Positions 1-64,000 of a stretch of DNA of 64,000 nt are shown piece by piece. The translations under genes and the position numbers were made by a program. Position 1 is the stretch's first letter; the number at the start of each line of letters is the position of its first letter. The notes beneath the pieces were generated by a model. It did no database searches, was not told the origin of the DNA, and saw only the letters and a list, made by a program, of their open reading frames with translations. Origin of the DNA: Raillietiella orientalis (Eukaryota); contig JAYWIR010000041.1 of assembly GCA_036172245.1 (NCBI GenBank), positions 248,001-312,000 on the forward strand, given 5' to 3'.

Positions 1-590
1 TTTACGAAGTGTTTCATCGCCTAAGTTCGTGAAATAATTGAAGAAGGTGGATTACAGATGCACGAGACTTTCATATGAGATTTTCTTTTAAATACATTGG
101 AGTTTCGAAGTTTCCTCATCTGACAAGCGGTGGAAAAAATTTGTTGAAAACAACAAGGAGGTCACAGTTCCAAAATATGAACAAATATCCACAACATAGT
201 GACAAAATTTCGGTTCTCTTCAACACATTTCCACACTTAGCGTTCATGTCACATAAGATTGTTAAGTTCCTTCTCATTTCCTCATTTCCTTAAATCTTTT
301 CAAAGATACACCAATATGTCCAAGCTGGAACTTTTCTACAGTTATGGACATCTATTCCTTTGTTCAGCTGGTCTATAGGACTTCGATGGCTGCTGCAGTT
401 TGCGCCTTGAGGACGTTCATTCTTATCATAGTGCACCTCGTGAAAAAGACAATCGTATCATGGGATTGTACACAGAAAGGATCCCTTCCCCTACAAATAA
501 TCAACTCAGGATCTCCATTTCGTTTTCTCCTGCAGTGTTGTTACCTGTCTCAACACTTTTCAATCCTGAAACAGCACCGGACAGGGTGGA
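1..590 (+). mobile_element. Degenerate LINE ORF2 C-terminal fragment (tentative)
   Basis: IEEGGL near 40-57 resembles the post-RT GGL motif; many stops and frameshifts; weak. Confidence 0.35.
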
Positions 591-3500
591 CATGAGTGAA
601 GTTGAGTTTCCATTTCTCCACACTGACCACAGAGCTCGTCCTGAGGACTTTCCGTTCGGCGATGCTGTCGCATGCCACACAGAATACCTTCTGAGAAAAC
701 ATCTAGTGATCATCCTGGATTTCTTGAGGCAAATGGGTCTTCCATGTCGTGACTCCATTGTCTTTTATTAGCTAGATTTTCTCAAATCGAGGGAAGATAA
801 CAGCGAGTACCTCTTTATGGGTATGACTTCGGGGAGTGCATTTTTTTATGTTGTTTGCTTATACCATGATGCATACGTAAGTCTGATTGCACCAGAGATC
901 CCAGCTCTTAAAAATGAAGCATTCCTTATTCCTTGAGTGCACTGGAGCAGTCGCATCTCATAGAGGTTTCCACTCGTTGCAGACGGTTCACAGTGCTTAA
1001 ATTCCGGTTCTTACCTTCGGTGGATCCAGTGTTCTGTTAAGAATGAATTGGGCAGGAATTAGGGAATCACCAGATCTAGTTCTTACTCCTAAAACTCTTT
1101 GCTTTGGAGAGCCACTCCCATCCGTGTCAGAGAGACCCCCGTATACAGCCGGCAGAATCCAGTCCATTTCAGCTATTGTTTCCTTGGCCACGTGAAATTG
1201 ATTTTTACGCTCTGATCTGTCTTCTTTTACTAATGATAACATGAGGTCGCTCAAACTGTTCAACTTAGAGTAGACCTAGCGAGCAGCGCTGGATGCAACT
1301 CAGCTATCTTGGTTATTAGAAGTTGCCAAGCGACCAGAAGATGGATTGAGTGTTTTGCGGTCCTCATCCCGATGCCAAATCCCTTCCTTGAGAGACATAT
1401 ATGCTTGAGAATTATTCTCGTTCTACATTCCTTCTATAGAGGACTCCACTGAATCACAGAAGTCTGCTTTTTCTGGTTCAGTGGCTAGAAGGCTGGTACG
1501 AAGAGAACCTTGAGAAGCAGGACTTTGTTCCAAAAGTTAGCTTGGTATATCAAACAAGAGTCGGACAGGTCTTATTTGGTGGTTTATTCTTCAGTTTTGC
1601 CCAGTATTGCTCTCCACATCCTGGGTGCCGAGGAGTTTCCAATGTGGATTTCCAAGTATTCGATATCGTTAAGCAAACGTAATTCCTTTGCAGTTAAGGC
1701 ACTGATGTCCTTGATCCCTATGGTCAGTAGTTTGGACTTTTTAACCTTGATTACTGTGCCCAGTCCATCTTGCATGGACCTTGTTATTTTCAGAAATTCA
1801 CGTTAATCCGCATCATACTTTCTGAAGAAGAAGGGACAATCTGAGAAGGTTGGATGGATTAGTCTTTAACTGTCCGTTTTGATTTCTATGAAACGATTCC
1901 CCTAATAAATTCATCACTCTTGACGTCTCTTCAGTTTAGAGTACGAACAGCATTGGACTCAGGGAGTCCAATGCTGTTCCTAATCTTCCGTTCTGATCGA
2001 AGCTTTCCGAATTTCTGGCCTTCTTGATCTGGTTGTTAAAGTATGCTTCCCTCAGAGAGAATTCTACGCACTCGCAGAAATGGCTTGAAAAATCCAATTC
2101 TATTAAGATGCTGCCGATTATTTCGTAATCCAAGATGTCGAACACTTTCTCCATGTCTGTGAAGCCCAGCACCAGGTCCTTACCGATATACACATACTAT
2201 AACCGATGCTTGTTTGGGCACAGCTGATGTTGCCAGGCATGCGATGGCCGAGAACCTCTCATGTCTGCATGGAGAGATTGACCTTTTCCACGATGCTTTG
2301 CAAGCGGTCGTCCCAGATCTTTTCCATCCGCTGAGCGTCGGTGTTCAGGATGGAGATTAGTCACCACTAACTTGTCCTGGTCAGTCCTCTCCCTTCGGCA
2401 ACAATCTCATCCTGTTTCTGTGGAACGAGGCTAAGATTATCCTTCTTTGATCTGGGGGTGAGCCCATGAAGCAGACGCAGGCAAGCTTACGCTGATATTG
2501 AAAGATGGGCACATTATCAGATCCCGCTGCCACATCTTTTTTCAGTCTCGTGATAACACTTTCGATTTCCTGTACAGTGAATTCTGTCATCCTTCTTCGC
2601 TGGTGCCGGTGCATCCTCTGATGAAGGTAGAGTAGGATGGATTGCTCTTTCCAGCTCAGTATTTTTCGTCCGAATTGGTGAGTGTAGTGGTGCTTCGAAA
2701 TATCCAATATTCCTTCCGAAGTTTGACGGAATTGTTGTCCGTAGTGGATGCCGAAGATTTCGGAAGCAATATTCCTCTTCTCCAGCCCACCAATCTGCTT
2801 TCATGTAATCGCGTACCTTCTCTGATCTTGGTTCCATTTTGTTAGGTAGAAATGACCCTATATGTTTAGCATGTGCTGTGTTTCCGTTGTCATGTTCTTG
2901 TATGCGTACTGAATGCTGCTAAACAGGTGTATTGTGTGCGTCAATCTTTCCCAGTCACTGACTCTATGGATAGCGGTATTTCTCAGTATCTCCTCGATGA
3001 CTTCCTCATCGCAGGAATAATCTTCGAACCAGGCGGGTATGGTGATGGGCACTGCCCTCATCCTGGATCCCCTCAGAGGATCTTGTATCTGGATTGTGAA
3101 GTGCAGCTGAAGATGATCCGAGAGAAGGGTGTAGGTATCCCAAAATTCCTGCAGACTGTGTTGTTGTTTTTTTCCTTATATAGAACTTGGTTGATCAGGG
3201 TGTGGCTCGCCGTCAGCCGTTGCATCCCGTGTTTCTCAAACGGTTCCCAATAACTTGATATTCCACAGGCATCGCTGACTACAGACTCTGTGCTGAATGT
3301 CTAGGTCACCAGCGAAGGTGACGAAGCCTTAGGAATGTTTTTGCTCCGGATAGTGACTGTAGAGGTTCCTCACATCGATGTTTCTTCCCCTGAGATCCGT
3401 GCACGTTTAACAGGAATCGGTGAACTGATTCTTGTGATGAGGCCTTTACAAGCGGAGAACGTCTCTAGGATGGTGTGCGGCAACTCGTTCATCATGAGAA

Positions 3501-4300
3501 GTGCCACTGCTTTCCTGTGCGTGTCATGCCGTCATTGACGAACGGCTGAGCGTCCAGGCGGTTTTTGAAGCTCCTAATCGATCTTTTGGATCTCACAGAT
3601 CTTTTGCGTTGGATTGCCTGGAGGTGGATTATATGATCATATAATAATAGAATCACCGCCCTCTGTTTCTCCTTGTTCGAACAGCCGTTGATGCTCTAGG
3701 AGGCTCCTCTTATACTCTTGGTTGTCGAGAAGGACATGACCATACTGTTTGGCTTGTTGGTCTTTTCCCTATTTGGGAGCTTGTTTTTTTCGGATCTCAA
3801 AGCTTTCCTTATTTAGGCAAGCGCGGCTCATATTCACTGTTGCACTAGACACAGTTCGTACTCTCAGAGATTTGTTGTTTGCTGTTGTGACCCAGTGATT
3901 CGATCATCGTTGTTGTTTCTGTCTCTGGGAGCCTTTCTGTGTCTTTCTTTGTCTGGTAGCACTAATGTCGTTTTCCGATTTCATCCCCCAGCCAGTTACG
4001 GTGTTCGTCTCTGGTGACATTCCGCGAGATCCTAACTTGCAGATCATCAATTCGGAGGATGTTTCCTCGCATTGCTGGGCGGACTCTTCTCCGTTTTGTT
4101 TTTCTTCTTGCTCAAGCAATCGAATGTGTCCTATTTCCTCGCTAATGGAGTGTCTTTCTAGTTGCATGTGTCTCAACTGGAGTTTCGAGTTGTTTCTTGT
4201 GCCTTCCCCTTCCCCCCCGCTTCATGCTTTCCATTTCGAGAATCCGTGTCCGTGGTCATGTTCTCTGTCGGTGGCTATTTTCTTCAAGCTTGGTTAAATT
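590..4300 (-). mobile_element. Degenerate L1/Tx1-like non-LTR retrotransposon, ORF2 (APE-RT) pseudogene
   Basis: Minus-strand frames give FTVQEIESVITRLKKDVAAGSDNVP, RLLPKGED, ISILNTD, DMEKVFDIL, LSPMLFVL and GTVIKVKKSKLL..IEYLEIHI in the canonical RT order, broken by stops and frameshifts. Confidence 0.85.
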
Positions 4301-4449
4301 TTTGACAACATATATGTTTCGTGAAAGAATTCACTACATCACAATCTGTAATTTTTATAAGACGATGATGAGAATTGAAAGAAATGCTTCAAGAAATTTT
4401 CAAAAACGAATGTTCGCGGTCTTTATACGTCATTCGGAATGTTATAACA

Positions 4450-6900
4450 GAAATGCAACAACCATAACATATTCATGCGACTCACAGTTCATTAATTTCA
4501 GAATCCAGAATAAAATTGTTTCTCAGCCCGAGGAAGAATTCCTGCTTCACCTGCCCAACCATTAGGTTAGTTGGTCTCCTCGACTTGCCTCTGCACCGAC
4601 GAAAGAATCGCTGAAGGATGATGTGAAGGAACCAATGAGTTTTCTTCCTTAAACGAGAATTCCACGCGCAAAAGACGAAGAGGAATACAATTTCTGGAGA
4701 GGAGGCAGCACGATCAAATCCTGAAATCCAACCTTAGTAATCAATCATCTCTCCGCTGGATCCCATTTTCAGATCGAGCAAACTTTGTTATCCCCGACTT
4801 GTTCTCCTCAATAACTTCAAACGTATTGTGTGTCAGTGTTCCAGAAACGTTCGTGCTTTCGTATCGCCGCAGTTCGACTTCGTAAACCAAAAAGCAAGGG
4901 AAGGATTCACATGTGAGGCACAATCATCCATCCCTCTCTGGAGTGTTAAGGCTGATCCAAAACGAATTCAACAAAAGTCCGAGGGATGTAAATTTTTCGT
5001 GATGGGCTGTTCACCGCCGTGGCTGAGCACATCCTCGTGGAATTTGCGTGCTCGTTTCTCTTGTGCAAAGTTTGTTTCTACTCGGACAGGACTGAATAGG
5101 ACCAGCAAGACCGAGTCGCTACCGGAATTTCGGCTCCTGAGCCCCACTCCTCCTTTTGCAATCTGCAACGATCACATTTGAGCAGACTCGTTCTCATCGA
5201 CATGTAGTTGCAAGCAGCGTGCACTTGGTAAGGCATGCCTCTTGGAAGAAGGAAACTCTTTAGGGGAAGGAAACTTTAGGGACACAAATCTGAAATTCGG
5301 TCAGCTGGGAATGAAGTGAATTTAGGCTTCAGTGGGTGATCGGACCAAACGTTGGACATCAGACTGTTCATGAAGCTGGACGCTTGGCAAGAGCCACTCC
5401 TCTTGGCCTTCATGACAAATGCTGCCATCTGTTCTTCCTCCCCTCCTCCCTCCCAACGAAAGTGTGCCGCATTTTCGCGTCTCAATGTTTCCGTTTAAGA
5501 GATTCTCATTCCCAAATGCGCAGCCTCCGCCAGTTTCCGAATGTCTTCAGGACTGGGCGCTATTCTTCCTGTCTCTCAGATCATACCTGAAGAGTAGGAA
5601 GCAAGTGTGGATGCACTTGCTTCTCTAATAAATTCTGGATGCCTGCGTTCACTCACGACGACGCGCATCGATAATGACAGCCTCTCTCGAGTCCAGCTGC
5701 AGTATCACAGCCGTCAGCACAAAGAATGTTGCCGCGGCCATGTGTGCAGCACCCAGAAAAAGACAATTGTTGGAAACGACAACACTCATGGAAGCCACCT
5801 TCTGAAGACCCAGAAGAGGCTCCGGCAGGAGCACGTGATAGGTCTTCTGTTCACTTGTCGCAATTTCGAAGAGCTCCAGTGGCCATCAACAGCGCTGCGA
5901 ACAGAGAAAGAAGGAGTTTGTCGGAGGAGGATGTCGACGTTGAGCAGTTCGGAGAAGTACAACGAGTCGCGATCGATGAACGGTAGGTTGGGATTCTGCG
6001 ATGGAAGGCTATTGGCTCCGGGTGCTCCGGAACCTTTGTGTCACACCAAGAAACGCGTGTTTCGCACCTCTAGCTCCAGGTGTGAGCAGAGCCTCGGTAC
6101 TGCTCAGTGTGGAAAAGAGAAGAAAAGTAACAGTTTACGGATCCAGAAAGAAGGCACGAGAAACCCAGGATAAGTCCGGAGGAACTTGTCTTTCAACAGT
6201 AAGTAATGAGAGAGATGCCATGCTTTACTTTTACTGCCCTGTGCGCCCGCGTCATCGTCTTGAGTAGCGGGCAACTTGGTTAGCATAAATGGTGATGTCG
6301 TTGGCGTGGTTCATGTGGCACATAGTCGGAAGTTGTGATCAGCGCGGTCGGTAGCTTAAGAACAAGGCCTCGTTAAGTGTGTAGGTGTGTCGCTCGTCCG
6401 GGAACGCAAGTGCTTCCGCAGCTCATTGGCTAACGGCTACACATTGCAGCGGCTAGTGTTACGCCACGATTGGTCAGCGCTGAAAGAAAGGTGTGGCGAT
6501 CGCAAAAGCAGGGGAAGCATCCATGGTTGTGGCACCACGCCATGCGTGCTTCCGGCATTCTTCGTCGAGTCATCTATTCCTTTCCTGATGTTCTCACCTA
6601 CTCTTCTTGCTCATGTTGCATCCATTGATCAGAGAATGCTGCACGTGAACATGACCTCGAATCTCTTGCGAAAGCTGTGCTTCGCTCAGACCAGGAGAGC
6701 TTGCCCGCATGGTTTGCTCGATAATTGCTGCTTTCATTTGAGACTAAGAGAGAAACTGGTTGTCCTATGGAAAGCCAGCAAATCCGGTTGTTGCCAGAAG
6801 CAGGACCATCACCTATGCGAGTGTCGACATGCTGGGCGCCAAACGAGAAACGAGGACGAACTGAGCACAAAGAGAGAAACCACAAGAACGAAAGAAAAAC
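4450..6900 (-). mobile_element. Degenerate LINE RT region (second element)
   Basis: Minus strand in order: YPGFLVPSFW (PGxDG-like), PTYRS (YRP), QKTYHV..LFWVF (KAYD), GLERGC (RQGC), HLGMRIS*TET, AKGGVGL. Confidence 0.7.
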
Positions 6901-8645
6901 AAAAAGAAAAAAGCTTTCTCGGATGTACGATAGTGAACGAAAAACGAGGCTGGGTTCAAGATAGAGAAGCTGAGCTCACGGATTTGGTGTTAACAAAGAC
7001 GACTGATCCTTTCCGACGCTTGATAAGCTTCGATTGAGAGACAGCCTGGTGGGACAAGAAATCTCCAAACCTTAGGCAGCAGAACGTGCTCGGAAGCGTT
7101 GCTGTGGGAGGTGCGCTTTTTTTTTTTTTTTCGTCGGCAAAATGTGCCGACATCCAGTGGTTGCGAACCCGTTTGCAAGCTAAATATTGTTAATAAAAAA
7201 AAAAAAAAATCTGTCTTCCGGCATCGTCTCTGGAACAGTGAACAGGAATGCTGAGATGGATGCGGTGTGATTAGGGCGGGCAGAGTGTTTTCGGCATGCT
7301 GGTGCGGCGGCGATCAAGGCACCTGTGACATGGAGAAGATGCAGAGCCTGTGAGCCGAGGGTGCTTGACATTTTTTTCGTTGGGGATGGATCGGATTCGA
7401 ATGACTAATGTGAGTGTAATGCAACCACTAGCGGACGGAGAGTAACTTAGCGGGCAGTCGAGTGAGAGAGAAGCAGTCAACGCTTATTCGACTGCCGCCT
7501 ACGATAAGTGATGCAAGAGGAGAAGACAACGGCGAAAGCAGTGGTCGGCTCACCCAACTTATCGAACGACATGTTGAATTTAAAAGATACTTGGATTTAG
7601 AAAAAAGAAAACTTAAAAGCGATATAAACTAGAAATTCTCGTAGCTCTTTTTTGACGTAGAATCGAGCCCTTGGTTGTAATGCTTGTCTTCAGCTTGTAA
7701 ATGCAAGGATGCGCCACTATTCAAAACATCAGGGTTACACCTGTATTACATACTTGTATTTTTCACTTATCGGTAGAAATAGTAAATTCTATAGAATGCA
7801 ATGACATACATATGTAACAGCATCGTAGCAATTCATAGTCAGAAAAATCAAATGATTTCACTCAACTGTGGCTACGGCTGGGCTTTCGAAATTTGCGTAT
7901 CAAGGTGGAGATAAGTTCTTTTCTGCTTTTCCATATAAAAGGATACTTCATTCCTTTCAGGATTGAGAAAATCATATTCACAATACAGCAAATTAAGAAA
8001 GAATTCAAACAATACTACTGGATGATATAATGAAATTTTATATAACCTGTATAACAAAGACAGTAATAATTTACCATAACACGTAGTTATATTTCTGAAG
8101 AATGCTGGGAAACTTCAGCAAATAAGGATCTTTTCGTTTAACATTGACATAAGTTCCATTTCGTACTGATATTTAAAAACAGCAGTCGACAAACATTGCC
8201 ATTTTTGTGATTGCACGATAGTTTGAAGGCATTTTATTCTTATGCAATTTACATTCAAGAATGAAAATTCTTTCCAATCTATTTAACGAAATGAAACAAC
8301 TTAGAATATATAACTGAGCTGGAATAAGAGGCAGTAATATTTTAGAAGGCAACTCTCGCAGGTATAATCGCAGGTAATCTTCCTTATCGGATTAGTGTTC
8401 AGTATTCTCTAGATTATAGATTGAGTTGGTCAGTATTTCCATGAAAATACCTTTCGTTAATTAAAGTTATAATGGATAACGCGTAGCAACAGCAGATAAT
8501 CTTGCAATATATTCATTACTTCATGCCATGGTAATTTGAGCCAAAGAAACATTGGAAATGCGTAACGTCCGTGAAGATTTGGAAAACGGATTGTAATCTG
8601 AAACGAATATATGTCCACGTGTGTGTACATGTATGTACAAATTAG

Positions 8646-8685
8646 AAACTACACCTTGATCTTAGGTAAAAGGCCGAGAAGCGAT
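8646..8685 (-). pseudogene. U2: 5' fragment (~40 nt) of U2 snRNA, retroposed, with target-site duplication
   Basis: Reverse complement ATCGCTTCTCGGCCTTTTACCTAAGATCAAGGTGTAGT matches the U2 5' end (ATCGCTTCTCGGCCTTTTGGCTAAGATCAA(A)GTGTAGT); flanked by direct repeat attagaaacta at 8641-8651 and 8684-8694. Confidence 0.85.
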
Positions 8686-10746
8686 TAGAAACTATGTGGA
8701 TCTCTTGTATTAAAGATTATACCGAACTCATCATATCTATGAGAGAAAATGGAAGATACCTCATGACTCAGCTATTCATTGTCTTTGACTGATTTCGTTC
8801 TCATTATCTTTAATAACTCAGATAATTTCGTACTTTAGTTGTGAACTTTAACAATGGTTTTGTTTTCCTACCTAAACAATACAGAATATGTGGTTATCAA
8901 CAAACGAATATGCAATTGTCCGATATGCAACTATTTTTCATACAGCAATGGTAGTCAGCATTCTCTTTCTTTTTGATTTTACGGAAATTACTTGTTTTGA
9001 AAGTAGATAATTTATGAAAATTCCATTCCTAAAATAATTGCTAGCTATTTTTTAAATGATTAATTGAACGAAGGTTCATGGTCATTCTCAGCTGTTTTTT
9101 GTTTGAGTGCCAGCTGTTACTTTCGCAGAATCCCATTAATACAATCATTCCGTTGTAATTTTTTCGTTAAAAAATAATAATAATGATAATTTTTCCATAA
9201 TAATAATAAGCATTATATATTATTATTTTTTATCACTAGCATCTCTGTACGATCCGCTACTTTAAAAATTCCTTGGCTAAACACCACCTCTGCAAGTTTT
9301 GTGAAACAGAATGCAGTGCTTGGCAATCATCCAAATGTTTTGAGTTCATTGTGTTTATTGCTGTGCAGTACTTATGCATTTACCGTAACACATAGACATG
9401 GCGTAAAAAGAGGATAAATGTGGTCGTAATTAGTGTAAACAATAATTTCGAAACCAGATTTTCTCCCGCGAATTATTTGCCCAAGCCATAGGCTTCATTG
9501 TTATAAATGGAAACACGTACCCATAAATTCAAGCATTAACATTCTATAATATTGTATTAAAGATATTTTGTGTATATTGTTTCAGGAGTTTCAAAATATG
9601 GATTGTGATTATTATTATGTAGTAAAATTATAATTTTGGAATCTTGCTATTTTAAGCAGTGCTTGCATATGTTTTTTGCTTGCAGCACTGGAAAAAGTAA
9701 CATAAACTTGTTAAGATGCTTCTGTTTAGTTTATAAAAATGTTTGAAAAACCATGAAACCAATGACTCGTTTATTTATAGCACCGTACCATGTGTTCAAT
9801 AAACCTAAAAGTAAAGCATTTCAGTATTTTCCCGATTTTGTTTTCGTGAAACATTCAATTCTAAAATATTCGATTTATTATTTGTGTAATTGGATTGCCT
9901 ATCAATGGGATGTCGAAAAACTTGTGCAGTGTGCACAGGACTTAATCCAGAATTTGTTTTTTTATGTGGCATTTTTGCAACAGAGAACTTTGTTTCCCAC
10001 TCTTGATTTAAATTAACTGCAGTATGTCTACTGCTTTGTATTTATTATTTGTTATTTTTTGTGTTGGTGTGTGTGTGTTTTTTTTCAACCCAGTATGATA
10101 AGTTGTGTTGCAGAGATCAACGTTTTTCTTTCCTCAGATTCTCAAATTTATAGTGAGTGTGGTGTTTATTACAATTGCTTTTAGTAGACTGAGTTTATGT
10201 TTTGCATAAGAGGACCCTATTTTATGTGAAATAGAGTCACTTTTATGTATTTAATACGGTATCATGAAGAAGTTATAAGTGACATTGTGCATACTGTATT
10301 ATGCATGGTAGGGTAATCATGTAATGTGATCTATGTTACCTTCTTGCAGTGCAGAGTGCAGAATGTAATGTGCTACTTGCAATATGATAGCATGGTAAAT
10401 GCTATATAGTCTTCACAGTAAATTCAATTTTTGTTTTCTGTGATTTGTCTTATGAATATAAGAATACTAATAAAATAATTGGGAATTATAAATTACGGGG
10501 AAAAGTTAAAAATTGGAAAGGAAGCAAATAAAAATATGGTAATGTTTAATTTTTTTTTCAGTTTATGTATTATATTTTCTCACATAATTATAAAAGTCAG
10601 TCTGTATCTAGATGGGAGTCTCTGCAATGTCTGCATAATGGATGTGATGATCAGTAGAGAATTTAGTATTTTGTGGATCAAATCATCAAATATCATGATT
10701 GAGCATTAGTGCAATAATGTACACAGTCTTTCATTTCTGTTTTGAA

Positions 10747-13700
10747 ATGAGCTCTTGGATATATGTTGCATTCATCCTTGCTTCCAGTGACTGTAAAATG
10801 GTATATGAAAATCTCGAAGGAATGGTTCTAGCACCAGAAATGGCTGATTTAAATGCTCATTATGGGTATCAGTCTTCACAAAAATTTGATCCTAAAGGAA
10901 TGGATTATGTGTATGCCATAACAAATTATTTCCTGTCAATATTCACACCTCAGAAGACTTATCCTGCAATCTATAGTAAGCACATTAAAATTAACTGAGA
11001 AAAGTTAATATTTTTACATGGTGCATGTAGTGTATTTTAATTTAAGGTGGTGTACACTTGTGTTTTCATGTATTTCAAATTTTAATCTAGTTTTTTGTTA
11101 AATTTAGATTAAGGTAATAAGAGCATATTAAAGCTTTGTTGCACCCAAAGGTTGGATCAGTTAGTTATTTCCTATTTCAAGAAGTACATGAAAGCAAAAA
11201 TAGGGCAAAAATGAAATTGTCAAAAGAAAATAGGTTTTAGGTTACTGGATTTGAAAACTTGGGCATTGTTTATCCATTATTACTGATCCTTTATTTATAC
11301 ATATGGATTTTTTATTTGTTAATTTATGTATAATTAATAGTTAATTTAATTGTTTAAGTGGTGAATTAAAGCACTTTAAAGAATTTGAGTGTTCTTCAGT
11401 GCTGTTGGAGTGCAGTTTTTTACTTTGGTACTTATCTGATATCTTCCCTGATTCATATTTGTGTTCACCATTTTCTATGCATACTGCAACAGATAACAAA
11501 CCTGAAATTAATATCTAATATTAATAGATAACAATTTCACATTTCTGTGTGATTTCAAGTGCGTACTAATATGTACAGACATCATATGTTCTTATGGGAA
11601 AATTCACTGAGAAAATTCTGGTATATTTAGTGAGGCAAAATGTACTTAAATGAGATGTTTTTTTCATAATTTTCTTGGGTTTACATTGGTGATAGTTAAA
11701 AAGCATTGAATTAAAATTCGAGATTTGCAAGCAACACAAGCACGAAGGTTAAAATCCTTTGTACATTTATTTTGCAAACTGGCTTTTGGACAAAAGCTTA
11801 GATTTGTAATTTGAAAGATAGATTATAGTTGAAATTAAAACATTAACAGTGACATATTACAACATTGCTTATGTATTGTGCAGAAGTTATATTTTTTTTC
11901 CAAATTTTAATCATTATATCTATATGGAAAACTGTTGTCAAGTTTACAGTAGCAGAAATATGACTTTATTTTATCCCATGTATTTCGAGTTAAAGTTGTG
12001 ATTCATTGACTCGGTATGCTTTGAAAATTGAAGTAAATTACGGATTTAAGTAAAAATTATGTCATGGAAAATTTTCAAGTAGAACAGTGGGAATCAAGCC
12101 CAGAATCATCACCACAGATTGTGCAAAAATTAATCAGATTATAAGATCATAATGTGCTAAGCTATAACAAAGTATTATCGAATTTTGTATTTCAACTGAT
12201 ATAGTTTGCAACTTTAACAGCAATTGATTTGCTTTGTTTTATGCATCCCAAAATGAAAATTGTTTCTGGATTATGAAATTGATAGTTACTTGTGATATAA
12301 AACTTAATTTTAATTCATTTAACTAATTAGATATTGGATCAGTTGTTAAATAATGAACTAATGCAGTTATTTTAGAATGTGTATTAAAAATGCACTGTTT
12401 CCTTTGTTCTGTCTGTTTGTTATTGCTGTTATTGGCTTTGTTTTTTGTTCTATATATTTTATAAATAGAATATATATTCTAGCATTTTCAGTTATTTAAA
12501 AAAGTATGCCACTTAAATCAGTTTACTCATTTTATTGTGGTCAAACATGTTTAACTTAGTAAAATTTTGTACAATTGTTGATTATTCCTTTCATGTGTTG
12601 CTTTTGTTATTACATATTGCCACATTCCAGGTTTTGTTAACATCACAACAGATGGAAAAGTATTGTTTGAAAAAGATTGGAATGAATACAGGAAACTTCT
12701 TTTCTATTATGTTGGTGTGTTTGTGTTGTCAGTATTAGGATTATGTTTATCAATATCATTGTTCATGTGTGGTTGGGTGTTTCTCTGCTGTCGATGTGCT
12801 GGAAAATGTGGTCGTAAAGCAAGACATGTTAGAGAAAACACATCTAATTTCGTTAAAGCATTGCTTATTGTACTTGTAACTGTAATTGCAGTGATATCTT
12901 TGTAAGTAAGTCGCAGTAATATTAGCATTATTTTATTTGATTCTCCAGATTTGGTATGGTAAGCGCATTTATAACAAATCAGTATTCATATGAAGGATTT
13001 AATGAACTCTTGAATTCCTTGGATAGTGGTGTATATGATACTAAACTGTATCTGCAAAATATAAAATATGTGAGTTCCATTTCCTATGATAATCTTTCTA
13101 TTTAGTTTTCTATACCCACCAGGAAATTAACAAACTTCTTGTTGATGATCACAAAACTTTTGAAGAAGATCTTTTTTACATTCTGGATAGTAAGTCATAA
13201 TTTTTTTTTTCTTTTGTAAATTTATTCCAGCATAATGTCATAATAAATCAGAATGTTCTTTCTGTTTAATTCTATGAACAATAATTATTCCAATTAGGCA
13301 CAGGAAAAATAATTAAGAATCGTCTAGCAAATGTAACAGAGGCCCAAGCAGTCCATAATCTGACCAATATAGTTCTCAGCCTGGAAAAAATGGAAACACA
13401 TTTAAGAACAATTGATGTCCTCACACGGTCTTTGAAGGAAAATAGTAATCAGCTGGATTCATGTAATTATTTGAAACTTCATTTACATGACTTGATTGTA
13501 TTTTTGCAGCTTTGGCATCAGCTCATGAAAGATTGACGCATATCTTTTACGAACACTGTGTAAAAAAAAATTGCACTGATCTGATTAACAACTACCGAAA
13601 CTTATCAAACGTTCATTTGGAAAAGAACTTTAAGCAGGTTTGCATGTTTCAAAATTTATTTTATCATACTAAAAATTCCTATTATTACTGCTATCAGTGG

Positions 13701-15970
13701 ATGCATAGCCATTATCCTAAGGTATCTACAACAATTATTGAATGATGTTGGATTCAGTAATATGTAACTTATTGTATCTCTGCTGTATTTCAGCTGCCAC
13801 AGGTTGACCGTATTTCCAATCGAATTTCGTTTTTGCTGTCTAATAATATTGAAGATGATATAAAAGCAGGGAAAATGGCTTTGGATAGCATTGATTCTGA
13901 GTTGCAGTCAGCTGTCAATACATACATTCCTCAAATTAAATCTCAGATTTTAAAAGCAGGAGCTGTAATGTTTGAATTAGCAAAAAATATTAGCATGCTC
14001 CTAGATCATGTGGACTTTCGTGAGAGTGAACAAGGGTTGTTCCAAATCCGTAAAATAGCTTCCCCATATTCTCAGTACAGGTATGTGCCCTAATTATTTG
14101 CTGCTTTATTGCAACGTAAATGCATTAGATGGTATATTGGATTAGCTATTGCTGTTGTATTGCTGCTGATCACGGCATGCTTAGTGATAGGAATTATGTA
14201 TGGATACTGTGCTCCTCGCCCTCTTGATAAATATTCAGATCGATCATGCACAAAGTTCACTGGAGGGAAATGGCTGCATGGGTAAAGAGTAGCAATAATT
14301 TTTTAAACTTTTGTAGTAATTATTATTCTTTAATCATTCCTCTTTAGAGCAATATATCTTACATTTTTTGCTTCACTGTTTGTGTTGCTCCCAACGGTAG
14401 TGTTTTTCATTGTTGGTTCTGTGGTGAAGCACAGTGTATGCAAAGACCTTGAGAATCCACGAACTGATTCCCCCATTTTGAATGAAATTGATAGAATGCT
14501 TCATGATGGAACTTTGCTGAAAGCAAAGATGCCCTTGCATAGTTTGCCAGATGTTCTTCTTATGTGCCATCAGAATGAGAGCTTATACAATATTCTCAAA
14601 TACAGTGTACCTGATTTACCAGATTTTATAAAGGTGCATCGACAACACTTTGATGTCAGCCATCTCATCCAAGTTCTTCATAATCACATTCAGATACAAA
14701 CGAATATCACGTTGCTCCCACCCAATACCAAAGAAAAGCTTCTAGATTTAGCCAATTCTGGATTAGCCGAGCTCAATTTAAGTGGATATACCACTGAAGT
14801 ATGATGGGTTTTTAATATATTAATTGACTAAAGTAATTCTCAGCTAAAACGCCAGTTGTTGTATCTTAATTTGGATAAGATTGTTTTTGATTTACGGACA
14901 ACGTCAAACCAGCTGAACAAATCTTCACCAGAATTAGCATCTTCATTGAGTCGCGAGGCATTTTTTCTTCAAGAACAATTAATGCTGATACGAAAAATTT
15001 TAAGAGATATACTGCAATTGCAAAATGCAACAGATTCACTCTTAAAGGAATTGGCAGTTAATCCTTTGGCTTTTCGTAATAGAATAGAATTGCTTACAGA
15101 AATGACAGAAAGGGCACAACAAGTCCTTGTGACCAGAGGTCAAATTCAGTTACAAAAGGTTGGAATCAGTTCATAAAATTTAATTTCGTTTTACCTTTGC
15201 TGTTAAGTTGGCTGAAGAGTTTATTTTGGATCTGGAAACAAAAATAAGTCAACATGTGGACCTATTAGATGTTCAGATACACCATGGAATAGGTCGCTGC
15301 TGGCCTGTCAGTCAAGCGTATAATTCTTCTGTGATGACTCTGTGCAAACGTGTTATTGACCCTTTTGTAAGAAATGCTGCATGTATAGAACTTTATTGGT
15401 AATGTTGTTTTTAGAATGGATTCTGGGCAAGTGTCGGTTGGTGCTATGTGTTTTTCACATTTGCTTTATTTGGTGCCATTCCACTAGCATCTGCCTTCCA
15501 GACCTTTCAGAAATCTACAGAATACTCGTGAGTTTTACAATGATGTGTTTCTTACACCTTCATTTCTCTTGTAGAGGAGATTATTATTCAGATATCAGGG
15601 ATAATATTATGCTTACAAAGTAAGTGGAGACTTACTGCAAAATAATAATATTATATGTTAGTGTGTCTAGAGAGAAGAAAAGAAGAAAAGTTAAGAGAAG
15701 AAAAGTTAAAGTTGCTGAGGTTCCTGATGGCTTCCCTCATTACACTGCCCCTCTGTCCCCACCCATTGGAAATTGTGAACCTTGTGAATCTGAGCAAACC
15801 AGGTGAATGTACCTTGATTAAAGTCTTCATAAAATACGTTTATTTTCCCCTTTAAGGTATGACATCTCATTTGAAGAAGCTCCACCTGAATATGGAAGTC
15901 TTTCTCAACGATTTCAAAAAGAATATGACAGGCCCCCACCATATTATTATCCGGGACCTACGAAAATTTG
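10747..15970 (+). CDS. prom: Prominin-like pentaspan membrane glycoprotein, multi-exon
   Basis: Signal peptide MSSWIYVAFILASSDC; FDPKGMDYVY; TM followed by Cys-rich CCRCAGKCG; SVCKDL; IGRCWPVSQAYNS..LCKRVIDPF|NGFWAS; C-terminal DRPPPYYYPG; GT-AG introns join the ORF pieces (first coding exon 10747-10975, next 12631-12901, stop 15968-15970). Confidence 0.92.
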
Positions 15971-17889
15971 ATCTCTTATTTGGAGTTTGCAACTGACTGT
16001 TCTTTCCTGTGATGTATCCACTAGTATACCATTCTAATTTTGTAAGGAATTAGAAATGATTTTAAAGAAAATACTTTTATATAATTAGAATATTCAGAGT
16101 CTTGCCATTTTATAAATAGAATCATAATATATATTATTTATATATTGTACCTGATTATCTTATTCATTTTTCATTCTTCAGGCAAAGTGATTTTATTACG
16201 TATATTACTTCACTTTTAACTTTATTTTTATACTTCTTATTTAATGTTTCGTATTCTTTTAGAAAGACTTCCATAGCATCAGTAAATGCAAATGAAGATT
16301 CAACAAATACAGTTTCCCGGATACTTTCTTTTTTTTTTTCTTTTCTAGCTAAGTTTGCAAGTTTGCTATTCATTAAGTTCACACTTCATGAAGCTACAAT
16401 GGTTTCATGCGTTTCCATACTTATGTGTTCATACTTTTATTGAACAAAATCTTCATACGATTGACATTTATGTTGCATTCTGCTATATGCGAAGTTTGGC
16501 TTTCATTTTTATTTGCCTATCAGTTGGACTTTCAGATGTTTATTTGATTTTCCTAATCTCCGTACATGCAGACTTCAAAAACAATGTGAGACAACAGTTC
16601 AATTCAGCAACATACTGACTAGTTCATCAGTATTATATTGCAATTTGTGTAATACTTTTTAATATTTTTGCTATTATTGGACATGAGTATGTTTTGAATC
16701 CATCTGTTTGCAAAATGAAATTCTTACAGGTTTAGAAATGTGAAGTCACAATATCATGCCTATTTACAGTCAGTAATAATTTAAAGGTTAATTTGATTCA
16801 GGTGGTTTTCTAGATCTACTTCTTTTTGGAAAAATTAAGAAAGTTTTATTTATGACTCGAAAGTCAGAATCCAGGCACTGGAAAACGGATTTTTTTTTTT
16901 TTTTTTCCATGAATGGAACGTTTTTTCTATCATTTTTGTTATTTTTCTGCATACTTGTTTTCAGGATTTCTATGATTTCATAGTTCTATGATTACTACTA
17001 AATTAACCCATTCCCTAACTGAGAAATCAAGAAAACTATTGGATGGATAAGTATGCAGAAAACTTTACAGGTATCACATAGATGGTGTCTCTTGTAGCCA
17101 CCTGATTCCAGAACTATTATTTGTATTTTTTATTGATTGTGTATTGAACCACCTGAATGGCATGGAAGTATCTAAGTTTTCAATTTATTGAGGGCTCCAT
17201 TATGCAAGTTCTGACAAAGTGAGCAACAAATGTTCTTGAGAAAGTCGTGTTGGGCCACTGTGTTGGTCAGATTCACTAAAAATGTTTCATCTACCAAGTC
17301 ATGTTTAAACATATTGATACTAATGAGTGTGCTGTTGATTTATGAAGAGAAATGAGGCAGCCATTTCCAAACTAAAGTAGCAGGTATTATTTCAAAAATA
17401 CGCGACAGTAATTTCAATTTGAAATTGGAATACAAAAATTAACTTGTGATGGTATTGTACGGCAAAATATTTAAATTGCACTGAAGTATTCAAAAGTCAC
17501 AAGAGTGGTAAAACCCGTTAACAGGAATTATATACAATATCTGGAAAGGAAAAGTAAATATTGTCTGTCTAATTTGAAACGAAACAATAAAAAAAAATGC
17601 ATTACGAATCTCCCATGTAGAATCCAAAGCGCACTAAAATAGTTTTTCACTCTCTTCTCAACTTCAGTTCACAGTTCCAGCTAAAATTCTTAGAACAAGG
17701 TTTTAATGAAATCTCGAACGTTTTGTTGAAACTTTCACTTAGTTATTATTAAGTATGTAAGTGTATCACACATGCAAACCCTATTGATAAAAGTAAGGTT
17801 GACTTTTAATAGCAGGTGTGACACTAATTCACTTGCATAAACAGCAAGGTGCTCTTACAGTTTTGTAGTTTTCTGTAGGAGTTTTGTAC

Positions 17890-18670
17890 GTTAAATACTG
17901 TGCCCTATTGGTATGTGATTTACATTGCACTGCCTGCGTATGAATGGGATTTTTTTAAAACTAACGATATTATGCACTTCGGAGTTCTTAAGAAAAAAGT
18001 CTCTAAATGTCTTAGACACCTGAAGAGTGAGAGTTTCAACGGAGACACGGATTTCTTTCAGATAACCATTTGCAAGGTGCATGAGCGCTGGGCATTCGAT
18101 TAATTTGGTATCGAGCGCTCCTGGAGTACTTTTCTCTTTCCACAGATCCACATTAAATAGTTGATGCTGACGAACGAAGTTTTAAAAAACCAACATTAAT
18201 TTAAAATTAAAATTTTACAATACTAACAAGCCATACAATCTAATATCTACCATTAAATGTTCATTTTCTTACACATGACAATTATTTTATTAAACCCATC
18301 AACATTCAACATTAATATTAATTTCACTATTAAAACAAAACATATTTAATACTTCTAAAATATTCACTTAAATATTTTTTAGAATTTTTAAACATCATCA
18401 TAAAATGAAATCTATCAATCATTTCATAATCTAAGCCCCAATAAAATCCAAATAAACATTAACCTAAACTTCCAAACTAACAAAGCATCCCTTACCCAAT
18501 CACATCCTCCAATACAGATTAAAGTAAAATATATAGCTATCAAACTTACTCTCCAAATAAATCCATAACTGAACGCTACTATAACAGAAAATTTTTCTAA
18601 TCCATTAACATTCCCTTTACACTATACTCCATTCACATCCCATGACTCATTAAATTAACCCATTTCCTAA
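17890..18670 (-). mobile_element. LINE ORF2 apurinic-endonuclease (APE) region, partly C-to-T hypermutated
   Basis: Minus strand with plausible spacing: SWDVNGV (WNVNGL), FLL** (FLQE), VDGFN (GDFN), DLWKEKSTPG, KEIRVS, SEVHNIV (SDH). Confidence 0.65.
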
Positions 18671-21479
18671 CAATTAAATTAACACTACATAAACATTAAA
18701 AAATTTTCTATAAATCACCCACCAGGCACCTTTCTCGTTCTTATGACGCGCTCTGCATAGACCTTCATTGAATTGAATGGCCTTTCCAAAATTCCTATAT
18801 TTGCCTATAAATGCATGCCTATAGACGAACCGTGTCCTAGGGCAGCAGGCGATGCCCCCTTAGTGATATGTTTGTCTCGTTGCTGTCAGAAAGCTGGAGA
18901 AAACAGGAGCCTGGACTTTTGAGGGGTGCTTTTTCTAGCGGTGGGACAGCCTCCGCTCCTTCAGTGGCGGACCGTTTACTCTGGGGCCGGGGAGACGATC
19001 AGAGTTTTTCTCCGTATCCTGGGCGAAGTGCCTGAGAGGGATGACAGAACTGCTGCCGCCTGAAGGGTAATTCTAGTCTGCAGTCGCCATAGGAGGACGA
19101 ACAGGAGCAGGATGAGACGACAGAGACTCAAGGGAGTGGCAGCACAGGATCTCTGGGGCGCGAATCCTGATGGAGGGCCGCTTCTTGCGTTGCGTTAATA
19201 TGGGATTATCATTACCTCAGATGTCCTGAGGCCCCAAGCACCATTCCAGAAGATTAGGCGATGTCTCATGATGCAGTATAGTTATGGAGTAGGTACATTT
19301 CAACAAAGAATCATTGAAAATCGCACTCTAATTTTCCTACTCTAATCACCCAACAGAATGTGAACCAACAGCACCCTGGTCCTTGGTTGCACTTGGAACT
19401 TTTATGCTTTGCGCTCTACATTCACGTAGTCAGATAAATTCAGCTAAATAGAACCGCCCCGAGATTGTGCAATGACTTACTTGCACATTATAACGATCAT
19501 TACATTATCCCTGATATCTAAATAATTATTCCTGAACAAGAGGAATGTGTCATGAGATGACTGGCAACGTTAGATATGATTCTGACATAGCTGCCATCAC
19601 ATTCCAACAATTCAACTTGATCGTAGTGTTTCGTACGAAGCTCAAGTTTAAACTAAAACCTGAAAAATGATTTCGAAGATCAGTGCAGCATTTACAGGTA
19701 ATTCTTTATATGTTTCTTTATAGACCGAAGGGGAATCTGCTTGAAGGTAAATCTCGGAATATTAACCATTCATTCTTTTTTCTTGGTTGGAAATACGATT
19801 TCCTTCTCGTTAAAAGGCCATGGATGTTTTCCTTAAACTAAACAGAAACAAAAGTTTGTAATACATTAGTGCCTGATATAATCGAACAGCTCGCATAGGT
19901 TTTGATTCCCATTACTGCTTATTGGTAAAATAGCACGCATAATGGAAGCAAGGATGACTCATCTTACTCGTAAATATGCTGAGTATTCATTTTCCTCATC
20001 ATTATTTTCACTAAATGGGAGTAAATGATCTCAACATCTAGGAGTAAACGTATTTTTCGATTTTTCAGCTATTTTTAGCTATTTTATACGCTAAAAACTC
20101 AGATGACATTCTCTTGTATTTGATTCTAAGCTTTGATCATTCATTCCTAAGAAAAAAAAGAAAAAAGAAAAGAAAATTATTAAAAAATTTTGCAGTTCGA
20201 AATTATAGTGTTTTTTATTGAAAAAACATGAACATGGCGTCCTAAATAAATCAAAACTCACCTTTGATGTTTTCTTTTCTTTTCTTTTTACTAATCGCTT
20301 TTCTTTTTTCATTTTCTAATACTCAGAAATTATGAATGTTTTCACGTTTGGGAGTTAACTTTTTTAATTTCTTTAAGTATTATCACTGATTTCAAGTTAC
20401 AAAGCTTTTTTTTCTCATGTGCATCTAAACATCTTTTGCATGACTTTGTTTTGATTCTTCAAAAGGAAACTCATTACTTTTATTTAGAATCTTGAAAGGG
20501 AAAACACCCCTTTCTGAGGTGTGTGAAGGACAGTCGACCTTGAATTTTCATTAATGTGTTAACACTGAAGTCCCTGGTGCCTATTACCCCAACGACTTCC
20601 AAGGAATTTTAAGAATAGCTGATACGTAAGAAAAATCCAACCAAGATTAATTCGATTACTTTAGTGCACCATCTCAGTTTAAAGATGAAAGTTAACCAGG
20701 TATCAGATGGTTATAAGAATCTATAGAGAGGATATTTAATTTATTTGAAGGTGGTTTCTCAAAATGTAAATCAACACCAAAAAACGAGCAGCATCGAGTT
20801 TAATTAGTTCTTTGCAGCAAAGTTCTAAGAACCTCTCTTATAATCGAACTCTCTCTTGATACAAGATTGATGGTAATTAGAACTTTAAACTCAAAAGTTC
20901 AAAGGTTTAAAGAGATTTTACTGACGGAAAAAATAGCGATAAAAAAATGATATACAGAAAGCTTCAAAATCGTGTGCTATCACTACCACAAATTTTTTTT
21001 AATGTTTTTTTAAATTCGTTTTGTGGTAGAGAAATGTGTGAGCATGTTCGTATTGATTAGAAAGGAGTATTACTTAGAAAAACAAATGACCACATAAGGG
21101 CATTTATGAGATTTCGTTTTTGCTTTCGATGCTTTGTTCTTTGAAGTTACACATATAATGTATTGAAATGAAATGAATTAACCGTTGGTTATAAAATAAA
21201 GATCTCCAAAACATGTGCTCAAATATGTTTAGCAGTCTTTTAATATTGCTGCAGTGCCTATATTCAAATTTAATTGAAAGGCAACAGAAAATTCTTGATT
21301 TTTTCGACCCTATATTCAGCTGCTCCTGCCTTGGTGTGCTTAGATTTTTATATTCATGTACACGGAAATTATTTCCATTAGGAAAATCAAGATTGGCCTC
21401 GTAATTGGTGGTATGATTCATGCGTGTCTGTAGTTTGTGGGTAGACTGCTCGAATCGCATGCAAAGGATGAGTGGAAGC

Positions 21480-22080
21480 GCAAAAAAGGTGTGCCAGTCA
21501 TCTTTAGATTAGATACGCTTTACGATATAGAGTCCACAAGTTGCTGGGAAATTTTCTATAATCTTCAGAAATCATTTTAAGGAATAATTTCTGAAAGACA
21601 CGCCAACTCCCATTGCATAGGTTGCACTTTGCTGAAAGAGCCAGACGTGGGTCTCGTTTTACTTTGCCAGCATCACGGCGGGCTGTAACTCATGGCGCAG
21701 ATCGGCACTCCAAAATTCAGACAAATAATCTGAAGAGCATGGAATCAGCACGTATTTATTGAATTGTAACCAAATTGCGATGTGCCGGGTTTTTCGAACC
21801 GCTCTGGGCAAATCCAGTAGGATATTTAGGCCTGTTGTAATTGCATGTTATTCAAAGCATTTGAATGTCAGCTGCTAATTGTATCATGCTCGTTCGCTCC
21901 AGGTTTGCATGAAATTTTTGGCCCTTTTTGGCCTTCACGGAATTTATTTCTTTGTGGTAGCCGGGTTTCCATGGTCAGTTTCACGTAAGCCGTTGTATAG
22001 GAATCTGAGTCATGTACTAAGTGCAACGCGAAGTATCAGTCCTTGACATATTTGCGTTTACTTGCAATAAGTCCGGTCCT
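21480..22080 (+). mobile_element. Degenerate LINE RT N-terminal fragment
   Basis: TAGCNS, IFRPVVIACYSKHL (YRPI..K) and VLDIFAF (LD..KAFD) in order on +. Confidence 0.5.
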
Positions 22081-23456
22081 GGAAGTTGAAAAATAAATTA
22101 AGCTTCAGAAAATTAAAAGCAATTTTGTACAAAATGGTGGTGGTGGTCAGTGGGTGGTCAGCCCGTGTCCCGCGGTAGGAAAGGATCTTAACAAAAATTG
22201 TTGGGCTTTTTTACATTGTAGCTGGATAATTATTTTTTATTCCATATTTTTTTGTGGCAATTAAAAAATCGTGGAGGAGAACCATAAATCGCAGCAAGTA
22301 CGATCAAAATCGTTTTGCGTTAGGGTTGTTTTTGAAGTCAGCACCTTGTTTGCAGTTGCCAGAGAGTACCATACAGTACCAAAATCATGCTTTCTAATAA
22401 TATGAAGTATAGTTTCATTATTTCATAGTTTAGTTGCCCCAAGGGTAGTGTATATTGTTTACAGCTCTTAAGCCATATAGCTAGGTTTGTTTCATCAGTC
22501 ACTGCATCTGAATTCTGCAATTCAAGGATTACTTGGTTAGAATATGTTTGATAGCCATATTATATGCATAAGCAAATAAATACGTTGTTGATTAGAATAA
22601 AAATGTGGTTTTTGTTTGCTTCCCATACAACATATAGAATAAACTATGTAATTACAAATAGTACATGGTACTAATGGCTGAGTGCTGATCATCAATTAAG
22701 CCTATACCTAATGATATAGATGATAAAATCAAGGCTAATATTCCCATGAAACTGTTTTATTTCCGATATTAATATACCTTGTCCAAATGATAACGTAATG
22801 TAATTGCTATCTATCCTTGGTTTTTCTTCCACAAGATGCATGCTTCATACGTAGGTTTTTTTTTTTTATCCCTTAGAGTTTGCTTGTTTGTTTATTTTAT
22901 CCTTTTTTGTATTTAAATGCCTGAATTTTTTTTGCAACATTCGAGCTACATCCAGGTTTTAATGTAAATAAACTTATAGCAGATTGTTCAAAATCAGGCA
23001 CTTACTATGCTCAGGCATTACCTTTATGCTATATATGTTGATCAAAGAAATGAAGGATTCATCTGAATATTGAGAACATTCACCATAGTTTTCTAATGTC
23101 GGAAGGATATTTAATTATTGTCTTCTAGATCACTGGATATTTGTTTATGATTATTTCAATAAATTGAATTTCGGAAGAATTTTGGTTTACACAGATATTT
23201 TATAAACAGAATTTTATTCCATTGCATAGACTTTCGTATCCAATAGAAACATTCCTACCCCGAAAATTTATGCTACTTTTGCTTTCAAGAAAGTCATGAT
23301 AATGTGATCAGGGCTTTCAGTGAAGAACATACTCGATTGATAGCTTATTTATGTTAGGTAATTTGCATGCATTTCTAATTGTTTTTTGTTTTTTTTAGCA
23401 AATTTGAGTTTTACTACCATGCTGTAACCAAAGACTTTCTTTAATCTCAAAGAACA

Positions 23457-26400
23457 ATGGAAGATCCTTTTTTTAATTTTGGAGATGAAGTGTACAGAAT
23501 GAAGAAACATGGAGATATTGAAGTTGGCATTGTTTCAGAGAACGCATTAGATGTGCATTCAGATGCAGATAGTGACTATGAAAACCTTAATTTAAGAAAA
23601 GGGTTTGTTAGAGTCTCTTGGCATCCTCGTGGAGAGCAGGAAATCATCAGTGAAAAAGAGGTTAGTTTGCAATTGGTTTGAATGGAAAAATTCTTTGAAA
23701 GTGATTTGGAAAATCAATTTGTGCTCATATTTGATGATTATGCTTTAAGTTCTTAATCTGTGTATTTATCATCAAATTAAAAATCTTAAGCATTAAATAA
23801 GGATTGAGTATTGTTATGCATATGTGTAGCTATGTAATTGTGAAATACGTTTCTATAATGATTACGGAAGTGTTTTGATATACTTGTTCTACATATCAGT
23901 GCTGTTCAAATTTCTGGGTACAAAAAATGTGTACCACTCTCAGATAGTTCATCAAAATGAAGTGAGAATGCTTATTCTGAATATTATAGATGCATATATG
24001 CTGCATAATTTATTCTCTGCATTGTTTGTCTCTTCATTACTATAGGAACATGACTTTCTCACAGTATTTTGAACAAAGCATAATACTATTTCCACATAGT
24101 TGCTTATGGAGTTCTCGGATCACGAATTTATTTTAATCAGTATAGCTTTATGTCCTCTGAAAACATTATATTTCAATATTGCTTTACTGTTTGTAAACCA
24201 TTACCTGTTAATATTATTTATTCATATTTTGCTAGTAGTATTGCTTATGCCTGCATGATTCAGGTAAGCATAAGCAATTAAAAGGTGATCAGCATGAACT
24301 CATCTCCTTTTTTATTTAAATGGGTTGAAATTTCTTTATGAATGTGGAATCTGTTATGGTTATCACAGTTTTTTTGGACACTTTGCAAAACAATCCCATT
24401 GTAATGCTTTTTAATCTGGACAGTGATTTGTAGTCACATATGTAAAAATTAGAAACTTATTTCATAAAAGTAAATCATTCAGTAGAGATGCTTTTTCAAA
24501 GTTAAGAATTTGTCTAACGTTATTGTTTAAATAGATTAATTTAGCTGATAGAGCATTAATGCCAGGTCATGTAGTGAGAAGGATTTCACCAAAAGGCCAA
24601 CAAGGTCTGTGTAAAACTGTAGATGTTGAAGCAACTGTTAAGATATATGGAGCTCCATTTGTGATACGTAATGTATCCAGAAAGCATTTACTTCCATTGG
24701 TAAGAGTGTGTTTATTGGTTTTGTGGACATTTTTTGTTTTCTTACATTTATGTATTCTTTATTTTTAACACTTCATGCCTTTACCTTATTAAATTATGAT
24801 TCATGATATTTTCTGCATTGAGTAGTAAAGATGACATTGTTAATGCAAAAAACGTTGCCAGTTTTGCCAGTTAATTCACGGAATTCTATTTTAATTTATT
24901 TCTTTCCATAATTGAATACTATTTATTTAATCAGCGTGTTTTAAAAAAAATCCAGTTTCACAAGAAACTAGAACTAGACTTAGAACTTGCAAGAAACATT
25001 TTTAGAATGTTGAAGCCTACACAGTCTTCTTGAAAGATTCCTGGATTGGTGAAGTGATAAATTTGGAACGAAAATTACTTCTGTCATTTTCAAATGGATC
25101 CAAATGCATTTTAAATGAAGTTTGTGCTGGAGGTTTGACTGATGTGAAGGTTAAGCGAGCAAAGGTTAGCATTTTGTTATATTTAGACTTGGCATTTGTT
25201 ATTGTATCGTAGTTACAGAATCCAATACAACTTTCAAGTTTTTGTTAATTTAGGAACACTTGCGAATATAAGAATCATGTGTCCATATTTGTTCCTAAGC
25301 TTCTTAATGAATAAAAAAATAATGTAATTATTCCAACTTAATGTAAAAATTCTATTAAGTTATGTAATAAGGAAGTTACCTGTCCAAGCTACATTCCAGC
25401 ATGTTACATGTCATCTATCACATGCAACATGCTGGAATAATAAGTCTCTTGTACAAGTGAATTGTAGGAAAGAAATCATAAAGAAAATAGTCTCTTGATA
25501 CCATTTCTCAGCAAAATTCAGTTCGAAAATTGTGCATGTTGTAGCAAGTTCTCTCTGGAAGATTTATTAAATGATATTGAATGAATAAGTTAAGTGTTAT
25601 GTTTAATTTATTACTTTTATTTTTCTGTTTGTATTCCGAGAAGAGAAAAAGATTCTTCATCTCATTCTAATAAACTGTTTGGGTTGCTAAGAAAATGCAC
25701 TGGGATTGTCATATTTTAAGTATTGCATGTGATTTGTCCTAATTCATTATCAGATGTTATGTTTATATTAGATGAAATTTACCATGATGCTCATTTTTAC
25801 AAATATATGAAAAGAATAGCTAATAAAACATTGGTTTAGCATTAACCACTTTCATACTTGGTTGTGTGATGGTGAAGAATTCTTATGTGGAAATCTGTGA
25901 ACTGATAAGAGCATGCTATCTTATGTTTTGTATTTTATTTTATTTTTTAAATAAATATTAGAGATTATAGTACCTGTGTCGTTTATGTGTTCTGCTTTTC
26001 AATTTTACCTTAATTTTCTATATGTGTGTTTCACATGTTATTCACTGTAATGCTTTGTATTCCTAAATGACGATGATTTTATATTCCCCATGCAATAAAT
26101 CATAATATAAAATGGAAAAAAAAACGTGATTGTTTCTGGGACTGCTCTGTAAAATAGAAGATGGATGGTAATCAATCGAATGTAACAGTAAATGATATTT
26201 TTCTCTATCATTCAGCACAAATCAGTGAATACAATAGAACACTAGTATGTTCACTGATTCACAATTTCCATAACATAGGAAATTTTTCGTGGATAGATGT
26301 ATAGTTGTAGAATTTGTTGAATTTCAGTAGGAGTTTATAATCTGAATTAAATTTTGGCATTGAATTTTCAGTAAATTATAATGTAGTTCGATTTTTAGAA

Positions 26401-29400
26401 TGCAGTTTCTGCATATCCATTCCATCCTGGGCAAGAATTAATAGGACCGTATAAGAGTTTTAAAAATGCTCATTGGATTAGTCGTTCTAAGGAACTGAGA
26501 CACATGAAAGCAACAAAATTGGTGAAAGTAACCGTAGAAGAAGTAAAAGTTGAACAATGTAGAGTTAAATGGTATTCACAAACTTGTACTGATGATCAAG
26601 AGATCCCATCTGTGCAACAACTTCCTTCTACTATGGGATTTGATGATTTCCAAAAGTATGTATTTTGTCCTTTGATCTTGTGTAATCCATATGATCTAGA
26701 GTAAAACTTTTGAACTACTACAAGTATAGTTCGCTGCAGATTGGAGATAAGAATTTTTATGTTATTCGAAGTACTGACAAAATAGTGCCATTAGATCAGT
26801 GGAAAAAAACAGTGAATCTTTCTGCCAATGTTGATTCTTCAACAGCTTCTTTGAAGGAATCAACAAATGAAAAACAAGGTTTCTTCATTTATTTTGTTAA
26901 TCGCTACTTCTCATTAACAGCCAAGTTAAGATCATCTCATCTGATATCAGAGATGGTTTTCAATTTGCATGTGCCACATTAAATAATGTAGGCTCTCTCT
27001 CTTAGAAATATACCACACGGTAAACGAATTTTTAAAAATCGACAATGAGTACACAAACAAAAAGACCAAAGATTCAAAGTCCAAGGTTGATAAAAATTCT
27101 TTACAAGCAAAAACCAAACTTTTGGAATCATTCAGAACTCAAAGTAAGACTGTCTCGCTTCATTACGGAATGAATTATTTGGATAAATTTCAGGAAACAA
27201 GAATAAGGGATCACAATTAACTTCTAAAAAAATTGCTGCAAGAAAAGAATTGCTAAAGTTGAAATCAGAAGCTTCAGTATTACGTGACTATAAAGTAGAT
27301 GAAAAGATTGTAGTAGAAACCTTATTCACCCAGTCAAAAGTGAAAGTCGTTTGGCAGGTATGCCATTGTGCAATTTTAGGGAAAGCTACCCATGCTACAT
27401 TTTATGCATTTAATTAAGCAAACTTTATGGATGCTCACATTAAATAAGTTTGAGATTTAAGTAAAATTAATATCTGAGATTAAAAATAATTGATATCTTA
27501 TCTCTACATGCTATGCATTAATCATATGATTATTGCATAGCATGTAGAGTTTCCAAATTATTAAAATAGCTCAGATTTGTTAGGAATCTTGTGTTGTGTT
27601 CTTGTACTCCAATTCATATCTTAAGCACTACAGCCCTGTGCACTTGTGCATGATAACTTAACGTTTAAGTTATGATAAACCCTTAATGATTTACCTTAAA
27701 GGTGTAAAGACTATCCTTACACCTTAGGTGCATAGTCTTCTATGTAATAGTAATTGAACTTCATATGAACAGTATGAATGTTAGTTACTTTAGAAATTAA
27801 AAACAAGCATCATGGAAAGAATGATGAACTACAGCACAAGAAGTTTATATGAGAAAAAAATATTGTACTAGAATCAAGATTATGATATTTATCAGATTTT
27901 TAATATGCAGAGCATTATAACTGGAATATATTATTGAAAACAATGAGAATATCTCTTGTATATGTTGACAGAAACAGCTGTGAAAACTCTTTTTCTCTTT
28001 ATTCATTATCATTTATTCTAACTTATTGTGTACTAATTCATTGTAGGATGGTACAGTAGAAGAAAATGTAAATTCTGTTGAGTTAATCCCTATTAACCAT
28101 CTTGATGAAAATCAATTTTTCCCTGGAGATTTTGTTGAGGACAGTAGGGAAACTGCCATGAAGCAACAGTATGGAGTAGTTCAAAAAGTGAATCATAAGG
28201 AGAGGACTGCAATAATCTCTTGGTTCAAAGCATATGATGATGAAAAAAATCCTCAGTAAGTATCTGCATGCATTTAATAAATCTCTCTTTACACCCAGTC
28301 TTTTTATATGGACAATTTGTTACTGAGAATGTGCTATGTTATATTACATATAAGATTGTACATCATAGCATTGCATTAAACATTAGCTTTAGGGAAGAAA
28401 CAGTAGCACAGGAAATCTGTTAGGATTATGTGAATTTATTCATTAAATTTCATCTTTAATCATACACACTTTATCAAGCATATAATCTTTTTACTAGGAA
28501 AGAGTATATGCTTGATAAAGTGTATTAGTATATAGATAAAGTAAAACATGCATGATAAAGTTATGTTAACATTTAGGATGACTTGATCATAATGTGATCA
28601 GTAATCAAAGGTAGTGCATTAGTTTGATTTTTCATCCTTTGTTTGCTTGTGAAGCTGTAAAATAAACTGGACTTGGTGCAAGAATATTTTCAGTGCTCTC
28701 TATCTGAAACACATTGTCTGAATGAAATAATTAGCTCTTTTAATGTTTCAAAATTTTATATGCTATTGGAAAATCATGTGTTAAGTTGAGAATTAATTCA
28801 GCAGATATTGGTTTATGTATTTGGTTTTTAGTTGAAAGCAAATGAAGTGTGTATGAACGTTTTCAAGTTTTACTCTATTTTGCATGCACTCTTTGCATAT
28901 ATTCATTATAGAATAATGATCACAAGACTTTGGTGAAATGGACTCATTACAGTGTTTAGCTTTTTTGTTCCCTTGTAAATAAGAGGGTTTTAAATGCATC
29001 TGTGAGAATGATTGATTTTGAACCACAGTGGCAGACTTCTGGAATTAAAATTCTTAGTAAACCTTTGCCATTTTCCTGCTGTTTCATACTTAACTTTTGA
29101 TGTGATGTTGGCTAACGGAAAAATCTAGTGGTAGAATGTCTGTCTAGAAGACATTGAAACAAAAGACCCGTAAAGAAATATGCATTTTTTTTTAAATTTA
29201 TATTGTTACTTTGTTTTGGTTTTCAATTTGTTTTTTAACTGACTTCCTGCTTTAATAATTCAGGCCCCTATTTCTCAAAGAAGAAGAAATGAGCGTTTAT
29301 GATATTAAAGAACATCCTGATATTGCGTTTAGAGCTGGGGAAATTGTCATGAGAATAGGAAATTTTGAATCTTTAGTTCCAAATTTCAATGCAGGTCAAG

Positions 29401-31909
29401 TAATTGATCTTCACCCTTCAGGACAGGTATAGCATTTATTTTATATCATTACCTTATATATATCATTTATTTTAAAAGTAGAAATGAAACACGCCTATGT
29501 TTGTTCTGAATCATATGAATTGAATTATTTTTTTCCTTGTTACACAGATTCAAGTATGGTGGGCTTCTGGTCAGATTTCCTACTGTTATCCTCAAGATCT
29601 TTATAAAGTAGGTGAATATGAATCTGATAAAGGTGAATTATGGGATTATAGTGACACCACCAACAGTTCATACATCACTGAATCCATTTGTTCAGTTGCA
29701 GGTATTCAAAGGTATTCAAGTATATCATTCTGTTGAGTAAAATTAATGAATTAACAATGGAGTCACAAAGATCGTGATTATGACATTTGAAAGTTATTTT
29801 GTTTTAGCACAGTTGATGAGAATATGGTGCTTAAGGCTGTAGTACCAGTATTCCAAAATATTGAGTTCAATCTTGCTGATCTGGAATCAAATTTCAGAAT
29901 TATTCACGAACACTTGTTTTTGTATGTGAAAAAAATAATAGATGTAGTGAAGCAATGCAGGTAGGAATACTGGTTATTCTCTAATTTTGAAAGAACTACT
30001 GATTCAGCAACTCTTGCGTATTCAAATTTTGCAAAGCCTGTGTTCCAAATGCCCTTTTTAACTGTCGCTTCTCTGATAAAAATTAAAGAAGCTTGCATTT
30101 ACTTCGTACGTGTACATATAATCACAACTCCTAAATCACAATGGAACTATATTTTATTCTGAAAATGCTAATCGTTTTCTTCTGCAACTTTGTTTTGTAC
30201 TATTGCTAGAATTATTACTACTAGATTATTATTATTATTACACTAGCAATTATTACTAGAAATTACGCTTTAGTATTTGTATCAAATTAGTATCAAAATT
30301 GACTGCTCAAAAATTTTCAGGAACATAAGTGATCTCCTAGGCATTGCTTCTTTTGATGATGGCCAGTTTGAAGGATTTGCAGAGCATGTTAAGAAAGGAA
30401 GTAAAAATACTCATCGGCTTCTATGGCATTTACTTCAGTTCTTGAATAAAGAAGGAAGTTCCCTAAATCCTATAGTTCACAGTAGTCCAAATGTGAACAG
30501 TAATTCATTGAAGACAACACAAAAAGCAGACAATACATCTGTGGAAAGTGATCAAAATGATTACAAGCAAGATAGCAAAGGGAATGAAATTGATTTATTA
30601 CGAAAAGTGTTTGCTTCACTGAAAACATATGTTCAAACCATTGAGATTGCTATAATGAAAAGATTTTGCAACGATCCTGACTTTTCAAAAGTTTTCAATA
30701 CAACTTCTAGGGAAAGTCGACCAGCTGAAATCTCAAAAGAAATAACCTACCTTGAAAATGTAGGTGTTCAAGATTTAGATAATGATCCTGTACTGATTCA
30801 GAGTAAGTATTCTTAGATGAATGACGGCAAACTAACGTATTTTAGCTTTTCAAATTATTGATTCTATGCCTGAATCTCACAAATTTAAAATGCAGCCACA
30901 CTCCACTTGTACAAAGGGATTCAGAAATGCTGTTAAGAGGGAGATTGAATTGCTTAAGACGTCTCTGCCTAATGGAATCATTGTAAAAGCTTGTGAAGAT
31001 CGTATGGTATGCAGTATTTGTATTATTTTGTGGTTATTTGTTTTCTTTCTTTCTTTCCAAGGATCTTTATTCTGCCATGATTATTGGACCATCGAAAACT
31101 CCTTATGAGGATGGGTTATTCTTTTTTGATTTTCATTTTCCTGAAGGTTATCCCCAAACTCCACCACATTGTCATTACTGGAGTTATTGTTCAGATCGTC
31201 TTAATCCAAATCTTTACACTCAAGGAACAGTTTGTTTGAGTTTGTTAGGTACATGGGATGGAAGGGGATCAGAAATGTGGACCGAAAATTCCAGTCTCCT
31301 TCAGTTACTGATATCAATACAAGGTATGCATCAATGTTTTTGATAAATAATTTGAACATTCAAGGCCATCAAATGTTGTGTAGGACTTATTCTGTGCAGT
31401 GAGCCGTATTTTAACGAACCTGGTCTAACAAAATTCAAAAGTCATCAGTTGCAACAAGAAAATTCCCGTATCTATAATGAGATGGTTGTGGTGAGATTGG
31501 CACAAGCAATGGCTGCTATTGCATTGAATCCACCAGAAGTTTTCAAAGAGGAAGTGAGAAAACATTTAGCTGCCTATGCAAACCGGTATGAAACTCATTT
31601 TGTACAGATAAGCTGGTTAACAGATCTGCAATCCACATTTTACTATCAGGTTTTTGAAGAGAGCACAGTCATATATAGAATTATCTGCAAGATTTGCAAA
31701 TGAGATTGAGTCTGAAATGAATGATGGTAAGTGCCTAGCAAATCTTAATGAAAACTGAAATATGAAAATTAGAGTTAGAAACTCCTGATTTTCCTCTTCT
31801 TCCTGGATCTAAAGGGTTTTGTTTGAGTTTAGAAAAGAGTCTTTCGGAGTTTAAGAAAATTCTTTATGAAAAAGAAGCTGCATGCAGCAAGAATTGTGAT
31901 ATAAATTAA
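23457..31909 (+). CDS. UBE2O: E2/E3 hybrid ubiquitin-conjugating enzyme UBE2O, multi-exon
   Basis: [55 protein letters not shown] domain [35 protein letters not shown] (catalytic Cys), C-terminal [16 protein letters not shown]; stop 31907-31909. Confidence 0.96.
25393..25438. repeat. Short near-perfect inverted repeat in UBE2O intron
   Basis: attccagcatgttacatg ... catgcaacatgctggaat. Confidence 0.8.
27502..27549. repeat. Near-perfect palindrome in UBE2O intron
   Basis: ctctacatgctatgcattaatcat|atgattattgcatagcatgtagag. Confidence 0.85.
28466..28523. repeat. Inverted repeat (19-bp perfect arms) in UBE2O intron
   Basis: acactttatcaagcatata ... tatatgcttgataaagtgt. Confidence 0.85.
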
Positions 31910-34793
31910 AATAGATGTTTATTATTCAGATTATATTGAGAGAATAATATATAAAATTTGGAAAACCATAATAATACTGCACAGTTATTCAATTTGAACT
32001 TTGTGAAAGATCAACACAACACAATAGAAGACATGTATTTCAGTAGATTCTTCCTATTGGCCTGGGGCTTCCTATTAGCCATGGTGAACATTTCTCCTTC
32101 TCCAGGGAAAACCTCAAGTAACAAATTTCCTCAGGTTTTTTTGTGGCAAAAATACAAGTCATACATTATAAGATCTAATGGTGCTTAGCTGAACAATTTT
32201 TTCTTTCATGGGAAAATCCACAAATTGTAAAACTGTAGCACCTGGTATTGATTGTAGTGGTAAAATGTTAATGGAACTCAATTATACCTTCTTTATGGAA
32301 GCAATCTAAATGCAATCAAATAAAGTAGCATAGGCAGAGGGATATTCCAGCTTACTGTAAATTCACATGAAATTACCGTAACAAAGTGATAAAATATGAA
32401 TTTGCCCTTACATTACTATCAGGCAAGAAAATGGTTTGCTTCTGTATTGCCCCTCAATTTCATTTTTTTACAATGTTTACTCATTCATTGCACCTTAATC
32501 ACGAATGTGCAACTTTTAATTTACATCTGCTTAATCAATATTCTGGGTTTCTGCTTTTCTTTCCGATATGCATTTTCAGGACTCAAAAAAAGCTTATTAT
32601 GCTATAATCACTTCTATGGCATAGACATCACTACATATCACAGATTTGTGTTTGTTTTCACCCGGTCACGCCGGAGCGTTTGTTGTAAAAAAAATGTTTC
32701 CAGAAAAAAAGTAATATGAAAAAGAAATAACTGAGTAGGTTATTTCGTATTATTTCGTATTGACTTCACATCACTACGTACGGAAGTTCCTCGAAAACTC
32801 TACTTCTCGTGAGCAGCTTTCCAATGAGGTTCTCACTTGAGGAGTAGGTGGAGGAGCAAACAAAAACAAAGAAAAACACAAAAGTTCACTTTAAAATGCT
32901 TGGAGGGGAAGCAAAGGATCACAGATTTCTTCGCATCCTCAGCATCCTCTGGAGGATGTTGGCAGCTTTCTCCTTTTGTTGGCAGGGATGTGGCCATCTT
33001 GGTCGCTTTTCTCATGAAGAAACAGGCAATTGCGATGGCCTCAGCATCCGACTGGTCTCTTTTGGCGCGGTCCCTTTTCCGTCACGATCCCGCGAAGGCA
33101 GCACAGAGCTGCAAGGGAATCTGCAGGAGACATCGAGTCGCGCATGAAGAGACTCTGCGGAACCTCTCTGCCGTTGTCCATCGGGAGTGGGAGGGCCGCA
33201 GAGAAGCGTTCCCAGACGCTCAGGAGGGCAACGCAATCCAACAACAGGTGCGGGAAGGTTTGCCGTTGCCCACACCTGGCACAGTCTGGGGTCGCACTCC
33301 CTCTTGCCCAGAGGTGGACTCGTGCGTTTCAAGAGGTCGCCCCGTGCGACAGCTGCAATGCCGAGTCCTGTTACTTCGGGGGAAGCGTGGAGCTGTCCGC
33401 AAACACTGGGGGTATTTCTGCCTCTTTGGGAGGAATGTCCAGGAGTTCCGTCCAGCGGCGAATTCCCGAATTTGAGGAGGGCGGCAGGGGTACATGAGTC
33501 CGCCAGTTGATGCACCGTCTAGCATCCCAGCTGCTTCTTTTTTCCCATAATCTCGCAGAATACTTCCCATCTCGCAAGGCCATCACCGCGTCCACCTTGG
33601 ATTGTGTGCAGCGTGGCTGCAAATGGGGTGTCACGCACCCAGGTGGTCTTCCGTGGGTAGTCCATGATTTCCTGGAACCAGCAGCGGGCGTAGCTCGAGA
33701 ATCGCAGGCATTGCGATGGCTCCGGGCTCGTGCCGTTTTTTTTCTCCCACTCCTGAGCCGTTTCCTGTTTCCCAGGCACTGCAGTTGGTGGGGCGGCAGG
33801 TAATCCACTTGTTCTTCTGGACCAAGACAACCATTTGCCGGAGTTGGCACCCTCATCGGGGCCACTCTCGGTGGCGATCCCTTTGTAAAAGTCCCTCGGC
33901 GCCGGCTGCTCGCTTGGCCAAGAGTCTGGCTGGAACGCACCAATGGATGGTCCAGAACTTTGCCGCTAGGGCTAATCTTCTACGCTGGAGTTGACGCTCC
34001 ATCTTCCCCAGCGTCAGGATGCCGAGTCGGGCGTCCTGACGCGGCGCTCACAAGTCCTTTAAGTGGACCAGGAACTCTGCGTTCCCCCGAAGGCTTTTCG
34101 CAGAATCTCCTGGTCCGTTTTTCTACATCCTCGAGAGGAAAGCAAACAAAAAGCAGGGGTCGGAGTAGGGGAGCCACGAACGTGTTTCACAGGACAGCCC
34201 ATTTCGGCAAGAGAAAATTGCCATTTGGGAAGAAGCTCAGCGCCTATTCTGCCTTCTGGAGGCAATCGGACCAGGCTTCTGCTGTGCAGAAGTTCCCCAA
34301 CCGGACTCCCAGATACTTAAAGCACCTGATCGCGGAGATTCACAAGTGGACCCAGTCCGGTTGCTCTGCCCACACCGCACCAGCGGGAGGCACAGTCGAC
34401 TTTGCCCTGTTTATACGCATGCCAGCTTTCCAGCGGATCAGCTCGAGGAATTCTTCGAGCGATATTGTTGGCACTGACATGGGTAACAGGAGCAGATCAT
34501 GGGCTTAGACCGACGACATGAGTGGCGGGGCTTGGGCTGGGAAGGGCACCAAGAGTTGTCCCGTACGCTCTTAGCATCAAGTAGATGCTGAAGAGCAACG
34601 GGCTTAGGATGTTTCCTTGCCGAATTCCTCTCCTCAATCGTGTGGCATACACGTGTCGGCTGCCAAAAAAAAAATATTAATCATCGCATTTCTGCAGCAG
34701 GAGCGCAGGTAGGCTAGGAGGGCATCTGAGAATCCCATGCGTTCCAGAAGTTCGAAAAGGAGCTCCCGGTTGACTCAGTCGGATGCCTTTCGC

Positions 34794-34956
34794 TTCCCCC
34801 TCCCCCTGCTGCCGTGGTGGACCGTACCGGTCTGCGAACCGGTGACCCGGAAGGCTCTGTGTTTCTTCGTGAGTGGCTGGAGCACTGGTCCAGCCACAGT
34901 ACGTCTTTGTAAAAGTTTATTTTTTAATAAAGACCCCGGCGAAACCCAGGTGAAAA
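34794..34956 (+). mobile_element. Nested ~163-bp 5'-truncated retroposon end with 15-bp TSD
   Basis: TSD tcggatgcctttcgc at 34779-34793 and 34957-34971 duplicates the host RKASD codons; insert ends aataaagaccccggcgaaacccaggtgaaaa. Confidence 0.88.
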
Positions 34957-36165
34957 TCGGATGCCTTTCGCAAATCCACTGCGACCGCAAGGGCTCCCGG
35001 CACCTCCGACTTAACATGGCCTCCAGATTCCTGGATATCTCGGAATTCAGGATCCTTTTGGATGACTGGCGCAACCCTTTGTTACACTGAAGCCAGGAAC
35101 TGACCAGGAGCAGATCGGTTTCCACGCTTCGTCCGGGAACAGTGCACGTCTGCTCTGGGCTGATGAACGTTTCCGCCAACTTTATAGCTTCGCGAGCAGC
35201 TTGGTGTCTGTGTTGATTACGGTAATTGGACGGCAGTTGCTTATGTTGCGTAGGTCTCTTCCCTTCGGCAGGAGACGTACTTTTGCTGATCGGAAGGAGG
35301 AGCGCCCCTCGCCTGCCTCCCGAATCAGCGTGCATATCCATGGCACCAGTGGAATCAGCTCTGCCGCGAAACACTGGTAAAATTCAGCCGGCAGGCCGTC
35401 TGCCTCTAGTGCTTTCCTCCTCTTGAGCTTGCGGATGGCGATGATCTTCCGTCGCAAACGGTTCCCTCAAGAGAAGTTCGCTACTCCTCCTCGATCACGG
35501 GAACTCCTTCATGCAGCAACCGCTTCCCAAGGTCGCGTTCCGGTGGTGCTCTCGCGTGCAGGGAGGAGTAAAATTGGCGCACGATGCGTCGTATTTTTGT
35601 CGGGGACGTTCAATAAGCTAGTCTTCGTGGACTGCCAGGCTTATCGTTTGGCCCTGGATTTCATCTCTACCAGACGACGAACGTCTGTCCCTTACTGCAA
35701 GCACCTAGCTTGGAGATACGCGCACTCGTTGTTCATTCCCCTCACCAAACCCGTCAGGGAGGCAGTCTACAGGGAAGCTCATGAAAAACTCTCGAACCGA
35801 GCGCTTCAGCTCGTCGCAATCTTCGAGTTGCTGCACGTTTGCATCTCGCAGGAAGTTGCGGAAGTGTCCCGCAGCCTCCGGGAGATGGAGTCAATATCTT
35901 GGTAGGCGCCACGCGTTGGAAGGGAGATCTTTCCCTCGTAGGATTACTTCCAGCTTAATTTGTTCCTGGTCCGACAACGTTATTCGCGCCTTTCCACGAT
36001 AACCTACCTGTGAGCGCAAGTAGTCGTCAAGAAAGACACGATCGATTCTGTCCTCCACGCCGGTGACTCCAGTCAACAAGTCGCACGTGTGCATTGCTGC
36101 GCACACCTCGCTAACCGGGTTGAGCTCGCCTCTAGTCTTTCCTGAAAGCAGGGGGATGTTGAAAT

Positions 36166-36263
36166 TCTTCATCTGGTCACGCCGGGGGGCTCATTTCATA
36201 AAAATAAACCAGTTGGAAACGCAGTTCCCGACCGAAGACTAAAGAAGTTCAAGGGGAGGAGGA
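36166..36263 (-). mobile_element. Nested ~98-bp retroposon end with 11-bp TSD
   Basis: TSD gatgttgaaat at 36155-36165 and 36264-36274; minus strand ends gaaatgagccccccggcgtgaccagatgaaga. Confidence 0.85.
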
Positions 36264-36799
36264 GATGTTGAAATCTCTTGCCATGAGGTGGACTCTCCAC
36301 CAGACATTTACCAAACATCGCTTCAGGGCTTCGAAGAATCTGGTCCGCTGTTGGAGTCGCTTGGTGGGTATATGTTCGTCACGACGGGGTCAATCGATTC
36401 GGACCACTTAAGAACAAGTTGTCTTACTCTTTCTGCTGTTGCTTTCAGCAGAAAGACGACCCCGCACGAGTGTTTCGAGCTGCTACGCCAATGAAGCTTG
36501 TCGCCCGCGATCGCTTCAATTTCCTGGATTCCTTCCGCAAAGATCTTGTGATCTCTTGCAGAAGCACCAGGTCGAACAGTCGCTAGGAGGTGGCTGCGTC
36601 CCGTCTCCTGCCGTCGTTACGCAGCCCGTTGATATTCCAACAGGCTACACGTAGTCGCCGGCAGGAGCCGAGTGCACGCGTTGCTGCTGGCATGTCGGTT
36701 CTGCGGTTCCAACCTGTTGCTCAGACGAGACGGTCGTCAGTGATGGGGGAGATAGAAGGATGACCTCTCCCTTCTGCTCCTCCTCCTTTACCTTTGTTC

Positions 36800-37650
36800 T
36801 TCCAGAGCGATTTATGTTTATACGACTTCAAAAGTTCCTATGCTCGTTCAAGAAACATACAATAAACACTAATGAACTCCTTGTGACATAACTTCACATG
36901 ATGGGAAATTGATTTAGCTGAAACGGATTGACAGTAAAAACAAGTCTTTGTAATTTGCTATTTCATCTGGAATTCAATGTACCAACATAGAAACCACCAA
37001 AAATCACTTACGATGGTGGGCGTGTACCAATAGAAGCTACAAGGAAAGCAATAAGAGTATCTTGACAGATTATTAACCTGTCTCACAGGAAAAAAATTAA
37101 AAGCTAACACGGACAAACACAAACAATGCGAAATTTTGCAATGAAAGACATCCAAACCAAGTTGACATCTTTCCTCTTCCACAAATGATACCACAAAACG
37201 ATTTCGATTATTCATTAGTCTTTAATGATAAGCATTCTACGTCACTACAGTGTGCCTTATTTCGTACCTTTCCCTGGTGCATTGGCTTATTTGACAGTTA
37301 CCTGATTTGGGAGCCACCGTATTGCTCCTGACGATGCACTGCAATCCAGACCTTTCAAACCGGGACTCGAAATTGGAAGATTTTCTCGAATCTCCAGATG
37401 CTTGAATGAGCTCTCCTGGCCCTGTAACTTCATCGTGCAACTATGAACTACTCGAAATCTCATGAACCTGTAATTCTCAAGTCTCACTTCTTGAAGATAA
37501 GAATGTTTGGAACTTTTCTGACGGCTCATTGTATACACAACTTTCCAACCGCATCCAGGAAAGGAAGGGAACTATGTTGTAAGCACCCACGAACCCCGGA
37601 ATTTATTCTGATCTGCATTTGGGGAGCAATGGGGTGTGGCTACTCTGGAA
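36800..37650 (-). mobile_element. Degenerate LINE APE fragment
   Basis: YLQEVRL, SNTVAPK (NVYAP), LGLDVF, LSRYSY, WWFL on minus strand in order. Confidence 0.55.
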
Positions 37651-38299
37651 ACGCCCCGTAACAACGTCATCCACAAAACATGTACGCTAGTTTTAATTTT
37701 CGTTTGACTTAAAAAGGATGCACACAAATACAACATCAACGTAAATGTTTTTCTTTTCTACGTCGCTTGATAAACTGGGCTGAATTTTTTTTTTTTTTTT
37801 TTTCCCTTGATAGCAATCAAAATTTATGGTTTTGGATCAAATCACAGAGCTCCCTTATCTTTCATTCGATACGGCAATTCTATATGGCTTTTCCTGTGTA
37901 ACGCAAGAGCTGCTGCCGCCTGTGGCATCTTTGACCACATCGAGAGATGAGGGCTGTACCTGGTCACACGATAGTACCATACGCAACCACATAGTGAATT
38001 TCGGATGCGTCTACACGGGTATGGTATACGTATTCTGATGACTTACCGTGGTCACTAACGTAGTTCATAATAAGGACATGAAGGGATGAGGACGCGAAGA
38101 GTCCATAAGATACACAGATCTTCACGGGACGCCTTACGATTCATTACTCAAAAAGATCACCGGGATAAAAATGTGCCCTCACCTCGGGTATTCTAGAGCG
38201 AAAAAGAAAATTCAGAAGAAGGGGTAAAATAATCACATTTTTGCAATCCAAGTAAAAGTTCTTTCAAGTTATAGCACTTCTCTCTAATGCAGGAACTTA

Positions 38300-39570
38300 G
38301 AGATACCCTTAAAAAATTTCGTTCCTTTAGATTTGTTCTTTCGATCGTCTTCTGTCTTCAAAACTTATCCGTCGGAACACATGCTGGAACCACAATAAAA
38401 AGAAACAAGGGAATAAACTTTTCCGTATCCACACCATACAAAATAGCAGAATTCTTCCACATGGGAGAGTTTTCACTGCCTGCTGGACTTGTAGCAGGCA
38501 TCTAGCAAATAGAATTATAGGGGGAAAGGCTATGTTTAAAATTATTGCTTCCGGAAGAACCTTTTTCTCGGTATATTCCTCAGAAAGAGGTAGGAATAAT
38601 CTAAAAGTAAACCTTTTATTTTTATCTTTACGCCTAAACTTTGGAATTCCGGTTCAAGTCTCGGGATGGTAATGTTCTCTTTGAGATTTGCCATCTTCAA
38701 GGCTATTTAAGGCTTACTTTTGTTGGTTCAGGTCCATTCTCAACCCTACGTCTCAGTGAAAAAGTGTCCCTTCTGAAAAGAGCGAGTCAGGTGAGTGCTA
38801 AAGGAAACAGACGGCTAAGAAGATGGTAGATTGATTTGGTTGAATGAACTGATCCAATGAAACAAATACATCCTCGACGGATTAGAGGAAGCAAAATCAC
38901 TCATCGACAGAAGGAAGCAGATAAGTTTAAGCAAAGTAGAATGAATGAATTTTGTCCAGAAGCAAATAAAGAAACTCTCTGGAGACATTTTGGATCAGTG
39001 TTCATATTCAGTGTTTGTTGAACCATCAGTAATGAATTTTTGCAAGCTCTGTTTGCTGAAGGACTTCAATGATTTCTGAAAAACCTCCTCACAACTGCAA
39101 CTAGATTCCTGCAGAAAACCTGCCTTTTCAGATTCTTGAGTATGCATCTTTATGTAAATTTTCGGATCAGGAATCTTTTTGCAATTTCACCTTTTGATTC
39201 TCTCAGGTAGTTTTTTGTAAACTTAGCAAGACAGTAATGCCATTCCCTCAGGGCAATTTTAATCTGGAGGGAAGGGAGCATGTTGCAAATATGGAAATGG
39301 TAGCATTTCCGACCTTGCGGCTGCTGTCGCTGAAACTGATTATTAGAAAGAAGAGGAACCATAATAGATGGAACTGATCAGCTGCTCTGTAGCTTTCACG
39401 ATAGTACACTCTTTGAGGTTTTCAAAGTATTCCGAAACGTTGCAGAAATCACAGTTTTGGAACCAAATCTGAAATCTGGGGGTAACCAGGCAATCCAGAC
39501 ACCACCGGCGGATGATGACTTGAAAAGATTGAGACGACTAGAAAAAAGGTCAAAACAAGCCAAGTAACTA
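38300..39570 (+). mobile_element. Degenerate LINE RT fragment
   Basis: HLQGY (PQG), *IDLV (YADD-like), ISLSK, RHFGSVF (KYLG), AILIW, GGKG in order on +. Confidence 0.5.
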
Positions 39571-39923
39571 CGTAAGGAGCATATGGACAACGGATAGACA
39601 CACCTCCGGTCGAATGCAGGTAACTGTGACCAGGGGAAGAGAAAGAAGGAAAAAAACAAGATGACCGTAGAAGAATTCACAATGAACCTGAACACGAGGT
39701 GCAAAGTCACCTCCATCACAGGGAAGTACTTCTTTTGGGAAAGCGCTCGGGTCAGGGCAAGGCCATGACTGATACCGCGAGCCAATCCACTTCCTATTCG
39801 GTAGAGAGAATCGGAAGTTCTCTGACAATCGATTCGCTCCCTCAGCAAAACGTAACGCTCTTCCAGCACGGAAAACAACTACCAGGCATGGCTCAGAGGA
39901 CACGTGCACGAGATCTGTTGCTG

Positions 39924-41560
39924 TTTCTCATCCGAATGTGCCGGGGCGTTTATTCCTAAACTATCCGGGAACAGAGTTCCCGGACAAAGGACACAGGAGA
40001 AACAAAGGGAGGGATCCCCGACACGCAGGTCGGTAAACCGAAAGTCCGGAACGGGAGGAAGGGGACCACAAATACACTTATAATAAATAGGAATAAAGAT
40101 CTGGGGAGGGTAGGGGACAGGGGTCTTTGGTTTGGACGTTCCTTTCCTTCAGAACCGGCTATGGATGCCGGTGATCTCTCTCCTAACGCCCTCTGGAAGA
40201 TGGGCCCACTCGGCAGCCGACGTCATGTTCTCGCCGGCTATTCAGGTGGCCTGTCGACGAATCGCCAGCTTCTCCAGCTCTCGGTGGGCCTTGTCGATGG
40301 CGCGGGTGCAACAGACCGTTGCGATGACAGCACCTAAGGACAGGCCTCCTGGCGTGAAGAAGCGGCGCATCAAGTCTCTTGCGGTAACCTGGTGCAGGAG
40401 AGCTGAGGCCAGTCTGAGGAGATCTGTGGCTGTTAGGAAAAAGAAACTCCCACACCACCAGCTTCTGTGCGAAGAACTCCTAGCTTTTCATAGGAAAGCA
40501 TGAGGTGACCGCTCCCCTTGTGATGCATGTGATACTTGGCACTCAAGGGAAACCGGCATTTCGTGTCTGCCTTGAAACTTTCTCCGGGGATGGACGCATA
40601 GCGCTTTTGCCTCAGATCTTGCTGCTGCCCGCGGTGTAAGTACCTGAGATTCGTTTTCTCAGTAGCAGAGGTCGGTGTGGAATGTGCTCCAGGATTAGAA
40701 TCTTGCGAAACCCTAGAACCGGACGCTGCATTTTTTTTTTTTTGCTGATAATTCCAATTTCTCACCCGAATAACGCGAGACTGCGGCAGATGCACACCCC
40801 ATGGCAGGATCATGCATTAGAAGAAGCTGTCTGAAGGTATAGGTGGAATTGTCGATTGGTCGACGACTGTTTTCGATTCGGTCTAGAAGGATTCCATTTG
40901 ATATCTGTGATTTCAGATGGGTCGTCATCGAATCGAGCTCGAAGAACCGACATCAATCGAGAGAGTCTCAGCGGATACCCCTTCGTCTTCTTTGTTGGAT
41001 GGATCGCTATCGAGGAACACGAGCGCCAAGCCAGGTGTGAGGCAGATATCCCATCCGAATCGGCGGTTTTCACGGACGGCACGCTCTGGAGCGCTTCTGC
41101 GGACGAAGCGAAAGTTCGAAAAGAGGGAACGCGGAGTCAGCTTGTAAAAGCGCCTCCAGCAGCACAGGGTGCGGCAGGGAGGATCAGCTTGCGAGGTGCG
41201 CACCACGCTTGGATTTGTGACTTTTGAAGGGCTGAGGCAAGCATGCCGAGAAACACAGACCGTTCGAGAGATGCTTGTGACAGCGAAAACGTACCTCTGC
41301 TTTCAAGATTCTCTTCCAGATAGCCTGTTACCAAGCGAAGTTTCGTGAGTTTCGTGACCGGGATCGAGAACACTCCACCGGGCCGAAATGAAGTAACTTA
41401 TCCGAATCAGCAGGCGTTTCCACCAAGGAAAAAGGGGGAAAATCCCCATCTTCATCCAGCGACTCAAGCATCAGATTTAGTGGGTTCATTTCGACCCATT
41501 TGTTTCCTCTGAAATCGAAGCAGCAGCGATGAAGCCGACCCACTGGTTCCCCCACTTTAC
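39924..41560 (-). mobile_element. 3' half of a LINE (RT thumb, Cys/His knuckle, 3' UTR)
   Basis: LHFG (YLG), SLERSVFL, DGISA (GGLG), KCRFP..GHLMLS knuckle; C-rich UTR; terminal motif aataaacgccccggcacattcggatgagaaa at 39924-39954. Confidence 0.75.
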
Positions 41561-41639
41561 AACAAGCACGGAAAACTGCATCTCGGTTTATTAGTTGCAG
41601 TTCTTAGTTGTGACTGTCGCTAAAAGAATCGATGCTCCC

Positions 41640-42330
41640 AGAGCTTAGTTGCAGTTTGAAGATGGATGAGAAGCAGCCGTTGCCTCGATAGGACGACCAT
41701 CAAGTCACTTGGCGTTTCCTAGTTTATTCATTCACACAGCTAGAGTGCATGAAGGAAACGCTGAAACACTGAGTGCGAGACTCTCAAGATCGAACGTGAT
41801 TGCCAGTAATGTTTCATCAAAGCTCCAGAATTTCTTTAATTCTGAGGCTGGTAGTGGCTGGTCAACACCAGCTGTTACGAACAGAAACGCTACCTGAGAT
41901 CGTACTCTCACTCCTTAGAGCATCTGGACTGTTGCCGGGAGACGTTTCAGATGTGTGCTTACAGGGGTTTTGGGAACAGTTGAGCGTGTTCTCTCGCTCC
42001 TCTTCATCCACTGTCCTCATCAGAATCTTCCGACCTTCGAAGCACACTCTACCGACTGCGCTTCGAAGGTCTGTGGACTGGAATGTAGGTCATATGGTTT
42101 TGGTCAGCATTTCAAAACATAAGGCACAATCAGATGCTTGAGGAAGATCGGAAGACGAGTCCTTTTGTAAATTCGCAGGCTTTACTCCAACGCTGGTGGA
42201 TGCACCTTTGGATGAGAGGATTGGATCATTTCTTGAAGAGATGAAGAAGGCATTCAGTTCTTACATCCATGAAAATCCAGAGCAAAAGCAAAGCATTCAA
42301 ACTGAAGAAGTGGCTGCTCAGAATAAGGGA
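41640..42330 (+). mobile_element. Degenerate LINE APE fragment (tentative)
   Basis: LLPGDVS (GDFN), IFRPSKH, HMVLVS, FCKF in APE order. Confidence 0.45.
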
Positions 42331-42474
42331 TGGACGCACACACAGAGACACACACATGCAGGCAGACGCTTAGGTGCACACGAGAAGGACAGAGCCCGCT
42401 AATTTTATTCGTTAAATAGCATCAGAGATTCCTGCTCATTCAGAACTATAACAGTTTTCGGATCAATTGAACAT

Positions 42475-43716
42475 TCACTTGAGTGTTGGATTGTTGCAGA
42501 CTGTGCGCAACCAATTTTTTGCATTCAGCAGGAACACTGCTAAAAGAATCAATGTCCCTCCTAGGGCACTCAGATAACTGAAAGTTTCCTGGAAAATCAC
42601 GATGCCCCAGATGTACGTGAAAACGATATTGCTCGTCTGAGTTATGGCGACGGTGCTCGAGTCGGCATAACGACATGCAAGTGAGGAGAAGAGCTGTCCA
42701 AGCAACGATCCGGCAGCTATTAACACGAACCAACCCGCTTCGTGCCAGTCTTGAGGTGCTTTCAAAACGTTCATCTCAAGGGATGCGATGCCCAACACAA
42801 AGGTATTCGTAACTTCGTAAGATAGCACGGCGACTAATGGGTCCACATCCTTCATCTGCCTAAGTATCACGATAATAACGCCATAGGTGAGAGAATCCAC
42901 TAAACTGCAGATAACTCCTTTCAAATGAGCAGCTGGGGACAAGTCGCTCTGAGAATGACCGAACAGAAAGGCAGGTTTGGCAGCCAAGGTAACGCCTCCC
43001 GCATTTAGAAGTATCACAATCACGTGCACAATGCCAAAGGGCTCCTTCAGCATGATTCGAGCTACGACGACAGTGAACGCAGGGTACGAATAACGGATCA
43101 CAGTCGATTCTTTCAGAGGGAGTTCTTGAAGAGCAAACAGACCACAAATGAAACCCAAAACTCCCAGAACGCTCCTAGCAATCAAGTGTTTCCTGAATTT
43201 TTGGGGGAACGGATGTTCTTTCTTGTAGATGATTATCGCTGCTGCTGGAATGCTGGACAGCAGTCCACGGTAGCATCCCACCGTGAAGGGCGAAAAATGC
43301 TCGAGTTTTTTCACCGACACCGAAAAGAACGAGAGGGAAAGCGCAGAAAGCAGCCCGAGCAGAACCCCCAGATGGGAACTGGAAGGTGGATGGTCGCGGG
43401 AATCCTCTTTCGATTCTGCGGGAATCCCCTTCGAGGACAGCACGGGATCGGCTGGAGGATCAGCGCCATCGGGGTTTGCTGAAGTGCCGACAGGAGCGGC
43501 AGGGAGACTCTCCATGACAACAGACACACGGCAGTCAGCCCGTGCCTCTCGATTCGAGGAGGTGTGGGTACTTCCCCGCTTATTTTTCTGACATTCCGGT
43601 CCAGGGGAACCCCCAGCTTTCTGCGAATGATTTCCAGGGTCTTCCGTCGGTCGGTTTCGCCTCCATTTTAGAGCTGTCGTTTTCGAGGAGACCGTCTTAT
43701 CCATTACGTTCCCCAT
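42475..43716 (-). CDS. SLC35G1: SLC35G1-like EamA/DMT transporter, intronless 413-aa ORF
   Basis: Uninterrupted ORF with about 10 hydrophobic segments in two EamA repeats (LIARSVLG..LPLKESTVIRYSYPAFTVVVARIMLKEP; SNIVFTYIWGIVIFQET..LGGTLIL); AATAAA on minus near 42405. Confidence 0.9.
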   Translation of the reverse strand: MGNVMDKTVSSKTTALKWRRNRPTEDPGNHSQKAGGSPGPECQKNKRGSTHTSSNREARADCRVSVVMESLPAAPVGTSANPDGADPPADPVLSSKGIPAESKEDSRDHPPSSSHLGVLLGLLSALSLSFFSVSVKKLEHFSPFTVGCYRGLLSSIPAAAIIIYKKEHPFPQKFRKHLIARSVLGVLGFICGLFALQELPLKESTVIRYSYPAFTVVVARIMLKEPFGIVHVIVILLNAGGVTLAAKPAFLFGHSQSDLSPAAHLKGVICSLVDSLTYGVIIVILRQMKDVDPLVAVLSYEVTNTFVLGIASLEMNVLKAPQDWHEAGWFVLIAAGSLLGQLFSSLACRYADSSTVAITQTSNIVFTYIWGIVIFQETFSYLSALGGTLILLAVFLLNAKNWLRTVCNNPTLK

Positions 43717-43849
43717 TCACGCAATCCTGTGGACCCACGGAATTTTACCGTCGATCCTGAGTGCCTTATTCAAAACATGCGGCCACCATTCTGGAAAGAT
43801 TCAAGTGATGTACGTTCTTTCCACTTTCAAAACAAAATTGCAATCCATA

Positions 43850-44480
43850 AAGCCCGGTTTTGCAATTACGACAACAGTTATCCAACCTCACCATAAACAG
43901 AATCACATCCATTAAGGTTTATCTAATCTGCTTTTGTGACCTCAAGGTACCATGCGACGTTATGTCCCCCTCCGCACCCTGTTCATCGCTATTTACTGCA
44001 CCTGCAGGTGTTTGCTCTTTGCGGTGAAATGCATCGGTTGCAAGGATGGGAGAAGCACTCGTCCTCGAAAGGCAGTTTCAGGAGAAGTGTTGCGAGGGAT
44101 TAAGCGTTCGGAAACCGCGTCTCTCTGTCCATCCACGCACAGGTTGGTCAAGAGCCGTCGTTCTGTCAAGTGATTCCCCCGGTACTTGGTATGATTCTCC
44201 GGCATAAGTTTTCCCCTATCCCCATTCCTCCTTTGTTTTTGTTTTTGTTTTTGCAATAGGGGTGCTTTTTCGAATTTGACATGCAAAGTAAGCGCATACA
44301 AGCGGGTCCTCGGTCTCCCTGGCAATGAAGTATTGCACCACCTATGTAATGAAAGTTATTTATGGCAGATGGAAATACTGATAACGGTCACAGGCGGATA
44401 TTCGTAGGAGGTTGACGAACGTGGATCGGAAGGGACTCTCATAGTTGGTCGCATGGGGACAGTCAGCAATCAGATTGTAA
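43850..44480 (+). mobile_element. Degenerate LINE RT fragment
   Basis: DVMSP, CLLFA, PRYLV, EGTL in order on +. Confidence 0.45.
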
Positions 44481-44699
44481 CCCCTGTTCAGCCCTCGTTG
44501 TGCTCCCCAGAATTTGCTAGCAATTTCTTTTCAAACAAATGTATGGTTGACTTACTTTAGGTTTGATCATCAACATGCGTCTATGAACATGTGTTTGTTT
44601 GATGCGATATGGATAGGTGTAAACATAAGGAGAACAATGCAATTCTTAAGGAACAAATCAAACAAAGTTTTATAGGCTCAAAAAGATCAATATTTTTTT

Positions 44700-45260
44700 T
44701 CCCTTTATTCGTTTTAGCAGTTTCAAGTGCTGGAAAAAATATTGATCGAATTTCTTTTGTTTACCCATTCCCCACGGAGACTGGCAAATATCCCACCAAT
44801 CGTCCATTTCAATAATTATCCGAGGCACTTAATGCATAAAACAATTATATCAAATAACCTGAGTCCTCCAAGACACTAGGAACCAGCTACAGCACAACGA
44901 GTAGCGAGTTAAGCTGCCAAAAAACCAAATGGTTGCTAGCTGTGAAAAAGGGTACCTTTTTATGGACGGGAATCCCTTGCAGATATGCTAATTAATACTC
45001 ATATCATCCACAGGGAAGATAATCGCGAGTTGATACAAGAATATTGCGACATTGCTTCTGTGTCCCATTGAATCTGAGGATTCGTGAGATGTGGTTAAAG
45101 GTGCCAAGACTTCTGGAAAAGTCTTCGCCCCGCTCCAGGCGTCCAAGAAGAAAAACTTCTGCCTGAAAAGGAAGCAAATTCGACGCATGAAAAAGTACTG
45201 ATGGAATCGACAGGCGATGGCCCCAGTGGCGCGGAGGCAGTCCGTGGGAGGTGGCCGACT
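44700..45260 (-). mobile_element. Degenerate LINE RT fragment
   Basis: VDSISTFSCV (D..KAFD.V) and IIFPVDDMSI (FADD) on minus. Confidence 0.45.
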
Positions 45261-45559
45261 TTTTGAACTCTTTCCCGTTCTCTAGCTTTTAGCTTTCGGT
45301 CTTCGCCTTCCGCTTTTCTAAGCTGGTTTGTTGTTTCCGGTTCTCTGCGCTCTTCGCTTCATCTTCGTGTAGCTTCCGGCACTCAGCAAGCAAAACTTCC
45401 TCGGCGAATGATGGATTCCATTCCCGGAATTTTCAATCTTTCAGGATTGCGATTTTCGGGCTTTCGGTTTTTAGGGGGGTTTCAGCATTCCGGTTTGTTG
45501 CGTCTTCCAGCCGTCTGACTGGTGCCGAAAAAGCTCAGCCCCCCTAGGGTGAGATGTAC

Positions 45560-46890
45560 GGAGAACGCCCTTTTTTTTGTCCAGTTCCCCCTCCTCTCCC
45601 CACCCCCACACATACACACAATAAATTCCTGGAAAGGAAAGAAAAAGGAATGAAAATGGCGGCCTGTGAAACTCTCCGGGAATCAGAGTGACCTTGATGT
45701 TTGCTACACGGAGGAGTCCCGCATCTGCGATGTCAGCCTGCTGAACCTGATCAGGAATAGAGGATCGTCTGCTCCGTCTGAGGCGGAAAGTTGACTGCAG
45801 GAAAAGCGAGCTGGACTTCCGGATTGGGTCTGAGACCAACCGGCTCTGGCCAAGGAGGGTTACTGGACTCCCACCGGAGAGCTTGGGAGGAGAATCGTAT
45901 GGAGAGCGACCCACGAGTCATCCTCCTCTGCTTCTCCTCCAGTCCTTCCACATCGTTTCTTTTCTCCTCGGGCTGAGTGCTGGAGGTTTACTGTGGAAGG
46001 AGAAGGAACCTTTAGTTTACTGTGGAAATCTCAGGAAGGAGAAGAGGACTGGGAGAGTGGATGACGGGCCAGCTCACTGATGCTGCGACCCCGAGTTCTC
46101 GACCTCATGGATTTTTGCTCTGGGGCATCCTACTGGGTATTCCGGAGGAAGACCTGCAGTGATCCCTAACGCTCATGAACACCCACACTCTCCTATTAAA
46201 GTGGCAGGAGTCGGTATTGATGCTGCTTTACTGGAGTCTCGCGTGCAACGCCCGCCGGCATCATTGGACACGGAAGAAGGAGGTGGATCCAAACTATGCA
46301 AGGTGTAAGGAGCAAAAATTCCTTCCGCACCTCCTAGTGGACTGTGTTGCTCTCCAACCTTTTTGAAGACGCTTTGCCGCGACCCTTGGAACCCCCGGCG
46401 GCAACGCCAGAGACGTTGTAAAGCGCCTCTTCCTGAGCTACGCCCTCACGCCCGCCGCATGCCTAGAAGTACTGTGCTGCCCACGTGGCGGGACCGTTGT
46501 TGCATGGAGCAGCGCCAGAGTCCAGAACGACAAGGGCTCCATCTATTTTGCTGTCTTCTTCATGAGGGCAGCGTCAAGATGACCCCATCTGGGAGTCCTG
46601 AAACAGGAACTTGCCGGCATCTTTACAAGGATGCAAAGGACACCCTCCAGCATACAGCGATCCCTTCCCGAACCCTCTCATTCTTTTGACTGCATGTTTT
46701 TTGTTTTGTTTTTCTCTCTTTGTTTGTCTCCCGTTCCCCTGTGCTGCGGAGGCGAACCTTGCTGGCCTGCGTGCCAGATCCCGGCAGGTTCCTTATCGTA
46801 GATATAAAGAACGTTGCAGGATCAAACGTCCTGCCAAAGACATGTATGTTTATTTTTTATGAATAAATGCCCCAGCGTGACCGGGTGTCA
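45560..46890 (+). mobile_element. 3' part of a LINE with Cys/His knuckle and 3' UTR
   Basis: YARCKEQKFLPHLLVDC knuckle; T-rich UTR; terminal aataaatgcccagcgtgaccgggtgtcaa at 46862-46890. Confidence 0.72.
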
Positions 46891-48189
46891 ACCAGGGCCG
46901 CAACCTAAGTCTTCAGGACAACCAGTGCCATCTTGCGTGGGGACTCGAAACCACGACTCAGACCCCGTTCTCGGCGTCGATCCTCCACGTGGGGATTCGA
47001 ATCCACAGAGTCTGACACCACGTGCGCAGCTTTTCTCAGTTCTTGGAAAGTTCCCGAGATCTACCCGGGTATGTGTCTCCTGTCCAGAAATGGGCGAATC
47101 CACCGAGCTCCGATTCACCGTTTCTGCCGCCTCTAAGGTACCACTCCTGCTGCATCCCTGCGTCTTTCATCCGGGATCCACAGAGAGCGCCGACGATCGG
47201 ACGATTGCTGAACGGCTGCTGGTGATGGCGACATCTCCTGGGTTCGCGATGGTTCCGTCGTCGGAGCACCGTGTGGCAGAAAACGCGAAGGCCAGTCCCG
47301 TGGCGGCGCTATCTTACTTTCCACGGCGCCGTCGCGAGAGACCCGTGGAGCCCGCGGGGTAGCTCCGAGGGCGGAGTCCCCCAAGGGAGTGCTTCCCGTT
47401 CCCGTGGCAAGCGACGGCCGCACTTTTGAGCGGTGAGCCTGCTTCGTGGCTACCGAAGGAGGCGCGCGTGCTCCTCGCTTGCCGAAGGAAAGTCGTCTGC
47501 ATTCCCCGGAAACTGCACTCAGTATCTCAGCGACCCGGTGCACCCACTCCTGAGTTTGCTGAGAACGCTGATCTGGAGCGGAGACCCTCCCCCCTTCTGT
47601 GGTGGGCGTCACTCCTGCCCTTGCGAGCCTGGGGAGGGACATCCTGGTCCGGAGAACCTTCCTTGCCCTTCCTCTTAGTTCTGGAGTTCCCGAGCGCTTG
47701 ACCCTTTCACCCTGGGGAGACGCGCGAGCGCAAGAGCGCATCTCTTTAAATGGAGTCGATCTCATCCCACCCCCAAGACAACCGCGTGCTCGTGCTAGAT
47801 CGAACTCCTCATCCGGGAGTCCGAAGGTCCGGAGCGAAAGAACGAGGCAGAAAGAGATGAGCGAAGAAGCTGCGCCGGTGCTGGAAGCTCCTTCGTTCGC
47901 CTGCCCGGAGGTGACAGCTTGATTTCACAAATGAGAAGCCAGCATTTCAGCTTAGGAGGAAAGGATGGTGATGAAGATGACGACAACGACGACGTGGAGG
48001 GGACAAGGACGGGTCGCAGACCGCGAGAAAGGCGGTGCCGACAGAAAAAGAATGGATCGGGAGACTTCGGCGAGTTCCCGAAACGTCATGGGGACACAGC
48101 GCTCCCACTTGGCCAGTGGACTTACTTACATCCTCCCTTAGGGAGCCCAGGTGACCCTCAGCTCTAGCAGACGAACTTCGAGGAGGTGA

Positions 48190-51100
48190 GATGTGCATCC
48201 GGGCGTTTATTTACATAAATAAACAAATGAGGAACACAAAAGACTGAAGTCCCCCTGCGCTACACCATGAATTCAAGGAGGAAGATCCAACCACCGGCTC
48301 GCAGGTCAGCTATGGCACAAGACCACAAGAGGAGAGATAATGAATAATGAGAAAATAAGTCAATAAACAATGAGTGGGGAAAGGGGGCGGGGATGAGGAC
48401 TCCGGTTAACTGCGCCGATCCTCCTGAAGTCTGCCTGCGACATAAGAAGTCATGCTCTTTCCGTCAGATGGAACCACTTGGCCGCGCAATCCCTCAACAC
48501 AGAAGGCGCGAGGCGTGTGCTCTCGCGTCTTCACCTGGGCGACCTCCGATTGGCAGCAAGAGTCCGCGAAACTCCTGAGAGGCAGTGAGGGCTTGGAATT
48601 GGGACGCAAGTCCGTCGCGAAAGAAGAGGCACCGCGATGCCCCTCGGGGGCGTGAGCGGACACCTTCACGGCCAAGAAAGGCCATCTTCAGATGCTCCGA
48701 AGAGCACCGCAATCCATTGAGCGGGTTGCGGGAAGATCCCTGCTTTCCTGCACTCGGTGCAGTTTGGCAGGAAACTCCTTTCCCGTCCAGCGAGTGGCCG
48801 ACTCCGTTCCACGAGAAACCCCAGCCAGCACACGAAGGGCGACGCTGCGTGCTGCCACCTGAGGGGAAGAAAGGGACTATGAAGGGAAGGGATCATAATG
48901 TGCTCAGGGGAAATGGATCCCAGGGTCCCTTGTCCCCACTGTGAATCATGAGCACTCCCGACTCTCCATTCGTGACTCGCCCACAGAGAGAACAAGACTG
49001 CTGCTAAGAAAGAGGCAGCGGTCCAGTAGCACCTCGAACAGCATCGAGCATCCTTAAGGGCTACCCTTCCAAGGATCGGGACGAGATGAAGTAGTTCTTC
49101 GAAAGTGAGGATATAGTAGTTCTTGGTTCATCCTCATGCTGGCGTGCCTAGATGACTACTGCCTTCTCATGCCACGCGTCACAATTTGTGGGGCAGCAGG
49201 AAGTCTGCCGCTGCATTTCTAAGAGCCCGCAGTCTGCGCCCGATAGGAAACCGAGATGCTTCATCCGATCGCGGGTGTGACGCAGAAGAAATGCCAAGCC
49301 CTCTCGACCAAGCGCGTTGGGATGCGGAAAGCCCGCCGCTCCCAGTTTCCGGCTGCGAAGGCCGCCATTTGAAAGTCGAGCTGCAGCCCCGCCATCTTTG
49401 GCGGGAGAGATCCGAATTGGTCTTGTCGGTGAAGGGAATTCCCAGGCTTGAGAAGTCCTAAAACGCCTTCCACGGCAGACCGCTCGTTCGCCGTCTCAGC
49501 TCATGGGAAGGAAGCAGGAAAGGGAAGAGCCGTTTGAACTGTGGGCGCCTTAAGGTGGAGTCTGTCGAGTAACTGAGTGGAGACCGAGTGCTTTCCCAGA
49601 TGGACAAGGAAGAGGAGAGGGAAGGTCGAGAAAAAGTGCTCAAGGTACAGGACATCGTTGTGTTGCTGTGGGATCGCTCCGTTGAGTCTGTCCACGCCCG
49701 GCTTGAGAGAATGCCATTCTCTGCCTTCACTCATCGTCATGCCAATAGCCTGCTGACTCCATTGCCAATGTCGCTGTTGCTACCGCATCCTCTTCCGACC
49801 GTGGTCCTCAGCGACTCAGTAGGGAGGGATATGGGACCAATAATTGCTCCATCCTGACGACCGAAATGGCACATTCATGGAAATGGGATGAAGAAGCACT
49901 TTCGGTAGCTTTTGTTCCTACAGATCTCGTGACACCTTCATCCATCGTCTCCTGCGTTCTAACAAAGTGGCGCAGTGTCCACTCTGCTGCACGCACGCGC
50001 CATATCTGCCTTCTCCGAGTGCTTTACAGCCACAGATCAACACGTGATTTCTTTCCGACTCACCAGCTTGGTATACAGTCTCTCCAAGCCTGCGGTTTCG
50101 GGATGTGTAAGTCGTAGGGTGTTTCGTCTTCTTTCACCTCCAGGGCTTGAGTTTTTCGTCTCCATGGCATCTGACTTTTTCCCATGAACCTTAGATCGCT
50201 TTCGACTGGGGTCGAATTGTTGTGTCCATCGAGGCATCAGTTTACTGGCCGAGAGTTTTCTCACCCCACAATTCGCAAGAGCACCGACTCGAATCCTTTT
50301 CCTTCCTTCCTATCTGTCTCGCCTTTGTCGTCAGTTCACCGGTTCATATCCGGGAATTCACTCCCTGCATCCTGCTCCCTTGGAAGGTTTTTTTTTTTTG
50401 CTTCAGTGGAATCATGGAAGTGACGGAGTTGCTTTGTGTAAATAGTGACGTTTTCATCCACAAGAGCATTTCCATGTCTCAAAGTTCTTCCAAAGGTGTC
50501 TCAACTCCAGCAGTTCTATTAGGTGTATCTCCCTTCGAATCCTCGATCTGAGATCCAGGCAATCGTGCGTGGGTGGAGCTCAACGCTCCTTCTTCGGTTT
50601 TGTCCTTCTCCGTGATGCACTGATTGTATTTGGAAACGCTCCTCGGCTACCGTCTCTGATCGCCGTCCGCATGAACCACAAATAAAGGCGGATGGCAATC
50701 TGAAAAGGAGTGCACTCTTGAATGAGCAGACAGAGAACTGTCAGCAATCGAGTTCCAGCATTCAAGAAGGCGGGGTCCTCTAGGTGTAGGAAGTAATGCG
50801 ACTGTCTGCATACCTCCGGGTGAGATGCGTCTGAATCTGCTGGCGCACTCTTTTCTTGGTAGTTCTCACCAAACCTTCACCAGGTCTGGTTTGCTAGGAT
50901 TTCATTTTGGAACAGTGTGGATCATGGAAATGGAAACCATGACGAGAGCATGCTCGATTTTTCGAAAAGAATTTTGAGATTTCTTAGGGTTCAAGCGTGA
51001 AAAAGCCATGCATTCGGGATAAAGGTAGCTTCTTGCTTAAGAAGGGTAATGCTATGATTGATAGAGCAGGCGCCTCCGCAGAGGAAGACGCGTTTCCTGT

Positions 51101-52100
51101 ATCCGGATCGGCTTCACGTGCCTCCGGACCCTTCCTCCGGGGGCCTGACACAAGCGAGATGGTTGCCACTGAGAAAAGATGGTTCTTTGTTTACAACATC
51201 AACGAATCTGATGAGTAAACTTCATTGATGTGAAGAAACTTTCATTCCGACAACTGGGATGTGGATGCATGGGAAACTCTAAAAGGGATGTGTTTCTTTG
51301 TTCCTGTGATCTTTTCGTCTGCAGGAACTAAAATCCTTTCCGCAGTGTAATAGAAACTGCTTTCAAGATGTGATTTCCAATTACGTCTATGTTTACAATC
51401 GAAGAAACTCTTCATTCCAGGTAGCTGAACCGATCCATCTTGATCCAGCTGCAAGCAGACACTGCATATCGAATCGGTGCTGCTGAAGGGGAAAAGTAAA
51501 AATCAGCTGATGAATCCGCACAGTCTGAAAATTCCGAGTAAACCGTGGAGAAACTGATGACTTCGTTGGAATCGAAGAGTGCTTAATGCGGATTTCGCAG
51601 CTCTCTTGCGGTCCGGCACCGGTGCAGGCATCTGAATGCAGCATGATCTACATTTGTTAATTTTTTTTCTGATGTTCAGCGGCCATTCTGCAGCCAAAGA
51701 GTAAGGTGCAAGCACTCTCCTTGCTTTCTCGGAATAATCTGTATTTATTTGAACGACTCGTGAGTGGAAAGGAGGTTTATTTATTCCATTCACCTGAACG
51801 CCTTCGACAAGTTGGACAGAAACATCCATTAATGATTATAATAGCAAGACTAATAGATGAGAAGCCTCGCCACAGCTCATAGCTCAACTTGGTGGAGCGG
51901 TGTTTTCAAAGTTTCACTTCTTAAAATCCAAATGTGTTCAAATTTCTCAAAATATGGCACCGGAGAATGAGCTATGGTTATTCAAATATTGGAGCATCAT
52001 TACATGCTCACACAGAGAAGTCTTTGAAGTTGTGAATGTGGCCTAGATAACACATTCGAAGCTCACAGTTATGGAATTTGGAATAAGCACACATTTTAAT
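48190..52100 (-). mobile_element. Near full-length degenerate L1/Tx1-like LINE (possible ORF1 end plus ORF2)
   Basis: INTDYSEKARRVL (ORF1-like), FLQTK, INEVYS, SRMHGFF, LEDPAF, SRPVN, SEKAD..EWTLRHF, RQDGAIIGP, EGVLGL, PNCTEC; 3' motif aataaacgcccggatg at 48194-48211. Confidence 0.75.
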
Positions 52101-52299
52101 CCAAGCGTAGCGCACAGAATAAGTTGTATAGGAGCACAAAATATCGTGGCCCCTACAAGCAGCAACTTTTCAATGTTGCGATCTTGGATCCAAGATCTTT
52201 CCCGGTGAGGAACTAGTTTAGTCATTCACTGTTGATACAGGAAAGAAGCTTTAGGGTGACTGCAAACCTGAATCCCAGGCGGCGGTTCAGTCGTAAGGG

Positions 52300-53950
52300 A
52301 CTCGTAAAAATTCTCTTTTGCTAAGAAAGGAGAATGGGATCAAGGAGTCATTGCTCCCCAGATTCAATTTATGCTTCATCTGTTCTCATCTTCAAGCAAT
52401 GGAACTGCAACACTTTGTAACGAGCGTGTGATTGGACACAAGACAGCCGATTTCCTTATGCAGGATTTTGATCCCTGTGAGGATTCGTGATCCTTGAGCA
52501 TCAGGTTCAATGAAGACGAAAACTACCTGGAAGCCGGAAAGTCCCTTGCAATGGAAAGAACGTCGAGGATATCTGCCCTCGCCGTCAGGACTTCTGTAAA
52601 CCCTACAAGTTAGTTCAGGTACTCATTATGCCAAGTCGTGATGATGATAACCTAATAAAATGGTGAAAGAGTTCTCTTGATGAAAGGAATAAGGGAACTC
52701 CACGAAAGCGGGATGGTAAACGGTGCTCGTGTCTTTCCTGGCACCTTCAGTTTCCATAGCAGCACAAGCAAGGGAAGCATTTAGTATGTGTACCGCCAAA
52801 GCAGGTACATCTAGAGAAGCATTTACGGACCCAAGGTCGACGTCCTGTTCGTCATTCGCTACCAATGTCAAGTCTGTCTGCAGTTGCTAGATGAACAAAA
52901 GCATCTCATCAATCTTAGGGTGTAAACAGGAGTCCTGCAGCACGTAAGCCTAGCATAAGAAGAAATGTGCATCAGGTAAACCAAGAATTGGATCAGATTA
53001 AAGATGAAACTTCAGATTCATTCAGAGTCATGCAGAACACAGGAGCTTTCAGCAGCATGAATATCGCGGAATCAATGGAAATCTGAAGGGATTCAAACGT
53101 GACCTTCAGATAATGTCGATCATTGATCGTGATTCGTAAAAGGAAAGGAAGAACGAATTACCGCGCACTTGACTTATGCCAGGACTGTTTCGCAAGGCCT
53201 TGCTTCTCTTCCGGTGCTCCAGGTGATGACAGCAAGCTGGTTGCAAAGACGTGCTTCTAGCCACTGAAAGAACTTCCTGATTGAAGAGAACGATTCTGCG
53301 AGTTGGTATTCATACAGGCATCAGATGCGCAAAAGCGCAGCTGCACTAATGCACTTTTGCATACCAACAAATCCTATGCAGCGAACCACCTAAAACCAAT
53401 GAACCAATATTGTACTTGCAAAGGTATACATATTAAGATGTGTAAGAAACAGATGGACAAAAAATCACAAGGATCATCTGGCTTGAGGACAGTATATCAG
53501 ACCTTTTCTTCAGAAAATATGGCCTGTTCATAGTTACAACGTACTCGAGAAAAAGGAGTGGCAAACAGATTTTAAACCGCTTGAGGATGAGAAAGACCCC
53601 TTCACTATATTTCGAACGGCTCCTGCCCTGCTCTCAACTCCATTGGACCGAATTCGCCAGGGATGACTGAGGGTGCTTGTGAAGCTTAACATTACCAACC
53701 CGAATTAATGCAATCTTTGAAGTGATCTCTTTTACTTTTTCTTCGTTGCTAGTTGGACTCTATAAAGGCGCTGCGATAGAATAGATGAGGTTGCAGATGC
53801 TGCAGTTGTGCCCTAGAGGTCCAAATTCTGGTATCCGTAGTCATGGAGCATTCTCTGCTAAGGCGCAGCATATAGATGATGTGTTGGCATCTCATTGAAT
53901 CAGCTATAAAAACAGAAAGGATTGGGATACGAATGGTACATGTAGGTAGT
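52300..53950 (-). mobile_element. Degenerate LINE RT fragment
   Basis: TLSHPW, KPDDP (QGDP), VKCAV, HYLKVTF (KYLGV), KIDEMLLFI* (FIW), SLDVPAL in order. Confidence 0.6.
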
Positions 53951-54049
53951 AAAGTTTTCTATTTTCATGGAAGTATAAAACAAAACAATCAAAATTATAA
54001 AACAACAAAGAGTCTTCTGAGATTAGCTTTGCTCGGAAGACAAGAACAA

Positions 54050-55200
54050 AGTCATCACGTGATCGTTTCATGAAATTTATCTAATAGTTTATACGGAATC
54101 CAACGTTCAGATGGATAATACCTGTCTTTTCAAACTATTTATTGCGGGAAAAATCTGTATTCATTCATAGGAAAAGGATTTCGGTTAACATCTGGAGTTT
54201 TCATAGAACTTCCACAAAGTTCAGCATGCGATTCAAATCTAACATCATTATGCTAAGGATGCTCGGGATTTGCAGATATATAAAGGTTTTTCTAATTGAT
54301 AGCTGAGCTATCACAATCAACAACAAAATCCACAAACCGCAGAATTATCTAATTGCATCTGAGTTTACTAAATTATGAGAGAAACCCTTTTGATATAACA
54401 CTTTCATAATTGAAAGGGCTGCCAAACTGCTCAAGTAGTGAAAAACTCAAGTCATGAAGACATAAGGAACAAGCAAAGCGCTCAACTTTTGAATATTACA
54501 AAACAAAGAGACATTTGGGGAATAAATAGTTTACAAAACTTTGAAATACTTATTCTATTGCTATCAATACTTTAATGCCTGTTTTGAGCCTCAAAACGTC
54601 GAAATCGAAAGCCAAAAAAAAATCCGTGTTAAATCTATTGCTCTTGCTGACCTTGTTCATAGAAAAACGTGTTCAGATAAGAGGGTTAACATCACAGAAT
54701 TCACGAAACCTTTCGTGAAGACTTGCTTTACTTTTGGAAGATAAGATCTAGAAGGCTCATCCACAGAGAGAAACATGCACCAGTTAAAATAATGGAATCA
54801 AGATGTCATCCGAATGAATATTAATTTTGGAATCCGAGTTTAGTATTTTGCATTGATAATTAAACCAAATATGATTCCATGGCATTACTGTCCAAAATAA
54901 TGTATAGGCTTTTTGCAGCAAAGGATGCTCTTCCCATACAACTCTGTGAATCACTTTAGATGAAAAATGGGATGATATTCAAAGAATACAAGTGCGTTGT
55001 GATTCTGCTCAGTTCTTGGTTCACGCGGCCAATTCTACTTAGGTTAATCCGACCATCACCTTTCATCCCAAAGAAGGGTAATTTAGTGATTCCATTCACA
55101 CATTATTCATTGATTTGATTTTGAAATTCACATTCACTCCAGCGAATTTCAAATGGATTTTAAATCTTGGAATGCTATAATTAACTATTAAAGACAAATT
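54050..55200 (+). mobile_element. Degenerate LINE RT C-terminal fragment
   Basis: GFADI (FADD), ASEFTKL*EK, VNITEF on +. Confidence 0.45.
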
Positions 55201-56435
55201 GGCTAGATATGCGCGGCAATTTAGGAATAAATTTTAATCAGAGTTAAGGGTAGTCAAAATCAGTTAGTAAGGGTAGTCTAATAAGATGGTTTTCAGTTTC
55301 TTTGGCATCCCAATACCAGAGATTCGGGCTTGATCCAGATTAAACTAATAATGCCGTCTCGGTATCCAGGGATTCATATCACACACGCACACACAAGAAT
55401 ATTCCTTTTTATACTGATTTCTTCTAGTATAATTGGTTTTTGTAATTGGTTTAGTTACCCAACTTAGTATTAATAGGTTTCTCTTGATGTGCTCTGAGAT
55501 CCTAGATCTCTGTTTGTCTTAGACTTGGACTGATGTTTCTTAGACTAACGTGTTTTGCTGATGCAAAATAAGAAAGTGCCTGGGTCATGTTTCTTGATTA
55601 TTTTTCGTTTTCCAAGCAGCAGTTGGTAATTCATGTTTGTGCCTTTTTTTTTGGGGGGGGGGGGTTTGATTTTTTTTGTTTGTTCATCACTAGTTTGTAG
55701 CAAAACTTGCACGTGTCATGAATTACCGTTGGATGCTTCCGAGGGGTGTGATATCGAAGACTCTTGCGATTTTGAGCAACAGTTGATTGCATTTGGTAGA
55801 TAATGTACATTAACAATGACTGTGTGTGCATTTAACGTTTTTTCGATTCGATTTCCTCTTGCTTGAAAGCCACAAAAACTTCTGATTTTCGAACAGCCTG
55901 GCAAGATGTAATTCTGGTGGTGTTGGGTTTTGTAATTGTGACGCTCGTGAGTCGTGATGCAGTGATCCAAGCAGCACCGCTGCTTGCGCCTAGGCCTCGG
56001 TTGTGCAGTGGTGTGATGTAATACATGGCCTAATAAGATGGTAGCCACGATAATTTTTCACGATATGGGAAGCATAAAGTTGTTGCCCTCCCCCCCCCCC
56101 CAAAGAAAAAAAAAATTATAATAAAAATCTAGAGTCCGTAGCAATGACGCCAATTTTTCAATTTTTATCATAAATCAGCTGGTATCTAAAAAATTAAATC
56201 ACCTTGTGTAAATATTCAGAAAGAAATGTTATTAAGTGGAAGGATGGATTTCAGATTAATTACAGATAAAGTACATTTTAGTTAGTGTTAGTAACTTAAC
56301 GAAAGCCGTTTAGTGTAATGTAGGAACTCTTGATGCATAATAATATGAAATTGATTCAGAGGATTTCTATAGTGATGGAAAGTTTATAAAGTCTAAAATT
56401 TTAGCGTTGTGACCAGGAGCACTTGTAATCGTACG

Positions 56436-57206
56436 ATGGCCCGTGGGCAACAGAAAGTGCAATCTCAACAGAAAAATGCAGAAAAACAGGCAAAAGCTAA
56501 AAAAATGCAAGGACATGCAGCTAATGAACAGAGGAAAGCAGCCCAAAAAGCTCTAATATTTGTTTGTGCTGTGTGTAAAGTAAGTATGCAATGTAGTTGC
56601 AACCAGGTCATACATTAAAACATTATTTTTTTTTTTTTTTTTTCAATATGTTTCTATTGATCTAAAAGCCAAGTTTTATGTTCTACGTTCACACATCGCA
56701 CATACTTTCAATGATGGCTCTATTGAATATTTCTACCTGTTTGCTTGTGCATGAGCAGCCCAGTAATAGATACATTGACTGTTCTCTATTACATAATTAC
56801 TTTTATCCTTTCCAAAGTCCATTTCCAGAACCCACATTGTTTATTTCCCATGGGACTTAAATTGTAAAATAAGTAGTTACTCAATCCACAGATTAATTTT
56901 TGAACACACACAGTAATTCCTGTGATCTTAGATATCGAATTAAGCCATGATAAGAATTAAGCATGTGCAGACATCGTAGGCATTGATTACTAAATTATTT
57001 CCCTTCAGTTTATGTAACAAGGACATTAAAAAGCAATATGTGGTTATGATTTTGCACTTTCATTCTATTTAATTACTGTTGCTGTTTTTCTGCTTATTTA
57101 TGTGTGTCTTTGATAGGCCCAGATGCCTGATCCCAAAACTTACAAGCAGCATTTTGAAAATAAACATCCCAAGAACGATCTCCCACCCGACCTTTCAGAA
57201 GTCTAA
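56436..57206 (+). CDS. ZNF706: Zinc finger protein 706 (4F5/SERF domain plus C2H2), 77 aa, two coding exons 56436-56579 and 57117-57206
   Basis: MARGQQKVQSQQKNAEKQAK...CAVCK|AQMPDPKTYKQHFENKHPK; GT-AG phase-0 intron. Confidence 0.97.
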
Positions 57207-58599
57207 AGTGCTTTCATATTTATACAAGCTTCAAGTGCTTGACATTTGAAGTGTTCCAGTTCGCAGATTTAATAACAAATAAAACATTGATATTTGATAG
57301 ATGAAGATAAAGCAGTCAAGTTCCCAGTGTTCATCAAACAAGGTTATAATTTGTCAAGAGGTTCCTTGATAAAAAGGAAATATGTGCTTAATTAACTGTA
57401 ATAGAAGGCTTAACAATAATTCTCTTTTTCTGTTACTATTGTATTATATTGGAATACAGCAGTTTAGTATTTCTGCACTTTTTTTTTTTTTATTCTGATT
57501 TAAAGCCTTCAGTATATTAGAAAATGCGGCTTTAAGATGAAGGATTGATGAAAATTTAGCATGTTTAGAGAAAAAAATGTATGATGTGAAATCATTTTCC
57601 CAGTTTTAGTGGGAAAATTATTGATTATAACCTTCTTTTTTTTTTTTTTTCCAGTAAAATTGAATTATGTTCATTCCATACTTGATAAACATCTTCATTC
57701 TTCAAGAAATGAAAAAAGAACACCTATGTTTTACATCCTTTATTATGTTATTTTCTTAGGTTTATTCTACTTTTTAGGAAATATTGAAAATTCTGTATTT
57801 GAAGATTTACTTTTGGAATACCTTGAACTTTGCAAGTAAACTTTTCAGCAGTAATAATTTATTGTATCTATTCTAGTGACATATTTCAGCATTACATGTT
57901 TAGAATTTGGTTAAGGATTGAACAGTAGTTTTCTTAACATGAAAATACCCTAGCATTTGATAAATTTCTTGTACACAAGCTACTTTAGAGGCATTGTTTC
58001 ACAGTTTTTGAATGCTAAAGGGTGAATATTATTAATCAGAAATCACAGCATTTGTTATTAAGAATGCTTTTGAATAACTGCTTAATGCAATTGGCATAAT
58101 CTTAATTAGTAACTCTGTAATAACTGTAATTTTCTAATTGGTTGATTCCTGTTTTTAAGAGACATGAAATAATCCATATTGATTTTGGCTGTTAGAGACA
58201 AAATCCAGCCCATATGGATTTGGGCAGACTTTAAGAACAGTGTATCTTGTCCCAGAATTTCTGTTGTGTAACATGAGCACATTATCTTGTTACTTTGCAG
58301 TCAAGTTGCTTTACTGAAGTACTTATTGTTTGAAGTTGCTAGGAACATGGAATACTATGCAAGTTTGTGGTACGGATATTTTAGGATTTCTTCTTTAGAG
58401 TCTTTGAAAATTGCAATGAAAGAAAAGGGTTGACGTGTTTGTTTATTTAAAGTTCAAAGCTGTAGTATACACTGGAAGGAGCATCTTTCTAAGGTCAGCA
58501 CTCAGGAAGACAGGCTCCAGCATCCATACATTCTGAGTCAGATAATGTGGCTGGACTAAAAATTACAATGCTGTGTTCGTGATCGTGAATGTAATCGTG

Positions 58600-59030
58600 A
58601 ATAGTGTCGATTAAGGTACCATTGAATTGAAGCAACCGAGGAATTCCCAGGGGCGGTTGTTGAGTAAAGCAAATGTATGAAAGGTCTGAGGTATCATCAT
58701 TCCAAGCTACATTCTTGTTGTTGGTATTATTTGCTCTATAGCAGATTTTTCAATACCAATATAAACGTAACCAGCAACTGGTTTACACATGAACAGACCA
58801 CGTGTACATGGATTGCGCTGCGTTTTGTTTTTGATTTAAAATTTTCGAGGACATTCCGTATTATGCACCACAGGAAATGAGTGTTCATGAGTGGCGGTAT
58901 GCAATGGACTCTGCCTTTTTTAATGTCTTTTACTGTTTTTAATGCCGCTGCAAATTCTATTATCTTGTCTTTTGCTTTCTCTATCATGCCAAAAATGATT
59001 TTCATCGGGAGTTTTTTTTAGCAGCATCTT
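58600..59030 (-). mobile_element. Possible LINE APE remnant
   Basis: FLWCIIRNV and AIHVHVV loosely match D.W..N and RID motifs; weak. Confidence 0.3.
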
Positions 59031-59401
59031 AAGTTAACTTTTGCATAGTTGCACCTACCCCCTCAAGCAACCAATGCAAGTAACTAGATTCATCTCTTCT
59101 ATCTGTTCAAATCAGTGCCTGCTGCACTGTAGAGCACTGTATAACGAAGAATACGAGGCATTAGTGGGTAACGGAAACATGGCAAAGTTCGAAAAATGCG
59201 CCCTTGAGGAGCGGCTCGAGGTAACACAACCTTCCTATTGGCCAAAAGCTGTGCGCTACTGTTCGGTCGGCGCTTCTGCAGCGCGGATCTCATCTCTATT
59301 TAAGTAGCAATCCGGGAAAATGCTGTTTGTCCAGGTGTGACGTTGGGTGTGTGTATCGTACGTAGTGTGTATAGTACGCTCAGAAAGTCTAGGAGGGCGC
59401 G

Positions 59402-59776
59402 ATGGCTCCCAAGTCTGGTAGTGGAAAGGCGGTGAAGAAGGCCGGCAAAGCTCAGAAAAACATTTCGAAAGGTGACAAGAAGAAAAAGCGCAAGAGGAAG
59501 GAAAGTTACGCGATCTACATCTACAAAGTGCTGAAGCAGGTGCACCCGGACACGGGTATCTCGAGCAAGGCTATGTCGATCATGAACAGCTTCGTGAACG
59601 ACATCTTCGAGCGCATCGCTGCAGAGGCGTCCCGCCTGTCACACTACAACAAGCGCACGACTATCACCAGTCGAGAGGTACAGACGGCGGTGCGCCTGCT
59701 GTTGCCCGGGGAACTGGCCAAGCACGCCGTTTCGGAGGGCACGAAAGCCGTGACCAAGTACACGAGTTCGAAGTGA
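59402..59776 (+). CDS. H2B: Histone H2B (replication-dependent type)
   Basis: Intact canonical 124-aa H2B ([26 protein letters not shown]...AVTKYTSSK), intronless; TATA-like tatttaa near 59297. Confidence 0.99.
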
Positions 59777-59823
59777 GCGCCATGCAGATGTTGTCCCGTC
59801 AACTTGCTTGGCCATTCGCACAA

Positions 59824-59863
59824 GGTCCTTTTCAGGGCCACTTTCATGATTCCGAAAGAAGAG
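59824..59863 (+). terminator. Histone 3' stem-loop and purine-rich downstream element
   Basis: GGTCCT-TTTC-AGGGCC (6-bp stem with one G:U) at 59824-59839, then GAAAGAAGAG at 59854-59863. Confidence 0.9.
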
Positions 59864-60489
59864 ACCGATAAAGTCTTGCATGCGCTTTTTGCGGAGGGCT
59901 GTGGGAATGGCTCTTCTCTAAAGGAAATTTCCACCTGCCAGCATAAGGAAGAGGAATCCTCGGTTCGCTGCTCTCCAGAATGCTCACTCGTATGTAATGG
60001 ACGCAGGTCTGCCGATCTCTAGTGGACGTAACTGGTAACTCGCACCAGTGGGTACCGCGAAAAAGTTGGAATGCGTCTGCGGACGTTCGGCTACGAAAGG
60101 GGCGTGTGTGGATGCACTGCATAGACAGACAAGCTACGAAAAGGTAAGAGGTGTGACACCAGCTTGTGGGACTCGAGCAGCGTGGGAACAGACCGTGTGG
60201 CAAGTCATGTGTTAAACATTGGTCAGCTCTCATTCCCCCGTCTGTTCAGGCATCCGAAAGGTTATTGCTTGGAAAAGAGCTCCGACTGAGAAGTTGTAGC
60301 ACACCTTGGTATTTCTGGCCGCTCCCATCTGGTGCTTGTTCCTTTCAGCTTTTTTTTTTAAGAGTTTTCGTTTTTTTGGTTCGCTAAGTACCTCAAGAGC
60401 CGGTCGCGTGCCTCGCGGCGCAGTGGCTCTTTAACACTGTTCCACGCCACCCGCGGAGGGTGCGTGTTATTCTTCAAGATAGAGGGGGC

Positions 60490-61080
60490 AACCCCGGAAG
60501 GCGATCCCGCCCTATGAATCCAGGAAGGGCTCGGAGTCCATTCCTCTCACACTTGGGGAGGGATCCCCCCCGTCCGGGGGGCTCGCACTCCCACCCTGGT
60601 TGTCTCCGAAGGGGAACCCCGAAGGGAATCTCCTTCCTCATTCTCTCCGAAGGGACACCCCCCGCAATGGGGGGTGGTCCTCTCCATTTCAACTTCTCCG
60701 AAGGGAACCCGGAAAGGGTCCGCTACTAGGAATTTCTTCTCCGGAGGGAACCCGCAAGGGAACCGCTCCTGTTCACTCCTCTGAAGGGAACCCCGAAGGG
60801 ATGCTTCCGAAACTCAGAAGGGGCGCTGCAGCTTCCCGCAGGGAAGCGCTCTCGCTTACTTCCTTGTGCACAGTCTGTGAAGAGGCGACGACTCGGAGGG
60901 ACTCCCCAACAGGGTGGGTCCGCTCCTTTGAACAACTGAAGAGGTGCTCGTGAGGGCTCCTGCTCTATCTTGAAACCGGAGGCGGTCCCCCGGTGACGGG
61001 TGTCCACTCTCCGTTGCATACCGGAGGGGGAACTCCCCACTCCTTTATTCCAGGGAGGACCCGAAGGTCGACTTCCATTG
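60490..61080. repeat. GC-rich degenerate tandem repeat (ctccgaagggaaccccgaaggg core, about 40-50 bp period)
   Basis: Core copies near 60604, 60645, 60696, 60739 and 60779. Confidence 0.75.
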
Positions 61081-61169
61081 ATCCGGCCTTCATCGGGAGG
61101 CCGCCGTCTTTATCCAACGCCGGGGCCACGCCCGAATGTCTCGGCCAACCAGCGCCGTTGAAGCAGAAA

Positions 61170-61278
61170 CTCGGAACCCAAACGACACAATGGCGTCAAG
61201 TTATCTGCCGAAGTATTCGAACCCGCGACGCATGGTGCCACGCGCGGAAGCCTTAACCACAAAGCCTCCGACGCGGGC
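61170..61278 (-). mobile_element. tRNA-derived SINE-like head, copy 1
   Basis: Minus strand gcccgcgtcggaggctttgtggttaaggc...gggttcgaatac (Pol III A- and B-box-like); homologous to 62555-62657. Confidence 0.7.
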
Positions 61279-61299
61279 GTTTTAAAGCCCCTCTTCCTG

Positions 61300-61742
61300 C
61301 GCAACTCCCCAGCAGAGGAGCATCCCCAGCAGAACTGTGCTGCCTACTCGGGATTGTGTCTGAATGGAGCAATGCCAGAGGAGGCCGGAACGATAGGGAC
61401 GCCATCTATTGTTCTGTCCCCTTTATGAGGACAGAACAATAGATGTCAAGATGGCCCATTTGGGTATCCTTAGACAGGAACTTGCAAGCATCCTGGCACG
61501 GATGCAGAACACGCTCTCTAGCAGCCTGTAATCCCTTCCCGAGCCTCCCCAGGTGTTTTATTTTCATTCTGTCTTTCTTTTCGTTTGTCCCTACCACCTC
61601 TGCTGCCGAGAAGCATCTCGCCAGCCTGCGTACCGGTTCCCGGCAGGTTCCCCCCGTGATGTGGCAGAGCCAAGCGTCCTGCCACCGACTTGTATGTTTA
61701 TTTTTTTTAACAAAGAAACGCCTCGGAGCAACCGTGTGACAA
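61300..61742 (+). mobile_element. LINE 3' fragment
   Basis: VLPTRD motif, T-rich UTR, terminal aagaaacgcctcggagcaaccgtgtgacaa. Confidence 0.6.
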
Positions 61743-62554
61743 GCCAAATCGCATCCTGGAGTGCATCTCCTGGCTCGTTGCCGAGACGACAGACGTTGCT
61801 CTCAAACATTTTTCCTTCTGACGGCTGATTCCAATTGTCCATATTCGAGAAAAACTTTCAGTCGCCTTCGGACTGTTTTCTCTGCTGTTCGATTCAGTAT
61901 TTGCTTGCCTTGTGTGCCTGGGATTAAGAGCCGAACGGACTTTCGCCACCTCGACAGTGAGTAACAGGCATTGCGGGCGCTCTTGGCGCAGCAGCGGATA
62001 CCCTGGCAAAGCTACTCCGGGAGCAGGGCTTGTGAGGCGCGGGAGCTCTTGGCACCCTTACCGCCGGTGCGAGCACGAAACGATCTCGGAGAAGCACGCG
62101 GGAATTGTTCCATTTTTACGAATTACGTCCGTAAATTATATGGTTGAACCTCAGAAGAGCAAAAATGGTCTTCCTAAAGAAGTATTACGCCGAACTGACC
62201 GAGGTTAGAGAACCAGCTCGCAGCACTTTTGCTGCTGATGCCGTTCCGCCTCCACTCTCAGCGCCAGCTCCAGCCTCAGGATCCAGGCCTCGTAGGAGGT
62301 ACAGTCCTACGCCGAGCCGAGGTGACCATGGTGCTTTGATATCAGAGCACTTCCCTGCGCCAGATAGGCCGACCCCGACTCCCAAGTACCTGTCGACCAC
62401 CTCCTCTGAGACGAGGAACGATCAACTGTGGTTGGATGCGTTCCAAGTGGATGGGGACCAGGGATACACTCAAGATGGAGGAGTTTTAAAGTTCGAGACA
62501 AGACTACCGCGATGGGTTTTTTTGCCCTCGTCGATAGAAGCTGTTTATATGCTG

Positions 62555-62657
62555 AGAACCCAACGACGCAGTGGCGTCAGTTTCTGCCGGAATATTCCAT
62601 CCTGCGACGCATGCTGCCACGCGCGGAGGCCTTAACCACAAAGCCTCCGACGCGGGC
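62555..62657 (-). mobile_element. tRNA-derived SINE-like head, copy 2
   Basis: Diverged ~100-bp direct repeat of 61170-61278, sharing ccttaaccacaaagcctccgacgcgggc exactly. Confidence 0.7.
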
Positions 62658-63150
62658 ATTCGATTTCCTATTCCAGTAAAATAGCGTTTTCCTCAATGAC
62701 CACTGCGGTTTGGGGGATTTGGGCATTCGATGTTTATAGCTTGGCAGGGCTTCAGATTAGAGTCTATGATCATGAAGGTCATCCAACTCTTATGAACCCC
62801 CACCGTTCACTTCTTCATAATCCATACCTGTTTTATTATCAAAGTTAACAGCTACAATCCTGCAAATAAAGAGAGGGAACTCTTCCCATCTTCCATTCTT
62901 CTTTCGCATTTCCGTATGTTGCATTTTTCTTGTTTCTTTTTTTTATTTTGTATCTATTTTCATTCTTTTACACTATTTTTAATTGTTAGAATTATTCCTT
63001 ATCCTTTTACAATTTGGTATTCATGTGTTCACTAAGTACATATATTTTGGAAATATATAAACACTTGCATATAAATATATTCACATGTAAATAAGTATCA
63101 ACATATACACATGTATATGAATATATAAATACACACACATTTACATATTG

Positions 63151-63151
<1 letters not shown>

Positions 63152-63186
<35 letters not shown>
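63152..63186. repeat. (TA)n microsatellite in AT-rich low-complexity sequence
   Basis: About 17 TA units. Confidence 0.95.
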
Positions 63187-63188
<2 letters not shown>

Positions 63189-64000
63189 TTATGCATATTA
63201 ATTTATGTTTTTAATATATACATATGCATTTTGCGTGTGCCTGAATATGTATATACAAATAGACATGTAGATATTTACTATAAATAGACATACAGAAACA
63301 TATAAATAGATATACAGAAATCTATGAGTATATTGATATATGCAGAACGGATGAGCAGGTGAAACTCAGTTTAGGATTAACACGGATGACAAGTTGAGGG
63401 GGGGGGGATGGGATGGAGCAGCCAGTTATTCAAAGAGTCTTTCAACTTCGAACTAGTTGTAAAGAGTGAAACGGGCCTGGGCTGAGAAAGTAAACGAAAC
63501 GTAGCGTTTCGTCACGATGAGCGCTGTGTCCGCAGAAGTTACAAGAGATCGAAAAAAGATGGCGAATGATAGGCACTCCAGGGATGGCAGAAGAAAGCGT
63601 CTCAAGATACACATTAGCTACAGAAAAATACCTCGCTCTCTACACCGAAGCGATGAAAAAAACCTAACCATTGGAGAGAGGCGGGCAAATAGAAGGAACA
63701 TCAAATAGGTTCCCCCAAAAGGCGACTTCCCATCGGAACACACACCTACCAGTAGCTCTTTCGGAAAGCCTAAAGCAAAAGCAGGGAAAAGAGAGTACGA
63801 GGAGCATTATCGAGACAAGTGAGGGCATGTGAAGAGCTCATACGGAGTGGTGTGCAGCTGCTCCTTTCTTGCCAGAAGTGTTTTAGATGAAAGCCTCGCC
63901 TGCTGCGTGGGCATTCCAGGAGTAGAACGAGAACCACCATCCCCTTGGGACTTTTGAGAAGGTAGATCGGCGTTCGTGAATGTGGTAAAGTACCTGCGTA

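What the first reader, a model, noticed from the sequence alone, without database searches (positions are those of the whole stretch)
18181..18720. Sharply bounded C-to-T hypermutated tract on the SENSE strand of a LINE endonuclease region
Seen: in 18181-18720 I count 14 G versus about 117 C on +, while both flanks have normal G. The tract and the G-normal 17890-18180 read as one minus-strand APE domain (SWDVNGV, FLL**, VDGFN, then DLW..P, IRVS, SEVH), and the expected Q codon of LQE appears as TAG (CAG>TAG). Known: CpG decay hits both strands and only CpG, ADAR gives A>G, and APOBEC3 editing of first-strand cDNA gives G>A on the element's sense strand. Inference: near-saturating C>T on the sense strand points to a cytidine deaminase acting on the element RNA, on second-strand DNA, or on a transient ssDNA patch. 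This could be an undescribed anti-retroelement editing activity in this invertebrate.
Basis: partly seen in the sequence, partly recalled or inferred. Interest (0 to 1): 0.8.

Follow-up and report, generated by a model that had tools for sequence, protein, structure and literature searches.

The report
One-strand G-to-A converted DNA tract
A 545-base stretch of otherwise ordinary non-coding DNA between two animal genes has lost almost all its G on one strand, as if one strand's cytosines had been deaminated, but no test shows that it lies in a LINE element.

Summary
Window 18181-18720 has 14 G against 117 C, and both flanks are normal. The true bounds are 18180-18724. The chance probability is 4.5e-38 at the window's G content and 3e-24 at the local one, and the five longest G-free runs of the 64 kb all lie inside it. 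With G read as A, its dinucleotides and k-mer complexity match ordinary DNA of this window treated the same way. So it looks like normal complex DNA in which about 84-88% of the + strand G became A (C to T on the minus strand).

The LINE endonuclease reading is not supported. Pfam, PDB, a 1.84-billion-protein HMMER search, a word-index search and the ESM Atlas gave no endonuclease or reverse transcriptase hit. Without an element there is no "sense strand", so the classical polarity (G to A on a + oriented retro-copy) is not excluded.

The tract lies between a Prominin gene and a UBE2O-like gene. I could get no genome, reads or second copy, so the direction of change, its context and the assembly itself remain untested. 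Best reading: a real one-strand deamination footprint (about 0.5). An artefact or an intrinsically skewed sequence remains possible.

The parts
18180..18724 (.). The tract: 545 nt with 14 G, 119 C, 236 A and 176 T on the + strand (on the minus strand: C-depleted, T-enriched). It has sharp edges on both sides and normal sequence complexity.
17891..18181 (-). No family, structure or protein relative was found, so it is probably a chance open frame.
   Evidence: Its T phase bias (15/34/32) is what any open frame shows.
18725..19260 (.). The G+C-rich right flank (about 55% GC; G156/C129; CpG o/e about 0.7). The composition changes exactly at the tract's right edge. There is no ORF of 110 aa or more, no Pfam hit and no Rfam hit.

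Best explanation
The tract is real DNA that began as ordinary, complex, non-coding sequence. In one event it lost about 84-88% of the cytosines of its minus strand to thymine, so G reads as A on the + strand. The even density and the two abrupt edges point to a discrete piece of single-stranded DNA, about 545 nt long, that was exposed as a whole to a cytidine deaminase (AID/APOBEC type or similar) and then copied into duplex. I see two routes. (i) An edited single-stranded or cDNA fragment was inserted or copied in during repair; if it was a retro-copy in + orientation this is the classical G-to-A polarity (about 0.3). (ii) A chromosomal single-stranded gap or resected end was edited in place (about 0.2). 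Shown here: the composition, the edges, the normal complexity, and the absence of any LINE or other coding signal. Inferred: that the changes were G to A at all (there is no reference copy), the enzyme, the route, and that the assembly is right.
For: G is depleted while C is intact, and A+G is 45.9% against about 50% in the window. Collapsed dinucleotide counts lie close to collapsed background: AC 52 vs 52.9, CA 58 vs 55.5, TA 73 vs 69.0, TC 36 vs 35.7; the largest gaps are AA 119 vs 147.5 and TT 67 vs 54.7. The Markov log-likelihood sits at the 12th percentile of background windows, which is inside the range. There are 324 distinct 6-mers against 298.5 +/- 27.6, and the zlib size is 170 against 168.9 +/- 4.9, so this is not a satellite. 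TRF finds no array of note: one 15-nt row in the tract. The edges are sharp and the 14 retained G show no gradient. The tract is unique in 64 kb. A and T are not depleted, so an A-to-G (ADAR-type) process is excluded.
Against: No unedited copy, ortholog or read could be obtained, so the direction, type and context of the substitutions rest on composition alone. No target-site duplication, tail or terminal repeat marks an insertion. By my recollection, a density of about one change per 5-9 nt is far above known chromosomal clusters. The 14 retained sites show no motif (minus-strand 5' neighbour T/C 7, G 5, A 2). An earlier follow-up of a similar one-strand tract in a bacterial assembly suspected poor assembly.
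Confidence: 0.5

Rival explanations
1. One reading: the tract and its left flank are one LINE endonuclease domain on the minus strand, edited C to T on the element's sense strand by an undescribed anti-retroelement deaminase.
For: The quoted strings exist. The distance from SWDVNGV (about 18650) to SEVH (about 17960) is about 230 codons, which by my recollection is the size of such a domain. The G+C-rich block upstream on the minus strand could be a 5' UTR.
Against: No endonuclease, reverse transcriptase or ORF1 signal appeared in any search: Pfam; 21 of 21 short minus-frame pieces empty while the positive control was found; 1.84e9 proteins; PDB; Atlas recognition 1249, no usable hit. The strings sit in three frames. 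WD-for-WN and DGFN-for-GDFN cannot arise by C to T. There is no codon periodicity. A LINE that keeps its 5' end but lacks the reverse transcriptase is the opposite of the usual 5' truncation (established knowledge, recalled). No ORF of 110 aa or more in the window has a TE domain: 0 of 68.
Confidence: 0.07
2. Assembly, polishing or library artefact: the tract exists only in one or a few damaged or chemically converted molecules (for example a one-strand deaminated or bisulfite-type template used in gap filling or polishing).
For: The size is close to one short-read fragment, the conversion is nearly complete and context-free as chemical conversion would be, and no read support could be checked. 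A similar tract in another genome was tied to a badly assembled region.
Against: The window has no N and both junctions are seamless. Only 1 of 14 retained minus-strand C is in CpG, unlike methylation-protected sites. By inference, a consensus from reads of both strands should outvote a single converted molecule.
Confidence: 0.17
3. Intrinsic composition: the stretch never had G on this strand. It would be an unknown element with built-in skew, or a nuclear copy of strongly skewed organelle DNA, inserted between normal flanks.
For: Sharp edges fit an insertion, and the right edge coincides with a jump in G+C.
Against: No frame longer than 69 aa is open under the invertebrate mitochondrial code. 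There is no tRNA, no Rfam match at E<=1, and no repeat structure or low complexity. By my recollection, 2.6% C on the G+T-rich strand is below any mitochondrial genome I know.
Confidence: 0.1
4. Slow mutation in place: a persistent R-loop or leftward (antisense) transcription from a promoter in the G+C-rich block keeps the minus strand displaced, so its cytosines deaminate over evolutionary time.
For: The polarity fits. For leftward transcription the non-template strand is the minus strand, which shows G>C (119 vs 14) and T>A (236 vs 176). The adjacent block has the opposite skew (G156/C129). A UBE2O-like gene lies downstream on +.
Against: No promoter or transcript is shown. The block's CpG o/e (about 0.7) is no higher than the window mean of 0.78. 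The UBE2O coding start is about 4 kb away. The far (left) edge is as sharp as the near one and there is no gradient. By inference, a gradual process should leave a decay and many other substitutions.
Confidence: 0.08

Closest known systems
APOBEC3-type G-to-A hypermutation of retroviral or LTR-retrotransposon cDNA, fixed in genomes (Knisbacher & Levanon 2016, PMC4866542; passages read)
   Same: It is a strand-coordinated transition of one type, clustered, with a G-to-A reading on one genomic strand. An inserted edited cDNA would explain the sharp edges.
   Different: No retroelement is recognisable here, so polarity relative to an ORF is undefined. Conversion is about 85% with no visible dinucleotide preference. 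That paper found its 19 invertebrate genomes devoid of such editing and used C-to-T clusters as the negative control.
Kataegis / strand-coordinated clusters from deamination of chromosomal single-stranded DNA (PMC8850194 and PMC4728370, listings and abstract starts only)
   Same: Both show single-strand polarity, a length of the order of a resection or gap tract, and a location in non-repeat DNA.
   Different: By my recollection, known clusters carry a few to tens of changes per kb in TpC context and are mostly somatic. This tract has about 60-105 changes in 545 nt, no motif, and sits in an assembled genome.
Repeat-induced point mutation (RIP) of fungi (recalled, no call)
   Same: Both give C-to-T of one polarity per event, sharp ends at the edge of a unit, and a length of several hundred nt.
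   Different: RIP needs a duplicated sequence, and none is found in the window, plain or collapsed. RIP prefers CpA, yet 5 of the 14 retained C are in CpA. The genes here are of animal type (Prominin, UBE2O).
ADAR hyper-editing carried into DNA by retrotransposition (recalled)
   Same: Both give dense, sharply bounded transitions of one polarity.
   Different: The direction is wrong. ADAR depletes A (or T) and enriches G (or C); here G is depleted and A and T are not.
AID/APOBEC-like deaminases of invertebrates (Liu et al. 2018 PMC5956068; Krishnan et al. 2018 PMC5889660; listing and abstract starts only)
   Same: They provide candidate enzymes outside vertebrates.
   Different: I know of no genomic footprint ascribed to them, and the proteome of this organism could not be searched.

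Membership tests
LINE (non-LTR retrotransposon) apurinic-type endonuclease domain | Sequence match to the Exo_endo_phos families or to solved LINE endonucleases | tested here: not met
   Pfam gave 0 families for 3 of 3 minus frames at E<=1 and for 5 of 5 short queries at E<=10. PDB phmmer at E<=10 gave 0, 1 and 5 hits, none an endonuclease. Heavy C-to-T change would weaken any match inside the tract, but the unmutated 96-aa flank fails too.
LINE (non-LTR retrotransposon) apurinic-type endonuclease domain | Reverse transcriptase domain downstream on the same strand | tested here: not met
   Pfam found nothing in 12 of 12 minus-frame 400-aa pieces over 13100-17900 at E<=0.1, while the Prominin read-through control was found at 2.8e-17. 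One search was also empty, but long read-through queries lose sensitivity: a 4666-aa query missed the Prominin exon.
LINE (non-LTR retrotransposon) apurinic-type endonuclease domain | Catalytic motifs in order in one frame, allowing for C-to-T changes | tested here: not met
   The strings lie in frames 2, 0, 2 and 1. WD in place of WN and DGFN in place of GDFN are not C-to-T products (motifs recalled from memory).
LINE (non-LTR retrotransposon) apurinic-type endonuclease domain | Many copies in the genome, a 3' tail and target-site duplication | not testable with these tools
   No genome is held. There is no second copy in the window and no flanking direct repeat or tail.
Deaminase hypermutation of retroelement cDNA (APOBEC3 type) | Differences from the source copy are almost all G-to-A on one strand | not testable with these tools
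   No source copy was found. Composition alone fits.
Deaminase hypermutation of retroelement cDNA (APOBEC3 type) | Dinucleotide context preference of the edited sites | tested here: inconclusive
   Only the 14 unconverted sites can be read, and they show no motif. Near-saturation hides any preference.
Deaminase hypermutation of retroelement cDNA (APOBEC3 type) | The edited sequence is a retroelement and G-to-A lies on its sense strand | tested here: not met
   No retroelement signal was found on either strand. The + frames of the tract are full of stops, about 18 in 180 codons of one frame.
Kataegis-type chromosomal ssDNA clusters | Strand-coordinated C-to-T / G-to-A changes | tested here: met
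   G14 against C119, with A raised and T and C normal. The direction is inferred.
Kataegis-type chromosomal ssDNA clusters | Moderate density and TpC context | tested here: not met
   Implied conversion is 84-88% of sites, and 7 of 14 retained C have a 5' T/C. Typical densities are recalled, not taken from a call.
RIP | A duplicated partner sequence and CpA preference | tested here: not met
   There is no partner in the window: the best collapsed local score is 72 against a shuffled mean of 58.1, sd 8.4, max 85. 5 of 14 retained C are CpA. The rest of the genome is not testable.
Nuclear copy of mitochondrial DNA | Open frames under a mitochondrial code, tRNA or rRNA | tested here: not met
   The longest frame under code 5 is 69 aa. 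There are 0 tRNAs and 0 Rfam matches at E<=1. The mitogenome itself is not available.

The most novel reading that the evidence does not exclude
An animal outside the groups known for APOBEC3 editing carries, in heritable DNA, a 545-nt stretch deaminated on one strand almost to saturation and without a retroelement around it. That would be the first genomic footprint of a DNA cytidine deaminase (AID/APOBEC-like or of a new kind) acting on nuclear single-stranded DNA, or on a captured cDNA, in such a lineage. It would come with a density and a lack of context unlike any described enzyme footprint.
Probability: 0.3. Interest if true: 0.75.

Novelty: new variant of a known kind. Interest (0 to 1): 0.45.

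Why it matters
If it is real and heritable, the tract shows that one-strand enzymatic deamination can rewrite hundreds of bases of germ-line DNA in one step in an animal lineage where genome screens reported no such editing (PMC4866542, passages read). It would also give a direct handle, through genome-wide three-letter alignment, for asking whether the invertebrate AID/APOBEC-like genes (PMC5956068 and PMC5889660, abstracts only) mutate DNA in vivo. If it is an artefact, it is a useful warning about a class of assembly error that leaves perfectly plausible-looking sequence. The specific claim that made it exciting, sense-strand editing of a LINE, does not hold on present evidence.

Tried and rejected
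- Whole genome: none is held.
- Sequencing runs for 17300-19700: none was listed, so no reads were laid.
- Copies in the window: the repeat finder found none touching the tract at 40 nt or more. In plain blastn of 17300-19700 against the rest of the window, the only hit inside the tract was 21 nt (18651-18671 vs 16999-17019, E 0.011). G-to-A-collapsed blastn gave short hits only, best 43 nt. Collapsed Smith-Waterman over 14000-23000 was no better than shuffles. The 21-nt word occurs only at those 2 sites.
- Relatives elsewhere: the search for related loci with the flank ORF gave 2 loci in viral contigs, 22-24 residues at 50%, taken as chance, and 0 of 212 candidate stretches in metagenome contigs. 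A purine-degenerate 42-nt pattern of the tract had 0 matches in metagenome contigs. Plasmid and phage blastn gave no match.
- The scan's own notes: nothing on this genome or on look-alike stretches.
- Protein searches: the two phmmer hits, P0001 (7153 aa, 8 stretches) and P0002 (364 aa, 5 stretches), are internally repetitive proteins matched by summed weak repeats and were rejected as relatives. The Prominin exon found no longer relatives through the word index, so the gene model was not built.
- Mitochondrial reading rejected.
- Satellite or low-complexity reading rejected.
- ADAR reading rejected on direction.
- CpG-island promoter idea for the right flank: not supported by CpG o/e.
- Codon-periodicity test: negative but of modest power. 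The real exons used as controls gave only p=0.005-0.05.
- Long read-through Pfam queries proved insensitive, since a 4666-aa query missed the Prominin exon. The scan was repeated in 400-aa pieces with a positive control.
Full report
**Observation.** Window 18181-18720 holds A234 C117 G14 T175. The 540 nt on the left hold G104/C95 and the 540 nt on the right hold G156/C129. The last G of normal spacing is at 18179 and the next is at 18725, so the tract is 18180-18724 (545 nt: A236 C119 G14 T176). GC skew in 200-nt windows falls to between -0.68 and -0.82 inside the tract and lies within +/-0.26 in the windows clear of it. The chance of 14 or fewer G in 545 nt is 4.5e-38 at the window's G fraction and 3.1e-24 at the lower local fraction. 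The five longest G-free runs of the whole 64 kb (104, 80, 56, 50, 49 nt) are all inside the tract, and the next longest is 46 nt. No other 300-nt stretch of the window is comparably poor in any base. Both edges are abrupt, and the 14 remaining G show no gradient towards either edge.

**What kind of sequence it is.** C (21.8%) and T (32.3%) are ordinary, and A+G is 45.9%, so the excess A is about what the missing G would give.
- I read G as A in the tract and in the rest of the window, on both strands. The tract's dinucleotide counts then lie close to expectation: AC 52 vs 52.9, CA 58 vs 55.5, TA 73 vs 69.0, TC 36 vs 35.7, CT 30 vs 33.1, AT 78 vs 71.6, CC 31 vs 23.9, TT 67 vs 54.7, AA 119 vs 147.5.
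- Its second-order Markov likelihood is at the 12th percentile of background windows, inside the range.
- Its complexity is normal or slightly high: 324 distinct 6-mers against 298.5 +/- 27.6, and a compressed size of 170 against 168.9 +/- 4.9.
- Tandem Repeats Finder reports only one 15-nt row inside it.

The tract therefore looks like ordinary complex DNA of this genome in which 84-88% of the + strand G now read A, which is the same as C to T on the minus strand. This is an inference from composition. I have no unedited copy to align.

**The LINE endonuclease reading.**
- Pfam finds nothing in the three minus frames of 17000-19400 at E<=1.
- Pfam also finds nothing at E<=10 in the unmutated 96-aa open frame 17894-18181 or in the three frames of the tract.
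- That open frame is not affected by the conversion. It should be the easiest part to recognise if it were the last third of an endonuclease.
  - phmmer against 1.84 billion representative proteins gave 2 hits. Both are internally repetitive proteins matched through 5-8 weak stretches, not endonucleases.
  - The ESM Atlas gave no usable hit, and its recognition value (1249) is in the range of shuffled sequences.
- PDB phmmer of the three frames of 17894-18720 at E<=10 gave 0, 1 and 5 weak hits (NADH dehydrogenase 4L, phosphopantetheine adenylyltransferase, a methyltransferase), none an endonuclease.
- The word-index search of the frame with SWDVNGV and VDGFN among longer proteins gave nothing at E<=1.
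- A LINE should carry a reverse transcriptase downstream. All 21 minus-frame pieces of 400 aa covering 13100-17900 and 18700-22300 were empty at E<=0.1, while a read-through Prominin control in the same call scored 2.8e-17. I repeated the scan this way because the earlier long read-through queries turned out to be insensitive: a 4666-aa query missed that same Prominin exon.
- None of the 68 open frames of 110 aa or more in the window has a transposon domain.
- G on the minus strand, which C-to-T change would leave untouched, shows no codon periodicity in the tract (40/40/39). The test has modest power, since real exons gave p of 0.005-0.05.
- The deviations at the most conserved words (D for the catalytic N after W; DGFN for GDFN; motifs recalled from memory) involve codons without C, so editing cannot explain them.

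I conclude that a LINE is not shown. With it falls the statement that the edited strand is a "sense" strand.

**Context.**
- Prominin exons lie on + at 13761-14093 and 14334 to about 15158.
- A UBE2O-like gene lies on + from about 23.56 kb (SH3-A, weak), through 25.0 and 26.4 kb (tSH3-B, 2.1e-12), to the UBC fold at 30987-31343 (5e-20).
- The tract therefore lies between two genes of animal type, at least 3 kb past the last recognised Prominin exon and about 4-5 kb before the UBE2O coding start. That it is intergenic is an inference.
- Its right edge coincides with a rise to about 55% G+C. The CpG o/e there (about 0.7) is not above the window mean of 0.78.

**Other readings tested.**
- Mitochondrial origin: no frame over 69 aa under table 5, no tRNA, and no Rfam match at E<=1.
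- Satellite: excluded by complexity.
- A RIP-like process needs a partner copy. None exists in the window, plain or collapsed, and 5 of the 14 surviving minus-strand C sit in CpA, the context RIP removes first (RIP preference recalled).
- ADAR-type editing has the wrong direction, because A and T are not depleted.
- Methylation-protected bisulfite-type conversion would leave CpG sites, and only 1 of 14 survivors is CpG.
- Contamination: no match in plasmids or phages.

**Mechanism.** The even, near-complete conversion with two sharp ends is best explained by a discrete single-stranded DNA of about 545 nt that was exposed as a whole to a cytidine deaminase and then copied. I cannot separate two routes.
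- The first is an edited cDNA or single-stranded fragment inserted or used as a repair template.
- The second is a chromosomal gap or resected end edited in place. A break at the left edge with resection to the right would expose the minus strand, which fits the polarity. The expected mirror tract on the other side is absent: 17641-18180 has G104/C95.

No target-site duplication, tail or terminal repeat marks an insertion. A slower process, a persistent R-loop from leftward transcription out of the G+C-rich block, also fits the polarity (the minus strand shows G>C and T>A). It does not predict the sharp far edge, and no promoter is shown. An assembly or library artefact cannot be excluded, because no reads could be obtained.

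**Comparison and novelty.** The nearest known things are G-to-A hypermutated retroelement copies in vertebrate genomes and strand-coordinated clusters from deaminated single-stranded DNA. Knisbacher & Levanon (PMC4866542, passages read) found their 19 invertebrate genomes devoid of such editing and used C-to-T clusters as the negative control. AID/APOBEC-like genes do exist in invertebrates (PMC5956068 and PMC5889660; listing and abstract starts only). The tract meets the strand-coordination criterion. It fails or cannot be tested on the others: element identity, context, density and source copy. If real, it is a new variant of a known kind of footprint. The lineage of the organism is not known to me beyond its animal-type genes.

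**Limits.** Everything about the direction, context and age of the changes, about copy number, and about read support is untested. No literature search was made for "G-less" natural elements, so I make no claim that none is in print.

Noticed in passing
window 16999-17019 and 18651-18671: A G-free 21-nt word is shared (20 of 21 identical) between the tract and a site 1.65 kb to its left on the same strand. These are its only two occurrences in the window at up to 3 mismatches. The similarity does not extend in collapsed alignment.
   Followed up: partly
window 46584-46858 and 61455-61706: Three collinear direct-repeat segments (46-98 nt, 70-83% identical) lie about 14.86 kb apart. This suggests an old segmental duplication or a dispersed element in the G+C-rich part of the window.
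   Followed up: no
window 61204-61281 and 62583-62660: A 78-nt direct repeat, 90% identical, with copies 1379 nt apart. Rfam gave no gathering-score match anywhere in the window.
   Followed up: no
window 42475-43716 (-): An uninterrupted 413-aa open frame with two EamA transporter domains (2.2e-28): an apparently intronless solute-carrier-like gene.
   Followed up: no
window 59393-59776 (+): An open frame with a core histone fold (6.6e-24), lying in a G+C-rich region with overlapping open frames on both strands.
   Followed up: no
window 14001-28000 (+): A method note. A 4666-aa read-through translation with X at stops failed to report the Prominin exon, which scores 1.9e-16 alone and 2.8e-17 in a 389-aa read-through. 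Very long read-through queries to the Pfam tool therefore lose real hits.
   Followed up: yes
window 18160-18179: Just left of the tract's edge, G falls at every third base for 20 nt (gtt gat gct gac gaa cga ag). No frame or family is attached to it.
   Followed up: no
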